In this document: piece by piece, positions 1-49,351 of the stretch
How the letters are laid out: every line of letters starts with the position of its first letter
Numbering within the stretch: the first letter of the stretch is position 1
Assembly (NCBI GenBank): GCA_035457505.1
Contig: DATIBL010000097.1
Span: 1-49,351, forward strand
From: Minisyncoccota bacterium
GTDB lineage: Bacteria > Patescibacteriota > Minisyncoccia > Phycocordibacterales > UBA6899
DNA length: 49,351 nt
Reading direction: 5' to 3'
The notes under the pieces: generated by a model
Databases searched by the model: none
What the model was told of the DNA's origin: nothing
The model's input: only the letters and a program-made list of their open reading frames with translations
Translations under genes and position numbers: made by a program

Positions 1-127
1 TCTCACTCGCGTAACTCCGGGAGATTTGCTCCCGCTTCTTCGTCGCGAAGGGGAGTGGGCCGAAGTGCGCCTTCCAGATGATCGCATCGGCTGGGTGATT
101 GAGACGTATATCGCAGAAGCACCATGA
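1..127 (+). CDS. 3' end of a CDS entering from upstream; C-terminal SH3b-like domain (partial)
   Basis: Frame 2 is open from the window edge to TGA at 125-127. It reads ...GDLLPLLRREGEWAEVRLPDDRIGWVIETYIAEAP*, a G-x-W-x-V...GWV pattern typical of bacterial SH3 domains. The stop overlaps the next start (ATGA at 124-127). Confidence 0.45.
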   Translation, partial: LTRVTPGDLLPLLRREGEWAEVRLPDDRIGWVIETYIAEAP

Positions 128-579
128 TCTATTCCCGTCGAACAACAGAGGGACTGACGCTGATCGAAATGCTCATGGTCGTGAGCTTGATTGCGATATT
201 GATGTCTATCATTATTATTGCGATCAATCCGGTCCGGCATTTTGCCGAGGCGAAAAATGCGCAGCGCTGGTCGAATGTGAATGCGATCTTGAACGCCGTG
301 TACCAATATTCGGTTGATCATGATGGCGCATTCCCGGCTCCGTTCTCTGCGGTGGCGACAGAGATCTGCAAAACTGGCACGGCTCCAGCGATTTGCTCGG
401 CGAACGGCCTTCTCGATCTTTCACTGCTCACTCCGACCTATGTGGTCTCGCTCCCGGTCGACCCTGCCGAGCTCCCGGGATTCGGGACAGGATACCTCAT
501 CGCGACAACCACCGGAAATCGTGTCATAGTGAGCGCTCCGCATGCGGAAGAGGGCGATACGATCGTAGTCAGCCGCTGA
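124..579 (+). CDS. type IV pilin-like protein (prepilin-type N-terminal cleavage/methylation domain)
   Basis: The N-terminus RRTTEG|LTLIEMLMVVSLIAILMSIIIIAINP fits the class III signal peptide G|(F/L)TLIE plus hydrophobic helix. It is a paralog of the next gene (shared AINP..F..A.N.QRWSNVNA.LNAV.QYSVD and TTTGNR..V.AP). Confidence 0.8.
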   Translation: MIYSRRTTEGLTLIEMLMVVSLIAILMSIIIIAINPVRHFAEAKNAQRWSNVNAILNAVYQYSVDHDGAFPAPFSAVATEICKTGTAPAICSANGLLDLSLLTPTYVVSLPVDPAELPGFGTGYLIATTTGNRVIVSAPHAEEGDTIVVSR

Positions 580-611
580 ACAGGATTCCACAAGGGGCTC
601 CTTTTTCGGTA

Positions 612-638
612 TTGCACCCCGGAAAAATGATGTACAAT
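612..638 (+). promoter_or_regulatory. possible sigma70-type promoter for the second pilin gene
   Basis: TTGCAC (612-617), a 15-nt spacer, then TACAAT (633-638), 34 nt upstream of the ATG at 672. The spacer is short, so the call is weak. Confidence 0.3.
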
Positions 639-671
639 AGGGTAAATTTGGCTTATCAGTAACTTTCAGAT

Positions 672-1124
672 ATGCGCAAATTGCAGCAAAAAGGTTTCAC
701 TCTTATTGAAGTGCTCGTCGTGATCGGTATCATTGCGATCTTGGCGGCGATCGTCGTCATCGCGATCAATCCGGCACGCCAGTTCTCACAGGCAAATAAT
801 TCACAGCGCTGGTCGAATGTGAACGCCGTATTGAACGCGGTCCATCAGTATTCTGTGGACAATCGCGGACAGATTCCGAGCGGACTCACCGGTTCGTCGA
901 CGGAGATCTGTAAGTCGGGCGTGCTTGTCGCGACCTGTACTGGAGCGGGCCTCCTCTCTCTTGATGCGGCGCTCGTACCGACCTACATCGTGTCGATCCC
1001 GACGGATCCGACTGGTGCGTCGACAAATGGCGCAGGATATGAGATCTCGACCACAACCGGTAATCGCATCGTGGTGACCGCACCGGATGCAGAGCTCGGA
1101 GTGACGATCTCCGTCACTCGCTAA
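672..1124 (+). CDS. type IV pilin-like protein (major pilin candidate), tandem paralog
   Basis: MRKLQQKG|FTLIEVLVVIGIIAILAAIVVIAINP is the canonical prepilin leader, G|FTLIE motif and hydrophobic helix. It is followed by a strong terminator. Confidence 0.85.
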   Translation: MRKLQQKGFTLIEVLVVIGIIAILAAIVVIAINPARQFSQANNSQRWSNVNAVLNAVHQYSVDNRGQIPSGLTGSSTEICKSGVLVATCTGAGLLSLDAALVPTYIVSIPTDPTGASTNGAGYEISTTTGNRIVVTAPDAELGVTISVTR

Positions 1125-1135
1125 TCCGAGAGCAC

Positions 1136-1174
1136 AAAAATAAAAAGCGGACCGCAGGGTCCGCTTTTTATTTT
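1136..1174. terminator. bidirectional rho-independent terminator
   Basis: The stem GCGGACC (1147-1153) pairs with GGTCCGC (1158-1164) around a 4-nt loop. It is flanked by an A-run and a T-run, and sits between the convergent pilin and PMM genes. Confidence 0.8.
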
Positions 1175-2508
1175 GCACCCTTGATGAGCGCGACGAGCTC
1201 GCCTTTGCGCTGCTCCATTTCGCTTTGCGTTGTCGCCTCGAGGTTGAGGCGAACAAGCGGCTCGGTATTCGAGGCGCGAACCGAAAACCACCAGTTCGGG
1301 TATGAGACCTTGACTCCATCAAGCTCAGAGAGTTCTCCGTCCGGGTACGCCGCCTTGATGCGAGCGAGAACCTGCTCAGTATTTGCGACGGTGAAGTTCT
1401 GCTCCCCGGAATGGGAATAGCGCAAAAGCGATCGCCAGAGTTCCGAGAGCGGCTTTCCGGTCTTGGCCATCGTGTTCAAAAGATAGATCGCTGGCAGTGG
1501 ACCCATTTCCGCGTAGTAGCCCTCGCCGAAATAGTAGTGGCCGGAAAGCTCTCCCGCGAGACGCGCATGCTCATCTCGCATTTGTCGTTTGATGTGCGCA
1601 TGCCCGACGCGGCATTCGTGCGCGATGCCTCCTGCGTTCGCGATCTCTTCCTCCACAACGCGCGAGGACCGAAGGTCTGCGAGAACGACTGCGCCGGGAT
1701 ATCGCGTGAGGACCGATCGTGCGAGAAGCGCGGTGACAAGATCCATAGGAACGATGTCGCCCTTTTCATCCACGAAACCAACTCGGTCACCGTCACCATC
1801 AAAAGCGATCCCGATATCTGCGTGTTCTGTGCGTACAGCGTCTTGAAGTTCTGCGAGTGTTTCGTGCTTTAGAGGATTAGCTTCATGATTCGGAAATGTC
1901 GGATCGAACTCTCCATAGAGGATCTTCACAATCTCGAGCGACGGTTCGAGTGAGCGGAAAAGCGGAATGTCGAGGATCCCCATCGCGTTGGCGGTATCGA
2001 TCGCGATCCGAAATCGCCGTTCTCCGAAGTTTGCAAACGTGCTGAGGAATTTTTGAAATTCGCGCGAAATATCGTGACGCTCAATTTTCCCGGGCGTCGA
2101 CGCGAGGAGGCTGTCTTTTCCGAGCGCGATGTCGCGAATTCGCTCCAGTCCGCTCCCGAGTCCCATCGGCACCGGCCCTTTTGAGCAGATCTTCAGGCCG
2201 TTATACTCGGGGGGATTGTGCGATGCTGTCAGTGAAATGCATCCGTCGACATCGAGTGCGTAACCGGCGTAGTAGACCATCGGCGTTGTCGCCAGTCCGA
2301 GGTCGATCACGTCAGCGCCAGCGTCCGTGATCCCCTTGGCGAGTGCAGCAAAAAGCGACGGCGACGATGCACGCGTGTCTCGTCCGATTGCGATCGACTT
2401 GGCTTGCAAGAGCTTCACGGTCGCGCCGCCGATCCGTTCTGCAACCTCCTCGTTGATCTCGGTCGGGTAGATCCCTCGTATGTCGTAGGACTTGAAGATC
2501 TGTTTCAT
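1168..2508 (-). CDS. phosphomannomutase/phosphoglucomutase family (alpha-D-phosphohexomutase)
   Basis: 446 aa. It has the active-site phosphoserine loop TASHNPPEYNGLK, the metal loop FDGDGDR, the N-terminal FKSYDIRG, and the C-terminal RASNTEP motif. Confidence 0.9.
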   Translation of the reverse strand: MKQIFKSYDIRGIYPTEINEEVAERIGGATVKLLQAKSIAIGRDTRASSPSLFAALAKGITDAGADVIDLGLATTPMVYYAGYALDVDGCISLTASHNPPEYNGLKICSKGPVPMGLGSGLERIRDIALGKDSLLASTPGKIERHDISREFQKFLSTFANFGERRFRIAIDTANAMGILDIPLFRSLEPSLEIVKILYGEFDPTFPNHEANPLKHETLAELQDAVRTEHADIGIAFDGDGDRVGFVDEKGDIVPMDLVTALLARSVLTRYPGAVVLADLRSSRVVEEEIANAGGIAHECRVGHAHIKRQMRDEHARLAGELSGHYYFGEGYYAEMGPLPAIYLLNTMAKTGKPLSELWRSLLRYSHSGEQNFTVANTEQVLARIKAAYPDGELSELDGVKVSYPNWWFSVRASNTEPLVRLNLEATTQSEMEQRKGELVALIKGAK

Positions 2509-2535
2509 GGCCCCATTATACGCCCTGGCCGAGAA

Positions 2536-2560
2536 GACAAAAGCCGCTCAGAAGAGCGGC
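2536..2560 (-). terminator. rho-independent terminator
   Basis: GCCGCTC (2543-2549) pairs with GAGCGGC (2554-2560) around a 4-nt loop. A TTTTGT run follows on the minus strand, immediately downstream of the stop at 2565. Confidence 0.6.
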
Positions 2561-2564
2561 AGGA

Positions 2565-3401
2565 TCAAACCCGATGTCCGTAAAACAAGAATTCTTCCTT
2601 GGCTTTATCTGCGACCTCGCGCATCTGCAAGAGATTTCCGCTCTTCAAGAGCGAGAGCGGGGCAACATTTCCGAATAAGCGGTGAGGCGTTTTTGCGTAC
2701 ACGGCGGCAAGTGCGTCTGCGTCCACTCCAGAGAGAAGACCACGATAGCAGCCATGCATCGTGAGCGCACACCGGATGCGTTCTGCTGCTTCGGCGCAGA
2801 GATGTCTTCGTCCGGCTGCGGTATTCATGATCCGCTGTCGGCTTACGCCGAACACAGGGAACCACTCAGAATGACCGAATCCCCAAAGCCCGCTAATCCG
2901 AAGGATCATCTCCGCGAGCAGATCCTCGTCTTCGTCCTCAAGCGTAAGGATCTCGTCGGGATAGACAACCTGAGTCGCGCTGATCGCTCCGCCTCCGCGA
3001 TCAATCAGCATGCCGGAAAGGGCGTCGCAGGTGCGGAATATTCCTTCGGAATTTTGTAATGCTATCTCAAGCGGTGTTTTGCCGAAGAAGGGGGACCGCC
3101 AATTTCTGCGCTTCATCCACTTCCGCTGGATCGCCTCATCGTAAGGCCAGATGCATCCGATAAAGAAATATGCCCGAACGACGAACGACGCCATCCGCAT
3201 ACTGCTCTTGCCCGGGCCAAGCGCCTTGTTGCGATGCGCCTCGTTGTGCGCGTGGTGCGACATCTGCCAAAGTTTCCGCTCCTCTTCGTCCGAAAGGCTC
3301 CATTGTTCCGAGATCCGACGAAGGATCCGATAGGCTGCGCTCCGAGATGTTTCCCACTGCTCCGCTCGAAACTCGAACATGCATGCTCCTTGAAGGAACA
3401 T
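2565..3401 (-). CDS. hypothetical protein with two tandem Xre/MbcA/ParS-type antitoxin-like (DUF2384-like) modules
   Basis: 278 aa. Module 1 ends in KWMKRRNWRSPFFGKTPLEIALQNSEGIFRTCDALSGML. Module 2 ends in AAVYAKTPHRLFGNVAPLSLLKSGNLLQMREV. Both resemble the W..tPn..fgG.tPl.ll.t..G...V motif of the toxin-binding domain of RES/ART-associated antitoxins. The assignment is from motif recall, not a search. Confidence 0.5.
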   Translation of the reverse strand: MFLQGACMFEFRAEQWETSRSAAYRILRRISEQWSLSDEEERKLWQMSHHAHNEAHRNKALGPGKSSMRMASFVVRAYFFIGCIWPYDEAIQRKWMKRRNWRSPFFGKTPLEIALQNSEGIFRTCDALSGMLIDRGGGAISATQVVYPDEILTLEDEDEDLLAEMILRISGLWGFGHSEWFPVFGVSRQRIMNTAAGRRHLCAEAAERIRCALTMHGCYRGLLSGVDADALAAVYAKTPHRLFGNVAPLSLLKSGNLLQMREVADKAKEEFLFYGHRV

Positions 3402-3477
3402 TCTTCATGCATGGTATCGACGCTCGCGGGGATGGTCAAACGCGAGTGAGTCTGAATGAAGATTCTTGAGAGCAGCG

Positions 3478-5577
3478 TTAGGCAACCCCGGTACTCTCGG
3501 TATCGAGCTCCTGCTTGAGCAGTGCGTAGACCTTCGGAGAGAAAACTTCTTTTTCGTTCAGGTCTTCGAGGATGCGGTCCTCTGCCTTTGCGATTCCGGA
3601 TTCGGCGAATGTGGTGCCGAGCGGGGCGAGAATGTTGCGATGCTCGTGGTAGATGCGATCGGCCTCCTCCTTTGCGGTCTCCTCCAGTTTTCCGTAGTGC
3701 GCGATGACCTCGCTCACGATTGCGCCGCCATAGATCTTTGCGTCGCTCGTCACGATGCTCTGCAGTTCTTCCTGGACCTTGCGCGTAATAATGCGCCGCG
3801 CGCGATAGTAGGTATAGAGCATAACGATCTCCTCGCTTTTGTCGTCGATGCCGAGCAGTGTGCGGAACGTGTCTCGGGCGCGATCGAGCCAGTCCTTCCT
3901 GAAATGTTCAAGGCGAACCTCTCCGGCGTGGAGTTCGCGCTCCAGCTTGTTCTGCCGCTCCGAAAGGTCCGTGTAGATCTTGCGGTAGACGGGCTCGTTG
4001 ATCTCGTTATAGAGGAAGAGCGTATGCAGCGAGTGCTTTTCGACTCCAACCGCGTAGAGCAGGAGCGCTGATTCCGGGATCTTCTTCTCGCTCTCAAGAT
4101 ACGCTGCGCAGTTTGCGCACGCATGCTTGAAGCGCTCCTCGTACTTCATTCGCAGTTCGTCATGAACTTCCTCAGTGATGTAGCGCTTGTTTCGGAAGCG
4201 CTCGATCTCGAGGAGGACGCGCGCATAGACTAGCGCTCGTCCCTGCTCGTGCTCGATCCGTTCTACGGCGTTCAGTTCGTCGAGCTTGAGGAAGCGCAGC
4301 AGCGGGCCGATCGTCGTCGCCTTGATAAAGAGCGTGAAGTAGATACAGGCGATCGTAATGGCGGTAATAAATTCCTTCGGGGTAAATTCGGTGAAGTGCC
4401 AGTTCGCGATCGTAAAATCGTCCGGAATCATGAGGACCATGGTCACCGCAAGCGCGCCGCGAAGCGAGCCCCATGCCATGAGATGCTGCCAGGAGAGCGG
4501 GATGCGCTCCTCGCTCTTGGTCCAATTGAGGAACATGACGACCGGATAGACCGACAGCGCGCGCGCGACCATCACGACTGCGATCGTGATCAGCACCGGA
4601 CCGAGAATGACGAGCAGATCGATCGGCAGGCTTGCGAAGAGGAGGCCAATCAGAATAAAAACGATCGAGTTTGCGACGAAGGCGAAGTATCCCCAGAAGT
4701 CTTCCATGTATTCGGCGACGCGCGGCGAGATCTTGAACCGTCCGTAGTTTCCGACCACCATTGCGGCAACGACAGTCGCAATGATCGACGAAATATGAAT
4801 GTCATGACCGGCGACGCGGAGATGATGCGTCATGAGTTCTGAGAACATGAACGTAAAATGAGCAACGATCATCGTGAGGGTGATCTCGATGTACTGATTC
4901 TCCTTCACGTACTGAATGATCTTTGAGAAGAGCGTTCCCATGATCATACCGAAGAGTATGCCGCCGACGACCATGGTGAAGAACGAAAAGATCCCCTCAG
5001 TGATCGACTCCGCGCCGTTCCAGCCGGTGGTCAGGATGTCGAGGGTGATCAGAAAGAGTGCGAGCGAGGTTCCGTCATTGAAGAGCGATTCTCCCTCGAA
5101 GATGAGCGAGAGGCGCTTGGGTGCGCCGTATTCTTTGAAGAGCGCGAGCACGGCAACCGGATCTGTTGCGCTGATCAGCGTACCGAAAAGCAGCGTGATC
5201 TCGAACGGGATCGGGAAGCCGATCCATCGCGCACCGTAGAAAAGTCCGAAGGCGATGAAAAGGGTAGAGATCAAAAGGGAGACAACCGAGAGCAGCGAGA
5301 TCGAGCGGATGTTCTCAGTCATCCGGCGGACATTCATGTTGTATGCCGATTCGAAGATAAGCGTCGGAAGGAAAACGAAGAACAGAAGGTCTGGTGTAAG
5401 TTTGAAGCTGGCAATGAAGGAGAACTCGGGGATCTTTGAGATCGGGATCAGGGCGAGTCCGACAATAACCAGAAAGACGGTATATGGAATGCGAAATCGT
5501 TTCGCAAGAAAATATGCTCCGGTCGAAATGAACAGCAGAGAGACCAGAGACATCATGATCGCAAGCGTGGGTGCCAT
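3478..5577 (-). CDS. Na+/H+ (cation/proton) antiporter, CPA1/NhaP-like, with a long cytoplasmic C-terminal domain
   Basis: 699 aa. About 420 aa of multi-TM sequence carries CPA1-like motifs (GTLISATDPVAVLALF, FEGESLFNDGTSLALF). A roughly 280-aa charged helical tail follows. Confidence 0.85.
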   Translation of the reverse strand: MAPTLAIMMSLVSLLFISTGAYFLAKRFRIPYTVFLVIVGLALIPISKIPEFSFIASFKLTPDLLFFVFLPTLIFESAYNMNVRRMTENIRSISLLSVVSLLISTLFIAFGLFYGARWIGFPIPFEITLLFGTLISATDPVAVLALFKEYGAPKRLSLIFEGESLFNDGTSLALFLITLDILTTGWNGAESITEGIFSFFTMVVGGILFGMIMGTLFSKIIQYVKENQYIEITLTMIVAHFTFMFSELMTHHLRVAGHDIHISSIIATVVAAMVVGNYGRFKISPRVAEYMEDFWGYFAFVANSIVFILIGLLFASLPIDLLVILGPVLITIAVVMVARALSVYPVVMFLNWTKSEERIPLSWQHLMAWGSLRGALAVTMVLMIPDDFTIANWHFTEFTPKEFITAITIACIYFTLFIKATTIGPLLRFLKLDELNAVERIEHEQGRALVYARVLLEIERFRNKRYITEEVHDELRMKYEERFKHACANCAAYLESEKKIPESALLLYAVGVEKHSLHTLFLYNEINEPVYRKIYTDLSERQNKLERELHAGEVRLEHFRKDWLDRARDTFRTLLGIDDKSEEIVMLYTYYRARRIITRKVQEELQSIVTSDAKIYGGAIVSEVIAHYGKLEETAKEEADRIYHEHRNILAPLGTTFAESGIAKAEDRILEDLNEKEVFSPKVYALLKQELDTESTGVA

Positions 5578-5710
5578 ACGTTGTGTCGAGACAGGGCTCG
5601 GAGGCCCGTTTGAAAATGAATAACTTCGAATTTGCGTCCCTGGTCGGGGGTCGAGAAGAGGCGCACAGAAGAATACCGCACTATAGCATTGCTATTCCGG
5701 GAATAGCAAT

Positions 5711-5734
5711 ATGCCGCATTATAAAATGCGGCAT
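5711..5734 (-). terminator. hairpin terminator downstream of the 143-aa ORF
   Basis: ATGCCGCAT (5711-5719) pairs with ATGCGGCAT (5726-5734) as a 9-bp stem directly after the stop at 5737. A second palindrome (ATTGCTATTCC/GGAATAGCAAT) lies just downstream. Confidence 0.55.
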
Positions 5735-5736
5735 GG

Positions 5737-6168
5737 TCAGGGTGTTCGTCGAAAGAGCTGAGAGAAGAGCGTGATTGATCTTCGCCACCCGTCGATGGTG
5801 AGCAGATCAGCGTCCCAGACAAAATTCTTTCCTCCGAGCTGGACGATCTTGAGTTTGCTTCGTTTGTCGCGATCGACCCCGAAAAGCATGGCCAAAAAAA
5901 GACAAATTCGTGACGGTCTCCCGCAATAGACGAATTCGAACCATCCGGTTCGGGTTTCGGGATAATAGGACTCCCGGTGCTCGATCATTCCAAAGAAGCG
6001 TTCGGTGACGAGGTACTCCGGTCGCGCGTGCTGGTTTCTTCCAGGGCAGCGGATCGGATGCATCCAAAGGATCTTCTTCGCTGCTTCGAACGATGCACCG
6101 TGGATGACGCCGATGACCGTTCCGCATTTTCGGCAGCGGATCGGGGCAAATCGTTCCATGGCACGCAC
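5737..6168 (-). CDS. hypothetical protein (possible Cys-rich or zinc-ribbon N-terminus)
   Basis: 143-aa ORF with a GTG start preceded by AGGAAAGGA. It contains CRKCG...CPG near the N-terminus and has a terminator hairpin downstream. No family recognised. Confidence 0.45.
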   Translation of the reverse strand: MRAMERFAPIRCRKCGTVIGVIHGASFEAAKKILWMHPIRCPGRNQHARPEYLVTERFFGMIEHRESYYPETRTGWFEFVYCGRPSRICLFLAMLFGVDRDKRSKLKIVQLGGKNFVWDADLLTIDGWRRSITLFSQLFRRTP

Positions 6169-6261
6169 AAGCTATTCCTTTCCTAGTTTGGCGGTTCGGG
6201 CCAAGTTGTCAAATCTGCTGGGTAGAGGTGCTGGAGTGGGTTATCCACACCTATCGTTTGT

Positions 6262-6290
6262 TTGAACTTCCCAAAACAAGTTGCTATACT
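6262..6290 (+). promoter_or_regulatory. sigma70-type promoter for the giant secreted protein gene
   Basis: TTGAAC (6262-6267), a 17-nt spacer, then TATACT (6285-6290). It lies inside the 5' extension of the tracked ORF, which supports the downstream start at 6345. Confidence 0.5.
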
Positions 6291-6344
6291 TGTGGTTATG
6301 GAGGAATTCCCGCAAATGTGGGCATTCCTTTTTCTTTTCGCTAT

Positions 6345-9300
6345 ATGGTATTTTTTGGCTCCAAGACTTTGCTGATCGCTTCCCGTCGGTACCTTCTGTT
6401 GATTCCTCTGATCATCGCGGCCGGCCTCCTTGGCTTCATTCCAAGCGCTGCTGAGGCTGCCCCGTCGACTGTCGTGACCGGAGTTGTTGATGGATGGGCA
6501 CACAGCAAATCTCGACCAGTGCTGTATAACGGGCAGTATTTCTTTCTCGTCTATCATGCGAGTGGGGGAAATCTGTATTACAAGTCGAGTGCTGATGCCG
6601 TCACGTGGTCAGCCACCTCGACGCTCCTTTCGACTGGAAATACCCCATATGAGTTCGATATGTTCCAGGTCGATGATGGAAAATTTGATCTGGTCACCTC
6701 GTTCACCGCGGCAGCAAATCCGCAGGTTACTACCTGCGCGATCAGTGGTGCCGCCATCACCTGTGGAGCGACAACGACAGTGAGCTCGGCTGTTGCAAAT
6801 CTCCCAGTCAGTATTACCCGCACTCCGTATACTGGCCGCGTGTGGGTCGCGGTGCGCAATGCTGCCGAGCTTGAAGTGTGGTCGGCGAACACTGCTGGAG
6901 ATGTGACATCCAGTATGACGTTTACTGATGAGGTTGCGGGCGGGGATGCAAATCTGGTCGGCGAGGTAACGATGGTGCCCTATTCTTCTGGCGTTGCAGC
7001 TGATCGCGTACTCGTCATCTATGCGCGCGATCCGGGAGGGACGGGTTCAGATGGCATCTACTCGCGCGATATTACCGATGGCGGCGGAGCCGGAACGCGT
7101 CTTGATGTGCAGCTAGCGAGCACACAGCAGAATACCAACCTTTTCGGGAATGCGATCCGCATCTCTGATGCGCATTTCAAATTTATTTTCCGAAGCGTAG
7201 GGAGCGCGTTGCCCGCAGGGGGGACAGGAGTATTTGCGCATGCATGGAACGGCACATCATGGTTTGGGACGACGAATATCGACTCAGAAATTGATGAGGA
7301 CAATCTGGTCTTTGCATACAATTCTCATAATGATTCCATCTACGCGCTTGCGAATGACACCGCCGGAACAGCTTCGATCGAGCGATGGTATCGCCCCTCC
7401 GGAGCCGCGTGGGGCACCGAGGTTTCGGCCGACGGCGCCGAATCGACAGCCCGGAGTCTTCCGGTCACTCAGGCTCAGGAGCCGGCGATGGCGACAAGCA
7501 CGATCCTCCGCGAGCAGTTCATTCTTCCGTGGGCGTATCGCGTGGCGAACGGGAGTACGTTTGACCTCAAGGTCGATGGGCTTGCACTTGGCGGCACGAC
7601 GACACTCCGCGCGTTTAATTTTTTGAATGACAACGGAGCAACTGTCGATGCGTATACTGCGCGCGCAGGATTGGCGACCTCGACGATTGCAACCAATGTG
7701 AAGAAGGGGGAGCGCATGATTGTGCGATTTCAGGTCGACAACAAAAGCATTGCGACGTCGACAAAGATGTATCGTCTGCAGTGGGAGAACGCAACTGATG
7801 CGGCCGGAGTTTGGAACGACCTCGGGACGACAACGCAGATTCGCTGGGCATATTCAGAGAAAGGTGCTCCGCTTGCGCGACAGGGCTTTACTCCTCTCCC
7901 GACAAATCAGAGTGGAACATGTAATTCCGGATCGACATACGTCGCTGGGAGATTTGTTAGTGGTACTGGCACAAGTGCCCCGATCTCGCTTCCGCCGGGA
8001 AAATGTACGGAGCTTGCGTTTGCGATCGAGACTTCAGGGGCGACTCTCGGGAAGACATATCGGTATCGCCTTGTAAATGGTTTGACAGGACTTGCATTCG
8101 ACGCGACGATCCTCGGTGGAACTTACTCGACCTATGCGTCTTCAACGATCGAAACAGTGCAAAGCATTCGCTACTCCAAGGAGGCACGCGGCGGCACGAG
8201 CGATATGGCAATGGATGCTGCGAATGGGAACAATAACGGCTGGTATATCGACGCAGCGATGGGATCGGATGGTTTTCCTGTTTTCTCATACAACGATTCT
8301 GCTGCTTCTTCGCTCAAGTTCATTAAATGCGGGGATATTGCATGTTCGTCGTCAACGGTCCGCACGTTGATCAAGCCCGCGAGTCAGAATGCTTTGGCGA
8401 TCGGCACCGATGGAAATCCGATTCTCGCCTATTATTCTGAAATCGCAAATGATCTGCACTTTATGAAGTGTGGCGATCTTTCCTGCTCCGCGACGACAAG
8501 CGTGTCACTTCACGCGAGCGCGAATGTCGTCGGCCAGGCGCCATCAATGGCGATCGGCACTGATGGAAATCCTGTGATTTCCTATTACGATTCGACAGAT
8601 AAGGATCTTGAATTTGTGAAATGTCATGACACGTCGTGTACAACTTCGACTCAGCGGACGCTCGATGATGGCGGTGATACATCGGTGGCAATCGGTGCGG
8701 AAAGTTCAATAACTGTCGGTCCAGATGGCTATCCCGTCATCGTTTATGAAGGGAGGGATATCAACACTCTTCTTCTTATTAAGTGTACCGATGCTGCCTG
8801 TTCAACAACTTCCACTTCGACGACAGTAATTGAAACATCGGGAGGCAGCTCCCCCTCGGCTGCAATGAATGCGGATGGATTTCTTTCGGTTGCGTACTAT
8901 ACTTTGTCTGGAGGCGATCTCAAATTCATCAAATGTGCGAATACGCTCTGCACCTCCAGGACGACGCGGACGCTTGCTACCTCATATGAAGTTTCGTGGC
9001 CACCGGTGCTTCTGATTGGTGCAGATGGAAACCCGTTGATCGTGTTTCGTGATTCAACAACGGGGGCTAACAAGATCCTTGCGCTCAAGTGTCATGATTC
9101 AACCTGCGGGACGTATTCGATTAGCGTAGTGAAAAGCACTGGGGCGAGTGCCTCACTTGGAGTATATCGCTCTGCCGTGCTGGCTCCAGATGGTAATCCT
9201 GTCATTCTGACGCAGATCGATCCTTCTGGAGCGAACGATAAGACACCGCACTTCATTCGTTGTTCAACGATTGATTGCGCGCCTGTCGCGTCGTCTACGG

Positions 9301-10430
9301 CGAATCTCCTTGGAACCAATGCAGATCTTCGATATTTTCTTGATGATGCAGGATATACGAATGTTGCCAGCTCCGACAATACGTATGATTCAATCACGGC
9401 AGCGACCTCGACCCGCCTTGCCTATGTGTTCAAGAAGACCCATACGAACAACACTGATCAGATCGACGTGTCGTGGGAGGGGCAGGTTTCGATCGCGACG
9501 ACAACCTATTTGAAGATCTACAACTATTCATCGGGAGCATGGGAAACGCTTGCTTCAAACACGCCTTCGCCTGCAACAGACTTCACGCTCTCGGGAGTTC
9601 AGTCATCCAATCTCTCAAATTACTACGATGGTGGAAACACCGTTTCCCTTCGTCTGGAAACGGGCACTACGACAAAGGTCACGACCCTCAAGACCGACCA
9701 GATCACAATCACTCTCTCGGCTCCCGCTGCGGTTCCCACGATCGTGCACTATCGTTGGCGCGAAGATAATGGGACAGAGACTGCGGCCTCGTACGCGGCG
9801 GCCGAAGACACCGCGCTTGCTCCACCGTATCAGGTCTACCTTGGTGATCGCCGGCGGCTTCGCGTGGCTGTGTCAAATGGCGGCGGAGTTCCGGCATCGA
9901 ATATCACCTATCGACTCGAATATGCCTCTTCGTCGTGCTCAAGCTGGATTGCTGTTCCTTCGTTCAATACGCAGACAACGCAGGAGTGGGTGACCGATCT
10001 CTCGCAATGGCTGCCCGACGGTGTAGCGACGACGCACTCGTCCGGGATGACCGTTCCTCCTGGAAAATCATTTGTTGCTGGGCAGGCGAAATTGCATACC
10101 AACCAAACAAGCGCGCACACGCTTTCGGCAAGCGAGTACACAGAACTCGAGTATGCACTTCGGTCGACATCCTTCGCGCAGTCAAATCTCCTCTATTGCT
10201 TTCGTGTCACCAATGCTGGTTCTGCGTCAGGGTTCTCGTATCAGGTCCGTCCAGAACTGACGCTGAATCCAAATTTCAGACCTCAAACAGGGGGTGCGGG
10301 TACGGAAGCAATCGGGGCCGGCTCACAAAGAAATAACGGTCAAAATAGTGGCGGCTCTGGGACTGAGAGCTCGGGCTCTGGTTCCACCACTACCGGTGGC
10401 GGAGCCGGGGGCGGTGGAGATTCTGGTTAG
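6345..10430 (+). CDS. giant secreted or surface repeat protein (1361 aa from the ATG at 6345)
   Basis: MVFFGSKTLLIASRRYLLLIPLIIAAGLLGFIPSAAEA|AP is a typical signal peptide. The rest is Thr/Ser/Gly/Ala-rich. It has an N-terminal beta-propeller-like region, seven Cys-pair repeats, two copies of a ~150-aa module, and a Gly/Ser-rich C-terminal tail. The tracked ORF start at 6228 is rejected because the promoter lies inside that extension. Confidence 0.8.
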   Translation: MVFFGSKTLLIASRRYLLLIPLIIAAGLLGFIPSAAEAAPSTVVTGVVDGWAHSKSRPVLYNGQYFFLVYHASGGNLYYKSSADAVTWSATSTLLSTGNTPYEFDMFQVDDGKFDLVTSFTAAANPQVTTCAISGAAITCGATTTVSSAVANLPVSITRTPYTGRVWVAVRNAAELEVWSANTAGDVTSSMTFTDEVAGGDANLVGEVTMVPYSSGVAADRVLVIYARDPGGTGSDGIYSRDITDGGGAGTRLDVQLASTQQNTNLFGNAIRISDAHFKFIFRSVGSALPAGGTGVFAHAWNGTSWFGTTNIDSEIDEDNLVFAYNSHNDSIYALANDTAGTASIERWYRPSGAAWGTEVSADGAESTARSLPVTQAQEPAMATSTILREQFILPWAYRVANGSTFDLKVDGLALGGTTTLRAFNFLNDNGATVDAYTARAGLATSTIATNVKKGERMIVRFQVDNKSIATSTKMYRLQWENATDAAGVWNDLGTTTQIRWAYSEKGAPLARQGFTPLPTNQSGTCNSGSTYVAGRFVSGTGTSAPISLPPGKCTELAFAIETSGATLGKTYRYRLVNGLTGLAFDATILGGTYSTYASSTIETVQSIRYSKEARGGTSDMAMDAANGNNNGWYIDAAMGSDGFPVFSYNDSAASSLKFIKCGDIACSSSTVRTLIKPASQNALAIGTDGNPILAYYSEIANDLHFMKCGDLSCSATTSVSLHASANVVGQAPSMAIGTDGNPVISYYDSTDKDLEFVKCHDTSCTTSTQRTLDDGGDTSVAIGAESSITVGPDGYPVIVYEGRDINTLLLIKCTDAACSTTSTSTTVIETSGGSSPSAAMNADGFLSVAYYTLSGGDLKFIKCANTLCTSRTTRTLATSYEVSWPPVLLIGADGNPLIVFRDSTTGANKILALKCHDSTCGTYSISVVKSTGASASLGVYRSAVLAPDGNPVILTQIDPSGANDKTPHFIRCSTIDCAPVASSTANLLGTNADLRYFLDDAGYTNVASSDNTYDSITAATSTRLAYVFKKTHTNNTDQIDVSWEGQVSIATTTYLKIYNYSSGAWETLASNTPSPATDFTLSGVQSSNLSNYYDGGNTVSLRLETGTTTKVTTLKTDQITITLSAPAAVPTIVHYRWREDNGTETAASYAAAEDTALAPPYQVYLGDRRRLRVAVSNGGGVPASNITYRLEYASSSCSSWIAVPSFNTQTTQEWVTDLSQWLPDGVATTHSSGMTVPPGKSFVAGQAKLHTNQTSAHTLSASEYTELEYALRSTSFAQSNLLYCFRVTNAGSASGFSYQVRPELTLNPNFRPQTGGAGTEAIGAGSQRNNGQNSGGSGTESSGSGSTTTGGGAGGGGDSG
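8259..9299 (+). repeat. seven tandem ~45-55-aa coding repeats, consensus (I/V)G.DG.P.I.Y......L.F.KC.D..C
   Basis: The repeat cores are MGSDGFPVFSY..LKFIKCGDIACSS, IGTDGNPILAYY..LHFMKCGDLSCSA, IGTDGNPVISYY..LEFVKCHDTSCTT, VGPDGYPVIVYE..LLLIKCTDAACST, MNADGFLSVAYY..LKFIKCANTLCTS, IGADGNPLIVFR..ILALKCHDSTCGT and LAPDGNPVILTQ..PHFIRCSTIDCAP. Confidence 0.85.
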
Positions 10431-10494
10431 GACACAGACGGACGTGTGTTTGCCTCGCGGGGGTCGATTTGCTAGCATGGGTTCGTTCACATTT

Positions 10495-10565
10495 GCGGGA
10501 TTAGTTTAATGGTAGAATGGCTGCCTTCCAAGCAGCAGGTGGGAGTTCGATTCTCCCATCCCGCA
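10495..10565 (+). tRNA. tRNA-Gly (anticodon UCC)
   Basis: 71 nt. The acceptor stem is GCGGGAT/ATCCCGC plus discriminator A. The anticodon stem GCTGC/GCAGC carries the loop CTTCCAA (TCC). The T arm is GGGAG-TTCGATT-CTCCC. CCA is not encoded. Confidence 0.93.
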
Positions 10566-10575
10566 CTCGGCTAAC

Positions 10576-10604
10576 AAAAAGTCTGCTTCTGGGCAGATTT
10601 TTTG
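10576..10604 (+). terminator. rho-independent terminator after tRNA-Gly
   Basis: AAAAA, then the stem GTCTGC/GCAGAT (one G-U pair) with loop TTCTGG, followed by TTTTTT. Confidence 0.65.
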
Positions 10605-10727
10605 ATATTGCCGATGCGGGGATAGCGAGTGCCCTGCGGCACTCGCGGTGAGAATCGAAGGGCTTTGCGTTATTTACGAAGAGGCTTTGCTCTGAGTAAA
10701 TCGCAAAGGCATACTGAAGCTGTAGGC

Positions 10728-10748
10728 TTCGATTCTCCCATCCCGCAC
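10728..10748 (+). repeat. exact 21-nt direct copy of the tRNA-Gly 3' end
   Basis: TTCGATTCTCCCATCCCGCAC at 10728-10748 equals 10546-10566. The 5' half of the T stem is not conserved, so this is a fragment and not a second tRNA. Confidence 0.9.
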
Positions 10749-10802
10749 AAAAACAGGAAGCCGGACGCGTGAGCGTTCGGCGACTGTGCTTTTGTCGCGA
10801 TG

Positions 10803-10815
10803 TGGGAGAATCGAA
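10803..10815 (-). repeat. inverted 13-nt partial copy of the tRNA-Gly T-arm
   Basis: The reverse complement of TGGGAGAATCGAA is TTCGATTCTCCCA, matching tRNA positions 10546-10558. A further 10-nt inverted copy (GAGAATCGAA) lies at 10650-10659. Confidence 0.7.
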
Positions 10816-10860
10816 AGGCGGAAGCCGCGAAGCCGGACCAAAAACAAGAGCTCTCTATAA

Positions 10861-10881
10861 GAAAAAGGACCCGGTGGGTCC
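10861..10881 (-). terminator. rho-independent terminator
   Basis: GGACCC (10867-10872) pairs with GGGTCC (10876-10881) around a 3-nt loop. A T-run follows on the minus strand, directly downstream of the stop at 10894. Confidence 0.65.
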
Positions 10882-10893
10882 TCGTTCGTCCGC

Positions 10894-11301
10894 CTACTTT
10901 TTCGGAGCCGGAGCGTTGTCTGGAGTGATGATGAAAACTTCTCCTACCTCTGAGTCCGAGCGAACGATGCTCATGTGCGTACTTACGATCTCCTCGCCGC
11001 GAAGCATGCGCCCGGTCCACTGATGGAGTGTCTCTCGGGGAGTGTAGGTGATGTGGGCCATCCCGCAGCGCTTTTCGCTGATAAGATGGCTGATCCTCGG
11101 GAAGAACAGGTTGAGTTCTTCCTTTGCCTCGATCGACTTTTGCTCCTCGGTCGCGATAAACATGGCGTCCGTCTTTGCCTTGCAGAGAAAGACCGGCTCC
11201 GTGCGTTCCTTCCCGAACTCAATCGGTCCAAGATGCGTTGCTCCGGCACTGAAACTTGCAGTAAGGGTCAGACCCGCAATGATCGAAAAAAGTGTTCTCA
11301 T
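10894..11301 (-). CDS. small secreted hypothetical protein
   Basis: 135 aa from the internal ATG. MRTLFSIIAGLTLTASFSAGA is signal-peptide-like, and a terminator lies downstream. No family recognised. Confidence 0.55.
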   Translation of the reverse strand: MRTLFSIIAGLTLTASFSAGATHLGPIEFGKERTEPVFLCKAKTDAMFIATEEQKSIEAKEELNLFFPRISHLISEKRCGMAHITYTPRETLHQWTGRMLRGEEIVSTHMSIVRSDSEVGEVFIITPDNAPAPKK

Positions 11302-11355
11302 GGCGAAAAGCCTTCGGTTCCTGTGGAACCCTCCCATGTTTTGCGTGTTTCGGCA

Positions 11356-11382
11356 AGAAAAAGCTGCCGATTATTCGGCAGC
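11356..11382 (-). terminator. rho-independent terminator overlapping the stop of the 74-aa ORF
   Basis: GCTGCCG (11363-11369) pairs with CGGCAGC (11376-11382), followed by TTTTT on the minus strand. Confidence 0.6.
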
Positions 11383-11595
11383 TTGGTGTTGAAGCGTCGC
11401 TGCGTGCGCTTCGTCGATCACGCGGGCGATCTGACGTCCGCTGTGCAGGTTTGCGAACGCGACAATCTGTCCGACCACCTCACGGCGTCCGCGGATGAGA
11501 TATCCTTTGCCCGGGAGTGGAGTTCGAGTGTACGCGCTCGGCTCGACTCCATCCGGGTGGTAGGCGATGTGAGTTTCGATCAGTGCGATTTGCAT
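11371..11595 (-). CDS. small hypothetical protein (74 aa)
   Basis: It starts MQIALIETHIAYHPDG... from the ATG at 11595. The upstream part of the tracked 151-aa ORF has non-protein-like composition. A terminator lies at the 3' end. No family recognised. Confidence 0.4.
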   Translation of the reverse strand: MQIALIETHIAYHPDGVEPSAYTRTPLPGKGYLIRGRREVVGQIVAFANLHSGRQIARVIDEAHAATLQHQAAE

Positions 11596-11817
11596 ACGAT
11601 GCTCCTTTTGCTGCGTGTGAAAGAACAAAAAATAAACAAGCGCCCCGTGGTGAGGCGCTTGGTCTTGTGTCGATTGCGATCTATCGAGACAACGGCAAAC
11701 GTCCCACCGGGTCGGAGGAAGGAAAAAAGAAAAAGCCGAACCAATATGACGTTGCCTGCATGGGTACACCATACCATATTCACAAAAAAGTGCAAGCACA
11801 TGTGAGCTTTTCGAGAA

Positions 11818-11849
11818 CCCAAACACCCGCCTTGCGGCGGGTGTTTGGG
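11818..11849 (-). terminator. 14-bp-stem hairpin downstream of the HU gene
   Basis: CCCAAACACCCGCC (11818-11831) pairs with GGCGGGTGTTTGGG (11836-11849) around the loop TTGC. The T-run is weak, so it may act as a terminator or an RNA-stabilising hairpin. Confidence 0.55.
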
Positions 11850-11874
11850 GTATGTTTGCTGAAACCTTCGATGA

Positions 11875-12147
11875 TTATTTGACGGCGTCCTTGAGCGCTT
11901 TGGCGGCGCGGAACTTCGGAACGCGCATCGCTGCGACCTTGATGGTCTCGCCCGTGCGCGGATTGCGCGCGGTGCGTGCAGCTCGGGTCTTCACAGAGAA
12001 AATGCCGAGTCCTGCGATCGAAACCTCATCGCCTTTCGTGAGTCCGGCGGTGATGGTATCGATCATGGTCTCAACAGCCTGCTCTGCGGCGACTTTGGTC
12101 CCGCCAAGCTTCTCGTGAACGGCCTCGATGATCGACTGCTTATTCAT
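11875..12147 (-). CDS. hup: DNA-binding protein HU
   Basis: 90 aa from the ATG at 12147. MNKQSIIEAV...GLGIFSVKTRAARTARNPRTGETIKVAAMRVPKFRAAKALKDAV carries the HU/IHF signature arm R.ARNPRTGE.I. Confidence 0.93.
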   Translation of the reverse strand: MNKQSIIEAVHEKLGGTKVAAEQAVETMIDTITAGLTKGDEVSIAGLGIFSVKTRAARTARNPRTGETIKVAAMRVPKFRAAKALKDAVK

Positions 12148-12381
12148 CGTATTGGGTTTACAGCTGCTAATTGCAGTCATTCGTCTCGAATGCGTCGACC
12201 GACGCGTCCAAGTGTCGAATAACTCTGCATGCAGAGGTATTGCAACCTCGCTATTTAGTATAAATGAAGCCATTTTTTGCGCAATCGACCCAAAAAATAG
12301 GGGTGGACAATGCCTGGAGCGTCAAACGTGTGCCGGTAATGATGCTTTGCGCACAGCCGCGGTCTGATTTAGGGTGATAGA

Positions 12382-12409
12382 ACAAAAATACCGCTCAATA
12401 GAGCGGTAT
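12382..12409 (-). terminator. rho-independent terminator of rny
   Basis: ATACCGCTC (12388-12396) pairs with GAGCGGTAT (12401-12409) around a 4-nt loop, followed by TTTTG on the minus strand. Confidence 0.7.
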
Positions 12410-12430
12410 TTTAAGAACATGTGGAAGTAC

Positions 12431-13972
12431 TTATCTTGCGTACTCGATGCAGCGGTTCTCTCGGATAACAGTGATCTTGATCTCTCCCGGGTACTTGAGC
12501 TCCTGTTCGACCGCGATGGCGATCTCGCGGGCGATAGCGTGGGCTTCCAGGTCGCTGACTTCGGTCGGAGTCACGAAAACGCGGACTTCGCGGCCAGCTG
12601 AGAGTGCATATGCCTTCTCGACGCCAGGCTTCGAAAGCGCGATCTTCTCGAGATCCTCAAGCTTCTTGATGTAGTTCTCGACTGATTCTCGGCGTGCGCC
12701 CGGGCGTCCTCCCGAGATGGCATCGGCGGTCTGAACGATGATTGATTCGATCGTTTCGTACGGATATTCCTCGTGGTGGGACTGCATCGCCTTGATGATG
12801 CGCTCGTCCGCGCCGAATTTCTGGAGGATGCGGCGTCCGATCTCAACGTGGGTACCCTGGACCTCGTGATCCACTGCCTTGCCGATATCATGGAGCAGGG
12901 CTCCGGCCTTGGCGATCTGGACGTCAGCTCCGAGTTCTTCAGCAAGCATGCCGCAAATGTGCGCCATCTCGATCGAGTGCTGGAGCACGTTCTGTCCATA
13001 GCTCGTGCGGAAGTATAGGCGTCCGAGAATGGAGATGATGCGCGGATCAAGGTTGAAGACACCGCACTCATAGACTGCCTGCTCGCCCTTCTCCTTGATG
13101 ATGCGATTGATCTCGTCCTTGGCCTTGTTGACCACTTCCTCGATCTTGGCCGGCTGGATGCGTCCGTCGAGAATGAGATTCTCAAGTGCGACGCGTGCGA
13201 TCTGGCGCCGAACAGGATCGAATGCGGAGATCACGATCGTGCCGGGCGTGTCGTCGACGACGAGTTCGACTCCGGCGACGCGCTCGAAGGTGCGGATGTT
13301 GCGACCTTCCTTTCCGATGATCTTGCCCTTGATCTCGTCGTTCGGAATGTTGACCGAGGTGGTCATGATGTCTCCGGCCGTCGAAGCGGCAAGGCGCTGG
13401 ATCGACGTGGCGAGAATATCCTTTGCGCGGCGATCGAGGCGCTCCATACCCTCGTGCTCAAGCTTCTGCAGTTTGATCATGAAATCCTGCTCGTAGCGCT
13501 CTTCGATCTTCTGGATGAGGCGCTTCTTTGCCTCGTCCTCGTCGAGCCCAGCAACGCGCTCGAGCTCATGCTCAACAGCGCGCTTGCGTTCCTCGATGGA
13601 TTCCTTGATCGCCTTGAGTTCCTCCGCCTTTTCGCGGATCGTCGAGACTTCGCGCTCAACGTCCTCTTGCTTGCGATCAAGCGTCTCCTCCTTCTTCAGC
13701 AAGCGCTCTTCGACGCGCTTCCACTCGCGTTCCTTTTCCTTCTCTTTGTTGCGAAGATCCTCTTCAACGCGATTGGCCTTTTTGTCGGCTTCTTCGATGA
13801 TCTTCTGCCCCTCTTCCTTGGCCGAGAGCATCATTTGCTTGATCTCGAGCTCGACCGATCCCTTCTTTCCGACCGTCAGCGCCCAGCGGATCACATACCC
13901 GACAATAATGCCGAATACGCCGCTCAGGATGCCGACGACGACGAGGATCGTTGTCGTCGTGGTTTCTTCCAT
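12431..13972 (-). CDS. rny: ribonuclease Y
   Basis: 513 aa. It has an N-terminal TM helix, a long charged coiled coil, a KH domain (GKIIGKEGRNIRTFE) and an HD domain (LLHDIGKAVDHE...HHE). Confidence 0.95.
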   Translation of the reverse strand: MEETTTTTILVVVGILSGVFGIIVGYVIRWALTVGKKGSVELEIKQMMLSAKEEGQKIIEEADKKANRVEEDLRNKEKEKEREWKRVEERLLKKEETLDRKQEDVEREVSTIREKAEELKAIKESIEERKRAVEHELERVAGLDEDEAKKRLIQKIEERYEQDFMIKLQKLEHEGMERLDRRAKDILATSIQRLAASTAGDIMTTSVNIPNDEIKGKIIGKEGRNIRTFERVAGVELVVDDTPGTIVISAFDPVRRQIARVALENLILDGRIQPAKIEEVVNKAKDEINRIIKEKGEQAVYECGVFNLDPRIISILGRLYFRTSYGQNVLQHSIEMAHICGMLAEELGADVQIAKAGALLHDIGKAVDHEVQGTHVEIGRRILQKFGADERIIKAMQSHHEEYPYETIESIIVQTADAISGGRPGARRESVENYIKKLEDLEKIALSKPGVEKAYALSAGREVRVFVTPTEVSDLEAHAIAREIAIAVEQELKYPGEIKITVIRENRCIEYAR

Positions 13973-14259
13973 AGTGATAGACGAACGGAGCCGCTTTCCA
14001 CTGCGGCGTCATGTGCGACGGGAACGCCCCGAGGCCGGGGAGACGATCTGGTTCAATTCGACGGGAATGTTCTGGCGAAAGCCATGGATGCGTTCGTGAA
14101 TTCGCAGCGTGACGGAAATGCGTGGAAATGACACCGAAACTTAAAGTTGGTAAAAATCCGGTTCATTGATCTGGCTTTCCTCCGTGTTCTGATGCCAGCA
14201 TCCTCACTCTAACAGAACGGATCGCGTCATGTCCAATTCGCTCCATGCCGCGCTCTCTC

Positions 14260-14290
14260 AAGGAAAACCTCCGCACAGAGGCGGAGGTTT
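14260..14290 (-). terminator. rho-independent terminator of clpP
   Basis: AAACCTCCGC (14265-14274) pairs with GCGGAGGTTT (14281-14290) around a 6-nt loop, followed by TTTTCC on the minus strand. Confidence 0.7.
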
Positions 14291-14311
14291 CTTCCAGCAA
14301 AAACACCCAGG

Positions 14312-14902
14312 TTAGCGATTTTTTGGCTTGAGGACCTCGTCGATCAGGCCATACTTCTTGGCCTCATCGGAGAGCATATAGTTGTCGCGGTCTGAATCCT
14401 TTTCGATCTGCTCGACGGTCTTTCCGGTGTTCTTGGCCAAGATCCGGTTGAGATTCTCCTTTGTGCGAAGGATGTGCTTGGCCGTGATCGCGATGTCGGA
14501 CGCTTGTCCCTCGGCACCGCCCATGACCTGATGGATCATGACTTCGGCGTTTGGCAGCGCAAAACGCTTGCCCTTGGTCCCCGACGAAAGCAGGACCGCT
14601 GCCGCGGACGCGGCAATTCCGACCACGATCGTGGCGACATCAGGCTTGATGTGGTTCATGGTGTCGTAGATCGCCATTGCCGAGGTGACCGAGCCGCCAG
14701 GGGAGTTGATGTAGAGCTTGATATCTTCCTTCGGGTTCTCGGATTCGAGGAAGAGGAGCTGCGCCACAACCACGCTGGCGAGGTGGTCGTCGATCGGGCC
14801 GCCGAGGAAGATGATGCGCTCTTTGAGCAGGCGCGAATAGATATCGAATGCGCGCTCGCCCATGGGAGACTTTTCGATGACGGTTGGGATGAGGTAACTC
14901 AT
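14312..14902 (-). CDS. clpP: ATP-dependent Clp protease proteolytic subunit
   Basis: 196 aa. It contains [30 protein letters not shown], the catalytic Ser in [11 protein letters not shown], and MIHQVMGG. Confidence 0.95.
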
Positions 14903-15059
14903 AGCAGGAAGAGGTTAGTGGGCGAATCATAACACGAAAGCGTCGATTATACAAGGTTCTTGGCTTAAATGGGCGTGCTCGTTGACAATTCGTATATGAG
15001 TATTATGGTGTGCAACGGCTTGGGCACATTGAATATGTTGCTATTGCGAGGTGAAGAAA

Positions 15060-17312
15060 ATGCGACTTCCTATTGAGAGTGTTCGAGAAGAGATCACTCA
15101 AACCATCGTTCGCAACCAGGTCACTGTCGTTGTCGGCGATCCTGGATGCGGTAAGACAACCATGCTTCCATACTTTCTCTACAAGGAGGGACTGGCATGG
15201 ACGGGTCGGATCGGTATCACGCAGCCACGAAAGATCGCGGCTGTCTCGGTTTCGCGCTACCTGGCGAAGAGGCTTGGCGTTGAGGATATGGGGATCGTCG
15301 CGCATAAGGTGAGATTTGAAGACGCAACCGATCCTTCGACAGAGATCAAATTTATGACCGATGGGGTCTTGTTGCGTGAAATGCGCTCGGACCCCCTTTT
15401 GTTGAAGTACGCGATCGTCGTTATTGATGAAGCGCACGAACGAACAGCAAACATTGATTTTCTACTCGGATTGTTGAAACGTGCTGCTCTCCTCCGAAAG
15501 GACCTCAAGGTCGTTGTCGCGTCTGCGACAATCGATGCGGAAAAGTTTTCCGCTTATTTTGATCATGCCCCCGTGATCCATGTTCCCGGGCGGCCGCATG
15601 ACGTTGCTATCGTCTGGAGTGATCACGATTATGATTCTGCGGGCGAGATGAGAGACGCCGCACTTTCGCTAATTCGGGAACTTCGTACGAAGCGCGAGCG
15701 GGGCGACGTGCTCGTTTTTCTCCCAGGGACAGAGCAGATCTACGAACTGATCTCTGCGATCGAGGATGAAGAGTGGGATGATGTTGTTGCGCTTCCTGCC
15801 CATGGAAATCTTGAGGCGGGGGATCTCAATCGCGTATTTCAGCAATATCCCGGAAAGTGGAAGATTGTTGCTGCAACGAACATTGCAGAGACTTCGATCA
15901 CGATCGAGGGGATCGCCTATGTGATCGATAGCGGACTGATCCGGCAATCGGAATATTATCCGAAGGCAGGTTTTAGGGGAGTCGATCTCACGCTGCATTC
16001 GCAGGCCGGATGTGACCAGCGTACTGGGCGCATCGGGCGGACCGGCTCGGGCGTGTGCTATCGTTTGTTCACGAAGGAAAACTTCGAACAGCGGCCGGCG
16101 TACACCGAGACGGAGTTGCACAGGGTGAGCCTTGCGGGGATTGTCCTCTCCATGCAGGCACTCGGCATCGAGGATGCATGGAACTTCCCGTTCATCGATA
16201 TGCCATCGAAGGCCTCGATCAATGATGCATTTCGAACACTGACGGCGCTCGGCGCGGTCGAGGCTGATACGGGAAGGATCACTGAGCTCGGAATAGAAAT
16301 GGAAACATTTCCGCTTGAGCCGCATCTCTCGCGCATGCTGCTTGAGGCGAGACGTTTCGACTGTGTGGAGGATATTGCGACGATCGTCGCGTTTCTCACG
16401 TGTTTCCGCTCCGTCTGGCTTCACCCGAGAGGGAACGAGGCGGAGGCCGATGCGCGTCATCGTCGATTCGCCCATCATAATTCCGACATGCTCACGCTGA
16501 TCGATATTTGGGATGGCTATGAGGCTGTCGAGGGCGATGATGGGTGGTGCCACGATCACTTCTTCAGCGTCAAGGTGCTGAAAGACGTCGCCCTGATCCG
16601 GTCTTTATTGATCCGGCATCTGACGCAGCTCGGGATCAAGGTCTCTCGCACGAATAACCGTTCCCTGGTGCGCCGCGCCGTCGCCGCTGGATTGATCTAT
16701 CACTTGCTTCGGCACACGGGAGAGTCTGCGTATGCGGGAGTATTCCGCAATATCCGCAGGGCGTATATCCACCCGAGATCTGCGCTTGCCGGCGGTCTGG
16801 CCAAGTATCAATGGCTGGTCGCTTCCGAGGTCTCGCGTTCGTCGAGACTCTTTGCGCGTGTCTGCAGTTCCGTAGACCCGGCCTGGCTTCCTGATCTTGC
16901 GCCCGAACGATTTGTGTTCGGCGCACGGTCACTGAGAGAGCCGCTTTTTCCAGGAGGAGAATGGACGGTGCGGAGGTCGGTGGAGTTCAGAGATGGGAAA
17001 GGCCGGTCTGCTTACGTCGGCGAGGCTGTCATGGAACTTGTTCCGTGCCAACGAGCGAAGCTGATCCATTCTGAGGATATTCGTATCGCAAAGGAGAATG
17101 GCTGGATCATGCTTGCGGTCGGCGCTACCCAAAGCGGCGGGGAAGTATTCGGTACGTCCGAGGAGGGGAATACATATCGCTTCTTTGATGCTCCGATCGC
17201 TGCATTCGAGGAGGGGAGTCAATGGTATTGCTCTCTCGACTCTTCCGTTTCTCCCGGAGTAACACTCGCTAAGCCGCAATTTTCCGTCCATCGCTTTGAA
17301 GGATCCGACTGA
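15060..17312 (+). CDS. DEAH-box ATP-dependent helicase, HrpA/HrpB-like
   Basis: It has Walker A GDPGCGKTT, DEAH in VIDEAHERT, and SATID, FLPG, TNIAETSITI and QRTGRIGR motifs. The ATG at 15060 is preferred over the GTG at 15051 because GAGGTG lies 6 nt upstream. Confidence 0.88.
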   Translation: MRLPIESVREEITQTIVRNQVTVVVGDPGCGKTTMLPYFLYKEGLAWTGRIGITQPRKIAAVSVSRYLAKRLGVEDMGIVAHKVRFEDATDPSTEIKFMTDGVLLREMRSDPLLLKYAIVVIDEAHERTANIDFLLGLLKRAALLRKDLKVVVASATIDAEKFSAYFDHAPVIHVPGRPHDVAIVWSDHDYDSAGEMRDAALSLIRELRTKRERGDVLVFLPGTEQIYELISAIEDEEWDDVVALPAHGNLEAGDLNRVFQQYPGKWKIVAATNIAETSITIEGIAYVIDSGLIRQSEYYPKAGFRGVDLTLHSQAGCDQRTGRIGRTGSGVCYRLFTKENFEQRPAYTETELHRVSLAGIVLSMQALGIEDAWNFPFIDMPSKASINDAFRTLTALGAVEADTGRITELGIEMETFPLEPHLSRMLLEARRFDCVEDIATIVAFLTCFRSVWLHPRGNEAEADARHRRFAHHNSDMLTLIDIWDGYEAVEGDDGWCHDHFFSVKVLKDVALIRSLLIRHLTQLGIKVSRTNNRSLVRRAVAAGLIYHLLRHTGESAYAGVFRNIRRAYIHPRSALAGGLAKYQWLVASEVSRSSRLFARVCSSVDPAWLPDLAPERFVFGARSLREPLFPGGEWTVRRSVEFRDGKGRSAYVGEAVMELVPCQRAKLIHSEDIRIAKENGWIMLAVGATQSGGEVFGTSEEGNTYRFFDAPIAAFEEGSQWYCSLDSSVSPGVTLAKPQFSVHRFEGSD

Positions 17313-17342
17313 GTGTCGTATTCTTGTTCCATGTTTTACCTG

Positions 17343-17372
17343 GCAGCCCGATATTCTCGGGCTGCTTTTCGT
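17343..17372 (+). terminator. rho-independent terminator
   Basis: GCAGCCCG (17343-17350) pairs with CGGGCTGC (17358-17365), followed by TTTTCGTT. Confidence 0.7.
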
Positions 17373-17405
17373 TCCTCCCTATCCCATTGAACGAGTTTTG
17401 ATATA

Positions 17406-17436
17406 GCAAAAAGCGCCACGAGACATCCGTGGCGCT
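17406..17436 (-). terminator. rho-independent terminator
   Basis: AGCGCCACG (17412-17420) pairs with CGTGGCGCT (17428-17436), followed by TTTTT on the minus strand, just downstream of the stop at 17443. Confidence 0.7.
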
Positions 17437-17442
17437 GAGCAT

Positions 17443-18309
17443 TCATCCATTTTTTCCGAGGAAGATCCTCCATCCTGGAAATTCCGGGTATCGATAAGGA
17501 ACAGCTGGGAGGCGCGGATCAGCCTTTCTTTTCTCGCGGTATTCCGTGCTGCTTTGAATACCGAGATTTCGAGCGGCGGCACTTGCTTCTTCCCAGTTCG
17601 GATAGGGGTCTGTGACGTTCTTTCGCGGTGGGATGTCGAGAAATGTCGCCCATCCAGGAAAATCCACGTAGGATTCCGATGGTGCCGCATAGAGGCGCGG
17701 GTCAGATTTGTATTTCCTCGTGTATTGTACCGAGCTTGCGATCCCGATCTCCTTCGCGGCTCGCCCAGCCTCCTGCCATGTCGGATACGGATCTTCGACG
17801 ACATGCCGGAGTCCAAGTATCTTGTTAAAGCCGGGGAAATCTGGGTATACGTCCCAGGGTGAAAACGGGAGCCGTTCGTCCTTTGTACAGAGGGCACGAT
17901 AATCCTCGACCGACAGGATCCCATGCTGACGACAGATGTCCGAGATGTCTGTCCATGAGGGATAAAAATTTTTTTCCTGCCTGCCGAAAAATACATTCCA
18001 TCCGGTGCAGCCTCGGTACGTTGGCGGATCCGCCGGGAGTCGGGGATCCTCGGCGTATCGCTCCCGATATTCCTGCGGAGTCCTGATGCCGAGCGCCTTT
18101 GCAGCGCGCGCCGCATCCTCCCATGTGGGATATCGCTCCACCGCCCGTCTCCCGAGAAAGATCTCCCATCCCGGAAAGTTCTCGCGATAGAGATAGCGAG
18201 GGCTCGAAGGAAGTCGAATGTCCCGCGCATATGTGCGAGCGTACCCTTCTTTCGTCGTGACGCCGAGAACTTTGGCGGCCGCCCCCGCTTCTTGCCATGT
18301 CGGGTAGAA
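17443..18309 (-). repeat. five tandem ~52-58-aa coding repeats, consensus YPTW.EA..AAK.LGI.....Y...Y..DPRLP..P...Y..FPGW..FLG
   Basis: The repeat units start FYPTWQEAGAAAKVLGV, RYPTWEDAARAAKALGI, FYPSWTDISDICRQHGI, PYPTWQEAGRAAKEIGI and PYPNWEEASAAARNLGI. Each ends in (F)PGW..FLG-like residues. Confidence 0.85.
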
Positions 18310-19560
18310 GTTTGGACGCACTTGCTTGAGAAGGCGAAGCAAAGGAATGATCTTTTCGCGAAATTCCGGCTCATCTGTGTTGAGTGTCATCGGGGCCCCG
18401 GAGTCGAGGTCGTCTTGAGGGGATCTCTTTTCGCCCCTCGCGCCGGCGCTCCTTTTTTGGAGCTGCTTTTCGTGCTCCTCCGCAACGCGTTGATGAAGCT
18501 CACTCACCATCAGGATTCGCTCGCAATTTGCAACGAAATCGAGGGCGAGAACTCGCTTCTTCTCCTTGCTCCGTCGGAGTCCTCTTCCAAGTTGTTGGAA
18601 GAAGATCGTTTGAGAATCAGTTGCACGGAGAAACACCAGTATGTTCGCTTGCGGGACATCGATGCCTTCGTTCATCACATCGACAACGACAACGACCTGC
18701 ACCAGTCCCTGCCGAAACATCTCCAGTCGGATCGCGCGCTCCTTTGGTGGAACGCGTGAATGGATCGCAAAGCTCTCGGGCATGAGTGCGGCGAACTTAT
18801 CGCACTCCGCAATGGAATTGGCGAAGACGATGACTCTTGGATTCTCGACGCGCCCCATATGGCGCCGTATTGTTCGAACGATCGCCTCGTCTCTCCCGGG
18901 AGAGAACATGCGTTTATTCAGTTCAGCGATCGGAGGTGGCCGCCGAGCGCCGAAGATATCCGGCGGGATATAGATCTCGTCGAACATGAGTCGGTAGTCG
19001 ACTGGACAGAGAAGTCTCCGCGCAAGGGCTTCTTCGAGCGGCAGCGAGTAGACTTCCTCGCCGTAGATGTCGCGGATGTTGAGTTCATCGAGTCGGTTCG
19101 GAGTCGCAGTGACGCCGAGAAGGAATTCCGGTTCAAAGTACTCGATCGTCGAACGATATGTGAATGCATGCGAGTGGTGACTTTCGTCGACCGCGCAATA
19201 TGCGAATTCGTTCGGCCTGAAGAGGTGCTTGTGTCGCGTCATTGTTTGGAGCGAGGAAAAAAGAACGTCTGTTCTCTGGAGGGTTCGCTCGTGTCCATGG
19301 AAGAACCCGTACGCCAACCCCGAGCCATGGATCGCCTCGATCGTGGTCCGCGCTTGCTCCAGAATTTCATTTTGGTGGCAGAGATAGAGTGCGCGGCCGC
19401 TGTGCTTCTCCCAAAAGCTCCGAAGATCAAGCCCGACTGTCACTGTTTTCCCGAGTCCGCTCGCCATTACGACAAGTGCGCGCCTGGCGTCTTCTTTTTC
19501 GCGGACTGTTTGTACTGCGCGAAGGCATTCCTCCTGATACTCGAATGGAACAAACATCAC
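17443..19560 (-). CDS. SF2 helicase (ResIII/DEAD-like N-terminus plus helicase C domain) with five C-terminal tandem repeats
   Basis: 705 aa. It has Walker A MASGLGKT, DESH in AVDESHHS, TATP, and C-lobe motifs VVVDVMNEGIDVP and QQLGRGLR. A ~290-aa repeat tail follows. Confidence 0.85.
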   Translation of the reverse strand: MMFVPFEYQEECLRAVQTVREKEDARRALVVMASGLGKTVTVGLDLRSFWEKHSGRALYLCHQNEILEQARTTIEAIHGSGLAYGFFHGHERTLQRTDVLFSSLQTMTRHKHLFRPNEFAYCAVDESHHSHAFTYRSTIEYFEPEFLLGVTATPNRLDELNIRDIYGEEVYSLPLEEALARRLLCPVDYRLMFDEIYIPPDIFGARRPPPIAELNKRMFSPGRDEAIVRTIRRHMGRVENPRVIVFANSIAECDKFAALMPESFAIHSRVPPKERAIRLEMFRQGLVQVVVVVDVMNEGIDVPQANILVFLRATDSQTIFFQQLGRGLRRSKEKKRVLALDFVANCERILMVSELHQRVAEEHEKQLQKRSAGARGEKRSPQDDLDSGAPMTLNTDEPEFREKIIPLLRLLKQVRPNFYPTWQEAGAAAKVLGVTTKEGYARTYARDIRLPSSPRYLYRENFPGWEIFLGRRAVERYPTWEDAARAAKALGIRTPQEYRERYAEDPRLPADPPTYRGCTGWNVFFGRQEKNFYPSWTDISDICRQHGILSVEDYRALCTKDERLPFSPWDVYPDFPGFNKILGLRHVVEDPYPTWQEAGRAAKEIGIASSVQYTRKYKSDPRLYAAPSESYVDFPGWATFLDIPPRKNVTDPYPNWEEASAAARNLGIQSSTEYREKRKADPRLPAVPYRYPEFPGWRIFLGKNG

Positions 19561-19714
19561 ATCTCCTAGGTCATGAAAAGTGCAGCCTCTAGCATCGCAT
19601 ACTTGAGGAGATTTGCCATTTTGTCAAACATGTTTGCCAAATGAAAAATTGCAGGTAGTCTGAGAAAAGTAAGGTTCTTCCCAGCCCCGTGGGATCATCT
19701 TGAGAGGAGTAGGT

Positions 19715-21169
19715 ATGGGCACGCAGGAGAGGCCGTCAGCCGAGATCGATTTGCCTGATTTTTTGTCGGAGCTTCAAACCAAAAGTGCGCGATCTGCCGC
19801 GCGTCGGATTCTTCGCAGCGCGAAAGAGCGCGGACGGATCACGACATCGGAGATCGCCGAGCTTTTGCCGCGAAGTATTCTGAGGGATCGGGCTCTTTTG
19901 TCCCGGGTCATTCAGCATCTTGGGACATATTTGCTCGATTCACGCGTTGCGTTGGCGAATCCGACACAGAAACAAGAGTTTTCCGGCTCAAAAAAGAATG
20001 CTCGTCGCGCTCGGAACGAAGATATCGCGCCCCCTGCGGCATCGCCTGGGGGTGTGGATTACGACGAGCGATCACAAAGACGACGCGTCGCTCGTCCCCT
20101 GCGCGACGAGGATCACGATCGCGTTCACGACATCGTCGAGCCCCAGACGACCGATGACCTCTTCTGCTCGGAGGGTGAACTTGGCCATTTGACGTCTTCC
20201 GAACTTGAACTATTTGAGGCCGAATCGGAATATCTGGAAGATCCGTTGCTCCGGTATTACCAAGCGTGTCGCAAGTATCCGCTCTTGAGCAAGGAGCAGG
20301 AACAGGAACTTTCTCGGCGAGTTTGCGAGGATGGTGACCTCTCTGCTCGCAATGAACTGGTGTGCCACAATCTTCGCCTTGTGCGGTCTGTGGCACGCCG
20401 GTATGCGTGGAGCAAGTTGCCGTTCGCCGATCTCATTCAGGAGGGGAACCTCGGCCTGATTACTGCCGCAGAAAAATTCGACTGGCGCGTCGGAACACGG
20501 TTCACAACATATGCGTACTGGTGGATACGGCAAGCAGTTACTCGGGCGATCCTGCAGTATTCCGATGTCATTCGCCTTCCTGTCCATATCGGAATGCTTC
20601 GACTGAATATTCTTCAGGCGATCGATCGGATGTGTATCGACGGAGGGAGGATCCCTACGCCGGAGGCGATCGCGGAATATCTTGATACTCCGCTTCCTGC
20701 GGTGAAGAATGCCCTGCGAGCCATGCACCTCCAAAACCCGATCCCGCTTGACGGGATCCCTCGTTCTGGCGAGGAGGGCGACGAGATCAACCTCCAGGAC
20801 CTGGTCGCCGATCCGAACGGCGCTGATCCGTCCGTAATACTTGAGGCGAAGCAGGAACTTCTCGCGATCTATAACGATCTGAGGATCATCCTCGACGCGA
20901 TCAAAGAATTGCCCGGGAACCGCGAACGCAACATCACGGTCTTCAAAGAAATGCACGGACTTGGTCCGAGCGGCGAAAAGCGGACACTCGAAGAAGTCGG
21001 ACAAGAATTCGGCGTGACTCGAGAGCGGATCCGGCAGATCCTCCTTCGTATCTTTGAAAGTCTTGCGGAGCAAGGCATCGAAGTCGATCAACAAGCACTT
21101 CGTGATCATCTTTGGCGCGTGCAGGAACTGGAAAAACTCAGCGGAACTCTTTTCGCTGAGCTCGATTGA
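19715..21169 (+). CDS. rpoD: RNA polymerase sigma-70 family factor (primary-sigma-like, regions 1.2-4 present)
   Basis: Region 2 reads DLIQEGNLGLITAAEKFDWRVGTRFTTYAYWWIRQAVTRAI. Region 4 has the HTH TLEEVGQEFGVTRERIRQI. The ATG at 19715 is preceded by GAGAGGAG. Confidence 0.85.
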   Translation: MGTQERPSAEIDLPDFLSELQTKSARSAARRILRSAKERGRITTSEIAELLPRSILRDRALLSRVIQHLGTYLLDSRVALANPTQKQEFSGSKKNARRARNEDIAPPAASPGGVDYDERSQRRRVARPLRDEDHDRVHDIVEPQTTDDLFCSEGELGHLTSSELELFEAESEYLEDPLLRYYQACRKYPLLSKEQEQELSRRVCEDGDLSARNELVCHNLRLVRSVARRYAWSKLPFADLIQEGNLGLITAAEKFDWRVGTRFTTYAYWWIRQAVTRAILQYSDVIRLPVHIGMLRLNILQAIDRMCIDGGRIPTPEAIAEYLDTPLPAVKNALRAMHLQNPIPLDGIPRSGEEGDEINLQDLVADPNGADPSVILEAKQELLAIYNDLRIILDAIKELPGNRERNITVFKEMHGLGPSGEKRTLEEVGQEFGVTRERIRQILLRIFESLAEQGIEVDQQALRDHLWRVQELEKLSGTLFAELD

Positions 21170-21192
21170 GTGGAAGGTACTTCGAATTATCC

Positions 21193-21225
21193 AACAGCGT
21201 ATCAGTAATGATGCGCTGTTTTTGT
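21193..21225 (+). terminator. probable terminator after the sigma factor gene
   Basis: AACAGCG (21193-21199) pairs with CGCTGTT (21214-21220) around a long loop, followed by TTTTG. Confidence 0.45.
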
Positions 21226-21298
21226 GTTGCCATGTTTCGATTGATATACTATCGAGGATGCTCAGTGCGCAATATTGAGCAGCAGATAATCTATTTTC

Positions 21299-22114
21299 AT
21301 GAGTCATCCATATTCGCTCGCCGCACTCGCCGCACTCGCTGCCGTCATCATGGCGCCGTCTGCTGCCTTTGCGGAAACCGACGCCGGAACAGCGGTCGAC
21401 GCCGGCGCTGCAGTAGACACGTCCGTTGCGCCTCGTGACGAAGCCACTGGCAAAGCAAGCGGAATAATGCTTGCGCCGCGCGACGCTGCATCTGGGCAGG
21501 CGACGGGAAAGCGGATTCAGCTTGATGCAAGCTCGACCGTGGGAACCGAGATCGAGGCGCGCGAGGCAGTGCAGGCACGTATAAAGTTAAACGCTGGGGC
21601 CAATGCCTCCACGAGCATGGAGCGTCGTGAGGCGGCAGAAGATCGCCTTACGGAGTCACGAAGTGACGCTCGCCGTGCCCTGGCGGAGCGCATGTTGACG
21701 CGTCTTTCTGCGGCACTTGATCGCCTGTCCCTTCTTGCGGACCGTCTCGAATCTCGTGCAGCCAAGCTCTCCGAAAAGGGGGTGAATGTCTCGGCAACGA
21801 CCGCGCTTTTGGGAACCGTTCGTACAAAGATCGCCGATGGTCGCACTGCGCTGATTGAGGCGCGCGCGTCGCTCGAAGCACCCGCCAGCGCCTCGGTTGA
21901 GACGCGCTGTCTTGGCGGAGCAACAGGAACGCGCTGCACGCCGGAGAAGTCGCAAGGGAATCAGGCCCTCCGCGCCTCGCTTGAAAAGGCGAACGCTGCG
22001 GTCCGAGCGGCGCACAAGGCGCTCGTGGATGCGCTGGTGTCGCTCAAGGCCTCGGTCAAAATCGATGTCTCGGCAACGACAACAGTTTCGACCGCAACTG
22101 GGACAGCGCAATAG
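21299..22114 (+). CDS. secreted Ala/Arg-rich, probably coiled-coil, hypothetical protein
   Basis: The signal-like N-terminus is MSHPYSLAALAALAAVIMAPSAAFA|E. It has a duplicated APRD.(A/S).G.A(S/T)G motif, then long Ala/Arg/Leu/Glu-rich helical sequence. No family recognised. Confidence 0.55.
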   Translation: MSHPYSLAALAALAAVIMAPSAAFAETDAGTAVDAGAAVDTSVAPRDEATGKASGIMLAPRDAASGQATGKRIQLDASSTVGTEIEAREAVQARIKLNAGANASTSMERREAAEDRLTESRSDARRALAERMLTRLSAALDRLSLLADRLESRAAKLSEKGVNVSATTALLGTVRTKIADGRTALIEARASLEAPASASVETRCLGGATGTRCTPEKSQGNQALRASLEKANAAVRAAHKALVDALVSLKASVKIDVSATTTVSTATGTAQ

Positions 22115-22140
22115 TCGCGTATACATCAACGAACAATTCT

Positions 22141-22500
22141 ATGGAACCACAAGACACATCAACAACACCGAGGCCGCTGGATGAAAATGCCTTTCCGCAG
22201 GCGTCCGCATCTGGGAGCGGGTCCTCGCTCGTTCCGCTTTTGCTCGCGATCGCCGCGCTCGTCGGAGTCGCAATCGCTGCATGGTACTTTATGCGCCCGG
22301 CAGCGATGCCCGCTGAGATGATGATGCCCGTCCCCGATGCCGGAGTTCCGGTTGTTGAGACAGAGGTTTCGGCAGCTGCGTCTGATCCGGTTGTTCAGGC
22401 GCTTTCGACTCAGGGGTCGTCCGACGAGATCGCCGACATTGAAGCTGATCTCAACGCAACCGACCTGAACGCGGTCGAAGCAGATCTGCAGGGCATTTAG
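22141..22500 (+). CDS. small single-pass membrane protein with an acidic C-terminus, hypothetical
   Basis: 119 aa. The TM segment is LVPLLLAIAALVGVAIAAWYF. The acidic tail reads SSDEIADIEADLNATDLNAVEADLQGI. A hairpin lies downstream. Confidence 0.5.
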   Translation: MEPQDTSTTPRPLDENAFPQASASGSGSSLVPLLLAIAALVGVAIAAWYFMRPAAMPAEMMMPVPDAGVPVVETEVSAAASDPVVQALSTQGSSDEIADIEADLNATDLNAVEADLQGI

Positions 22501-22522
22501 GTCTTCTCTCCCATCACTGAGC

Positions 22523-22552
22523 GCAAACGCCTCGCCTCCGCGGGGCGTTTGC
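22523..22552 (+). terminator. hairpin, possible terminator
   Basis: GCAAACGCC (22523-22531) pairs with GGCGTTTGC (22544-22552). There is no strong T-run. Confidence 0.4.
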
Positions 22553-22560
22553 CTATTCTC

Positions 22561-22589
22561 TTGCTTCCTGCGAGATGAAACGATAGTAT
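22561..22589 (+). promoter_or_regulatory. possible sigma70-type promoter for tig
   Basis: TTGCTT (22561-22566), a 17-nt spacer, then TAGTAT (22584-22589), 58 nt upstream of the tig ATG. Confidence 0.35.
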
Positions 22590-22647
22590 GACGAGCACTT
22601 GATTTGATCGTATTTTCGTTTCACTTTTCTCGTTTTATCTTCACGAT

Positions 22648-23712
22648 ATGGACACACCTGCACAGACGAAGACCTACCAGGCAACCGTCAAAAAGCTTTC
22701 CGGATCACGCGTCGAAATCACTGGGGTCGTTCCGGCCGAGGAGTTCGATGCCGGTCGCGCAAAGGCTGTCGCGCGCATCGGCAAAGACATCGAAATGCCT
22801 GGATTTCGAAAGGGACACGTGCCCGAAAAGATGATCGTCGCGCGTTTTGGCGATGCAGTGCTCCTTGAGGAGATGGCGCAGATCGCGCTCGAGAAGGCGT
22901 ATCCGACGATCGTGACGGAAGAGGGACTTGATCCGCTTGGGCGCCCGGAGATCAAGATCACCAAGGTTGCCGCAGGGAATCCTCTCGAGTTCGTCGCGGA
23001 GACCGATGTCTATCCGGTCGTGACGCTTCCGGATTTCAAAAAAATTGCCGCTAAGCTGAATACGAAGAAGGTGACCGTGACGGTGGGCGACGAAGAGGTC
23101 ACGAAGACGATCGAGGAGATCAAGAAGATGCGCGCGCGGGCGGACGCTGAGCGTGAAGGTGCCCCGTACGACGAGAAGGCCCCCCTTCCGGAGCTGACGG
23201 ATGAATACGTGAAGAGCCTGGGTGGAGATTTTGCATCGATTGGTGACTTCAAGGCCAAGCTCACCGAGAACATCCGCATTGAGAAGACGCGCTCGGAAAA
23301 GGAGAAGCATCGCATGGCGGTCCTTGACGCGATCGTCGCGGAGACTAAGCTTGAGCTCCCGAAGACGATCGTCGCGGGCGAGCTTGAGCGCATCGAGCAT
23401 GAGTTCGCGCGGGATATCTCGCGCATGGGCATGTCGTTCGACGACTATCTGGAGCGGATCAAAAAGACCAAGGAGGAAATGCGCTCGACCTGGACTCCGG
23501 ACGCTGAAAAGCGCGCGAAGTCGCAGATCGTCGTCGCCGAGATCGCGAAAGCCGATACTATTGCGCCGACAGAAGAAGAAATGATGGCCGAGATCGCTAA
23601 GCTCCAGGCGGCGTACCCGGATGCGGACCCAAGCCGCCTCGCCGGATATGTCGACATGGTGCTGACCAATGAGAAGGTGCTCGAAATGCTCGAGACCTGC
23701 GCGAACGCTTGA
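22648..23712 (+). CDS. tig: trigger factor, short form lacking the FKBP/PPIase domain
   Basis: 354 aa. The N-terminal ribosome-binding domain carries the GFRKGHVP signature. The sequence passes within about 15 residues from the end of the N domain (EEIKKMRA) into the C-domain entry (LPELTDEYVKSLG). The C-terminal arm region is present. Confidence 0.85.
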   Translation: MDTPAQTKTYQATVKKLSGSRVEITGVVPAEEFDAGRAKAVARIGKDIEMPGFRKGHVPEKMIVARFGDAVLLEEMAQIALEKAYPTIVTEEGLDPLGRPEIKITKVAAGNPLEFVAETDVYPVVTLPDFKKIAAKLNTKKVTVTVGDEEVTKTIEEIKKMRARADAEREGAPYDEKAPLPELTDEYVKSLGGDFASIGDFKAKLTENIRIEKTRSEKEKHRMAVLDAIVAETKLELPKTIVAGELERIEHEFARDISRMGMSFDDYLERIKKTKEEMRSTWTPDAEKRAKSQIVVAEIAKADTIAPTEEEMMAEIAKLQAAYPDADPSRLAGYVDMVLTNEKVLEMLETCANA

Positions 23713-23780
23713 CGCACCTAAGCCGATGATGTTTTATCAGTGCGTCGCTCTTTTTCCATCCATCCGAAATGGAGGCCGTC

Positions 23781-24122
23781 ATGCGCACTCAGAAGGTCGA
23801 TATCAATCGGGTTCTTGAGATCCTCTCTCGCTATGCGGTGCTGACGGCCGAAACCGTCCGAAGCGTTCGAAAATTCTTCCATCACGAAGAGGGGTGGGGC
23901 GAGCGGCTTTCGCTGCCCTGTCCGCACGGTCGAGCGGTGCGCATGAACTGGGATAATCTCGGCGTGTATCTCGAGCCTATTGGCCTCGCCGTGCCCGCGG
24001 ACCAGGCAGATCGCGAACGACTTGATGCGGTCAACGCCGCACTGCTTGAGGCAGTTCCTCCGAAGCTTCGCCTCGATCAAATTCGTCGGACGGCGTATTG
24101 CACAAACGGCGTATCAGGATGA
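23781..24122 (+). CDS. hypothetical protein (113 aa)
   Basis: The ATG at 23781 is preceded by GGAGG with a 6-nt spacer. The ORF ends inside a strong terminator hairpin. An antisense 120-aa ORF also exists, so strand choice is tentative. Confidence 0.4.
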   Translation: MRTQKVDINRVLEILSRYAVLTAETVRSVRKFFHHEEGWGERLSLPCPHGRAVRMNWDNLGVYLEPIGLAVPADQADRERLDAVNAALLEAVPPKLRLDQIRRTAYCTNGVSG

Positions 24123-24136
24123 TACGCCGTTTTTTG
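24104..24136. terminator. bidirectional rho-independent terminator
   Basis: ACGGCGTATC (24106-24115) pairs with GATACGCCGT (24121-24130) around a 5-nt loop. TTTTT lies on the plus strand and an A-run on the other side. It sits between convergent genes. Confidence 0.8.
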
Positions 24137-24153
24137 CTCTGTTCGATTGCAAA

Positions 24154-24681
24154 TTATTTTTTCGCGTACTCCTTTTGATAGAGTTCGATCGAGCGCGCAA
24201 CGTCCTTCACGGCCTCGGCGCGATCGCGCCAGTCGCCCACCTTCACCTCCTTCCCCTGGAGATCCTTATACACTTTGAAAAAGTGCTTGATCTCGTCGAG
24301 GAGATGCGGCTCGATGTCCGTGATGTTCTTGGTGTTCTTGAAGCGCGGGTCTGCCTTGGGAACAGCAAGCACTTTTGCGTCGCCTTCACCTCCATCGATC
24401 ATATCGAGCACGCCGATCACACGCGCTTCGACGAGACAGCCAGGAACGAGCGGCTCGTGGCCCATGACAAGCACGTCGAGCGGGTCGCCGTCCTCCCAGA
24501 GGGTCTGCGGGACGAAACCGTAGTTGCACGGATAGTGCATGGGGGAATAGAGGACGCGGTCGTACTTGATGAGCCCAGTGTCCTTATCGAGCTCATATTT
24601 GACGCGCGAGAGCTGTGGGATCTCAACGATCACATTGAGGGCGTCTGCGTCGCCCGAGGGAATGTCGTGCCAAAGATTCAT
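24154..24681 (-). CDS. ppa: inorganic pyrophosphatase (family I)
   Basis: 175 aa. It contains VIVEIPQLSRVKYELDKDTG, YGFVPQTLWEDGDPLDVLV and the DGGEGDAKVLAV motif. Confidence 0.95.
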   Translation of the reverse strand: MNLWHDIPSGDADALNVIVEIPQLSRVKYELDKDTGLIKYDRVLYSPMHYPCNYGFVPQTLWEDGDPLDVLVMGHEPLVPGCLVEARVIGVLDMIDGGEGDAKVLAVPKADPRFKNTKNITDIEPHLLDEIKHFFKVYKDLQGKEVKVGDWRDRAEAVKDVARSIELYQKEYAKK

Positions 24682-24802
24682 ATGTATACAAAATAACAGG
24701 TGGATAAAACGCTCATTGAGAGCTCAATGCGGTCAGCGTACCGCGGGATTGGGAGGATGTCTAGAATACCAAGCAAATGCTAAGCGGTTCTTGCGGAAAA
24801 GC

Positions 24803-24831
24803 TTGACGAAAGTGGCAAAATGATATATAAT
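24803..24831 (+). promoter_or_regulatory. strong sigma70-type promoter
   Basis: TTGACG (24803-24808), a 17-nt spacer, then TATAAT (24826-24831), 35 nt upstream of AAGGAGG and the ATG at 24866. Confidence 0.65.
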
Positions 24832-24865
24832 TTACAGCGAACAGAACTTTTTCAAGGAGGGTGTC

Positions 24866-25324
24866 ATGAACGCAAAAAAAGGAATGATTCCGCCCACTCT
24901 CAATGCAAAGGTGGGGGAGGTCTTCCACGATGAAGATCATGGGCAATTCCTCATAACCCACTCGTGGCAGTCTCTTTGCATGTTTTTTGAGTGCCCCACT
25001 GAACTCATCTTCGACGGGACGTTCGTTTTTGTCGGTAAGCCGGATGAGAACGATCCTACCACGCCGTTGTTTCTCAAGAGATTCTTCACCAGTCCGATCC
25101 TTGCTCTGCCGATTGATCAGGTCTGGGTCCGCATCTCTACAGGGGAGATCATTGTCGGGTTCGAGCAACCTTCTGACGTGTCGGCGCTCGCGATGGAAGT
25201 GATCCGCATCCTCACGGAGTACTACGAGGAGATGAAGCGCGAATCGCGCGTCGTCACGATCTCTGCCGACGAGGTCCACGGGAAGAGCCGCGAGCCCTAT
25301 AAGGGTGGCATCTGGGGGAAATAG
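24866..25324 (+). CDS. hypothetical protein (152 aa)
   Basis: It has a strong RBS (AAGGAGGGTGTC-ATG), a consensus promoter upstream and a terminator downstream. No family recognised. Confidence 0.6.
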   Translation: MNAKKGMIPPTLNAKVGEVFHDEDHGQFLITHSWQSLCMFFECPTELIFDGTFVFVGKPDENDPTTPLFLKRFFTSPILALPIDQVWVRISTGEIIVGFEQPSDVSALAMEVIRILTEYYEEMKRESRVVTISADEVHGKSREPYKGGIWGK

Positions 25325-25379
25325 TCCCCCAGAAACGATCTGCGACATCAGTCGGAAAGACACCATCTGCTCACCAAAT

Positions 25380-25408
25380 CAAAATGCCCCGAAATTCGGG
25401 GCATTTCT
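25380..25408. terminator. bidirectional rho-independent terminator
   Basis: ATGCCCCG (25384-25391) pairs with CGGGGCAT (25397-25404). It is flanked by AAAA and TTT, and sits between convergent genes. Confidence 0.75.
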
Positions 25409-25427
25409 CATATCTCGTGAAACCGGA

Positions 25428-26822
25428 TTACTTCTCCTCGGTGTTCGTGTTCTCCGCGACAACCTCCTTGTCCTCTGCGGCTTCCTCTTCGGGGGTCTCG
25501 GTCTCTTCTGACGGCTCGCCGATCGAGTCGGTTGCGACGAACTCCGCCATCTCCTCTTCCGGAGTCTCTGTGTCCGGAGTGCCGGTCGACAGTTCCTCTT
25601 CCGAAGAAAACTCTTCGCCATCGACGCCGATCGAGCGGATGTCGATCTTGTATCCGGTGAGCTTTGCCGCGAGGCGAACATTCTGTCCGCCGCGTCCGAT
25701 CGCGAGCGAGAGCTGGTCGGACTGGACCTCGACGAGTGCGTGGCGCTCCTCGGTGTTCACGGTGACGCTCTGGGCCTTTGCGGGAGAGAGGGCATCGGCA
25801 ATGAAGCGCTCCGGCGATTCCTCCCACTCGATGACGTCGATCTTTTCTCCGCCGAGCTCCGAAATGACCGTGGCAACGCGAACGCCGCGCTGTCCGACAC
25901 AGGAGCCGACCGGGTCAACATGCGCGTCGTGCGAGAAGACGGCGAGCTTTGTACGGCTTCCGGCCTCGCGTGCGATCTCCTTGATCTCCACGACGCCGTT
26001 CGCAATCTCTGGCGCTTCGAGCGAAAAGAGGGCTTTCACGAAGTTGGGATGTGCGCGAGAGAGGCGAAGGTTCACGCCGCGAGGGGATTCCTCCACGGAG
26101 TAGAGATAGCTGCGCATGCGCTCGCCGATGCGGTAGCGCTCGCCGGGGATCTGGTCCTCGTAGGCGAGCAGTCCGGTCGCGCGACCGAGATCGATGAAGA
26201 TGTTTCCGCGCTCGATGCGCTGAACAACGCCGGTGACGATCTCCTCGCCGCGCTCTGCGAACTCCTCAAGGACGGAACTCTTCTCAGCTTCGCGGATCTT
26301 CTGAATGATGACCTGCTTCGCCGTCTGAGCAGCAATGCGTCCGAAATCGTCCTTCTCCTCAAGCGGGAAGACAAGCTCCTCCTCGAGGACAGCATCCTTC
26401 TTGATGAGCCGTGCGTCCTCGATCAGGATGTGGTGCTCGGGATTGAAGCGAATGCGGGCGTCGACCGGATTTCCATCCTCGTCGACCATTTCTCCAGCTT
26501 CATTGTAGATCGGCTCCGGGACGACAGGCGCCGGCGCCTCGCGAAAACCCATGCGGCCGGGAACCTCCTCCGGCTCTTCCTCCTCTCCTTCGACCGGCAT
26601 GCGAACCATCGTATCGTCGACGACGATCTTCACCTGGACGAACTCGCTCTTCCCTGAGTCGAGATCGATCTTTGCGCGAACGATCTGTCCCTTCTTTCCG
26701 AAGTCCTTCTTGTATGCAGCGGCAAGCGCAGCCTCGAGCGCGTCGATGATCTTGTCTTTCGCGATCCCGCGCTCCTCCTCGAGCTGCTCGAGTGCGATCT
26801 TCATGGCCTTCAAGTCCAACAT
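25428..26822 (-). CDS. nusA: transcription termination/antitermination factor NusA
   Basis: 464 aa from the ATG at 26822 (MLDLKAMKIALEQLEEERGI). It has the N-terminal domain, an S1 domain (VTGVVQRIERGNIFIDLG), two KH domains (VGSCVGQRGVRV and LAIGRGGQNVRLA) and an acidic Glu/Thr-rich tail. Confidence 0.93.
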   Translation of the reverse strand: MLDLKAMKIALEQLEEERGIAKDKIIDALEAALAAAYKKDFGKKGQIVRAKIDLDSGKSEFVQVKIVVDDTMVRMPVEGEEEEPEEVPGRMGFREAPAPVVPEPIYNEAGEMVDEDGNPVDARIRFNPEHHILIEDARLIKKDAVLEEELVFPLEEKDDFGRIAAQTAKQVIIQKIREAEKSSVLEEFAERGEEIVTGVVQRIERGNIFIDLGRATGLLAYEDQIPGERYRIGERMRSYLYSVEESPRGVNLRLSRAHPNFVKALFSLEAPEIANGVVEIKEIAREAGSRTKLAVFSHDAHVDPVGSCVGQRGVRVATVISELGGEKIDVIEWEESPERFIADALSPAKAQSVTVNTEERHALVEVQSDQLSLAIGRGGQNVRLAAKLTGYKIDIRSIGVDGEEFSSEEELSTGTPDTETPEEEMAEFVATDSIGEPSEETETPEEEAAEDKEVVAENTNTEEK

Positions 26823-27030
26823 AAGCGTGTGGTGATAGCGCTGTTTGAGGCCGACTGAGCGACTCCAAATGCGCGAGTGATAAATCAGGATAAAAAACAG
26901 GTCAGTACTCTTCGTACTGACCATGTATGCGGAAAGTGTAGCGCTTGCGGGGGATCACGTCAAGTGTCCATCGATGTGGACTATTTCGTGCGACGAAAGA
27001 TTGAAAGAGCGTTATACTAGTGAGGAATCT

Positions 27031-28782
27031 ATGCTCGTCCAGGAGGCGAAACTCAAAAAGTTCATCATTGACTCAGGCCTTGCGAGCCGGACGGAAATCT
27101 CCGCTGCCGAAAAAGAAGCCGAGAAGACCGGCGGTTCCGTCGGCGAAGTCCTGGTGAAGCAAGGGAAGATTAGCGCCGACGATCTCCGGCGCGTGCAGGC
27201 ATATATCCTCGGTGTCCCGTTCGTCGATCTCAAGGGCCAAAAGATCGACTTCGGCGTGCTCTCGATGATCCCCGAGCCGATCGCGCGCAAGCACAACATC
27301 GTCGCATTTCGAAAGTCCGATCAGGGGCTTGAAGTTGCGATGCTCGACGTCGACGATCTTGAAGCGATCGATTTTGTCCGCAAGAAGGTTGGCACGCGAA
27401 TTCTCACGCGCCTCACCGATCAGGAGTCCGTGAAGGGTGCGCTCCTGCAGTACCAGAAATCCCTCAAGGCCGAGTTCGGCGACATCATTCAGCAGGAGGC
27501 GCAGTCGATCAAAATGATCGCGGAGTCCGACGGAGGCGAAGTGTCGGAGAAGGATCTCAAAAAGCTTGCCGAGGATCTTCCGGTCGTGCGCATTGTCGAC
27601 ACGCTTTTGAATCACGCGATCATCCAGGGTGCGTCCGATATCCATATCGAGCCGATGGAGAATCAGCTGCTTGTCCGCTACCGCATCGACGGTATCTTGC
27701 ACGACGCGATGGTGCTGCCGCGCGACACAGCGCCGGGTATCACCGCGCGCATCAAAGTGCTCTCGAATCTCAAGCTCGACGAAAAGCGCCTTCCGCAGGA
27801 CGGCCGCTTCAAGATTCAGCTCAACGCCGAAAAGGTGTCCTTCCGCGTGTCGACGCTTCCCACATACTACGGCGAGAAGACGGTCATGCGTTTGCTCCGC
27901 GAATCTTCCGGCGGCTATACGCTCGAGTCGCTTGGATTCCACGGCCGCTCGCTCGAGATTCTGCATGCGTCGACGAATCTCCACACGGGCATGATCCTTG
28001 TAACCGGCCCGACCGGTTACGGAAAGACGACGACGCTCTATACGATGGTCGACATTATGAACACGGCCGACGTGAATATCTCGACCATCGAAGACCCGGT
28101 CGAATACCAGATGCCGCGCGTCAATCAGACGCAGGTGAAGCCGGATATCGGACTCACGTTCGCGATGGGGCTCCGCGCGCTTTTGCGTCAGGACCCGGAT
28201 ATCGTGATGGTCGGAGAAATCCGCGACACCGAGACCGTCTCACTCGCGATCAACGCGTCTTTGACCGGACACGTTGTCCTCTCGACACTGCATACCAATT
28301 CTGCGGCAGGTGCCGTGCCGCGCATGATCGACATGGGTGCTGAGCCGTTTCTGATTATTTCTACGGTCAATGTCGTTGTCGGGCAGCGCCTCGTGCGCCG
28401 GCTCTGTTCACAGAAGGAGCAATATCATCTCACCGATGCTGAGGTTGATGAGATCGGCAAGCACGCAAATCTTGATCTGGTGATGAAGGCGCTTAAGGAC
28501 GAGGGCATCGTTGCAAAGGATGCAACATGGAAGACCGTCCCGTTCTTCAAGCCCAAGCAGTCTGCGGAGTGTGAAGATGGATACAAGGGCCGTATCGGAA
28601 TCCATGAAGTGCTCAAGATGTCGACCGCGATGCGCGATCTTGCGGTGAAGCGCGCGAGTGCGGAAGAGATCGAGAATCAGGCCCGCAAAGAGGGGATGCT
28701 CACGATGCTTGAGGATGGTATCTTCAAGGCGGCGATGGGGATGACGACTATTGAAGAAGTGCTGCGCGTCGTCAACGAATAA
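27031..28782 (+). CDS. pilB: type IV pilus assembly ATPase PilB (GspE family)
   Basis: 583 aa from the ATG at 27031 (GAGGAA RBS). It has an N-terminal GSPII_E-like domain, Walker A GPTGYGKTTTLY, the Asp box IEDPVE, Walker B PDIVMVGEIRD, the His box TGHVVLSTLHTN and a C-terminal Cys-containing segment. Confidence 0.92.
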   Translation: MLVQEAKLKKFIIDSGLASRTEISAAEKEAEKTGGSVGEVLVKQGKISADDLRRVQAYILGVPFVDLKGQKIDFGVLSMIPEPIARKHNIVAFRKSDQGLEVAMLDVDDLEAIDFVRKKVGTRILTRLTDQESVKGALLQYQKSLKAEFGDIIQQEAQSIKMIAESDGGEVSEKDLKKLAEDLPVVRIVDTLLNHAIIQGASDIHIEPMENQLLVRYRIDGILHDAMVLPRDTAPGITARIKVLSNLKLDEKRLPQDGRFKIQLNAEKVSFRVSTLPTYYGEKTVMRLLRESSGGYTLESLGFHGRSLEILHASTNLHTGMILVTGPTGYGKTTTLYTMVDIMNTADVNISTIEDPVEYQMPRVNQTQVKPDIGLTFAMGLRALLRQDPDIVMVGEIRDTETVSLAINASLTGHVVLSTLHTNSAAGAVPRMIDMGAEPFLIISTVNVVVGQRLVRRLCSQKEQYHLTDAEVDEIGKHANLDLVMKALKDEGIVAKDATWKTVPFFKPKQSAECEDGYKGRIGIHEVLKMSTAMRDLAVKRASAEEIENQARKEGMLTMLEDGIFKAAMGMTTIEEVLRVVNE

Positions 28783-28783
28783 T

Positions 28784-28909
28784 CCAGACCTCGAGAATCG
28801 GCATATTCCTTGGTCTTCCGTCGGAAAATCCGGTCAAAGTATAGGAATACATTTCCCGGATATTTCCTCCGTCCAGACCGGCGGACTATGCGCGATTTTC
28901 GAGGTCTGG
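28784..28909. repeat. 126-bp imperfect palindrome immediately after the pilB stop
   Basis: CCAGACCTCGAGAATCG (28784-28800) pairs with CGATTTTCGAGGTCTGG (28893-28909), a 17-bp arm with one mismatch. An inner arm is GGAAAATCCGG/CCGGATATTTCC. Confidence 0.7.
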
Positions 28910-28964
28910 CTGAACTATGATTGGCAATCATGGTCTTCCCGACATTTTGTCAGTCCAAGCCATC

Positions 28965-29022
28965 GCACCACACAGGGCACTTCCAAATTTCAGTACTCGA
29001 AGACTCGATGAAATTTTAGGTC
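28965..29022 (+). repeat. 58-bp repeat unit, copy A (inverted partner at 37213-37270)
   Basis: GCACCACACAGGGCACTTCCAAATTTCAGTACTCGAAGACTCGATGAAATTTTAGGTC matches the reverse complement of 37213-37270 at 55 of 58 positions. It contains the inner palindrome AAATTTCA...TGAAATTT and a direct ACTCGA duplication. Confidence 0.9.
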
Positions 29023-29130
29023 GGACTGCATCCGAACCAAGCGCTCGCGAGAGTGATGTTTCCTTCCACCAGACCAGCAGGCGTCCGGCAATTCCAGAAG
29101 GCTGGTCGTTTCTGCCTGCATTATAAAACC

Positions 29131-29159
29131 TTGACAACAGCGCAAATCATGTGCATAAT
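29131..29159 (+). promoter_or_regulatory. sigma70-type promoter
   Basis: TTGACA (29131-29136), a 17-nt spacer, then CATAAT (29154-29159). It would give a leader of about 155 nt before the ATG at 29322. Confidence 0.6.
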
Positions 29160-29321
29160 TTGCACCAACGTTCTTTGAGTGAACTCGGGGTTGGTCACAG
29201 CGAAAAGCGGCTTCCCTATGGTAGGCCCTCTTTCGCTGTGACCAATGAGGTCATGGTTCCTCCTCGGATGAGAGGAGCGCTTCGTGAGCAACGAAGTGTC
29301 GTGTACATGTGGAGTATCGTC

Positions 29322-29987
29322 ATGAGCAATGACAATCAGATTGAGCGGTTATGGAAGCTTCAGGCTACCGTGAATAAGTTGATTCTCGATGGAAAGCGAG
29401 ATCCGCGCGAGGTGTCCGACATCCTTCAAGGAATTTTGGAGAGTCGCCCGCAACAGCGTTGGCGTGAAGAAGACGGCGTCATCTACTTCTCTGTCGGGCC
29501 GACTGACGTTACGACAGGTGAGGGGTGGATCACGAGGCTCACTGGTAAAGGCATTCCCGTCGGGGATAGTGCTAGAGAACTGCTCCGTTCGTCTGCCTTC
29601 AAGCCTACGAGTGGAGTGGTCACCAACGTCGCAGTCGTAAACGATTCGGCCGACGTCTCCGACATCAAGCGTATTTTCTCCGAAGACAGCGTTCACGCCA
29701 GGAGGAGGATGACACGTGAATTTGCAAGAAACTTCCGAACTTCCGATGGCCGCAGGCTTCTCGTGCCGAACATCGAACTCGCCTGTCTTATCCTTGAGAG
29801 GCTCGCGGAAAAGGAGTTTGGATTGATGTGTCCGTGGCAGATCGCTGTCACTCATGAGCCCTTCAAAAACCTGAGATTGCTTGCGGACAGTATTGGCGGC
29901 GGACGGCTCGACGCATACACTGACGACGCACTCTCCAATTGGTGGCACGGCAATGTTGGTTTTGCCTTCGAGGTTGCGGAGGTCTGA
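29322..29987 (+). CDS. hypothetical protein (221 aa)
   Basis: The ATG at 29322 is preceded by GGAG, and the gene has its own terminator at 30029-30060. By eye its GC content is lower than the neighbours. No family recognised. The tracked start at 29151 lies inside the promoter and is rejected. Confidence 0.55.
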   Translation: MSNDNQIERLWKLQATVNKLILDGKRDPREVSDILQGILESRPQQRWREEDGVIYFSVGPTDVTTGEGWITRLTGKGIPVGDSARELLRSSAFKPTSGVVTNVAVVNDSADVSDIKRIFSEDSVHARRRMTREFARNFRTSDGRRLLVPNIELACLILERLAEKEFGLMCPWQIAVTHEPFKNLRLLADSIGGGRLDAYTDDALSNWWHGNVGFAFEVAEV

Positions 29988-30028
29988 TCTTTTCTCCCGT
30001 TATCGAGACTCCAGACCTTTCATTTTCC

Positions 30029-30060
30029 GTCCCGCTCCATTTATTGGAGCGGGACTTTTG
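30029..30060 (+). terminator. rho-independent terminator
   Basis: GTCCCGCTCCA pairs with TGGAGCGGGAC (11-bp stem, 5-nt loop), followed by TTTTGT. Confidence 0.8.
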
Positions 30061-30138
30061 TATTGGTCCTGCGTGAGAGAAATATTGCGCAAATGGGTGG
30101 GGTGGGTAGACTCTGGGCAGAGATATGGAGTCGGTGCC

Positions 30139-30462
30139 ATGGAAAAGTTGATCCGCGATCGGATCACAGAGAAGGCGCTTGCGCGCGGCGAGGTGATGCG
30201 CGTGCGCAAAGCGGAGAGCGACTGGGAATTCCGCGCGATGCTGACGAAGAAGCTTGTCGAAGAAGCGAAAGAATGCCATGCGGCGCGCTCGCGCCGTGAG
30301 CGGCGGAAAGAACTTGCGGATGTCCTCGCGGTTCTCACTGAGCTGCTTCGTCTTGAGAAAGTCTCCTGGGAAGAATTGCACGTTATCGCAGAAGCAAAGC
30401 GCGCGGAGAATGGCGGTTTCGCGAAGCGCCTGATTTGGCTCGATGCGCCAGAAAATCCCTGA
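30139..30462 (+). CDS. MazG-like nucleoside triphosphate pyrophosphohydrolase (all-alpha NTP-PPase family)
   Basis: 107 aa. MEKLIRDRITEKA...KKLVEEAKE...ELADVLAVLTELL...KRAENGGFAKRLIW matches the KLVRD.IP...EE..E...E.aDvlev...K...RGgF pattern of house-cleaning NTP pyrophosphatases. Confidence 0.7.
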   Translation: MEKLIRDRITEKALARGEVMRVRKAESDWEFRAMLTKKLVEEAKECHAARSRRERRKELADVLAVLTELLRLEKVSWEELHVIAEAKRAENGGFAKRLIWLDAPENP

Positions 30463-30483
30463 TGTGTGAATAGCGCAGAAAGA

Positions 30484-30513
30484 ACAACCCCCGAGATCGG
30501 GGGTTGTGTTGTT
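30484..30513 (+). terminator. hairpin terminator
   Basis: ACAACCCCC (30484-30492) pairs with GGGGGTTGT (30499-30507) around a 6-nt loop, followed by GTTGTT. Confidence 0.6.
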
Positions 30514-30547
30514 CGAGTGCAGAGAGTTCCTATATAATGAATGCAGT

Positions 30548-31765
30548 ATGCCACGCTATGCGTATAAAGCGACACTCGTCGCAACCGGTGCAGAGATTGA
30601 AGGACTCGAAGAGGCGGCCGATAAGTTTGAGCTCGCCAAGAAGATCAAGGCCGACGGCAAGCTGCTGCTCACCGCGACAGAGATCTCTACTGAGACCTGG
30701 AACATGGATCGTATCAACGCGATGCTGTCCAAGGTGCAGCTTCGCGAGAAGATTGTGTTTGCGCGCAATCTGGCGACGATGATCGAGGCCGGTCTCGCGC
30801 TTTCCCGCGGTCTCCAGATCTTCCTGAAGCAGACCCAGAATCCCAAGTTCAAGCAAGTTCTCCAGGCGCTCGTCGAGGATATCAACAAAGGCACGCCGCT
30901 CTCTGATGGCATGGCGAAGTTCGACGACGTCTTTCCTGCAGTCTTTGTATCAATGGTCCGCGCAGGTGAGGAGTCCGGCGGACTCGTCGATGCGCTGAAT
31001 ACCGTCGGTGGGCAAATGGAAAAGTCCTACTACCTCAAAAAGAAAGTGAAGGGCGCGATGATGTATCCGGCGATCGTCTTTTGCGTCATGATTGGCGTCG
31101 GCGTCCTTATGCTGATCTACGTCGTCCCGGGTCTCAAGGCGACGTTCGAGGAAGTCGGCGTTGCACTTCCATTTTTGACCCAGCTGATTATCGACATCAG
31201 CGATTTCATCCAGGAAGAGGCAGTGCTTGCCATCGGTGTTGTTATTGCTGGCATTGTGGGATTCATCGGCTACAAGAGAACAGAGTTCGGCGGACGATCG
31301 CTCGATTACATCGCAATCCACGTGCCGGTATTCGGCAAGATCGTTCGCGAGTTCAACTCGGCGATGGCGACCCGCACGCTCTCGTCGCTCATTTCCGCCG
31401 GCGTCGACATCGTGCATGCGATCGAGATCACGCAGGATGTGCTCGGGAACGTGTACTACAAAGAGACGCTCGAGGAGGCGAAGGTCAATATTCAGAAGGG
31501 TATTCCGCTTTCGCAGATCTTCATCCAGCACGATGATATCTATCCGGTCATGGTGGGCGACATGATGGAGGTCGGCGAGGAGACTGGCCGTCTTTCCGAC
31601 ATGCTCCTCAAGATCGCGGTTTTCTACGAAGAGGAGGTGGATTCGGCAACGAGCGATATGTCGAAGCTGATTGAGCCGATCCTTATGGTCATGATCGCGG
31701 CGTTCGTCGGTGTGTTTGCGGTCGCGATGATCACGCCGATGTATACGATCATGACGAATATCTAG
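30548..31765 (+). CDS. pilC: type IV pilus inner-membrane platform protein PilC (GspF family)
   Basis: 405 aa from the ATG at 30548 (MPRYAYKA...). It has two T2SF repeats (FARNLATMIEAGLALSRGL and ATRTLSSLISAGVDIVHAI), three TM segments and the C-terminal EPILMVMIAAFVG motif. Confidence 0.92.
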   Translation: MPRYAYKATLVATGAEIEGLEEAADKFELAKKIKADGKLLLTATEISTETWNMDRINAMLSKVQLREKIVFARNLATMIEAGLALSRGLQIFLKQTQNPKFKQVLQALVEDINKGTPLSDGMAKFDDVFPAVFVSMVRAGEESGGLVDALNTVGGQMEKSYYLKKKVKGAMMYPAIVFCVMIGVGVLMLIYVVPGLKATFEEVGVALPFLTQLIIDISDFIQEEAVLAIGVVIAGIVGFIGYKRTEFGGRSLDYIAIHVPVFGKIVREFNSAMATRTLSSLISAGVDIVHAIEITQDVLGNVYYKETLEEAKVNIQKGIPLSQIFIQHDDIYPVMVGDMMEVGEETGRLSDMLLKIAVFYEEEVDSATSDMSKLIEPILMVMIAAFVGVFAVAMITPMYTIMTNI

Positions 31766-31767
31766 GT

Positions 31768-32250
31768 ATGGTCTCAATGAGACATCCTTCTCGCTCGCGC
31801 CAGTCGGGCTTTACGCTGATCGAGGTGACGGCAGCGATCGTGATCATGATCTTCGCGATCACTGTCACGATCACCGCGTTTTCAAATTTCCGGGCGCGCA
31901 AAACAATGGACGCAGCGGTCGAGCAGGTTCTCGCAGTTTTTTCTCAGGCGCATCTCGATACGATCTCCTCGAAGGATGATCGGGCGTACGGGGTCCATCT
32001 CGATTCAGATAAGGCTGTGTATTTTGTAGCTCCGACTTATGATTCAGCTACCACCACGAACAAGATCTATATGATCCATCCGGCGATCGAGATCACGAAC
32101 GTTTCGCTCGCGGGGAGCACAACAGAGATCGTGTTCCAGCGTTTCACGGGCCAAACCAGCCAGACGGGCACATTCGAGCTTCGCGTGAAGACCAATACGA
32201 GTATCTCTACTGTCGTGACTGTTCAGGGGACCGGCTCGATCTCGCTCTAG
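31768..32250 (+). CDS. minor pseudopilin (GspH/FimT-like)
   Basis: The prepilin motif is SRQSG|FTLIEVTAAIVIMIFAI. The gene is 160 aa and begins 2 nt after pilC. Confidence 0.75.
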   Translation: MVSMRHPSRSRQSGFTLIEVTAAIVIMIFAITVTITAFSNFRARKTMDAAVEQVLAVFSQAHLDTISSKDDRAYGVHLDSDKAVYFVAPTYDSATTTNKIYMIHPAIEITNVSLAGSTTEIVFQRFTGQTSQTGTFELRVKTNTSISTVVTVQGTGSISL

Positions 32251-32308
32251 GGGCGAGTTTCTCTCCGCGCGCGTTGCGTCAGTACCGGAGCGACGATACA
32301 ATAGACAC

Positions 32309-32818
32309 ATGTACATTCGAACATCGGGTTCGAACGCCCGTCGCGTCCGTAGCCGCGGGTTCACGCTGATCGAGATCTTGCTCGGCGCATCGATGCTTGC
32401 GCTCTTTATCGTGTCGATCGCACTCTATTACCGCAAGGCGCTCGAGGTGAGCCAGGAAACGACTCACCACATTCAGGCCGGATTTCTTCTTGAAGAAGGG
32501 ATCGAGGCGGTCAAATCGATGCGCGACGATGGATGGACCACCTACATTGCGACACTCAATCCCGGAACCTCCTACTACCTCTACTGGAACGGCTCCAAGT
32601 GGCGAGCGACGACGACCCCGCTCCAGGTTGAGAACACCTTCTGGCGGAGTGTCATACTCTCCAGCGTCAATCGAGATGTGAACGACGATATCGTTACGAC
32701 CGGCGGATCGGCAGACGCGGGAACTCGCAAGGTTCGCGTCGATGTGACCTGGAACAAAAAGACGGCGTCATCCACGGAGTCGATCGAGACCTATATCACG
32801 AATCTTTTCAACAACTAG
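32309..32818 (+). CDS. minor pseudopilin (PilV/GspI-like)
   Basis: The prepilin motif is RSRG|FTLIEILLGASMLALFIVSI. 169 aa. Confidence 0.7.
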   Translation: MYIRTSGSNARRVRSRGFTLIEILLGASMLALFIVSIALYYRKALEVSQETTHHIQAGFLLEEGIEAVKSMRDDGWTTYIATLNPGTSYYLYWNGSKWRATTTPLQVENTFWRSVILSSVNRDVNDDIVTTGGSADAGTRKVRVDVTWNKKTASSTESIETYITNLFNN

Positions 32819-32819
32819 T

Positions 32820-33344
32820 ATGCGGCCCTTCACGAAAAAGCAGCGCGGGTTCTCGCTCATGGAGGTCGTCATCTATACGGCGCTCTTCGTGCTCATTTCG
32901 GGCGCGACCGTCGATGCGATCATTATGACGACGCGCGCGTTTTCGAATCTTCGCATCTCGCGCGATATCAATGACTCTGCGATCAAGGTCATGGAGCGCC
33001 TCACGCGAGACGTGAAGAATGCAACATCGATCGATCTGGCGCAGAGCACATTCTCAGCCACACCGGGCCGGCTGACACTGAATACGCTTTCTGCGACCGG
33101 AACGCCCGTCATCATTGAGTATTATGTTGCGACGACGACCGGGCAGCTCCGGCTCAAAGAGAACGGCGTCGACAAGGGGTCGCTCATGTCGGCGAAGACC
33201 CAGGTCGATGCATTGGTCTTCTATCTCATTTCGACGGCTCAGACGAGCGGAGTCAAAACAGAGCTGCACTTGCGTTCGTCGCGCGGTGCCGTGCAGGATC
33301 AAGACCACTTCTATAACACGAGCATGCTTCGCGGGACCTATTAG
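32820..33344 (+). CDS. minor pseudopilin (PilW/GspJ-like)
   Basis: The prepilin motif is KKQRG|FSLMEVVIYTALFVLISG. The gene is 174 aa and begins 1 nt after the previous stop. Confidence 0.7.
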   Translation: MRPFTKKQRGFSLMEVVIYTALFVLISGATVDAIIMTTRAFSNLRISRDINDSAIKVMERLTRDVKNATSIDLAQSTFSATPGRLTLNTLSATGTPVIIEYYVATTTGQLRLKENGVDKGSLMSAKTQVDALVFYLISTAQTSGVKTELHLRSSRGAVQDQDHFYNTSMLRGTY

Positions 33345-33364
33345 TCCGGCGGGTCCATTCTTTT

Positions 33365-35179
33365 ATGGCCGAGCGTTTCATTGCACATCTTCGAGCAAAC
33401 CGCGGCGCGGCGCTCTTGATCTCGATCATGTTTTTCTTTGGGATCTCGATCGCAATCTTGATGAGCGGAACCGGATCAGTGATGACCGAGCTTGCGTCAT
33501 ACCGCACGCTTTCGAAGTCGAAGTTCTCCTATGTGGCGAGCGAAGCGGCTGTGGAAGATGCGTTGTATCGCGTCGCAAACAATCGACAGATTTCTGCGAA
33601 CGAGATCTATGTGCTGAACGGCGCAACCTCGACGCTCGCGATGACACTGCTTTCTGGGACGGAGCGGGAGTTTTATACGATTGGCGATGCATCTGGGCGC
33701 ATCCGCAAGGTGTATATGCGTGCGACGAATACCGGAGGTGGGAGTATAAATCTGAATTATGCCGTGCAGGTGGGTGAGGGAGGGGTGGAGGTGGAGAATA
33801 ATGCGAGCGTTACCGGGAACATTCACTCAGGAGGACCCTTAAACGGCGAGAGTAACACGGTCGTCAACGGAAATGTGACTATTTCTTCGGGGATTACCGA
33901 GGGCTATGCGAGTTCGACGGTCTGCACGGGAGGAGGATCGGGCGACGTCGAGATGGGAAGGACAAATCCGTATATTGATCACGCGCAGCAATTCATTCCG
34001 ACGACTTCGGATACGCTCGCCAAGGTCTCACTTTATATTAAACGCACGAGCAACCCATCGAGCCCGACGATCCGCATTGTGACAGACAATGCAGGGAGTC
34101 CGTCCACGACGCAGGTCGGCTCGCAAGCGTTCAATTATTCTTTGGCCGATACCAACTATGGCTGGGTCGACGTCGTTTTTGACACTCCGCCCGCCCTCAC
34201 GGCTGGAACGCCGTATTGGATCGTCTTTGATGCCGGGCAGCACGGGAGTAAATACTGGCATTGGTGTAAGAACACCGCTGATGCATATTCGGACGGTTCT
34301 CCGAAATACAAGCAGGACTGGTCGAGCGGCTCTGGTTCGTGGACGGCGATCGTGGGCGATCTGACATTCAAAACCTTTTTTGGGAATGTGATCGCTGCGA
34401 GCTTGATCCAAGATATGACCGTCAATGGGATCGCGAAGGCAGATACTATTACCGATTCGACGATCAATGGCGATGCCTACTATCAGACGATCACGAATAC
34501 GACGATCACGGGAACTGCATATCCAGGCTCTCCCACTCCTCCTGAAGTGGAACCCCCGGTTTCATCGACAACGATCCAGATGTGGATCGACGAGGCGACG
34601 CTCGGAGGGACGCTGACCGGTGATTTTTCACTCATCAATGGTGCGACCTCAACGCTCGGTCCGCGCAAGCTTGATGGCGATATCTTGGTCGACAACAACG
34701 CGATCCTGACGGTCAGCGGGACGCTTTATGTGACCGGAACGGTGGATTTCTCAAACAACGCGATTGTGCAATGTCATCCGACATACAGCGTGAATAGTTG
34801 CGTGATCGTTGCGGATCAATCGATCGATGTGATGAACAATGTGACGCTCCAGGGGTCCGGCGTCTCTGGGAGTTATTTGATCCTTCTGACGAATTCGAAC
34901 TGTGATAGCACGACGGGAAGCGAGTGTTCGTCGTCAAATACTGCGGTTCGGATTTCCAACAATGCATCCGGCGGCGCGGTCGTCCTTGCGCCGAATGGAG
35001 CGATTCAGATGGATAATAACGCGTCGATGCCTGCCGTGGTGGGGTACAAAGTGGAGCTTGAGAATAACGCGTTCATCAACTACAACGCTGATCTTGCGAA
35101 TATCAACGTGCTCTCGAGTGCCACGTCCACACCTGGCACCGTCGGAGCCTGGCAAGTGAATGCTTGGAGAGAGATCTAG
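33365..35179 (+). CDS. large PilX-N-terminal-domain pilus-associated protein (604 aa), paralog 1
   Basis: The N-terminus RANRGAALLISIMFFFGISIAILMSG resembles the PilX N-terminal anchor. Periodic N-N-(A/V) and G-(N/T)-(V/I) beta-helix-like segments follow. It lies in the pilus operon. Confidence 0.7.
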   Translation: MAERFIAHLRANRGAALLISIMFFFGISIAILMSGTGSVMTELASYRTLSKSKFSYVASEAAVEDALYRVANNRQISANEIYVLNGATSTLAMTLLSGTEREFYTIGDASGRIRKVYMRATNTGGGSINLNYAVQVGEGGVEVENNASVTGNIHSGGPLNGESNTVVNGNVTISSGITEGYASSTVCTGGGSGDVEMGRTNPYIDHAQQFIPTTSDTLAKVSLYIKRTSNPSSPTIRIVTDNAGSPSTTQVGSQAFNYSLADTNYGWVDVVFDTPPALTAGTPYWIVFDAGQHGSKYWHWCKNTADAYSDGSPKYKQDWSSGSGSWTAIVGDLTFKTFFGNVIAASLIQDMTVNGIAKADTITDSTINGDAYYQTITNTTITGTAYPGSPTPPEVEPPVSSTTIQMWIDEATLGGTLTGDFSLINGATSTLGPRKLDGDILVDNNAILTVSGTLYVTGTVDFSNNAIVQCHPTYSVNSCVIVADQSIDVMNNVTLQGSGVSGSYLILLTNSNCDSTTGSECSSSNTAVRISNNASGGAVVLAPNGAIQMDNNASMPAVVGYKVELENNAFINYNADLANINVLSSATSTPGTVGAWQVNAWREI

Positions 35180-35248
35180 TTCCTGGTGCTTTTCCTGAGC
35201 CCGTATTTTGGCTTTCAGGGCCGCTAAGTGTGCTACTATATTGAGTAT

Positions 35249-37105
35249 ATGCGTCGCTCGAGTCCTTTGTGTTCGATCTCTCGGAGCGGAGCCCTGCACG
35301 CGCGGCATGCAGAGCGCGGCGGAGCGCTGCTCCTCTCGATCATGTTCTTTTTCGGGATCTCGATCGCGATCTTGCTCTCCGCGACGACTTCCGTCATCAC
35401 GGAGCTGCGTACCTATCGCGCGCTTGCGGACTCTAAGAGCGCCTTCGTGATCGCAGAGGCGGGGATCGAAGATGGTCTGTATCGCGCCGAGCAGAATATG
35501 GATATCTCGGCGACGGAAATTTATGCGTTGAACGGGGCTACTGGAACGCTGACCTATGTAGATCTCTCTGATACCGAGCAGTTCTATCAGACGGTCGGAA
35601 TTGCGAATGGCCGCGTGCGCAAACTCACTGCGCTTTCGACCAAGAATGTCGATGGAGCGCTTTACTATGGAGCACAGGTCGGAGAGGGGGGGATCATTAT
35701 GCGCAATAATTCGCTGATCGATGGCACCGGACTCATCAAAGGCCGCGTGCACTCAAACGGCCAGATCGACGGGGAGCCTGCCGTGACGATCACCGGCGAC
35801 GTGACGATCGCATCCGGAATCATCGCCGATACGACATCCGCATCTCTTGTCTGCGCTGCCGACGTGGAAGTTGGCCGGTCGAATCCCACTGTCGATCATG
35901 CACAGAGTTTTATTGCATCGACCACGGCGGCGCTCCCGAAGGTCTCGCTGTATATCAAACGCGTTGGAAATCCGAATAATGCCAATCTGCGCATTGCCGA
36001 AGACAATGGAAGCGGAAGTCCGAAGACAACAAGCATTGCCGTGCAATCCCTTCCGTATGCGTCTGCTGACACGAACTATGGCTGGGTGGAGGTCGAATTC
36101 ACGTCGCCGCCAACCCTGACCGGAGGTCAGACGTACTGGATCATCCTCGACGCCGATCAACACAGTGGAAAATACTGGTACTGGTGTCGGGATACAGCGA
36201 ATGCCTATGCGAATGGTTCTCCGAAATATAAGCAGGACTGGTCGAGCGGCTCTGGTTCATGGACGGCGATCGCGGGAGATCTCGATTTCCAGGTCTATTA
36301 TGGCGGAGGAAAGTCGCAGCTCGACGAAGTGATCGTTTCTGGAACTGCCAAAGCCGATTCCATCATGAATTCGCAGATCGGCGTCGACGCATACTATCAA
36401 ACGATCACCAGCACGACCGTGACCGGCGCCTCCTATCCCGGGTCGCCCACGCCGCCCCCGGTTCCACTCCCATACTCCACGACACTGATCGGGCAATGGA
36501 AGTCCGATGCGGAAGCAGGGGGGACGATCACGGGAACCTGCGGTTCGACCGGAGTCGCGGGGTGCAACAACGCGACGACGACGATGGGTCCGCGCAAGAT
36601 AGATGGCGATCTCGTCCTCAACAACAACGAAGAATGGACGATCAGTGGAACGCTTTGGGTCACTGGCAATATCGATCTCTCGAACAATTCCGTTATCCGC
36701 TGTCACGCGAGCTACGCAGCATCGAGCTGTATTATCATCGCGGATGGATGGATCGAGGTCGGGAACAATGTTATTCTCTCGGGATCGGGAACGGCGGGCA
36801 GTTACGTGATGCTGCTCACGACGATTGCGGGGTGCATCGGTCCTGGATCGCCGAATCTTGATTGCGCAAATAACGAAAGTGCGATCCGTGTTTCGAACAA
36901 TGGCCAGGGTGCGCTCTTCTATTCGACTGCGGGGCAGATCTTTCTCTCAAACAACGTGATTGTGACTGCGATCGTCGGATATAAGCTCGAATTGTCCAAT
37001 CTGGCGCAGATCATTTATGACGATCTTGTGCAGCAGATTCATTTTGCGCCGACGGCAACGTCCTCTGACGGAGCATGGAGTGTTGATGAATGGCGCGAAG
37101 AATAG
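35249..37105 (+). CDS. large PilX-N-terminal-domain pilus-associated protein (618 aa), paralog 2
   Basis: AERGGALLLSIMFFFGISIAILLSA has the same architecture as 33365-35179. The two share PKYKQDWSSGSGSWTAI and AYPGSPTPP / SYPGSPTPP blocks. Confidence 0.7.
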   Translation: MRRSSPLCSISRSGALHARHAERGGALLLSIMFFFGISIAILLSATTSVITELRTYRALADSKSAFVIAEAGIEDGLYRAEQNMDISATEIYALNGATGTLTYVDLSDTEQFYQTVGIANGRVRKLTALSTKNVDGALYYGAQVGEGGIIMRNNSLIDGTGLIKGRVHSNGQIDGEPAVTITGDVTIASGIIADTTSASLVCAADVEVGRSNPTVDHAQSFIASTTAALPKVSLYIKRVGNPNNANLRIAEDNGSGSPKTTSIAVQSLPYASADTNYGWVEVEFTSPPTLTGGQTYWIILDADQHSGKYWYWCRDTANAYANGSPKYKQDWSSGSGSWTAIAGDLDFQVYYGGGKSQLDEVIVSGTAKADSIMNSQIGVDAYYQTITSTTVTGASYPGSPTPPPVPLPYSTTLIGQWKSDAEAGGTITGTCGSTGVAGCNNATTTMGPRKIDGDLVLNNNEEWTISGTLWVTGNIDLSNNSVIRCHASYAASSCIIIADGWIEVGNNVILSGSGTAGSYVMLLTTIAGCIGPGSPNLDCANNESAIRVSNNGQGALFYSTAGQIFLSNNVIVTAIVGYKLELSNLAQIIYDDLVQQIHFAPTATSSDGAWSVDEWREE

Positions 37106-37292
37106 TTTAGGACCTCCGCAAATAGCGAATTTCTTCGTTGCGGAGCCTCGCCGCCTCGTCAGCATATGCAGCTATGGCTTCTTCGGACGGCGAGGCTCCG
37201 CGCCTCGAACTTGACCTAAAATTTCATCGAGTCTACGAGTACTGAAATTTGGAAATGCCCTTTGTGGTGCATCTATTTGTGGAGGTCCTAAA
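37106..37292. repeat. 187-bp nested palindromic (MITE/REP-like) element immediately after the stop codon
   Basis: The terminal inverted repeats are TTTAGGACCTCCGCAAATAG (37106-37125) and CTATTTGTGGAGGTCCTAAA (37273-37292), matching at 19 of 20 positions. An inner perfect 14-bp hairpin is GCGGAGCCTCGCCG (37140-37153) with CGGCGAGGCTCCGC (37188-37201). The element contains copy B of the 58-bp unit. Confidence 0.75.
37213..37270 (-). repeat. 58-bp repeat unit, copy B (inverted relative to 28965-29022)
   Basis: The reverse complement reads GCACCACAAAGGGCATTTCCAAATTTCAGTACTCGTAGACTCGATGAAATTTTAGGTC, with 3 mismatches to copy A. Confidence 0.9.
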
Positions 37293-37369
37293 GTTTCTGT
37301 GGATTTTTGGACGAGTCTTCAGAATAGATCCCCGTGTGATGGAGTGGGAGGTTTGATATACTCAGCTCC

Positions 37370-38131
37370 ATGAAGATCATCGTCGGGAATTGGAAAATGT
37401 ATCCGTCCCAATCGGCCGAAGCCGCTGCGATCGCGCAGGCGTCGCGCCGAGCGGTGCGGGGTTTGAAGCGCACACGCGTCGTCGTGTGTCCGCCGTTCCT
37501 CTATACAGATCGGATCGCGAAACTCGCTGGCGAGCGTTTTGCGGTCGGCGCGCAGGATTGCTTTTGGGAAGATGTCGGTGCACGGACCGGGGAAGTGTCG
37601 GCACACATGCTTGCGAAGATCGGTGCGACGCATGTGATCATCGGACACTCCGAACGGCGTGCGCTCGGCGAGACGGATCAGGATGTGGCGAAGAAGGCCG
37701 CCGCCGCGATCAAGGAAAAACTGACCGTAATCGTCTGTGTTGGAGAGCGCGATCGCGATGAGGCGGGGTCATATTTTGCGACTGTCGGCGCCCAGGTCGA
37801 CGCTGCATTCGCCGGGCTCTCTGCCTCTGCTGCATCTCGGATTATTGTCGCGTATGAACCGATCTGGGCGATCGGCTCGCAGGCGCTGCGCGCAGCGACG
37901 CCCGAGGATCTCCATGAGATGGTCGTCTTGATCCGCAAACACCTCACGCGCATCTTCGGAAAGACGCCCGGTTTCCGCATCCCGATCCTTTACGGCGGCT
38001 CTGTCGATACGGAGAATGCTGCCGGATATCTCGCGAAGGGGCTTGCCGACGGACTCCTGATCGGACGCATCAGCCTCGATAAGGAGAAATTCGCCGCGAT
38101 CGTTCGCATGGCCGATACGCTGCGCGCATAA
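37370..38131 (+). CDS. tpiA: triosephosphate isomerase
   Basis: 253 aa. It contains IVGNWKMY, IIGHSERR and AYEPIWAIGS (catalytic Glu), plus YGGSV. Confidence 0.95.
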   Translation: MKIIVGNWKMYPSQSAEAAAIAQASRRAVRGLKRTRVVVCPPFLYTDRIAKLAGERFAVGAQDCFWEDVGARTGEVSAHMLAKIGATHVIIGHSERRALGETDQDVAKKAAAAIKEKLTVIVCVGERDRDEAGSYFATVGAQVDAAFAGLSASAASRIIVAYEPIWAIGSQALRAATPEDLHEMVVLIRKHLTRIFGKTPGFRIPILYGGSVDTENAAGYLAKGLADGLLIGRISLDKEKFAAIVRMADTLRA

Positions 38132-38149
38132 TCGTTCATCACCTTTTCT

Positions 38150-39289
38150 ATGATCACTCTGCCGACACTCGCATCGCTGAAAGGCACGCTTACAGGAAAG
38201 CGCGTGCTGCTTCGCCTCGATCTCAACGTTCCGCTCCGGGACGGGAACGTTCTTGATGCCTATCGGATCGAGCGCTCGATGCCGACCTTGGAGTTTCTCC
38301 GTTCGGAGGGCGCACGGACAATCGTGATCGCGCATCTTGGGAAAGGAAAACCGGAGGATTCGCTCGCGCCGGTTGCGCGGTATTTGGAGAAGCTTTTTCC
38401 TGTCACGTTCCTTCCTGATCTTCACTCGTCCGAAAACGCGCGGATCGTTGAGGGGATGGAGAACGGCAGTGTCGTTTTGCTCGAGAATTTGCGGCACGAT
38501 GCAGGCGAAGAAGCGAACGATTCCGAATTCGCGAAACTCCTCGCCTCGTACGGCGAGATCTATGTGAATGACGGTTTCTCTGTTTCGCATCGCGCGCACG
38601 CGTCCGTCGTCGGGGTTGCTTCGCTCTTGCCCCACTATGCCGGACTTCTCTTTGCCGAGGAGGTCGCGCAGCTTGAGCAGAGTCTTAACCCCGAACGGCC
38701 GTTTCTCTTCATCCTCGGCGGAGCGAAGATCGAAACGAAAATGCCGCTGCTGAAGAAATTTCTCGACCTTGCGGATTCGGTATTCATCGGCGGCGCGATC
38801 GTAAATAATTTTCTCAAGGTCGCGGGAAAGGAGATTGGAACATCAGTGTACGATGCCGATGAGCTTGCGGGGCTCGAAGCGTATCTGAACCATCCGAAGC
38901 TGATCCTTCCGGTTGATGTGGTTGTGAAGCGCGGTGATACTTCCGTGATCGTGCCGGTCGACGGCGTTCATCCGGGCGATATGATTGTCGACATCGGCAC
39001 GGAGACCATTCATCGGCTTGAGTCGGTCGTCGGGTCGGCGAAGCTGATCGTCTGGAATGGCCCGCTCGGCTTCTACGAAGAAGGATTTAAAGATGGGACT
39101 CGCGAACTGCTCGACCTTGTGGGCGGCTCGGCTGGCCGCTCGATCATCGGCGGCGGTGACACCGTTGCGTTGATCGATGAAATGCACGCGATGGAAAAAT
39201 TTACCTTTGTCTCAACGGGCGGCGGTGCGATGCTTGATTTTCTCGAGGCGGGATCGCTTCCGGGAATTGATGCTCTGCGGGCGGAGTAA
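38150..39289 (+). CDS. pgk: phosphoglycerate kinase
   Basis: 379 aa. It contains VLLRLDLNVP, LLENLRHDAGEE, YVNDGFSVSHRAHAS, FILGGAKIETK, VWNGPLGFYE and STGGGAML. Confidence 0.95.
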   Translation: MITLPTLASLKGTLTGKRVLLRLDLNVPLRDGNVLDAYRIERSMPTLEFLRSEGARTIVIAHLGKGKPEDSLAPVARYLEKLFPVTFLPDLHSSENARIVEGMENGSVVLLENLRHDAGEEANDSEFAKLLASYGEIYVNDGFSVSHRAHASVVGVASLLPHYAGLLFAEEVAQLEQSLNPERPFLFILGGAKIETKMPLLKKFLDLADSVFIGGAIVNNFLKVAGKEIGTSVYDADELAGLEAYLNHPKLILPVDVVVKRGDTSVIVPVDGVHPGDMIVDIGTETIHRLESVVGSAKLIVWNGPLGFYEEGFKDGTRELLDLVGGSAGRSIIGGGDTVALIDEMHAMEKFTFVSTGGGAMLDFLEAGSLPGIDALRAE

Positions 39290-39363
39290 TTTTGCTCACT
39301 TTACAGCTTGCTCGCTCCGCGTATCATCCGGAAGGAAGTTCGTATTCCCGAAAGGGGCGTGAC

Positions 39364-40530
39364 ATGAGTGAGAAGAATCGGCTGACCTCAGTCGGCGTGA
39401 ATGGTGCGCCAGAGCAAAGCATCACGTTTCGTTTCTCGCGCTCGCGCGATATGGAAGAGGCGTTCGCTCGGCTCGGCCGTGCAGAGCCGGATACTCCCGC
39501 GATCTATGCGCGGTTCGGACATCCCTCGATGGATGCGCTTGCGAGCGTACTCACGACGATGGAAGGCGGCGCACGAGGTCTGTGTTTCGCATCCGGCATG
39601 GGTGCGTTCCAGACGATCATGCATGCGATCGTCTATCCAGGGGATTTGGTCGTCGCATCCTCGCGGCTCTATCCCGGAACGCGCAAAGCCCTCGAAACCG
39701 CACGGGATCGCTTTGGCGTGAATGTGCGCTTTGTCGATATCACGGATCTTGCATCCGTTGACCATGAGCTTGCTGATGGCGCGCGACTTCTCGTTGCCGA
39801 GACGGTATCGAATCCGACCTGTGTTGTGGCCGACGTCCCAGCGCTCGTTTCGCGCTGCAAGCATCACGGCGTTTGGAGCGCGTTCGATAATACGTTTGCA
39901 CCGTTCATGATCACACCGATTACGCATGGTGCAGATCTCGTGTGGCACAGCCTGACCAAGTATGCGAGCGGGCATTCTGATTGCCTTGCTGGCGGTCTCG
40001 TCATGAGCCGAGATGGTGCCGCGCGTTTTGCGACCGATGTGACCGCCGCTGCAGTCGAACTTGGCGCAACGATGCACCCGCCGCTTGCGGAAGAACTCAT
40101 CGCTCGCTTCGGCGGGATCATGAATCGCTACATCGCGAATTCTGCCGCTGCGATGCGTCTCGCGAGGGGCTTCTCTGTCTTCGGACTCCCGGTCTACTAT
40201 CCGGGCATCGTCGGATCCCAGCGTCGAGCAGTCTTTGATCGCGTTGCGACCCAGGCCTTCGGATACGGCGGGGTGTTGTCCGTCGATCTCGGCTCTGCCG
40301 ACCGCGCGCATCGATTTGTTGATCTGCTTGCCGACTCTGGTGCTGCAATGTGCGCCGTATCGCTCGGCAGCGAGCATACGTATGCCTGCGTGCCGTTCAG
40401 CACGATGTCGAAGAACGCGTCGGATCCGCTTGCACCCGAAGTCGCGCCCGGGATCGTGCGGGTGAGCGCGGGACACGATGAACCCGAGCGGCTCTGGCAG
40501 GTGTTCGATGTTGCCCTGTGTCGAGTGTAG
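39364..40530 (+). CDS. Cys/Met-metabolism PLP-dependent enzyme (cystathionine gamma-synthase / methionine gamma-lyase / O-acylhomoserine sulfhydrylase family)
   Basis: 388 aa from the ATG at 39364. It has the PLP-lysine motif HSLTKYASGHSD, FDNTFA and GIVRVSAG near the C-terminus. The exact specificity cannot be read from the sequence. Confidence 0.8.
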   Translation: MSEKNRLTSVGVNGAPEQSITFRFSRSRDMEEAFARLGRAEPDTPAIYARFGHPSMDALASVLTTMEGGARGLCFASGMGAFQTIMHAIVYPGDLVVASSRLYPGTRKALETARDRFGVNVRFVDITDLASVDHELADGARLLVAETVSNPTCVVADVPALVSRCKHHGVWSAFDNTFAPFMITPITHGADLVWHSLTKYASGHSDCLAGGLVMSRDGAARFATDVTAAAVELGATMHPPLAEELIARFGGIMNRYIANSAAAMRLARGFSVFGLPVYYPGIVGSQRRAVFDRVATQAFGYGGVLSVDLGSADRAHRFVDLLADSGAAMCAVSLGSEHTYACVPFSTMSKNASDPLAPEVAPGIVRVSAGHDEPERLWQVFDVALCRV

Positions 40531-40550
40531 CGATAGTTTTTGATCAAACG

Positions 40551-40574
40551 AAAACCGCCCTACGGGGCGGTTTT
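40551..40574. terminator. bidirectional rho-independent terminator
   Basis: AAAACCGCCC pairs with GGGCGGTTTT around a 4-nt loop, between convergent genes. Confidence 0.75.
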
Positions 40575-40595
40575 GTGTCGCAGGGTTTTCTTCGT

Positions 40596-41009
40596 TTAGG
40601 CAGCCGACGCGGCGTCGCGGATGAGCTTGCCAAATGCTTCGAGTTCGTCCTCCGCGTACGGCTCTCCATGCCAGTGGGCATGGCCGTCGTCGGCGAAGCG
40701 GGGGATCACATGCACGTGCGCATGCATGACGACCTGTCCGGCGGCCGGACCGTTGTTCATGCCGATGTTGATCCCTTCGGCGTTGGTTGCTGCCTTCACA
40801 ACGCCCGCGAGGCGCTTGGCGGATTTCATGACGTCGCATAGCCGCTCATCGTCGATCTCGTAGATGTTGAGTGCGTGATCCTTTGGGATAACGAGCGTGT
40901 GGCCCTTGTTGATCGGACGGATGTCGAGGAATGCGATCGTGCGGTCGTCCTCATAGACGATCTCGGCGGGAAGTTCCTTCGTGGCGATCTTGCAGAAGAG
41001 GCAGTCCAT
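40596..41009 (-). CDS. HIT (histidine triad) family nucleotide hydrolase
   Basis: 137 aa from the ATG at 41009. It starts MDCLFCKI, contains FLDIRPINKGHTLVIPK, and has the histidine triad HAHVHVIP. Confidence 0.9.
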   Translation of the reverse strand: MDCLFCKIATKELPAEIVYEDDRTIAFLDIRPINKGHTLVIPKDHALNIYEIDDERLCDVMKSAKRLAGVVKAATNAEGINIGMNNGPAAGQVVMHAHVHVIPRFADDGHAHWHGEPYAEDELEAFGKLIRDAASAA

Positions 41010-41013
41010 AGGG

Positions 41014-41355
41014 CTAGAGCGAGAACATGCTCGGATGGCGATCAATGTCGAGGTACTTCTGCAGCACTTTTTTCACATGCGCCATTTGTTTCGGCGTGAA
41101 CTTCAGATCGGCATCATGCTCGATCTGAGATATGAGCTGTGTCACTTCAGCGGCGCTTACATATTTGAATCCGTAGCGCATGTCCTGCGCGGTATCCGGG
41201 TCCATCGACATGCGAAGCTTATCCATGACCTCGTCCACTTGGCGCGACGTGAGATTGTCTGCGCTTCCGAACGACGACGCCTTGAGCTCTCCTTCGACGT
41301 AGTGAAGCTCCTTTTCATAAATGCCCTTCGGCGGCGGCGGTTTGATGAGGTCCAT
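41014..41355 (-). CDS. hypothetical protein (113 aa), co-transcribed with the HIT gene
   Basis: The ORF stops 4 nt upstream of the HIT start. Composition is protein-like. No family recognised. Confidence 0.5.
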   Translation of the reverse strand: MDLIKPPPPKGIYEKELHYVEGELKASSFGSADNLTSRQVDEVMDKLRMSMDPDTAQDMRYGFKYVSAAEVTQLISQIEHDADLKFTPKQMAHVKKVLQKYLDIDRHPSMFSL

Positions 41356-41418
41356 GAATGTGGTGAAGTTATGAGTATGCGTTCAGTATAGCATGCATGC
41401 GTGGTACCATTGCCCCGT

Positions 41419-43101
41419 ATGCATGAGCCGTTCCAGGGCCGGTATTCTTCGCTGTTGAGCCGGCTTTTGCTTGCGCGGGGGATTGCGGATGTCGAGAGCG
41501 CTGAGCGATTCTTGCATCCCGACTATGCGCGCGATATCGGCGATCCGTTCGGGATCATGGGGATGGAGAGAGCCGTCGAGCGGATTCTTCGCGCGATCAC
41601 GGATCGCGAATCCATCGTCATCTTCGGTGATTATGATTGCGACGGCATTCCGGGATCGGTTGTGCTGCACGATCTCTTTAAGAAGATCGGCTACGATCGT
41701 GTTCGGAACTATATTCCGCATCGGCATCACGAAGGCTACGGACTCAACGCTGCGGCGGTCGAGGGTTTCGGCAAAGACGGTGTCACGCTTCTTATCACTG
41801 TCGATTGCGGGATCACCGACGTCGAAGAGGTTGCGCTTGCGAATACGCTCGGGATCGACGTGATCGTCACGGACCACCATCTTCCTCAGGCAGTACTCCC
41901 TCCTGCGTATGTGATTTTGAACTCCAAACAAGAGGACGACACCTATCACGATGACATGCTCTGCGGAGCCGCTGTTGCGTGGAAGCTCGCGAGCGCGATC
42001 CTCGCGCGCGGAAAGTTTGAGCATATTCCGGAAGGGTGGGAAAAATGGCTGCTCGACATGGCAGGGCTCTCGACGGTAGCGGACATGGTGCCGCTCGTTC
42101 GCGAAAATCGCGCGATCGCACACTTTGGACTCACGGTCCTTCGCCGCTCTCGCCGTCCGGGGCTTGCGGCATTGCTTGCGAAGGCGCGGACCGATCAGCG
42201 CGGACTCACGGAGGATGACATCGGATTTACGATCGCGCCGCGCATCAATGCGGCAAGCCGGATGGATATTCCGATGAATGCATTTCTGATGCTCTCGAGC
42301 GGCGATCCTGCGGAAGCGACAGCGCTCGCGCATCGTCTCCATGCGCTCAACGATGAACGCAAGGCCCTTGTTGCGCGGATCATGAAGGAGGCGCGCGGAA
42401 GACTCGCCGAGCGAGAGGAGATTCCGCCGGTGCTCGTGATCGGCTCGCCGTCGTGGCCCGTCGGCGTCGTCGGGATCGTGGCGAATCAGCTTGCGGAAGC
42501 CTTCGAGCGTCCGACGTTCGTGTGGGGGAAAGAAGGCACAGAGAAGGCAAAGGGATCGTGCCGCTCTGACGGAACGGTAAATATCGTGGAGCTCATGCTT
42601 GCTGCGGAAGATGGCGTATTTGCCGACCGCGGAGGGCACGAATTCTCCGGCGGATTTTCCCTCGCCCCTGATGGCGTCCATCACCTTGAGGCTGTGCTTG
42701 TTTCTGCACTCGAGCGGGTACCCAGAAAGGCGTGGAACGCTGGCGCGCGCGAGCCAGACGCCGAGCTTTCGATCGCTGATGTGAATTGGCAGACCTATCG
42801 CGAGATCGCGCAGCTTGCGCCGTTTGGAGTCGGGAATCCGAAGCCGCTCTTCGCGTTTCCCGATGCGATCGTTCGGAGTGTCGCTTCGTTCGGGAAGGCC
42901 GGCGATCATACGCGGCTCGCGCTTGAGGGGGTCGGAGGAGCGAAGGCGGAGGCGATCGGATTCTTTATGACTCCCGACGATCTCGGTCTTGCCGACGTCG
43001 AGACCCCGCGACCATTCCGGGTGACCGGACATCTTGAGGCCAGCACCTTCCGCGGCCGCCCGGAGCTCCGCATTCGCATTGCCGATGGTTCGCGACGGTG
43101 A
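41419..43101 (+). CDS. recJ: single-stranded-DNA-specific exonuclease RecJ
   Basis: DHH family motifs are present: IFGDYDCDGI, ITVDCG and VTDHH, plus the DHHA1 motif GGHEFSGGF. The ATG at 41419 is preferred over the GTG at 41401. Confidence 0.9.
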   Translation: MHEPFQGRYSSLLSRLLLARGIADVESAERFLHPDYARDIGDPFGIMGMERAVERILRAITDRESIVIFGDYDCDGIPGSVVLHDLFKKIGYDRVRNYIPHRHHEGYGLNAAAVEGFGKDGVTLLITVDCGITDVEEVALANTLGIDVIVTDHHLPQAVLPPAYVILNSKQEDDTYHDDMLCGAAVAWKLASAILARGKFEHIPEGWEKWLLDMAGLSTVADMVPLVRENRAIAHFGLTVLRRSRRPGLAALLAKARTDQRGLTEDDIGFTIAPRINAASRMDIPMNAFLMLSSGDPAEATALAHRLHALNDERKALVARIMKEARGRLAEREEIPPVLVIGSPSWPVGVVGIVANQLAEAFERPTFVWGKEGTEKAKGSCRSDGTVNIVELMLAAEDGVFADRGGHEFSGGFSLAPDGVHHLEAVLVSALERVPRKAWNAGAREPDAELSIADVNWQTYREIAQLAPFGVGNPKPLFAFPDAIVRSVASFGKAGDHTRLALEGVGGAKAEAIGFFMTPDDLGLADVETPRPFRVTGHLEASTFRGRPELRIRIADGSRR

Positions 43102-43167
43102 TGGTCCGCTTCGGATGCTTCGCAGGTCAATGCCCGCGTGCTAGCATAATTTCATTCTTCTCTTGAT

Positions 43168-43905
43168 ATGCCGCTCGAAAAACACATTGCGTTTTGTGAT
43201 GGCAGCTCGCTCGGAAATCCTGGTCCGGGAGGGTGGGGCGCGCTTCTCGTGCGTATGTCTGGCCGCGTCGCCGAAATGGGCGGCGGAGAAAAACGCACGA
43301 CGAACAATCGCATGGAGCTCACGGCTGCGATCGAGATTTTCCGCGCGATCGCGGATGAGTCGGGCGATCTCGCGATCCACACGGATTCCTCCTATGTACT
43401 GAACGGCGCAACGAAGTGGGCACGGGGATGGGAGCGGAATGGCTGGATGACTGCTGCAAAGGAACCGGTCGCGAATGATGATCTTTGGAAATTGCTCCTT
43501 CGTCTTGCCGATGAGCGAAAAAAGTTCGGGGCAGTTGCGTGGATAAAGGTCCCCGGACACTCGGGCGTCATCGGCAATGAGCGCGCAGACGTGATCGCGA
43601 CGACATTTGCGGCGGGAGAGACGCCGGAACTCTATGACGGAGAGATCGGCGACTATGCCTATGACGTACTTGCGATCGCTGCGGACCCTGCGCTTGAGCA
43701 GAGCCGGAGTGCCGCCAAATCGCGCTCCCGCGCGAAAGCCTATTCCTACGTGAGCATGGTGGGCAAAGACGTGCGTTTTCATCAGACCTGGGGCGAATGC
43801 GAAGCGCGCGTGAAAGGCGTCGCGGGTGCAAAATATCAAAAGGCGTTCTCGCCCGCCGACGAAGCCGCGATCGTCAAAAAGTGGGGCGGACAGAGTTCGC
43901 GATGA
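43168..43905 (+). CDS. rnhA: ribonuclease HI with a C-terminal hybrid-binding (RNase H1 HBD / viroplasmin-like) domain
   Basis: The catalytic core has CDGSSLGNPGPGGWG (D), NNRMELTA (E), IHTDSSYV (D) and GHSGVIGNERAD (H, D). Residues ~191-239, YSYVSMVGKDVRFHQTWGECEARVKGVAGAKYQKAFSPADEAAIVKKW, fit the fYaV..G..pGIy..W.e....v.G..ga.yK.F....eA pattern. Confidence 0.88.
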   Translation: MPLEKHIAFCDGSSLGNPGPGGWGALLVRMSGRVAEMGGGEKRTTNNRMELTAAIEIFRAIADESGDLAIHTDSSYVLNGATKWARGWERNGWMTAAKEPVANDDLWKLLLRLADERKKFGAVAWIKVPGHSGVIGNERADVIATTFAAGETPELYDGEIGDYAYDVLAIAADPALEQSRSAAKSRSRAKAYSYVSMVGKDVRFHQTWGECEARVKGVAGAKYQKAFSPADEAAIVKKWGGQSSR

Positions 43906-45431
43906 TGCATACGCCTTCGATATTTCTGATCGCACCTGCGCTTGCGCTCGGAATCATCGGGGGTGTTGTTTCGGCTCACGCGAGCGCGTTCGGTGTGGCC
44001 CTCGCAGCGCTCTATGGGCTTTTGGGTGTTGCGCTTGCCCTGCTCGCTGTTGTCTCTCGCGATGCAATGTTTCGTGCGCGCGGACTTCTTCTTGCTGTCG
44101 CACTTCTCTCTGCTGGGATCGGCGCGCTCAGATTTGTTGCCGACGATACTCCCGCGCATCCCGCGCTTGCGCGCGCGGTCGGGAGTGCGGTGATCGTCGA
44201 AGGTGTTGTTGTCGAAGATCCGGACCGGCGGGCTGACGTTGCGTATCTTATCGTCGCTGCAGAATCGCTTCGCGAGAGCGGCGGCGCGGTGGCGGCGTCT
44301 GGTCGGATCCGCGTGAGCGTTCCGCGATATCCGGAATATCGCTACGGCGATCGGCTTCGCATCAAAGGGACGCTCGAAAAGCCGGAGGCATTTCTCGACG
44401 AGGCGACAGGGCGCATGATCGCGTTTGATCGCATGCTGCGCGCACAAGACATCCGCTTTGCGCTCCGTGCCGCGGATGTTGTCCGAATCGCAGCGGACGC
44501 GGGGAACCCGATCGTCGCGGTGCTTTCGGATACGAAACATGCACTGCTTCTGCGCACCGCGCGCGTGATCGACGAGCCGGCGTTCGCGTTTCTTGCCGGG
44601 GTGACGCTCGGAGAGAAGGGCGGACTCGGGAATGCATGGCGGGAGCGATTTGCGCGGACTGGCCTCTCGCATGTGGTCGTCCTCTCCGGATACAACATGA
44701 CGATCGTGGCGGATTGGATCGGAAAGGCGCTCGCATGGGCATGGCCGTCGGTCCGCATTTCCGGAGGTATCACCGCGATCGCGCTTTTTGCTGTGATGGC
44801 CGGCGGCGGCGCTGCGACGGTCCGTGCGGCGATCATGGCAGCCATCGTGCTTGTCGCTCGAACACGCGGGAAAGAAGATGTCGCGACTCGCGCGCTCCTC
44901 TACGCTGCGGCTGCAATGGTGCTCGTTTCCCCGCGGATCGCGCTCGACGATCTCGGGTTCCAGCTCTCCTTCCTTGCATCGCTCGGATTGATCCATCTCG
45001 CGGGACCGCTCGAGCAATTGCTTTCGTCCATCCGGCTGCGATGGATCCGCGAGGTTGCGGCAACGACGCTCGCTGCGCAAATTGCGGTGCTGCCGCTCAT
45101 CCTCGGGAAGATGGGAATCTTTTCTCTGATCGCGCCGATCGCGAACATTGCCGTGCTTCCATTCATCCCGTTCGCAATGATAGCGACGTTTGCAACAGCG
45201 CTCTGTGCGTTCCTCGTGCCGCCGCTTGCGTTCGTTCCGGCGCTGGTGGCACAAACGCTCGCGGAGGGGATGCTCGCGCTCGTGTCGCTGTTTTCCGCGC
45301 TCCCATTTGCTGCGGTCCGTGTTCCCGAGATTCCGAGCGCACTCGTTGCGATCTTCTCCGCGGGGCTTTGTGTTGCGGTTATCCGCGCGGGGTCTCGCGT
45401 TCGATCTCGGCAAGCACCTCGTTCGAATTGA
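43902..45431 (+). CDS. comEC: ComEC/Rec2 family DNA internalisation channel (short form)
   Basis: 509 aa from the ATG at 43902, which overlaps the rnhA stop (ATGA). It is a polytopic membrane protein with ComEC-like FLAGVTLGEKGGL, GLSHVVVLSGYNMTIV and FQLSFLASLGLI motifs. No C-terminal metallo-beta-lactamase domain is present. Confidence 0.8.
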   Translation: MMHTPSIFLIAPALALGIIGGVVSAHASAFGVALAALYGLLGVALALLAVVSRDAMFRARGLLLAVALLSAGIGALRFVADDTPAHPALARAVGSAVIVEGVVVEDPDRRADVAYLIVAAESLRESGGAVAASGRIRVSVPRYPEYRYGDRLRIKGTLEKPEAFLDEATGRMIAFDRMLRAQDIRFALRAADVVRIAADAGNPIVAVLSDTKHALLLRTARVIDEPAFAFLAGVTLGEKGGLGNAWRERFARTGLSHVVVLSGYNMTIVADWIGKALAWAWPSVRISGGITAIALFAVMAGGGAATVRAAIMAAIVLVARTRGKEDVATRALLYAAAAMVLVSPRIALDDLGFQLSFLASLGLIHLAGPLEQLLSSIRLRWIREVAATTLAAQIAVLPLILGKMGIFSLIAPIANIAVLPFIPFAMIATFATALCAFLVPPLAFVPALVAQTLAEGMLALVSLFSALPFAAVRVPEIPSALVAIFSAGLCVAVIRAGSRVRSRQAPRSN

Positions 45432-45975
45432 GTGCGCGCCAGAAGAGCGTCACGACGACCAGTGCGACCAGGGCGAGGATGACGCCGTAGGATCCCCAGA
45501 GATGTGCGGAGCGTCCGAAGACGAAGCCGATCGCGATGAACGCCCACGACCAGATCCACGATGCGGCGAACATGAGGGAGGCGAAGAGTCCGCGGTGCAT
45601 TTTTCCGATCGCCGCCGGGATCGGGACAAACACCTTGATCGCCGGGAGCAATTTTCCAATAAACACGAACCAGGGGCCTTTTTTGCGGAATACGATCTCA
45701 ACCTTTCGGAGATCTTCGGGGCGGAAGATGCGGAAGCGCTCAAGATAACGGACGCCATGCGAGCGGACTGCTTCGTACATGAGGATGTTGCCGATGGTAT
45801 TGCCAGCCGCGCCCGCAAGCGACGCAGGGAAGAAGGCGAGCGTTCCGGTCGAGATAAAATATCCGACGATGATATAGAGAATCTGACTCGACGGAACGGA
45901 AAGAAATCCGTTCGAGATCATGAGGCCAAAAATGCCCGCATAGCTCGCGCCCTGAATGATCGCCTCGATATCCAT
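45379..45975 (-). CDS. DedA family membrane protein
   Basis: 198 aa from the ATG at 45975. It contains YAGIFGLMISNGFLSVPSSQILYIIVGY and GKLLPAIKVFVPIPAAIGKM, the typical DedA/SNARE-associated pattern. The 3' end overlaps the comEC 3' end convergently. Confidence 0.8.
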   Translation of the reverse strand: MDIEAIIQGASYAGIFGLMISNGFLSVPSSQILYIIVGYFISTGTLAFFPASLAGAAGNTIGNILMYEAVRSHGVRYLERFRIFRPEDLRKVEIVFRKKGPWFVFIGKLLPAIKVFVPIPAAIGKMHRGLFASLMFAASWIWSWAFIAIGFVFGRSAHLWGSYGVILALVALVVVTLFWRALNSNEVLAEIERETPRG

Positions 45976-46106
45976 CTGGGCAGCATACCATGCACATGGT
46001 GCATTTACAGAACGGGAGATCTCTTGCGTAACTGATGTGCGCTTGTCACGAAGAAGCTCGGCGCTATCATGGAAAATGGAACAGTCCTTCCTGAAAGGAA
46101 TATCAC

Positions 46107-46802
46107 ATGAAACCGGGACTTCTGACTGGCGACCGTTCATGGTTCCTGGTCGCACGCTGGGCCATGGTCAACCTGCTCGGTCTCGCTTTCGCCTTTCTTG
46201 CGTGGAAGGCGGGATGGGCGGCAATCGTCATCGCGAGCGACACGCTCTATATTTCGCGCTTCATTGCGGTGCTCTTCGTGGTCGGACTGATCGTCTCGCT
46301 GTGGCGGGCGCTCCAGGTCTCGCGCGAACTCAACATCGTGCGCTCCTTCATGGAGAAACTCGCGAGCGATCATGAGCAGGCCTTCGCCTGGCTCTCCGGC
46401 ACGCGCTCACGAGTCGCGCTTCTTGTTGCGGATTACGCACAAGCGCTTCCGGAAGATCGTGCAACGGTCGTGAACATCATCAACGAAACGATCGGCGTGA
46501 AGACGATCTTTGTGCCATTCGTGGCTGCGTCTCTCACGATGCTCGGCCTTCTTGGAACGGTCGTTGGCGCGAAGATCGCATTCGGAGTCATTGATCCGCA
46601 GCTCATCACGGATGTCGCGAAGTCGGTTCCGATGATCGGGCGGATCGTCTCGGGCCTCGCGATCGCGATCGACACCACGATCGTCGGTTCGATCGGCTGG
46701 TTCTGGATCGTCTGGGTCAACTATCCGGTCCGGAATTCTTCGGCGCAGCTTGCGACGGAAATCAAACGCGCGGGGGTCTATTATGTTCGACATCTTCGAT
46801 AA
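46107..46802 (+). CDS. MotA/TolQ/ExbB-family proton-channel protein
   Basis: 231 aa, with an AAAGGA RBS. It has TM helices and the family core LTMLGLLGTVVGAKIAF...VSGLAIAIDTTIVGSIG, where Thr residues sit at the positions of the TolQ/ExbB channel threonines. Confidence 0.75.
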   Translation: MKPGLLTGDRSWFLVARWAMVNLLGLAFAFLAWKAGWAAIVIASDTLYISRFIAVLFVVGLIVSLWRALQVSRELNIVRSFMEKLASDHEQAFAWLSGTRSRVALLVADYAQALPEDRATVVNIINETIGVKTIFVPFVAASLTMLGLLGTVVGAKIAFGVIDPQLITDVAKSVPMIGRIVSGLAIAIDTTIVGSIGWFWIVWVNYPVRNSSAQLATEIKRAGVYYVRHLR

Positions 46803-47439
46803 CAGCGAGGAGACGCTTGGTCTCGATACCGCGAACCGAGATTTCCCCTGGCTGCTCTTTCTGTCTTTCTTTGCGCTCTTTGTGATCCTGCTTATCCTGA
46901 TCCGTCCGGATGTGCCGGCAACGGACGACCGCCTCTCGCTGCTTCCGGGCCGCGTGTGTGCGGAGATCCGCTGGAGCGATACAGAGAACATCGATATCGA
47001 TCTCTGGACGCAGGCGCCCTTGGACGAGCGTCCGGTCGGCTACAATCATGCAGCCGACAAGATCTCGAGCTTGATGCGCGATGATCGTGGTAAAGAGGAG
47101 GGACTCTCTCCGCTTAACTACGAGATCAACTGCACGCAGGGCCTCCCGTCCGGCGAGTACACGTTCAACGTCCAGTACTACAAGGACCATCAGCTGCGAA
47201 ATCCGGTTCCGCCCGTTGCGGTCGACGTGACGATCACGGTGCATCCGCCGGAGGGAGCGTCGATAAAAATGACCGAGACCATCACGCTTGCCGAAGAGGG
47301 CGAGGAAATCACGGTTCGGCGCTTTGCGACGGACTCGTCAGGCAAGGTCATCGATGGTTCGGTAACCAAGCTCTTTCGGAAGCTCTCAAGCGCGATCAAG
47401 TTCACGCCCGGTGCAGTCAACGGGTACGACGGGTTCTAA
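46783..47439 (+). CDS. single-pass membrane protein with an Asp-headed TM helix (MotB/ExbD/TolR-like anchor) and a YfaP/DUF2135-like beta-sandwich domain
   Basis: 218 aa, overlapping the upstream gene by 20 nt. NRD-FPWLLFLSFFALFVILLILI places an Asp at the cytoplasmic edge of the TM helix. The extracytoplasmic part has IRWSDTENIDIDLWTQAP...GEYTFNVQYY, reminiscent of the DxDLhv...G.Y.v.v.yy pattern. This is motif-level inference. Confidence 0.55.
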   Translation: MFDIFDNSEETLGLDTANRDFPWLLFLSFFALFVILLILIRPDVPATDDRLSLLPGRVCAEIRWSDTENIDIDLWTQAPLDERPVGYNHAADKISSLMRDDRGKEEGLSPLNYEINCTQGLPSGEYTFNVQYYKDHQLRNPVPPVAVDVTITVHPPEGASIKMTETITLAEEGEEITVRRFATDSSGKVIDGSVTKLFRKLSSAIKFTPGAVNGYDGF

Positions 47440-47448
47440 GGAGGCATC

Positions 47449-48054
47449 ATGGAATCGATCCAAATCTACTTCCTGCTCGCCGCGCTACTGGTCATCGTGT
47501 CGGCCGGCGTGGCCGCATGGTCGCGCCGCCGCTGGCACTGGAAAGCACTCGCGCTCCTCTCCGCCGCATGCTTCATTCCGATCGTGTGGGTGGCCTTCGA
47601 CGACTTGCTCTCTCATCCGAAGCCGATCGCGTATGATGACTTCGAGGCGGAGTATCTCCCGAATGCGACGGTTCGCATACCAGTGCTCTTCGGCGAGGTT
47701 CGCGACGGAGTCGGCATTTATGTCCTCGTGCGTCTGCCGAGCTCGCCCGAGCCGCGCTACTTCCTCTTCGCATGGAACAACCAGCTTGCGGAAGAACTCG
47801 AGGAGGGGCTCCGTCAGAAACGCCGTGCCAAGCAGGGCGGCGAACTGGAACTTCGTCGCAGGGGATCCGGGCAGCCAGGGACTGAGAAGGATGGCCAGGA
47901 AGGGGGAACCGAGAAGAACTGGTCGAACGAGCGCTTTAGCGTGAATCCGACCCCGCCCCTTCCGCCGAAGGACCCTGCCGCAGAAGAGTATGCGCCACCT
48001 CCTCCTCCGTCACCGGTGCCGGCGCCGCCCGCGCCTGGCCGCATCCAAACATGA
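47449..48054 (+). CDS. two-TM membrane protein with a Pro-rich C-terminal tail
   Basis: 201 aa. The TAAGGAGG RBS overlaps the preceding stop. The TM segments are IYFLLAALLVIVSAGVAAW and ALALLSAACFIPIVWVAF. The tail reads PTPPLPPKDPAAEEYAPPPPPSPVPAPPAPG. Confidence 0.6.
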   Translation: MESIQIYFLLAALLVIVSAGVAAWSRRRWHWKALALLSAACFIPIVWVAFDDLLSHPKPIAYDDFEAEYLPNATVRIPVLFGEVRDGVGIYVLVRLPSSPEPRYFLFAWNNQLAEELEEGLRQKRRAKQGGELELRRRGSGQPGTEKDGQEGGTEKNWSNERFSVNPTPPLPPKDPAAEEYAPPPPPSPVPAPPAPGRIQT

Positions 48055-48066
48055 GAGATATGCTCC

Positions 48067-48097
48067 ACCCGCTTCGAAGGAAGCGGGTTTTCATTTT
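48067..48097 (+). terminator. rho-independent terminator closing the three-gene operon
   Basis: ACCCGCTTC (48067-48075) pairs with GAAGCGGGT (48080-48088) around a 4-nt loop, followed by TTTCATTTT. Confidence 0.75.
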
Positions 48098-48168
48098 CCG
48101 ATTCTTTACACGGCTGGCTTCGGCACATACGATGGCCGAGGAGCCGTTCTTCTGCAATGGAGCGTGTC

Positions 48169-49351
48169 ATGAAGAGACCAAAGCGTCACTTGTCGTTTGG
48201 GCTCGCGATCGCGCTCCTCGCGCTCGCAGTCTTCGTTCCGCAGTTTCTGCGATCATCCTTTCCGGACCTGACGCTCGGGAGTCCCGATGTTTCGGCGCCG
48301 ACTGATCTTTCACGTTATGACGATGAAACTGCGCGGAAGCTTCGGATCGGAGAAATGCTCGCGCCGCATCTTGAGCGCATCGAGCGCGAATATCTCGAGC
48401 ATTTCGACGAAGATGCGCTTCTTCGGAAAGCGATCTCAAGCCTGTATCGCCTCGACGATTTTTCGCGATTCTATACCAAGGAAGAATACGCCGCGCTGCG
48501 GCGTACCTCTGGAGGATATGCGATCGGGACGGGTCTCGCGATCGCTGCTGTGCGCGGCGCGTATGTGGTGACGGAGGTCGTCGATGGGAGCTCCGCGAAA
48601 CACCGCGGCGTCCGTGTCGGAGACCGTATCACTGTAATCATCGATGGGGGCGTCTTGCATTCGGCGGCAAGCCTGACCTATCCCGCTCTCATGAAGATCG
48701 TGCATCCGCCCGACGCCGCGGAAGGATCGCGCGTGCGAGTGGTCATGCTCGGAAAGAACGGCCGCCGCCGCGATGTGCTGCTCGAACGGACGCTCATCCC
48801 GGAGCGGACCGTCCACGATGCAAGCATCGATGTCGACGGGATCGCCTTTGTTCGGATCAGCCGCTTTGTCGGGGAGCGTGATCATGGATTCCCCAGCACT
48901 GCCGGCGAGCTTGAGCGTGCGCTGAGGCGGCTCATCCAGGACGGCCGCGTCCGCGCGCTCGTGGTGGATCTGCGCGGGAATGGTGGCGGAAATTTCACCG
49001 TCTCCATCTTGTGCGCCGATCTCGTTCTTGCCCGCGGAACGATCGTATCGACGCGCGGCAGGATCGACGGTGCGAATAGCCGCATCGACGCCGAACAGGA
49101 AGATGGTTTCCCTGGCGACATTCTGCGCGGTGCGCCGATCGCGATTCTCGCGGATCGGGATTCTGCCTCCGCGTCCGAAGTGTTCATTGGCGCACTTGTC
49201 GATGCCGATCCGAAGCGTGCCGTGCTCGTCGGCGAGCGCACCTACGGCAAAGGTGTTGCGCAGTCTTTCCGCGATCTTCCCGGAGGAGAAGGTGTAAAGA
49301 TGACGACGCATAAGTTCTTTTCTCCAAAAGGCCGTTCTCCGGAGAAGAAAG
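48169..49351 (+). CDS. S41 family C-terminal processing peptidase (Ctp/Prc-like), 3'-truncated by the window edge
   Basis: This gene is not in the ORF track because no stop falls inside the window. My own translation is open from the ATG at 48169 to the edge. It starts MKRPKRHLSFGLAIALLALAVFVP (signal/anchor). It has a PDZ-like segment VVDGSSAKHRGVRVGDRI, and S41 motifs VVDLRGNGGG, DRDSASASEVF (Ser) and GERTYGKGV (Lys). Confidence 0.85.
   Translation, partial: MKRPKRHLSFGLAIALLALAVFVPQFLRSSFPDLTLGSPDVSAPTDLSRYDDETARKLRIGEMLAPHLERIEREYLEHFDEDALLRKAISSLYRLDDFSRFYTKEEYAALRRTSGGYAIGTGLAIAAVRGAYVVTEVVDGSSAKHRGVRVGDRITVIIDGGVLHSAASLTYPALMKIVHPPDAAEGSRVRVVMLGKNGRRRDVLLERTLIPERTVHDASIDVDGIAFVRISRFVGERDHGFPSTAGELERALRRLIQDGRVRALVVDLRGNGGGNFTVSILCADLVLARGTIVSTRGRIDGANSRIDAEQEDGFPGDILRGAPIAILADRDSASASEVFIGALVDADPKRAVLVGERTYGKGVAQSFRDLPGGEGVKMTTHKFFSPKGRSPEKK

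What the first reader, a model, noticed from the sequence alone, without database searches (positions are those of the whole stretch)
28965..37270. 58-bp inverted repeats bracket the whole pilC / minor-pilin / PilX-like segment
A 58-bp unit at 28965-29022 reappears in reverse complement at 37213-37270, matching at 55 of 58 positions. I saw no other copy in the window.

The pair encloses about 8.2 kb. That span holds a promoter, the hypothetical plus MazG-like cassette, pilC, three pseudopilins and both large PilX-like genes. pilB lies just outside on the left and tpiA just outside on the right.

Long inverted repeats flanking a gene block are substrates for site-specific or homologous inversion. 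Inversion here would uncouple pilC and the pilins from pilB. Alternatively, the repeats could be two copies of a dispersed REP/MITE-like unit or of a shared operator. The unit has an inner palindrome AAATTTCA-N16-TGAAATTT with a direct ACTCGA repeat, which looks like a protein-binding site.
Basis: seen in the sequence. Interest (0 to 1): 0.6.

Follow-up and report, generated by a model that had tools for sequence, protein, structure and literature searches.

The report
Tiny mobile hairpin repeat, two copies
The two inverted 58-base repeats around the pilus genes are real, but they are two copies of a tiny, apparently undescribed, non-coding hairpin element scattered through this group of ultra-small (CPR) bacteria, not the ends of a switch that flips the pilus operon.

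Summary
Observation confirmed: 28965-29022 and 37213-37270 are a sharply bounded inverted pair (55/58), and there is no other copy in the window.

Inversion reading not supported. The enclosed pilC/pilin block is ancestral and lies in the same order and orientation across Paceibacteria. The genome has only a Xer-type tyrosine recombinase, on another contig, and no serine recombinase. The longest uninterrupted identity between the arms is 22 bp.

The unit belongs to a "box-hairpin-box" family: CACCAC-N2-6-GRGYAYTTC, then a 7-8-bp AT-rich stem that covaries freely, then TWGGTCG.
- Copies: 3 in this Ca. Lloydbacteria genome, 3-72 per genome in the sister genus.
- Spread: 31 of 301 genomes of the order; reversed-pattern control 0.
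- No Rfam match, no hairpin-bearing copy on viral contigs, and no orientation bias towards genes.

Both window copies sit inside larger host repeats whose unit-less paralogues occur in the same genome. This gives precise filled/empty sites: a 57-58-nt insert with no terminal inverted repeats and no target duplication. Units also nest in each other, form tandem arrays and fuse to tRNA 3' ends. The mobiliser is unknown; a REP/RAYT link was tested and not met.

The parts
28965..29022 (+). Left copy of the box-hairpin-box unit (R1 match 28965-29026). It has a 5' box GCACCAC-ACA-GGGCACTTCC, stem AAATTTCA/TGAAATTT, loop GTACTCGAAGACTCGA and 3' box TAGGTCG.
   Evidence: the empty-site paralogues on C15 read GTCCAAGCCGTCG|GACTGCATCC
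37213..37270 (-). Right copy of the unit (R1 match 37209-37270), read on the minus strand. It is nested inside host repeat E2.
   Evidence: C69 and C105 read GATG|AAATTCGAGG where the window reads GATG[57-nt unit]AAGTTCGAGG
37106..37292 (-). Host repeat E2, a 187-bp palindromic MITE-like element. Its terminal inverted repeats of about 20 bp are at 37106-37125 and 37273-37292, and it has an inner 14-bp GC hairpin. It starts 1 nt after the big2 stop codon and carries the right unit.
   Evidence: fold z = -8.5 and -7.7; three full copies in the genome; at least 9 further partial matches
28783..28912 (+). Host repeat E1, a palindromic repeat with arms CCAGACCTCGAGAAT / ATTTTCGAGGTCTGG. It starts 1 nt after the pilB stop codon.
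   Evidence: at least 11 related copies on other contigs
28925..29040 (+). A second, partial E1 3' half (GGTCTTCCCGACATTTTGTCAGTCCAAGCCATCG ... GACTGCATCC), interrupted by the left unit.
   Evidence: alignment with E1 copies on C15, C90 and C45
26923..28782 (+). pilB (T2SSE ATPase), just outside the left arm.
   Evidence: synteny
29131..29159 (+). Sigma-70-like promoter (TTGACA-17-CATAAT) for the inserted hypothetical/MazG-like cassette.
29151..30462 (+). Hypothetical ORF of 278 aa (no Pfam hit, not found in relatives) plus a MazG/PRA-PH-like ORF.
30506..33344 (+). pilC (T2SSF) and three N-methyl pilin genes.
   Evidence: syntenic in relatives
33365..37105 (+). Two tandem paralogous large ORFs (604 and 625 aa). 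Relatives have a single copy.
   Evidence: (D1, D8)
37370..38131 (+). tpiA, just outside the right arm.
   Evidence: (PF00121)

Best explanation
The two arms are two separately placed copies of a small (57-58 nt) non-coding, non-autonomous mobile DNA module. I call it a box-hairpin-box unit: (G)CACCAC-N2-6-GRGYAYTTC(C), then a 7-8-bp AT-rich stem with a 13-19-nt loop, then TWGGTCG(C).

Shown:
- The unit is a dispersed multi-copy family in Ca. Lloydbacteria and in other families of the same order.
- Its hairpin is kept by compensatory change while the flanking boxes are kept in sequence.
- It lies in intergenic DNA in either orientation.
- It is found inserted, with exact boundaries, no terminal inverted repeats and no target duplication (at most 1 nt), into other repeats, into the loops of other units and at tRNA 3' ends.
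- Here the left copy interrupts the tail of an E1 repeat in the pilB-pilC spacer, which is a recurrent landing zone for such elements in Lloydbacteria.
- The right copy sits inside an E2 palindromic repeat placed directly after the last pilus-operon gene.
- The pilus block between them is ancestral.

Inferred:
- The inverted, bracketing arrangement is incidental.
- Movement probably goes through a folded single strand recognised by a trans-acting enzyme. HUH/Y1 transposase genes are abundant in these genomes, but no link to the unit was shown.
- Any effect on the pilus operon (transcript-end hairpins, rare RecA-mediated inversion) would be a side effect.
For: Family and spread:
- BLAST finds the 58-mer at 81-96% identity in 16 genomes of the sister genus.
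- Model R1 finds 3 copies in this genome and 3-72 per genome in genus g2, none in g3 or g5.
- The box pattern hits 31 of 301 genomes and 24 of 191 genera of the order. The reversed-pattern control gives 0.
- None of the 70 chance hits on viral contigs has a hairpin.

Hairpin:
- There are 33 distinct stems among 61 units, with 429 Watson-Crick pairs, 4 G-U and 3 A-C.
- All 7 stem pairs show double changes: 76 cells against 23 +/- 4 in shuffles (0 of 500), and 92% paired against 63%.
- The spacing between stem halves varies from 16 to about 75 to about 175 nt.

Mobility:
- Unit-less E2 paralogues on C69 and C105 read GATG|AAATTCGAGG. The window reads GATG[unit]AAGTTCGAGG.
- Unit-less E1 tails on C15 read GTCG|GACTGCATCC. 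The window reads ATCG[unit]GACTGCATCC.
- Units nest in the loops of other units.
- Tandem abutting arrays occur.
- tRNA-Ile and tRNA-Val genes have their ACCA supplied by the unit.

Placement:
- Gene contexts are ++ 16, -- 13, +- 9 and -+ 4.
- Four of six units in 291 kb of Lloydbacteria pilB loci lie within 600 nt after pilB. They are of another subtype, in the opposite orientation, and in another host repeat.

Against a switch:
- Synteny and orientation are conserved in relatives that lack the repeats.
- The only recombinase is Xer-type, and there is no serine recombinase.
- An independent contig shows the same right junction.

There is no Rfam match at E <= 1.
Against: - No enzyme has been tied to the unit. 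It is not next to Y1 genes. This genome's Y1 gene is flanked by a different palindrome.
- Filled/empty evidence comes from paralogous host repeats, not from orthologous sites in sister strains. My one attempt at an orthologous empty site hit rearranged spacers.
- Orthologous copies are better conserved than their flanks (about 98% against about 77%, by eye). The boxes are conserved across families. Both facts could also mean a cellular function rather than pure selfishness.
- Two of only three copies in a 1.1-Mb genome lie 8.3 kb apart (rough chance about 0.045). That is mildly unusual, although the pilB flank is a hot spot.
- Reads could not be examined, so inversion is not excluded.
Confidence: 0.75

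Rival explanations
1. The unit is a functional structured RNA or a transcript-level signal, for example a 3'-end stabiliser, a processing site or a tRNA-3'-end mimic. On this reading it has been spread or retained because cells use it, and the two copies mark the ends of pilus-operon transcripts.
For: - Covariation of the stem is strong and the single-stranded boxes are conserved across many families.
- Orthologous copies are more conserved than their flanks.
- The 5' CACCA coincides with tRNA 3' ends.
- Units mostly lie next to at least one gene 3' end.
- Within the 58-mer subfamily the two single-side changes are U-G on the box-defined strand.
Against: - There is no orientation bias relative to flanking genes: 16 co-directional against 13 antisense.
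- Across the family the stems are almost purely Watson-Crick, with G-U about as rare as A-C (4 against 3).
- Copy number swings from 0 to 72 among close relatives.
- Units nest inside each other and inside other repeats.
- The stem is AT-rich with no U-tract, so it is not an intrinsic terminator (one search lists none there).
- There is no Rfam family.
Confidence: 0.15
2. The pair is a working inversion substrate. Site-specific or homologous recombination between the arms flips the 8.2-kb pilC/pilin block and uncouples it from pilB (phase variation).
For: - The geometry is right: inverted arms bracket a block that carries its own promoter.
- Two of three genomic copies flank this block.
- Inversion could not be tested with reads.
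Against: - There is no invertase. The only recombinase is a housekeeping Xer-type enzyme on another contig, and there is no serine recombinase.
- The arms share at most 22 bp of uninterrupted identity.
- The same units occur singly at hundreds of unrelated sites.
- The assembled orientation equals the ancestral synteny.
- An independent assembly shows the same right junction.
- The two arms sit in different host repeats, so they arrived independently.
Confidence: 0.04
3. The palindrome is a double-stranded DNA operator for a dimeric regulator that binds at both ends of the pilus operon, for example for looping.
For: The sequence is a perfect 8-bp inverted half-site pair, present at both operon borders.
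Against: - Half-site spacing varies from 16 to about 175 nt.
- Half-site sequence is not conserved across the family, whereas the asymmetric flanking boxes are.
- Most copies lie next to unrelated genes.
Confidence: 0.02

Closest known systems
REP / REPIN elements mobilised by RAYT (TnpA-REP) Y1 transposases
   Same: Both are short (21-65 nt) extragenic hairpins with a conserved single-stranded stretch 5' of the stem. Both are multi-copy, intergenic, isolated or clustered, and vary in copy number between relatives. Y1/HUH genes are present in 27 of 29 genomes of the family. REP features are taken from PMC6006769 and PMC3479197.
   Different: - The hairpin foot carries TTCC, not GT[AG]G.
- The units do not flank Y1 genes. 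This genome's Y1 gene has its own, different palindromes.
- Units are mostly singletons or direct tandems, not inverted doublets.
- There is a long 19-nt 5' box plus a 3' box.
- Insertions have exact boundaries inside other repeats.
IS200/IS605-family ends and their protein-less derivatives (peel-and-paste single-strand transposition)
   Same: Both lack terminal inverted repeats and target-site duplication, are strand-asymmetric, and have a hairpin next to conserved guide-like sequence (family features from PMC6006769).
   Different: - The unit has one hairpin, not a left-end and a right-end hairpin.
- There is no clear conserved 4-5-nt target. Position -1 is G in only 32 of 61 units.
- No autonomous copy with tnpA or tnpB was found.
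- Orientation is mixed within 2 kb on one replicon (G029).
Classical MITEs and nested palindromic elements (e.g. Rickettsia palindromic elements, Correia, ERIC)
   Same: Both are small non-coding repeats that pile up in intergenic DNA and nest within each other. The host repeats E1 and E2 do look like classical palindromic MITEs with inverted ends.
   Different: The 58-mer itself has no inverted ends (CACCAC... against ...GGTCG) and makes no target duplication.
Invertible DNA switches (fimS/FimBE, Hin/Gin, shufflons)
   Same: Both have inverted repeats flanking a promoter-bearing segment next to pilus genes.
   Different: There is no dedicated recombinase, the arms belong to a dispersed repeat family, the segment is 8.2 kb of ancestral operon, and no second orientation has been observed.

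Membership tests
REP/RAYT (REPtron) system | Short extragenic hairpin repeats in many intergenic copies | tested here: met
   3-72 copies per genome in genus g2 and 3 here; 52 of 59 contexts are intergenic
REP/RAYT (REPtron) system | Conserved GT[AG]G guide tetranucleotide at the 5' foot of the hairpin (PMC6006769, PMC3479197) | tested here: not met
   The four bases before the stem are TTCC or CTTC in nearly all units. The nearest GTAC lies 6 nt upstream.
REP/RAYT (REPtron) system | The cognate Y1 (RAYT) gene is flanked by the same REPs | tested here: not met
   The own Y1 gene, C45:2983-3789, is flanked by CCTCTGTATACAGAGG palindromes instead. There are no true units in six Y1 loci of relatives. 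Unit contigs and Y1 contigs do not coincide in G020.
IS200/IS605-type single-strand transposable element (non-autonomous derivative) | No terminal inverted repeats and no target-site duplication | tested here: met
   The ends are CACCAC... and ...TAGGTC(G). Filled/empty comparisons in E2 (0 nt duplicated) and E1 (at most 1 nt ambiguous) are.
IS200/IS605-type single-strand transposable element (non-autonomous derivative) | Subterminal hairpins at both ends | tested here: not met
   There is a single central hairpin.
IS200/IS605-type single-strand transposable element (non-autonomous derivative) | Insertion 3' of a fixed tetra- or pentanucleotide | tested here: inconclusive
   Position -1 is G in 32 of 61 units and -2 is T or C. 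The two resolved sites are GATG^ and ATCG^.
IS200/IS605-type single-strand transposable element (non-autonomous derivative) | Cleavage and joining by a Y1 HUH transposase | not testable with these tools
   Y1 genes are present in 27 of 29 family genomes, but there is no genetic linkage. This needs biochemistry.
TIR-type MITE | Terminal inverted repeats and a target-site duplication | tested here: not met
   The unit ends are not inverted repeats and there is no duplication. The host repeat E2 does have terminal inverted repeats of about 20 bp.
Site-specific invertible segment | A dedicated invertase (tyrosine or serine) encoded nearby or in the genome | tested here: not met
   PF00239: 0 hits. 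PF00589: one full hit on C49, which is Xer-type by NCBIfam. The genome is only 85% complete.
Site-specific invertible segment | Both orientations present in the population | not testable with these tools
One independent contig shows the same right junction. The metagenome junction scan gave only chance hits.
Any Rfam 15 RNA family | Match to a curated covariance model | tested here: not met
   The only match in the window at gathering score is a tRNA. There are no matches at E <= 1 in ten loci holding short and long forms and both window spacers.
Intrinsic terminator | GC-rich stem followed by a U-tract | tested here: not met
   The stem is AAAUUUCA/UGAAAUUU with no trailing T-run, and the terminator scan does not list it.

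The most novel reading that the evidence does not exclude
The box-hairpin-box unit is an undescribed class of miniature mobile element of CPR bacteria. It is 57 nt long, has no inverted ends and makes no target duplication. Its 5' end is a tRNA 3' end (C-ACCA), so it can complete tRNA genes. Neither REP/RAYT nor IS200/IS605 rules account for its movement. It would therefore point to a new trans-acting mobiliser, or to an RNA-level (tRNA-end-primed) copying route.
Probability: 0.3. Interest if true: 0.7.

Novelty: new variant of a known kind. Interest (0 to 1): 0.45.

Why it matters
For the finding as posed, the result is deflationary. Nothing indicates that this Lloydbacteria genome phase-varies its type IV pilus operon by inversion.

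The underlying element is more interesting. Genomes of about 1 Mb, generally thought to be streamlined, carry up to 72 copies of a 57-nt hairpin module plus at least two larger host repeats, stacked inside one another. These occupy the spacers immediately after stop codons and after tRNA genes.

The family is absent from Rfam, and I found no description of it in the searchable literature. It has an unusually clean architecture (two conserved boxes around a free-to-vary stem) and exact insertion boundaries. That makes it a tractable substrate for finding the enzyme that moves it.

It also explains contig breaks and 'structured RNA-like' intergenic folds in CPR MAGs. Annotators should mask it before calling regulatory RNAs or invertible elements.

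Tried and rejected
- **Independent assemblies by exact protein look-up.** Only tpiA gave contigs. One of them covers the right unit and shows the same arrangement.
- **Metagenome scan for the genome-specific left junction 19-mer.** It gave 16 hits, all chance matches with no unit following.
- **Orthologous empty site between G011 and G001.** Both flanks were found, but the spacers are rearranged and filled with other repeats, so there is no clean comparison. A similar attempt around L057 also failed.
- **Alternative 5' hairpin GAGUACU/AGUACUC proposed by RNAalifold.** Counting does not support it: 12 of 27 sequences are mismatched at one pair, and it is no better than shuffles.
- **Inner UCGA/UCGA helix of the 58-mer.** It is weak, with 5 uncompensated breaks at one pair.
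- **Strand asymmetry (G-U against A-C) to decide RNA or DNA.** There are too few non-Watson-Crick pairs (4 against 3) to decide.
- **Idea that insertions target hairpin loops.** Folds of the empty sites are weak and not significant, so this is inconclusive.
- **REP/RAYT link.** Tested and not met.
- **Phage origin.** No genuine copies on IMG/VR contigs.
- **Copy-number correlation with Y1 genes.** None is evident: g3 and g5 have Y1 genes but no units.
- **Specific association with pilus genes.** Two other units lie next to pilB or pilC paralogues, and the pilB 3' flank is a hot spot. Most units, however, lie next to unrelated genes, so I read this as a permissive landing zone rather than a functional link.
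Full report
**1. Observation**

The inverted pair is real. Arms 28965-29022 and 37213-37270 match at 55 of 58 positions. Similarity ends abruptly at both borders. The inner palindrome AAATTTCA-N16-TGAAATTT occurs only at these two sites, with none expected by chance. A covariance model run without filters finds no third copy in the window.

The genes are as described:
- nusA (-) and pilB lie to the left.
- Inside the pair are a promoter, a 278-aa ORF without Pfam hits, a weak MazG-like ORF, pilC, three N-methyl pilins and two large paralogous ORFs.
- tpiA lies to the right.

**2. Organism and synteny**

Titles of the nearest pilB loci place the window in Candidatus Lloydbacteria (Paceibacteria, CPR). 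The assembly is 1.10 Mb in 129 contigs and about 85% complete.

The order nusA(-)-pilB-pilC-three pilins-large ORF-tpiA-next gene is conserved, in the same orientation, across dozens of Paceibacteria. None of those operons is bracketed by the unit. The block is therefore ancestral and assembled in its ancestral orientation. The repeats are lineage-specific additions.

**3. A dispersed family**

By BLAST this genome has only the two copies. The 58-mer recurs at 81-96% identity in 16 genomes of the sister genus.

Some hits were split. These turned out to be 'long forms' in which a second hairpin module sits in the loop of the first, and one copy has a further nested insert.

Comparing copies showed a modular plan:
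- a conserved 5' box, (G)CACCAC-N2-6-GRGYAYTTC(C);
- a 7-8-bp AT-rich stem whose sequence differs freely between subfamilies, with a 13-19-nt loop;
- a conserved 3' box, TWGGTCG(C).

A third member with a different stem lies on contig C25 of this genome.

A pattern for the two boxes hits 31 of 301 genomes and 24 of 191 genera of the order, with up to 20 hits per genome. The reversed-pattern control gives zero. All 70 hits of the same pattern in 2.9 million viral contigs lack a hairpin, so they are chance matches.

A covariance model of 38 diverse units (R1) gives 3 copies here, 3-72 per genome in genus g2 and none in g3 or g5.

No Rfam family matches the window or ten representative loci, even at E <= 1.

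**4. Structure**

- Among 61 distinct units there are 33 different stems, with 429 Watson-Crick pairs, 4 G-U and 3 A-C.
- On the diverse alignment all seven stem pairs show double compensatory changes: 76 cells against 23 +/- 4 in shuffles (0 of 500), 92% paired against 63%, and slid controls at 27-70%.
- The spacing between stem halves ranges from 16 to about 175 nt. That rules out a duplex operator and shows that the hairpin itself is what is maintained.
- An alternative 5' hairpin predicted by RNAalifold is not supported.
- G-U and A-C exceptions are too few to say which strand folds.

**5. Placement**

Of 59 unit contexts, 16 are co-directional with both neighbouring genes, 13 are antisense to both, 9 lie between convergent genes and 4 between divergent genes. 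The lack of orientation bias argues against a leader or a strictly 3'-UTR RNA element.

Units are enriched near tRNA genes: 14 of about 55 loci have one within 300 nt. In two loci the unit's first five bases are the last acceptor base plus ACCA of a tRNA on the same strand. Units also occur as abutting tandem arrays.

**6. Mobility: filled and empty sites in this genome**

The right spacer folds very strongly (z about -8). This is because it is a 187-bp palindromic repeat, which I call E2, with inverted ends of about 20 bp.
- E2 has two further full copies, on C69 and C105. Both read ...GATG|AAATTCGAGG...
- The window copy reads ...GATG[CACCAC...TAGGTC]AAGTTCGAGG....

The left unit interrupts the tail of another repeat family, E1, which has at least 11 copies.
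- Unit-less tails on C15 read ...GTCCAAGCCGTCG|GACTGCATCC...
- The window reads ...GTCCAAGCCATCG[unit]GACTGCATCC....

The same 57-58-nt module has therefore entered two different host repeats with exact boundaries, no inverted ends and no target duplication (at most 1 nt). Together with units nested in loops of other units, tandem arrays and the 0-72 swing in copy number, this makes a mobile, non-autonomous DNA module the best reading.

In the sister genus the E2+unit composite is common with identical junctions. The right arm therefore probably arrived as a composite. The left junction is so far unique to this genome.

**7. Why here?**

Both host repeats begin one base after a stop codon (pilB TAA, big2 TAG).

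In 291 kb of Lloydbacteria pilB loci, four of six R1 hits lie within 600 nt after pilB. These are of another hairpin subtype, in the opposite orientation, and nested in a third host palindrome. The pilB-pilC spacer is thus a recurrent landing zone, hit independently.

That weakens the mild oddity that two of three copies in this genome lie 8.3 kb apart (rough chance 0.045).

**8. Inversion**

- The genome encodes one full tyrosine recombinase. It is on contig C49 and is Xer-type by NCBIfam. There is no serine recombinase.
- The arms share at most 22 bp of uninterrupted identity.
- An independent Logan contig from another run (99.4% identical) covers the right unit and its inner flank in the same arrangement.
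Rare inversion therefore cannot be excluded, but nothing supports it.

**9. Mobiliser**

A hairpin next to conserved single-stranded boxes, with no inverted ends and no target duplication, is the substrate logic of HUH/Y1 enzymes such as IS200/IS605 TnpA and RAYT (PMC6006769, PMC3479197). Y1 genes occur in 27 of 29 genomes of the family.

The membership tests nevertheless fail:
- The foot of the hairpin carries TTCC, not GT[AG]G.
- There is one hairpin, not two.
- Units do not flank Y1 genes.
- This genome's Y1 gene scores only 41 bits against the REP_Tyr_transpos model (cut-off 80). It is flanked by its own perfect 40-44-nt palindromes instead.

'Works like a REP or IS200-type single-strand element' is therefore an inference, which I put at about 0.35 within the main explanation. 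It is not a classification.

**10. Earlier notes of this scan**

These were used as leads only.
- A follow-up on another CPR genome (e1-785434) reached the same kind of reading, including a link to tRNA ends. I re-derived this independently here.
- A first-reader note on 37106-37292 (e1-3304079) described the E2 composite. I confirmed it as a repeat family with unit-less paralogues.

**11. Verdict**

The element family itself is, as far as Rfam 15 and the searchable literature show, undescribed. It is a new variant of the REP/MITE kind of miniature mobile DNA.

Noticed in passing
own genome contig C45:2913-3829 and C91:1819-1858 (not in the window): This genome's single Y1/HUH transposase-like gene (C45:2983-3789; HFH and YIHLNP motifs) is flanked on both sides by perfect 40-44-nt palindromes with core CCTCTGTATACAGAGG. 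A third copy lies on C91. This is a REPtron-like arrangement unrelated to the 58-mer.
   Followed up: partly
window 28783-28912, plus C15, C77, C90, C39, C45, C25, C98, C116, C96, C88: Repeat family E1 has a core of about 105 nt and at least 11 copies in a 1.1-Mb genome. The window copy begins one base after the pilB stop codon. The third box-hairpin-box unit of this genome (C25:6558-6614) lies about 50 nt from an E1 copy, the same arrangement as left of the pilus block.
   Followed up: partly
window 37106-37292; C69:~9274-9533; C105:~9094-9353: Repeat family E2 is a palindromic element with inverted ends of about 20 bp and a variable inner GC hairpin. It has three full copies and at least 9 partial matches. 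The window copy begins one base after the stop codon of the last pilus-operon gene.
   Followed up: partly
L067:11770-12400 and L058:11720-11960 (Lloydbacteria pilB loci): Downstream of pilB the last ~25 nt of the gene (…GAGGTCTACCGAGTCGT.AG.GA.T.A) recur two or three times. Each repeat follows a palindromic element, as if the elements inserted into the gene's 3' end and brought a replacement end and stop codon.
   Followed up: no
L145:1428-1557 and L159:28-156: tRNA-Ile(GAU) and tRNA-Val genes are directly fused to a unit on the same strand. The unit's CACCA supplies the last acceptor base, the discriminator A and CCA. In L159 a second unit follows in tandem.
   Followed up: partly
G029:C1:418655-418817 and 338543-338760; G273:C10:8350-8455: There are arrays of two or three units of alternating hairpin subtypes, abutting head-to-tail with 3-40 nt between them.
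   Followed up: no
window 33365-37105: The two large 'PilX-like' ORFs are tandem paralogues, with DNA repeats at 73-79% identity and 1.9-kb spacing. Relatives have a single copy at this position.
   Followed up: partly
window 29151-30462: The 278-aa ORF has no Pfam hit and no tblastn match in any of 80 relatives' pilB loci, while a MazG-like ORF recurs between pilB and pilC in several Lloydbacteria. A strong terminator-like hairpin (30029-30055, 11 bp) lies inside the long TTG-started reading frame of the MazG-like ORF, so its true start is probably further downstream.
   Followed up: no
L247 (G001:C5) and L007 (G011:C5) spacers: A further short repeat, ...CCTAAAACTTYCAYTTTTGGGATGCAATTCGG..., occurs four times in one 250-nt spacer. 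It shares the GATG·AAATTCG core that is the unit's insertion site in E2.
   Followed up: no

What the first reader, a model, noticed from the sequence alone, without database searches (positions are those of the whole stretch)
46107..48097. Self-contained MotA/ExbB-type ion-channel operon with non-canonical partner proteins
Three co-directional genes are packed tightly: a 20-nt overlap, then a 9-nt gap with TAAGGAGG. A clean terminator closes the unit.

- Gene 1 has the MotA/TolQ/ExbB core (LGLLGTVVG ... AIDTTIVG), with Thr at the channel positions.
- Gene 2 has one TM helix headed by an Asp (NRDFPWLLFLSFF). This is the position of the proton-binding Asp in MotB, ExbD and TolR. Its outer domain is neither OmpA-like nor ExbD-like. 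It carries IDIDLW...YTFNVQYY, which looks like a YfaP/DUF2135-type beta-sandwich.
- Gene 3 has two TM helices and a TonB/TolA-like Pro-rich spacer (PPPPPSPVPAPPAP) but no TonB C-terminal domain.

No flagellar, Tol-Pal, TonB-receptor or gliding genes are in the window. The rest of the gene content looks monoderm/CPR-like, so the process this putative 5:2-type motor energises is unclear. Its neighbours are envelope-related (DedA, S41 peptidase, ComEC).
Basis: partly seen in the sequence, partly recalled or inferred. Interest (0 to 1): 0.7.

Follow-up and report, generated by a model that had tools for sequence, protein, structure and literature searches.

The report
Uncharacterised MotA/ExbB-type three-gene membrane motor
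Three tightly packed genes in this candidate-phyla-radiation bacterium encode what looks like a proton-driven membrane motor with two unknown partner proteins, and the same trio, which no searched paper or database describes, recurs in hundreds of bacterial species and in phages.

Summary
Three co-directional genes (46107-46802, 46783-47439, 47449-48054) have a 20-nt overlap and a 9-nt gap carrying GGAGG. A promoter-like site lies upstream and a strong hairpin terminator downstream.

- **Gene 1** is a divergent MotA/ExbB/TolQ protein. Its Pfam score is just below the cutoff, but all top 50 fold matches are ZorA/ExbB/TolQ. Its two conserved Thr align with TolQ T145 and T178.
- **Gene 2** has one TM helix headed by an Asp that is 98% conserved. 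Its outer domain is a beta-sandwich distantly related to DUF2135/YfaP, not to ExbD/TolR or OmpA.
- **Gene 3** is a 2-TM protein of a new family. Its long proline tail is lineage-specific, so it is not TonB/TolA-like.

The trio is a conserved unit, found in order in 84 of 90 loci, with unconserved flanks. It is not specific to this bacterial group. At least 558 species genomes carry it, mostly Alphaproteobacteria including Azospirillum. So do at least 167 viral contigs and the isolated rhizobiophage 16-3. In phages and in related candidate-phyla bacteria an exported serine protease often sits beside it.

The most likely mechanism is a 5:2-type ion-driven motor acting outside the membrane. Its biological output is unknown. 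I rate it a new variant of a known kind.

The parts
46043..46070 (+). Sigma-70-like promoter candidate (TTGTCA-16 nt-TATCAT), 37 nt upstream of gene 1
   Evidence: Consensus scan, 10 of 12 matches. This is a consensus match only; function was not shown.
46107..46802 (+). Gene 1 (231 aa): divergent MotA/ExbB/TolQ-type channel subunit, the putative pentameric 'A' subunit. It has a short cytoplasmic insert (about aa 70-135). The conserved channel Thr are T151 (LGLLGTVVG) and T190/T191 (AIDTTIVG).
   Evidence: Pfam PF01618 scores 21.4 bits, E = 2e-4, just under the 22.9 cutoff, while homologues pass it. The family profile against PDB sequences hits only MotA/TolQ/ZorA in its top 9. The AF2 model has pLDDT 80.9. 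All top 50 Foldseek PDB hits are ZorA/ExbB/TolQ, with probability about 1 for nearly all and TM-score up to 0.60. hhalign to E. coli TolQ gives E = 9.6e-5, with T151 aligned to T145 and T191 to T178.
46783..47439 (+). Gene 2 (218 aa): the putative dimeric 'B' or axle subunit. One TM helix (about aa 20-40) is headed by Asp20 (NRDFPWLLF...). Its extracytoplasmic 8-strand beta-sandwich (aa 57-183) has invariant acidic and aromatic motifs (W64, D71-x-D73-L-W, P79, Y87, D100, E114, N129).
   Evidence: The AF2 model has pLDDT 84.7. The Asp is conserved in 98% of 86 cellular trios and 98% of 65 viral ones. hhalign to E. coli YfaP (DUF2135) gives E = 1.2e-4, probability 55%, and 20 of 58 members weakly hit PF09906. 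There is no relation to TolR. No PDB fold match reaches E <= 1e-3.
47437..47444 (+). Gene 2 stop codon fused to a Shine-Dalgarno sequence (TAAGGAGG), 4 nt before the gene 3 ATG
   Evidence: Read directly from the sequence.
47449..48054 (+). Gene 3 (201 aa): third subunit of a new family. It has two TM helices joined by a positively charged loop (WSRRRWHWK). These are followed by the invariant LLSxPKP, a small external domain (PRYF...W...LAEEL), a charged linker and the conserved motif F-S-V-N-P-T-P-P-L-P-P-K. The extra PPPPPSPVPAPPAP tail is lineage-specific.
   Evidence: Alignment of 16 orthologues and conservation in 85 trios. There are no Pfam, PDB-sequence or TolA matches.
48067..48098 (+). 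Intrinsic terminator: a 9-bp GC-rich stem, GAAG loop and T-rich tail, closing the operon
   Evidence: -19 kcal/mol, z = -3.1.
48169..49351 (+). Downstream neighbour: an exported S41 (C-terminal processing) peptidase that runs off the window end. It is a possible functional partner and not part of the transcription unit.
   Evidence: Pfam Peptidase_S41, E = 1.9e-35. The same neighbour is present in L001. Proteases of another family flank the trio in other candidate-phyla bacteria and in phages.

Best explanation
The three genes encode one cytoplasmic-membrane complex of the MotA/ExbB/TolQ ('5:2 ion-driven motor') kind.

**Proposed assembly (inferred).** Gene 1 forms the channel-bearing outer ring. 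Gene 2 supplies the central helices, whose conserved Asp takes up and releases protons (or Na+) against the ring of conserved Thr in gene 1. Ion flow then turns ring and axle relative to each other. The beta-sandwich of gene 2 is DUF2135-like, rich in invariant acidic residues and probably binds Ca2+ or a glycan. It sits outside the membrane and either anchors the axle to the wall or contacts the target. Gene 3 is a 2-TM accessory subunit, probably docked on the outside of the ring, that presents a small external domain and a PPK-ending tail.

**Where the work is done (inferred).** Phage copies of gene 1 lack the cytoplasmic insert but keep all external parts. The work or signal is therefore most likely delivered on the outer face of the membrane. 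In phages and candidate-phyla bacteria it may act together with an exported serine protease encoded alongside.

**Shown:** family membership of gene 1, the conserved Asp and Thr, the domain architectures, and strict co-occurrence in fixed order.

**Inferred:** the 5:2 stoichiometry, ion coupling, topology, and any link to proteolysis or the cell envelope.
For: **Gene 1 belongs to MotA/ExbB/TolQ.**
- Pfam E = 2e-4.
- PDB profile hits are all MotA/TolQ/ZorA.
- All top 50 fold hits are ZorA/ExbB/TolQ.
- hhalign to TolQ puts T151 and T191 on the functional T145 and T178.

**Gene 2 fits the axle role.**
- Its TM Asp is 98% conserved in cells and in viruses.
- The only NCBIfam and PADLOC hits with a bearing on this are single weak MotB and ZorB hits.
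- It has a confident TM-plus-beta-sandwich model.

**The trio is a unit.**
- It occurs in order g1-g2-g3 in 84 of 90 loci, with overlapping or abutting genes.
- It occurs in the same order in 64 of 80 viral loci.
- Its flanks are not conserved.

**Other support.**
- Viral gene 1 has a median of 157 aa, lacks the cytoplasmic insert and retains G/T motifs.
- Published precedent exists for TolQ-like proteins paired with an Asp-bearing 'transpore helix' fused to a non-ExbD domain (PMC12204202 section 8).
- A protease gene lies immediately upstream on the same strand in phage 16-3, phage NV1.1.1, 10 IMG/VR loci and Azambacteria. These proteases carry signal or lipobox sequences and an intact His and Ser.
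Against: - No complex prediction or experiment was available, so stoichiometry and the Asp-Thr contact are by analogy only.
- The window's own gene 1 scores below Pfam's gathering cutoff.
- All sequence links to solved motors are weak (E about 1e-3 to 1e-4, hhalign probability 55-58%).
- Two gene 2 relatives (P0021, P0022) lack the Asp.
- The Asp lies at the very start of the helix next to an Arg, so it could be a boundary residue rather than an in-pore one.
- The DUF2135 link is marginal, and DUF2135 itself has no known function.
- No protease lies within 5 kb in the proteobacterial loci, so the protease link is not universal.
- In the window the S41 gene lies beyond a terminator.
Confidence: 0.65

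Rival explanations
1. The trio is a conflict module for anti-phage defence or superinfection exclusion. It would work as an envelope-sensing MotA/B-like channel, as ZorAB does in Zorya. When triggered it would either dissipate the membrane potential (as the lambda RexB channel is thought to do; my own knowledge) or direct an exported protease at envelope targets. This is not exclusive of the motor model; it concerns the biological output.
For: - The distribution is patchy across phyla: Alpha- and Gammaproteobacteria, Bacteroidota, Verrucomicrobiota, Nitrospirota and candidate-phyla bacteria.
- Flanks are variable.
- Tandem extra copies occur in L031 and L075, and there are two places per Azospirillum replicon.
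- It is present in the temperate phage 16-3 and its relatives, among early and accessory genes next to nucleases and phosphatases.
- It is present in at least 167 IMG/VR contigs.
- The best sequence and fold hits of gene 1 include ZorA.
Against: - No nuclease, NTPase or other recognisable effector is linked to it.
- It is not in PADLOC-DB beyond E about 0.01 hits to ZorA/ZorB.
- In candidate-phyla bacteria it sits in stable housekeeping neighbourhoods (dprA-topA, pth, lepB, hisS) rather than defence islands.
- Gene 1 lacks the long ZorA tail.
Confidence: 0.25
2. The trio is an ordinary ExbB-ExbD-TonB or TolQ-TolR-TolA system, merely too diverged to recognise, that energises outer-membrane transport or outer-membrane tethering.
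For: - The three-gene layout (channel subunit, single-TM Asp protein, membrane-anchored protein with prolines) mimics exbB-exbD-tonB.
- Gene 1 is closest in fold to ExbB/TolQ/ZorA.
- Most carriers are diderm Proteobacteria.
Against: - The gene 2 ectodomain is an all-beta sandwich with no similarity to TolR/ExbD (hhalign probability 2.8%; no PF02472 hit).
- Gene 3 has two TM helices, no SHLS/His motif, no TonB or TolA C-terminal domain, and its proline tract is not conserved.
- The trio occurs in Paceibacterota, Azambacteria and Saccharibacteria, which are generally held to lack an outer membrane (my own knowledge), and in phages.
- No TonB-dependent receptor or Pal/TolB gene is linked.
Confidence: 0.04
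3. Gene 1 with genes 2 and 3 forms a gated ion channel or membrane-protein scaffold with no rotary or force-transducing role. For example, it could be a regulatory platform that holds or activates an exported protease.
For: - Viral gene 1 is reduced to four TM helices, so no cytoplasmic partner is needed.
- There is a recurrent adjacent exported protease.
- No identifiable rotor or force target is linked.
Against: - Every structurally characterised member of the MotA/ExbB fold with an Asp-bearing partner is a 5:2 motor (PMC9389320 abstract; PDB entries).
- Strict conservation of the Asp and the Thr ring implies ion coupling rather than a passive scaffold.
Confidence: 0.06

Closest known systems
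ExbB-ExbD-TonB and TolQ-TolR-TolA (proteobacterial 5:2 motors with a force transducer)
   Same: Three adjacent genes in the same order of roles. Gene 1 shares the fold and the two channel Thr with TolQ/ExbB. Gene 2 has a single TM helix with an Asp near its cytoplasmic end. Gene 3 is membrane-anchored with an external part.
   Different: - The gene 2 ectodomain is a DUF2135-like beta-sandwich, not the ExbD/TolR alpha/beta domain.
- Gene 3 has two TM helices, no SHLS motif, no TonB/TolA C-terminal domain and no conserved long proline or helical spacer.
- The trio occurs in bacteria without an outer membrane and in phages.
ZorA-ZorB of the Zorya anti-phage system
   Same: ZorA is the best sequence-profile and fold hit of gene 1 (8vvn). 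Both systems are horizontally mobile.
   Different: No long ZorA cytoplasmic tail, no ZorB peptidoglycan-binding domain and no ZorC/D/E effectors. PADLOC scores are only E about 0.01.
TolQ-like proteins paired with 'transpore-helix'-vWA proteins (Origin and Evolution of Bacterial Periplasmic Force Transducers, PMC12204202, section 8)
   Same: A TolQ-like gene lacks a tolR/exbD neighbour. Its partner carries an Asp-bearing TM helix fused to a non-ExbD external domain and is predicted to sit inside the pentamer.
   Different: There the external domain is vWA and partners come in heterologous pairs. Here it is a DUF2135-like sandwich plus a distinct 2-TM third subunit. That paper's text has no occurrence of 'Patescibacteria', 'CPR' or 'sandwich'.
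MotA-MotB / PomA-PomB flagellar stator units
   Same: Possibly a four-helix topology in gene 1 (an extra N-terminal hydrophobic helix at aa 11-34). An Asp-bearing single-TM partner. One gene 2 relative gives a weak MotB hit.
   Different: No torque-generating cytoplasmic domain, no OmpA-like peptidoglycan-binding domain and no flagellar genes in the window.
DUF2135 / E. coli YfaP (alpha-2-macroglobulin operon protein of unknown function)
   Same: Shares the motif series W-D..D-x-D-L...P-D/G...Y...D-x-D...G...E...G-x-Y-x-V-x-x-Y-Y over 75 aligned columns.
   Different: YfaP is not adjacent to any MotA-like gene in E. coli K-12. The window protein itself does not reach any Pfam threshold.

Membership tests
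MotA/ExbB/TolQ proton-channel family (PF01618) | Significant match to the family profile | tested here: inconclusive
   The window protein scores 21.4 bits against a gathering cutoff of 22.9, E = 2e-4. Its orthologues carry precomputed PF01618 hits. The family profile against PDB sequences hits only MotA/TolQ/ZorA in its top 9, best E = 1.1e-3.
MotA/ExbB/TolQ proton-channel family (PF01618) | The family fold: paired long TM helices plus a cytoplasmic helical extension | tested here: met
   The AF2 model has pLDDT 80.9. All top 50 Foldseek PDB hits are ZorA/ExbB/TolQ chains, with probability about 1.0 for nearly all and TM-score up to 0.60.
MotA/ExbB/TolQ proton-channel family (PF01618) | Conserved Thr in the last two TM helices that line the pore (TolQ T145 and T178) | tested here: met
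   hhalign aligns T151 with T145 and T191 with T178. These Thr are 94-98% conserved in 86 cellular trios and 82-92% in viral ones.
5:2 ion-driven motors (A5B2 complexes) | A pentamer of A subunits around two B-subunit helices, with the B Asp facing the A Thr ring | not testable with these tools
   No multimer prediction is available here. Only the parts list is shown: the Asp-headed helix and strict adjacency.
ExbD/TolR (PF02472) | Periplasmic ExbD/TolR alpha/beta domain | tested here: not met
   No Pfam hit in the window protein or in 58 relatives. hhalign against E. coli TolR gives probability 2.8%. The model is an all-beta sandwich.
MotB / OmpA-like stator anchor | C-terminal OmpA-like peptidoglycan-binding domain | tested here: not met
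   No OmpA hit. One relative gives a weak MotB hit, E = 0.0035.
TonB / TolA force transducers | A single N-terminal TM helix with the SHLS/His motif, a long Pro-rich or helical spacer, and a TonB/TolA C-terminal domain | tested here: not met
   Gene 3 has two TM helices with no conserved His. Its proline tract is present only in the window and in L001. There is no Pfam hit. hhalign against TolA gives probability 5%.
DUF2135 (PF09906, YfaP-like) | Match to the DUF2135 profile or sequence | tested here: inconclusive
   The window protein has no hit at E <= 1. 20 of 58 relatives hit weakly, best E = 0.011. The family profile against E. coli YfaP gives E = 1.2e-4, probability 55%, over 75 columns with matching motifs.
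Zorya (ZorAB plus effectors) | ZorA with a long cytoplasmic tail, ZorB, and linked ZorC/D or ZorE effector genes | tested here: not met
   PADLOC ZorA hits reach only E = 0.01-0.03. Gene 1 is 231 aa and has no tail. No effector genes are linked in 90 loci.

The most novel reading that the evidence does not exclude
The trio is a previously unrecognised functional class of ion-driven 5:2 motor, shared by bacteria and their phages. It would use membrane potential to act on the cell envelope from the outer face of the cytoplasmic membrane. In phages and candidate-phyla bacteria it would work with an exported serine protease, for example to remodel or cleave envelope proteins for superinfection exclusion, host takeover or envelope quality control. 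This would make it a phage-encoded MotA/ExbB-type motor, of which I know no earlier report, and it would be tractable in phage 16-3/Sinorhizobium and in Azospirillum.
Probability: 0.25. Interest if true: 0.85.

Novelty: new variant of a known kind. Interest (0 to 1): 0.66.

Why it matters
The known MotA/ExbB-type motors drive flagella, TonB transport, Tol-Pal, gliding/T9SS and Zorya defence. Each newly characterised type has revealed a new way of delivering membrane energy to the envelope.

This trio is a compact and widespread family whose gene 2 and gene 3 carry no curated annotation.
- Gene 2 has about 1,500 clusters at 50% identity.
- At least 558 species genomes carry it.
- At least 167 viral contigs carry it.

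It occurs in organisms without an outer membrane and in phages, so its target must differ from those of the known systems. It also gives the orphan domain DUF2135 its first mechanistic context.

Carriers include cultivable and genetically tractable systems (Azospirillum brasilense, and rhizobiophage 16-3 on Sinorhizobium meliloti). Its function is therefore directly testable.

Tried and rejected
1. **Ordinary ExbBD-TonB or TolQRA.** Rejected. Genes 2 and 3 show no relation to TolR or TolA, and Pfam gives no ExbD, TonB or OmpA hits.
2. **Gene 3's proline stretch as a TonB-like spacer.** Rejected as a family feature.
3. **A solved structure for the gene 2 ectodomain.** Foldseek against PDB found nothing at E <= 1e-3, only generic Ig-like or adhesin sandwiches. 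BFVD gave only BACON-like and uncharacterised sandwiches with TM-score below 0.4. PDB sequence searches were empty for genes 2 and 3.
4. **Conserved flanking genes beyond the trio.** Clustering of neighbours in 90 loci found none. My crude ORF picking in GC-rich DNA also produced spurious antisense ORFs, so that analysis is rough.
5. **PHROGs.** No family for the window proteins or for phage 16-3 p038, p040 or p042.
6. **NCBIfam and PADLOC.** No family beyond single weak MotB and ZorB hits and weak ZorA hits for gene 1.
7. **Literature.** 'DUF2135' gave 0 papers. 'YfaP' gave nothing functional. 'Patescibacteria + ExbB' gave nothing relevant. In term searches, the MotAB-evolution paper and the AP-16-3 phage genome paper do not mention this cassette. 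The force-transducer paper likewise has no 'Patescibacteria', 'CPR' or 'sandwich', and the section 8 I read does not describe it.
Full report
**1. The observation**

The region holds three co-directional ORFs.
- Gene 1: 46107-46802, 231 aa.
- Gene 2: 46783-47439, 218 aa. I use the ATG at 46783 because the orthologues begin there.
- Gene 3: 47449-48054, 201 aa.

Genes 1 and 2 overlap by 20 nt. Genes 2 and 3 are 9 nt apart, with TAAGGAGG spanning the gene 2 stop codon. A 9-bp GC-rich hairpin with a T-rich tail follows at 48067-48098 (-19 kcal/mol, z = -3.1). A sigma-70-like site lies at 46043-46070.

The neighbours are ComEC, a DedA/VTT protein and an S41 peptidase. The contig is an NCBI record labelled Candidatus Paceibacterota. 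Fifteen further window proteins scanned include a PilB-type ATPase and RNase Y but no flagellar, Tol or TonB components.

**2. Gene 1**

- Pfam gives MotA_ExbB at 21.4 bits, E = 2e-4, just below the 22.9 cutoff.
- PADLOC and NCBIfam give only weak ZorA hits.
- A profile of 18 family members hits only MotA/TolQ/ZorA among its top nine PDB sequences.
- An AlphaFold2 model (pLDDT 80.9) finds ZorA, ExbB and TolQ chains as all of its top 50 PDB matches. Probability is about 1 for nearly all and TM-score reaches 0.60.
- hhalign against E. coli TolQ (E = 9.6e-5) aligns LGLLGT151VVG with GLFGT145VWG, and AIDTT191IVG with ALIAT178AIG. By established knowledge of the Tol and Ton motors, these are the pore-lining threonines.
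- These residues are 94-98% conserved across 86 trios.

Gene 1 is therefore a divergent but genuine member of the MotA/ExbB/TolQ superfamily, with a short cytoplasmic insert.

**3. Gene 2**

The window protein matches no Pfam, NCBIfam or PADLOC family. Its AlphaFold2 model (58-sequence alignment, pLDDT 84.7) shows a long N-terminal helix at residues 11-39, followed by an eight-strand beta-sandwich at 57-183.

The Asp that heads the hydrophobic helix (NRD20FPWLLF) is present in 98% of 86 cellular and 98% of 65 viral orthologues. Two relatives lack it.

The sandwich has many invariant residues: W64, D71-x-D73-L-W, P79, Y87, D100, E114 and N129. This pattern suggests a metal or ligand site, which is my inference.

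It has no convincing solved or viral structural relative and no relation to TolR. 20 of 58 family members weakly hit PF09906. The family profile aligns to E. coli YfaP over 75 columns at E = 1.2e-4, probability 55%, with the motifs in register.

**4. Gene 3**

No family or structure matches were found. An alignment of 16 orthologues shows:
- two TM helices joined by a basic loop;
- an invariant LLSRPKP;
- a small domain with PR.Y..PW and a helix;
- a charged linker;
- a conserved C-terminal F-Y-A-x-P-Q-P-x-x-P-P-K motif.

The long PPPPPSPVPAPPAP tract occurs only in the window and its nearest relative. The TonB/TolA analogy is therefore not supported at the level of family features.

**5. Conservation as a unit and distribution**

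- Gene 1 has only 18 relatives in the word-indexed search. Their contigs already showed the same trio in four different contexts.
- An exhaustive HMMER search with a gene 2 profile found 1,539 clusters at 50% identity with E <= 1e-3. Nearly all of the best 150 listed are 185-230 aa.
- The best 80 are mostly Alphaproteobacteria: Geminicoccaceae, Kiloniellales and Rhodospirillales, including cultured Denitrobaculum and Pelagibius.
- Others are Gammaproteobacteria, Burkholderiales, Bacteroidota, Verrucomicrobiia, Nitrospiraceae and Saccharibacteria.
- Azospirillum brasilense and A. argentinense replicons carry it at two places each.
- With HMMs for all three proteins, 84 of 90 loci have g1-g2-g3 adjacent and in order. 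Three of the six exceptions are contig ends, and the others are phage-like contigs L007-L010 cut just after gene 1.
- Flanking genes are not conserved.

The trio is thus a self-contained, widely distributed module. It is not specific to candidate-phyla bacteria.

**6. Phages**

A tblastn search of isolated phages found gene 2 relatives in ten rhizobiophages.
- In temperate phage 16-3, p038 is a short gene 1 (E = 3e-11), p040 a full-length gene 2 (E = 4e-54) and p042 a weak gene 3 (E = 1e-3). Small ORFs lie between them.
- Sinorhizobium phage NV1.1.1 has the same set, with a homing endonuclease inserted between genes 1 and 2.
- IMG/VR holds 167 viral contigs with a gene 2 relative. Of the best 80, 64 carry all three genes in order and 74 carry genes 1 and 2.
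- Viral gene 1 has a median of 157 aa. It lacks the cytoplasmic insert but keeps the Gly/Thr motifs.

The parts kept in every version are the membrane core and the external domains. From this I infer that the output lies on the outer face of the membrane.

**7. A recurrent protease neighbour**

- A trypsin-like serine protease gene lies immediately upstream of gene 1 on the same strand. This holds in phage 16-3 (p036), NV1.1.1, ten IMG/VR loci and Candidatus Azambacteria.
- These proteases have signal or lipoprotein leaders and an intact His and Ser.
- Related candidate-phyla loci have a trypsin-like gene just downstream.
- The window and L001 have an S41 peptidase downstream.
- None was found within 5 kb in the proteobacterial loci.

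This is suggestive of a functional link in some lineages. It is not a defining feature.

**8. Mechanism**

The best-supported model is a MotA/ExbB-type, ion-driven A5B2 complex. Gene 2's Asp-bearing helices sit inside a gene 1 ring. Gene 2's sandwich and gene 3 act outside the membrane.
- Shown: family membership, key residues, architecture and co-inheritance.
- Inferred: stoichiometry, ion coupling and output.

A published precedent exists for TolQ-like proteins paired with an Asp-bearing transpore helix fused to a non-ExbD (vWA) domain (PMC12204202).

The rivals are:
- a defence or superinfection-exclusion role. The mobility, phage carriage and ZorA resemblance favour it; the lack of an effector and the housekeeping context in candidate-phyla bacteria count against it;
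- an ordinary Ton or Tol system, rejected on domain tests;
- a non-rotary channel or scaffold.

**9. Novelty**

No paper found in the searchable library describes this cassette. NCBIfam and PHROGs have no model for any of the three proteins, and neither Pfam nor PADLOC has a model for gene 2 or gene 3. Source annotations call gene 2 'hypothetical protein'.

It is a new variant of a known kind, a 5:2-type motor with new partner domains. The unexpected extra is that phages carry compact versions. I score interest at 0.66.

Noticed in passing
L100 (phage 16-3, NC_011103) 2160-5048; L099 (phage NV1.1.1) 2910-6147: The isolated temperate rhizobiophages encode an exported trypsin-like protease followed by compact versions of all three genes (p036, p038, p040, p042). 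All are annotated only as 'pNNN' or hypothetical. In NV1.1.1 a homing endonuclease (phrog_314) is inserted between the gene 1-like and gene 2-like genes.
   Followed up: partly
L007-L010 (Logan contigs, for example L007 5044-5864): Phage-like contigs (DUF5662, a NinI-type metallophosphatase, many small ORFs) end with a 181-aa gene 1 homologue and the first 47 aa of a gene 2 homologue. This gives independent evidence of phage carriage.
   Followed up: partly
L031 3104-5618; L075 3148-10596: Some alphaproteobacterial genomes carry tandem duplicated or triplicated copies of the module, or of gene 2 alone, within 10 kb.
   Followed up: no
P0021, P0022 (gene 2 relatives, contigs of 1.8-2.4 kb): These two relatives lack the otherwise 98%-conserved Asp at the head of the TM helix (QLAGLQKF instead of NRDFPW). 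I did not check whether they still pair with a gene 1.
   Followed up: no
window 26923-28782 (and ORFs to about 33344): A PilB/GspE-type secretion ATPase (T2SSE, E = 4e-123) with an MshEN domain, probably part of a type IV pilus cluster. Together with ComEC at 43797-45431, this fits the DNA-uptake apparatus typical of candidate-phyla bacteria.
   Followed up: no
window 6228-10430, 33365-35179, 35228-37105, 41383-43032: Four large ORFs (1400, 604, 625 and 549 aa) have no Pfam match at the thresholds used (E <= 1e-5 for the first three, E <= 1e-3 for the last).
   Followed up: no
window 17443-19560 (minus strand): A ResIII/DEAD-type helicase carrying an 'Integrase repeat unit' (PF14882, E = 5e-27). 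This is an unusual domain combination.
   Followed up: no
L004 5908-11274 (281-kb proteobacterial contig): Here the trio lies between a PQQ-dependent dehydrogenase/cytochrome c cluster and a 332-aa YVTN-type beta-propeller gene. The gene 3 orthologue is highly diverged but keeps the C-terminal ...LPPKP ending.
   Followed up: no
L137 (IMGVR_UViG_3300026189_001009, 123-kb contig): This 'viral' contig looks cellular around the trio (L7/L12-like, Hsp20-like, ClpS-like and SUF-like ORFs; GC 33%). Some IMG/VR hits may therefore be prophage-bearing or misassigned bacterial DNA, and the viral count is an upper estimate.
   Followed up: no
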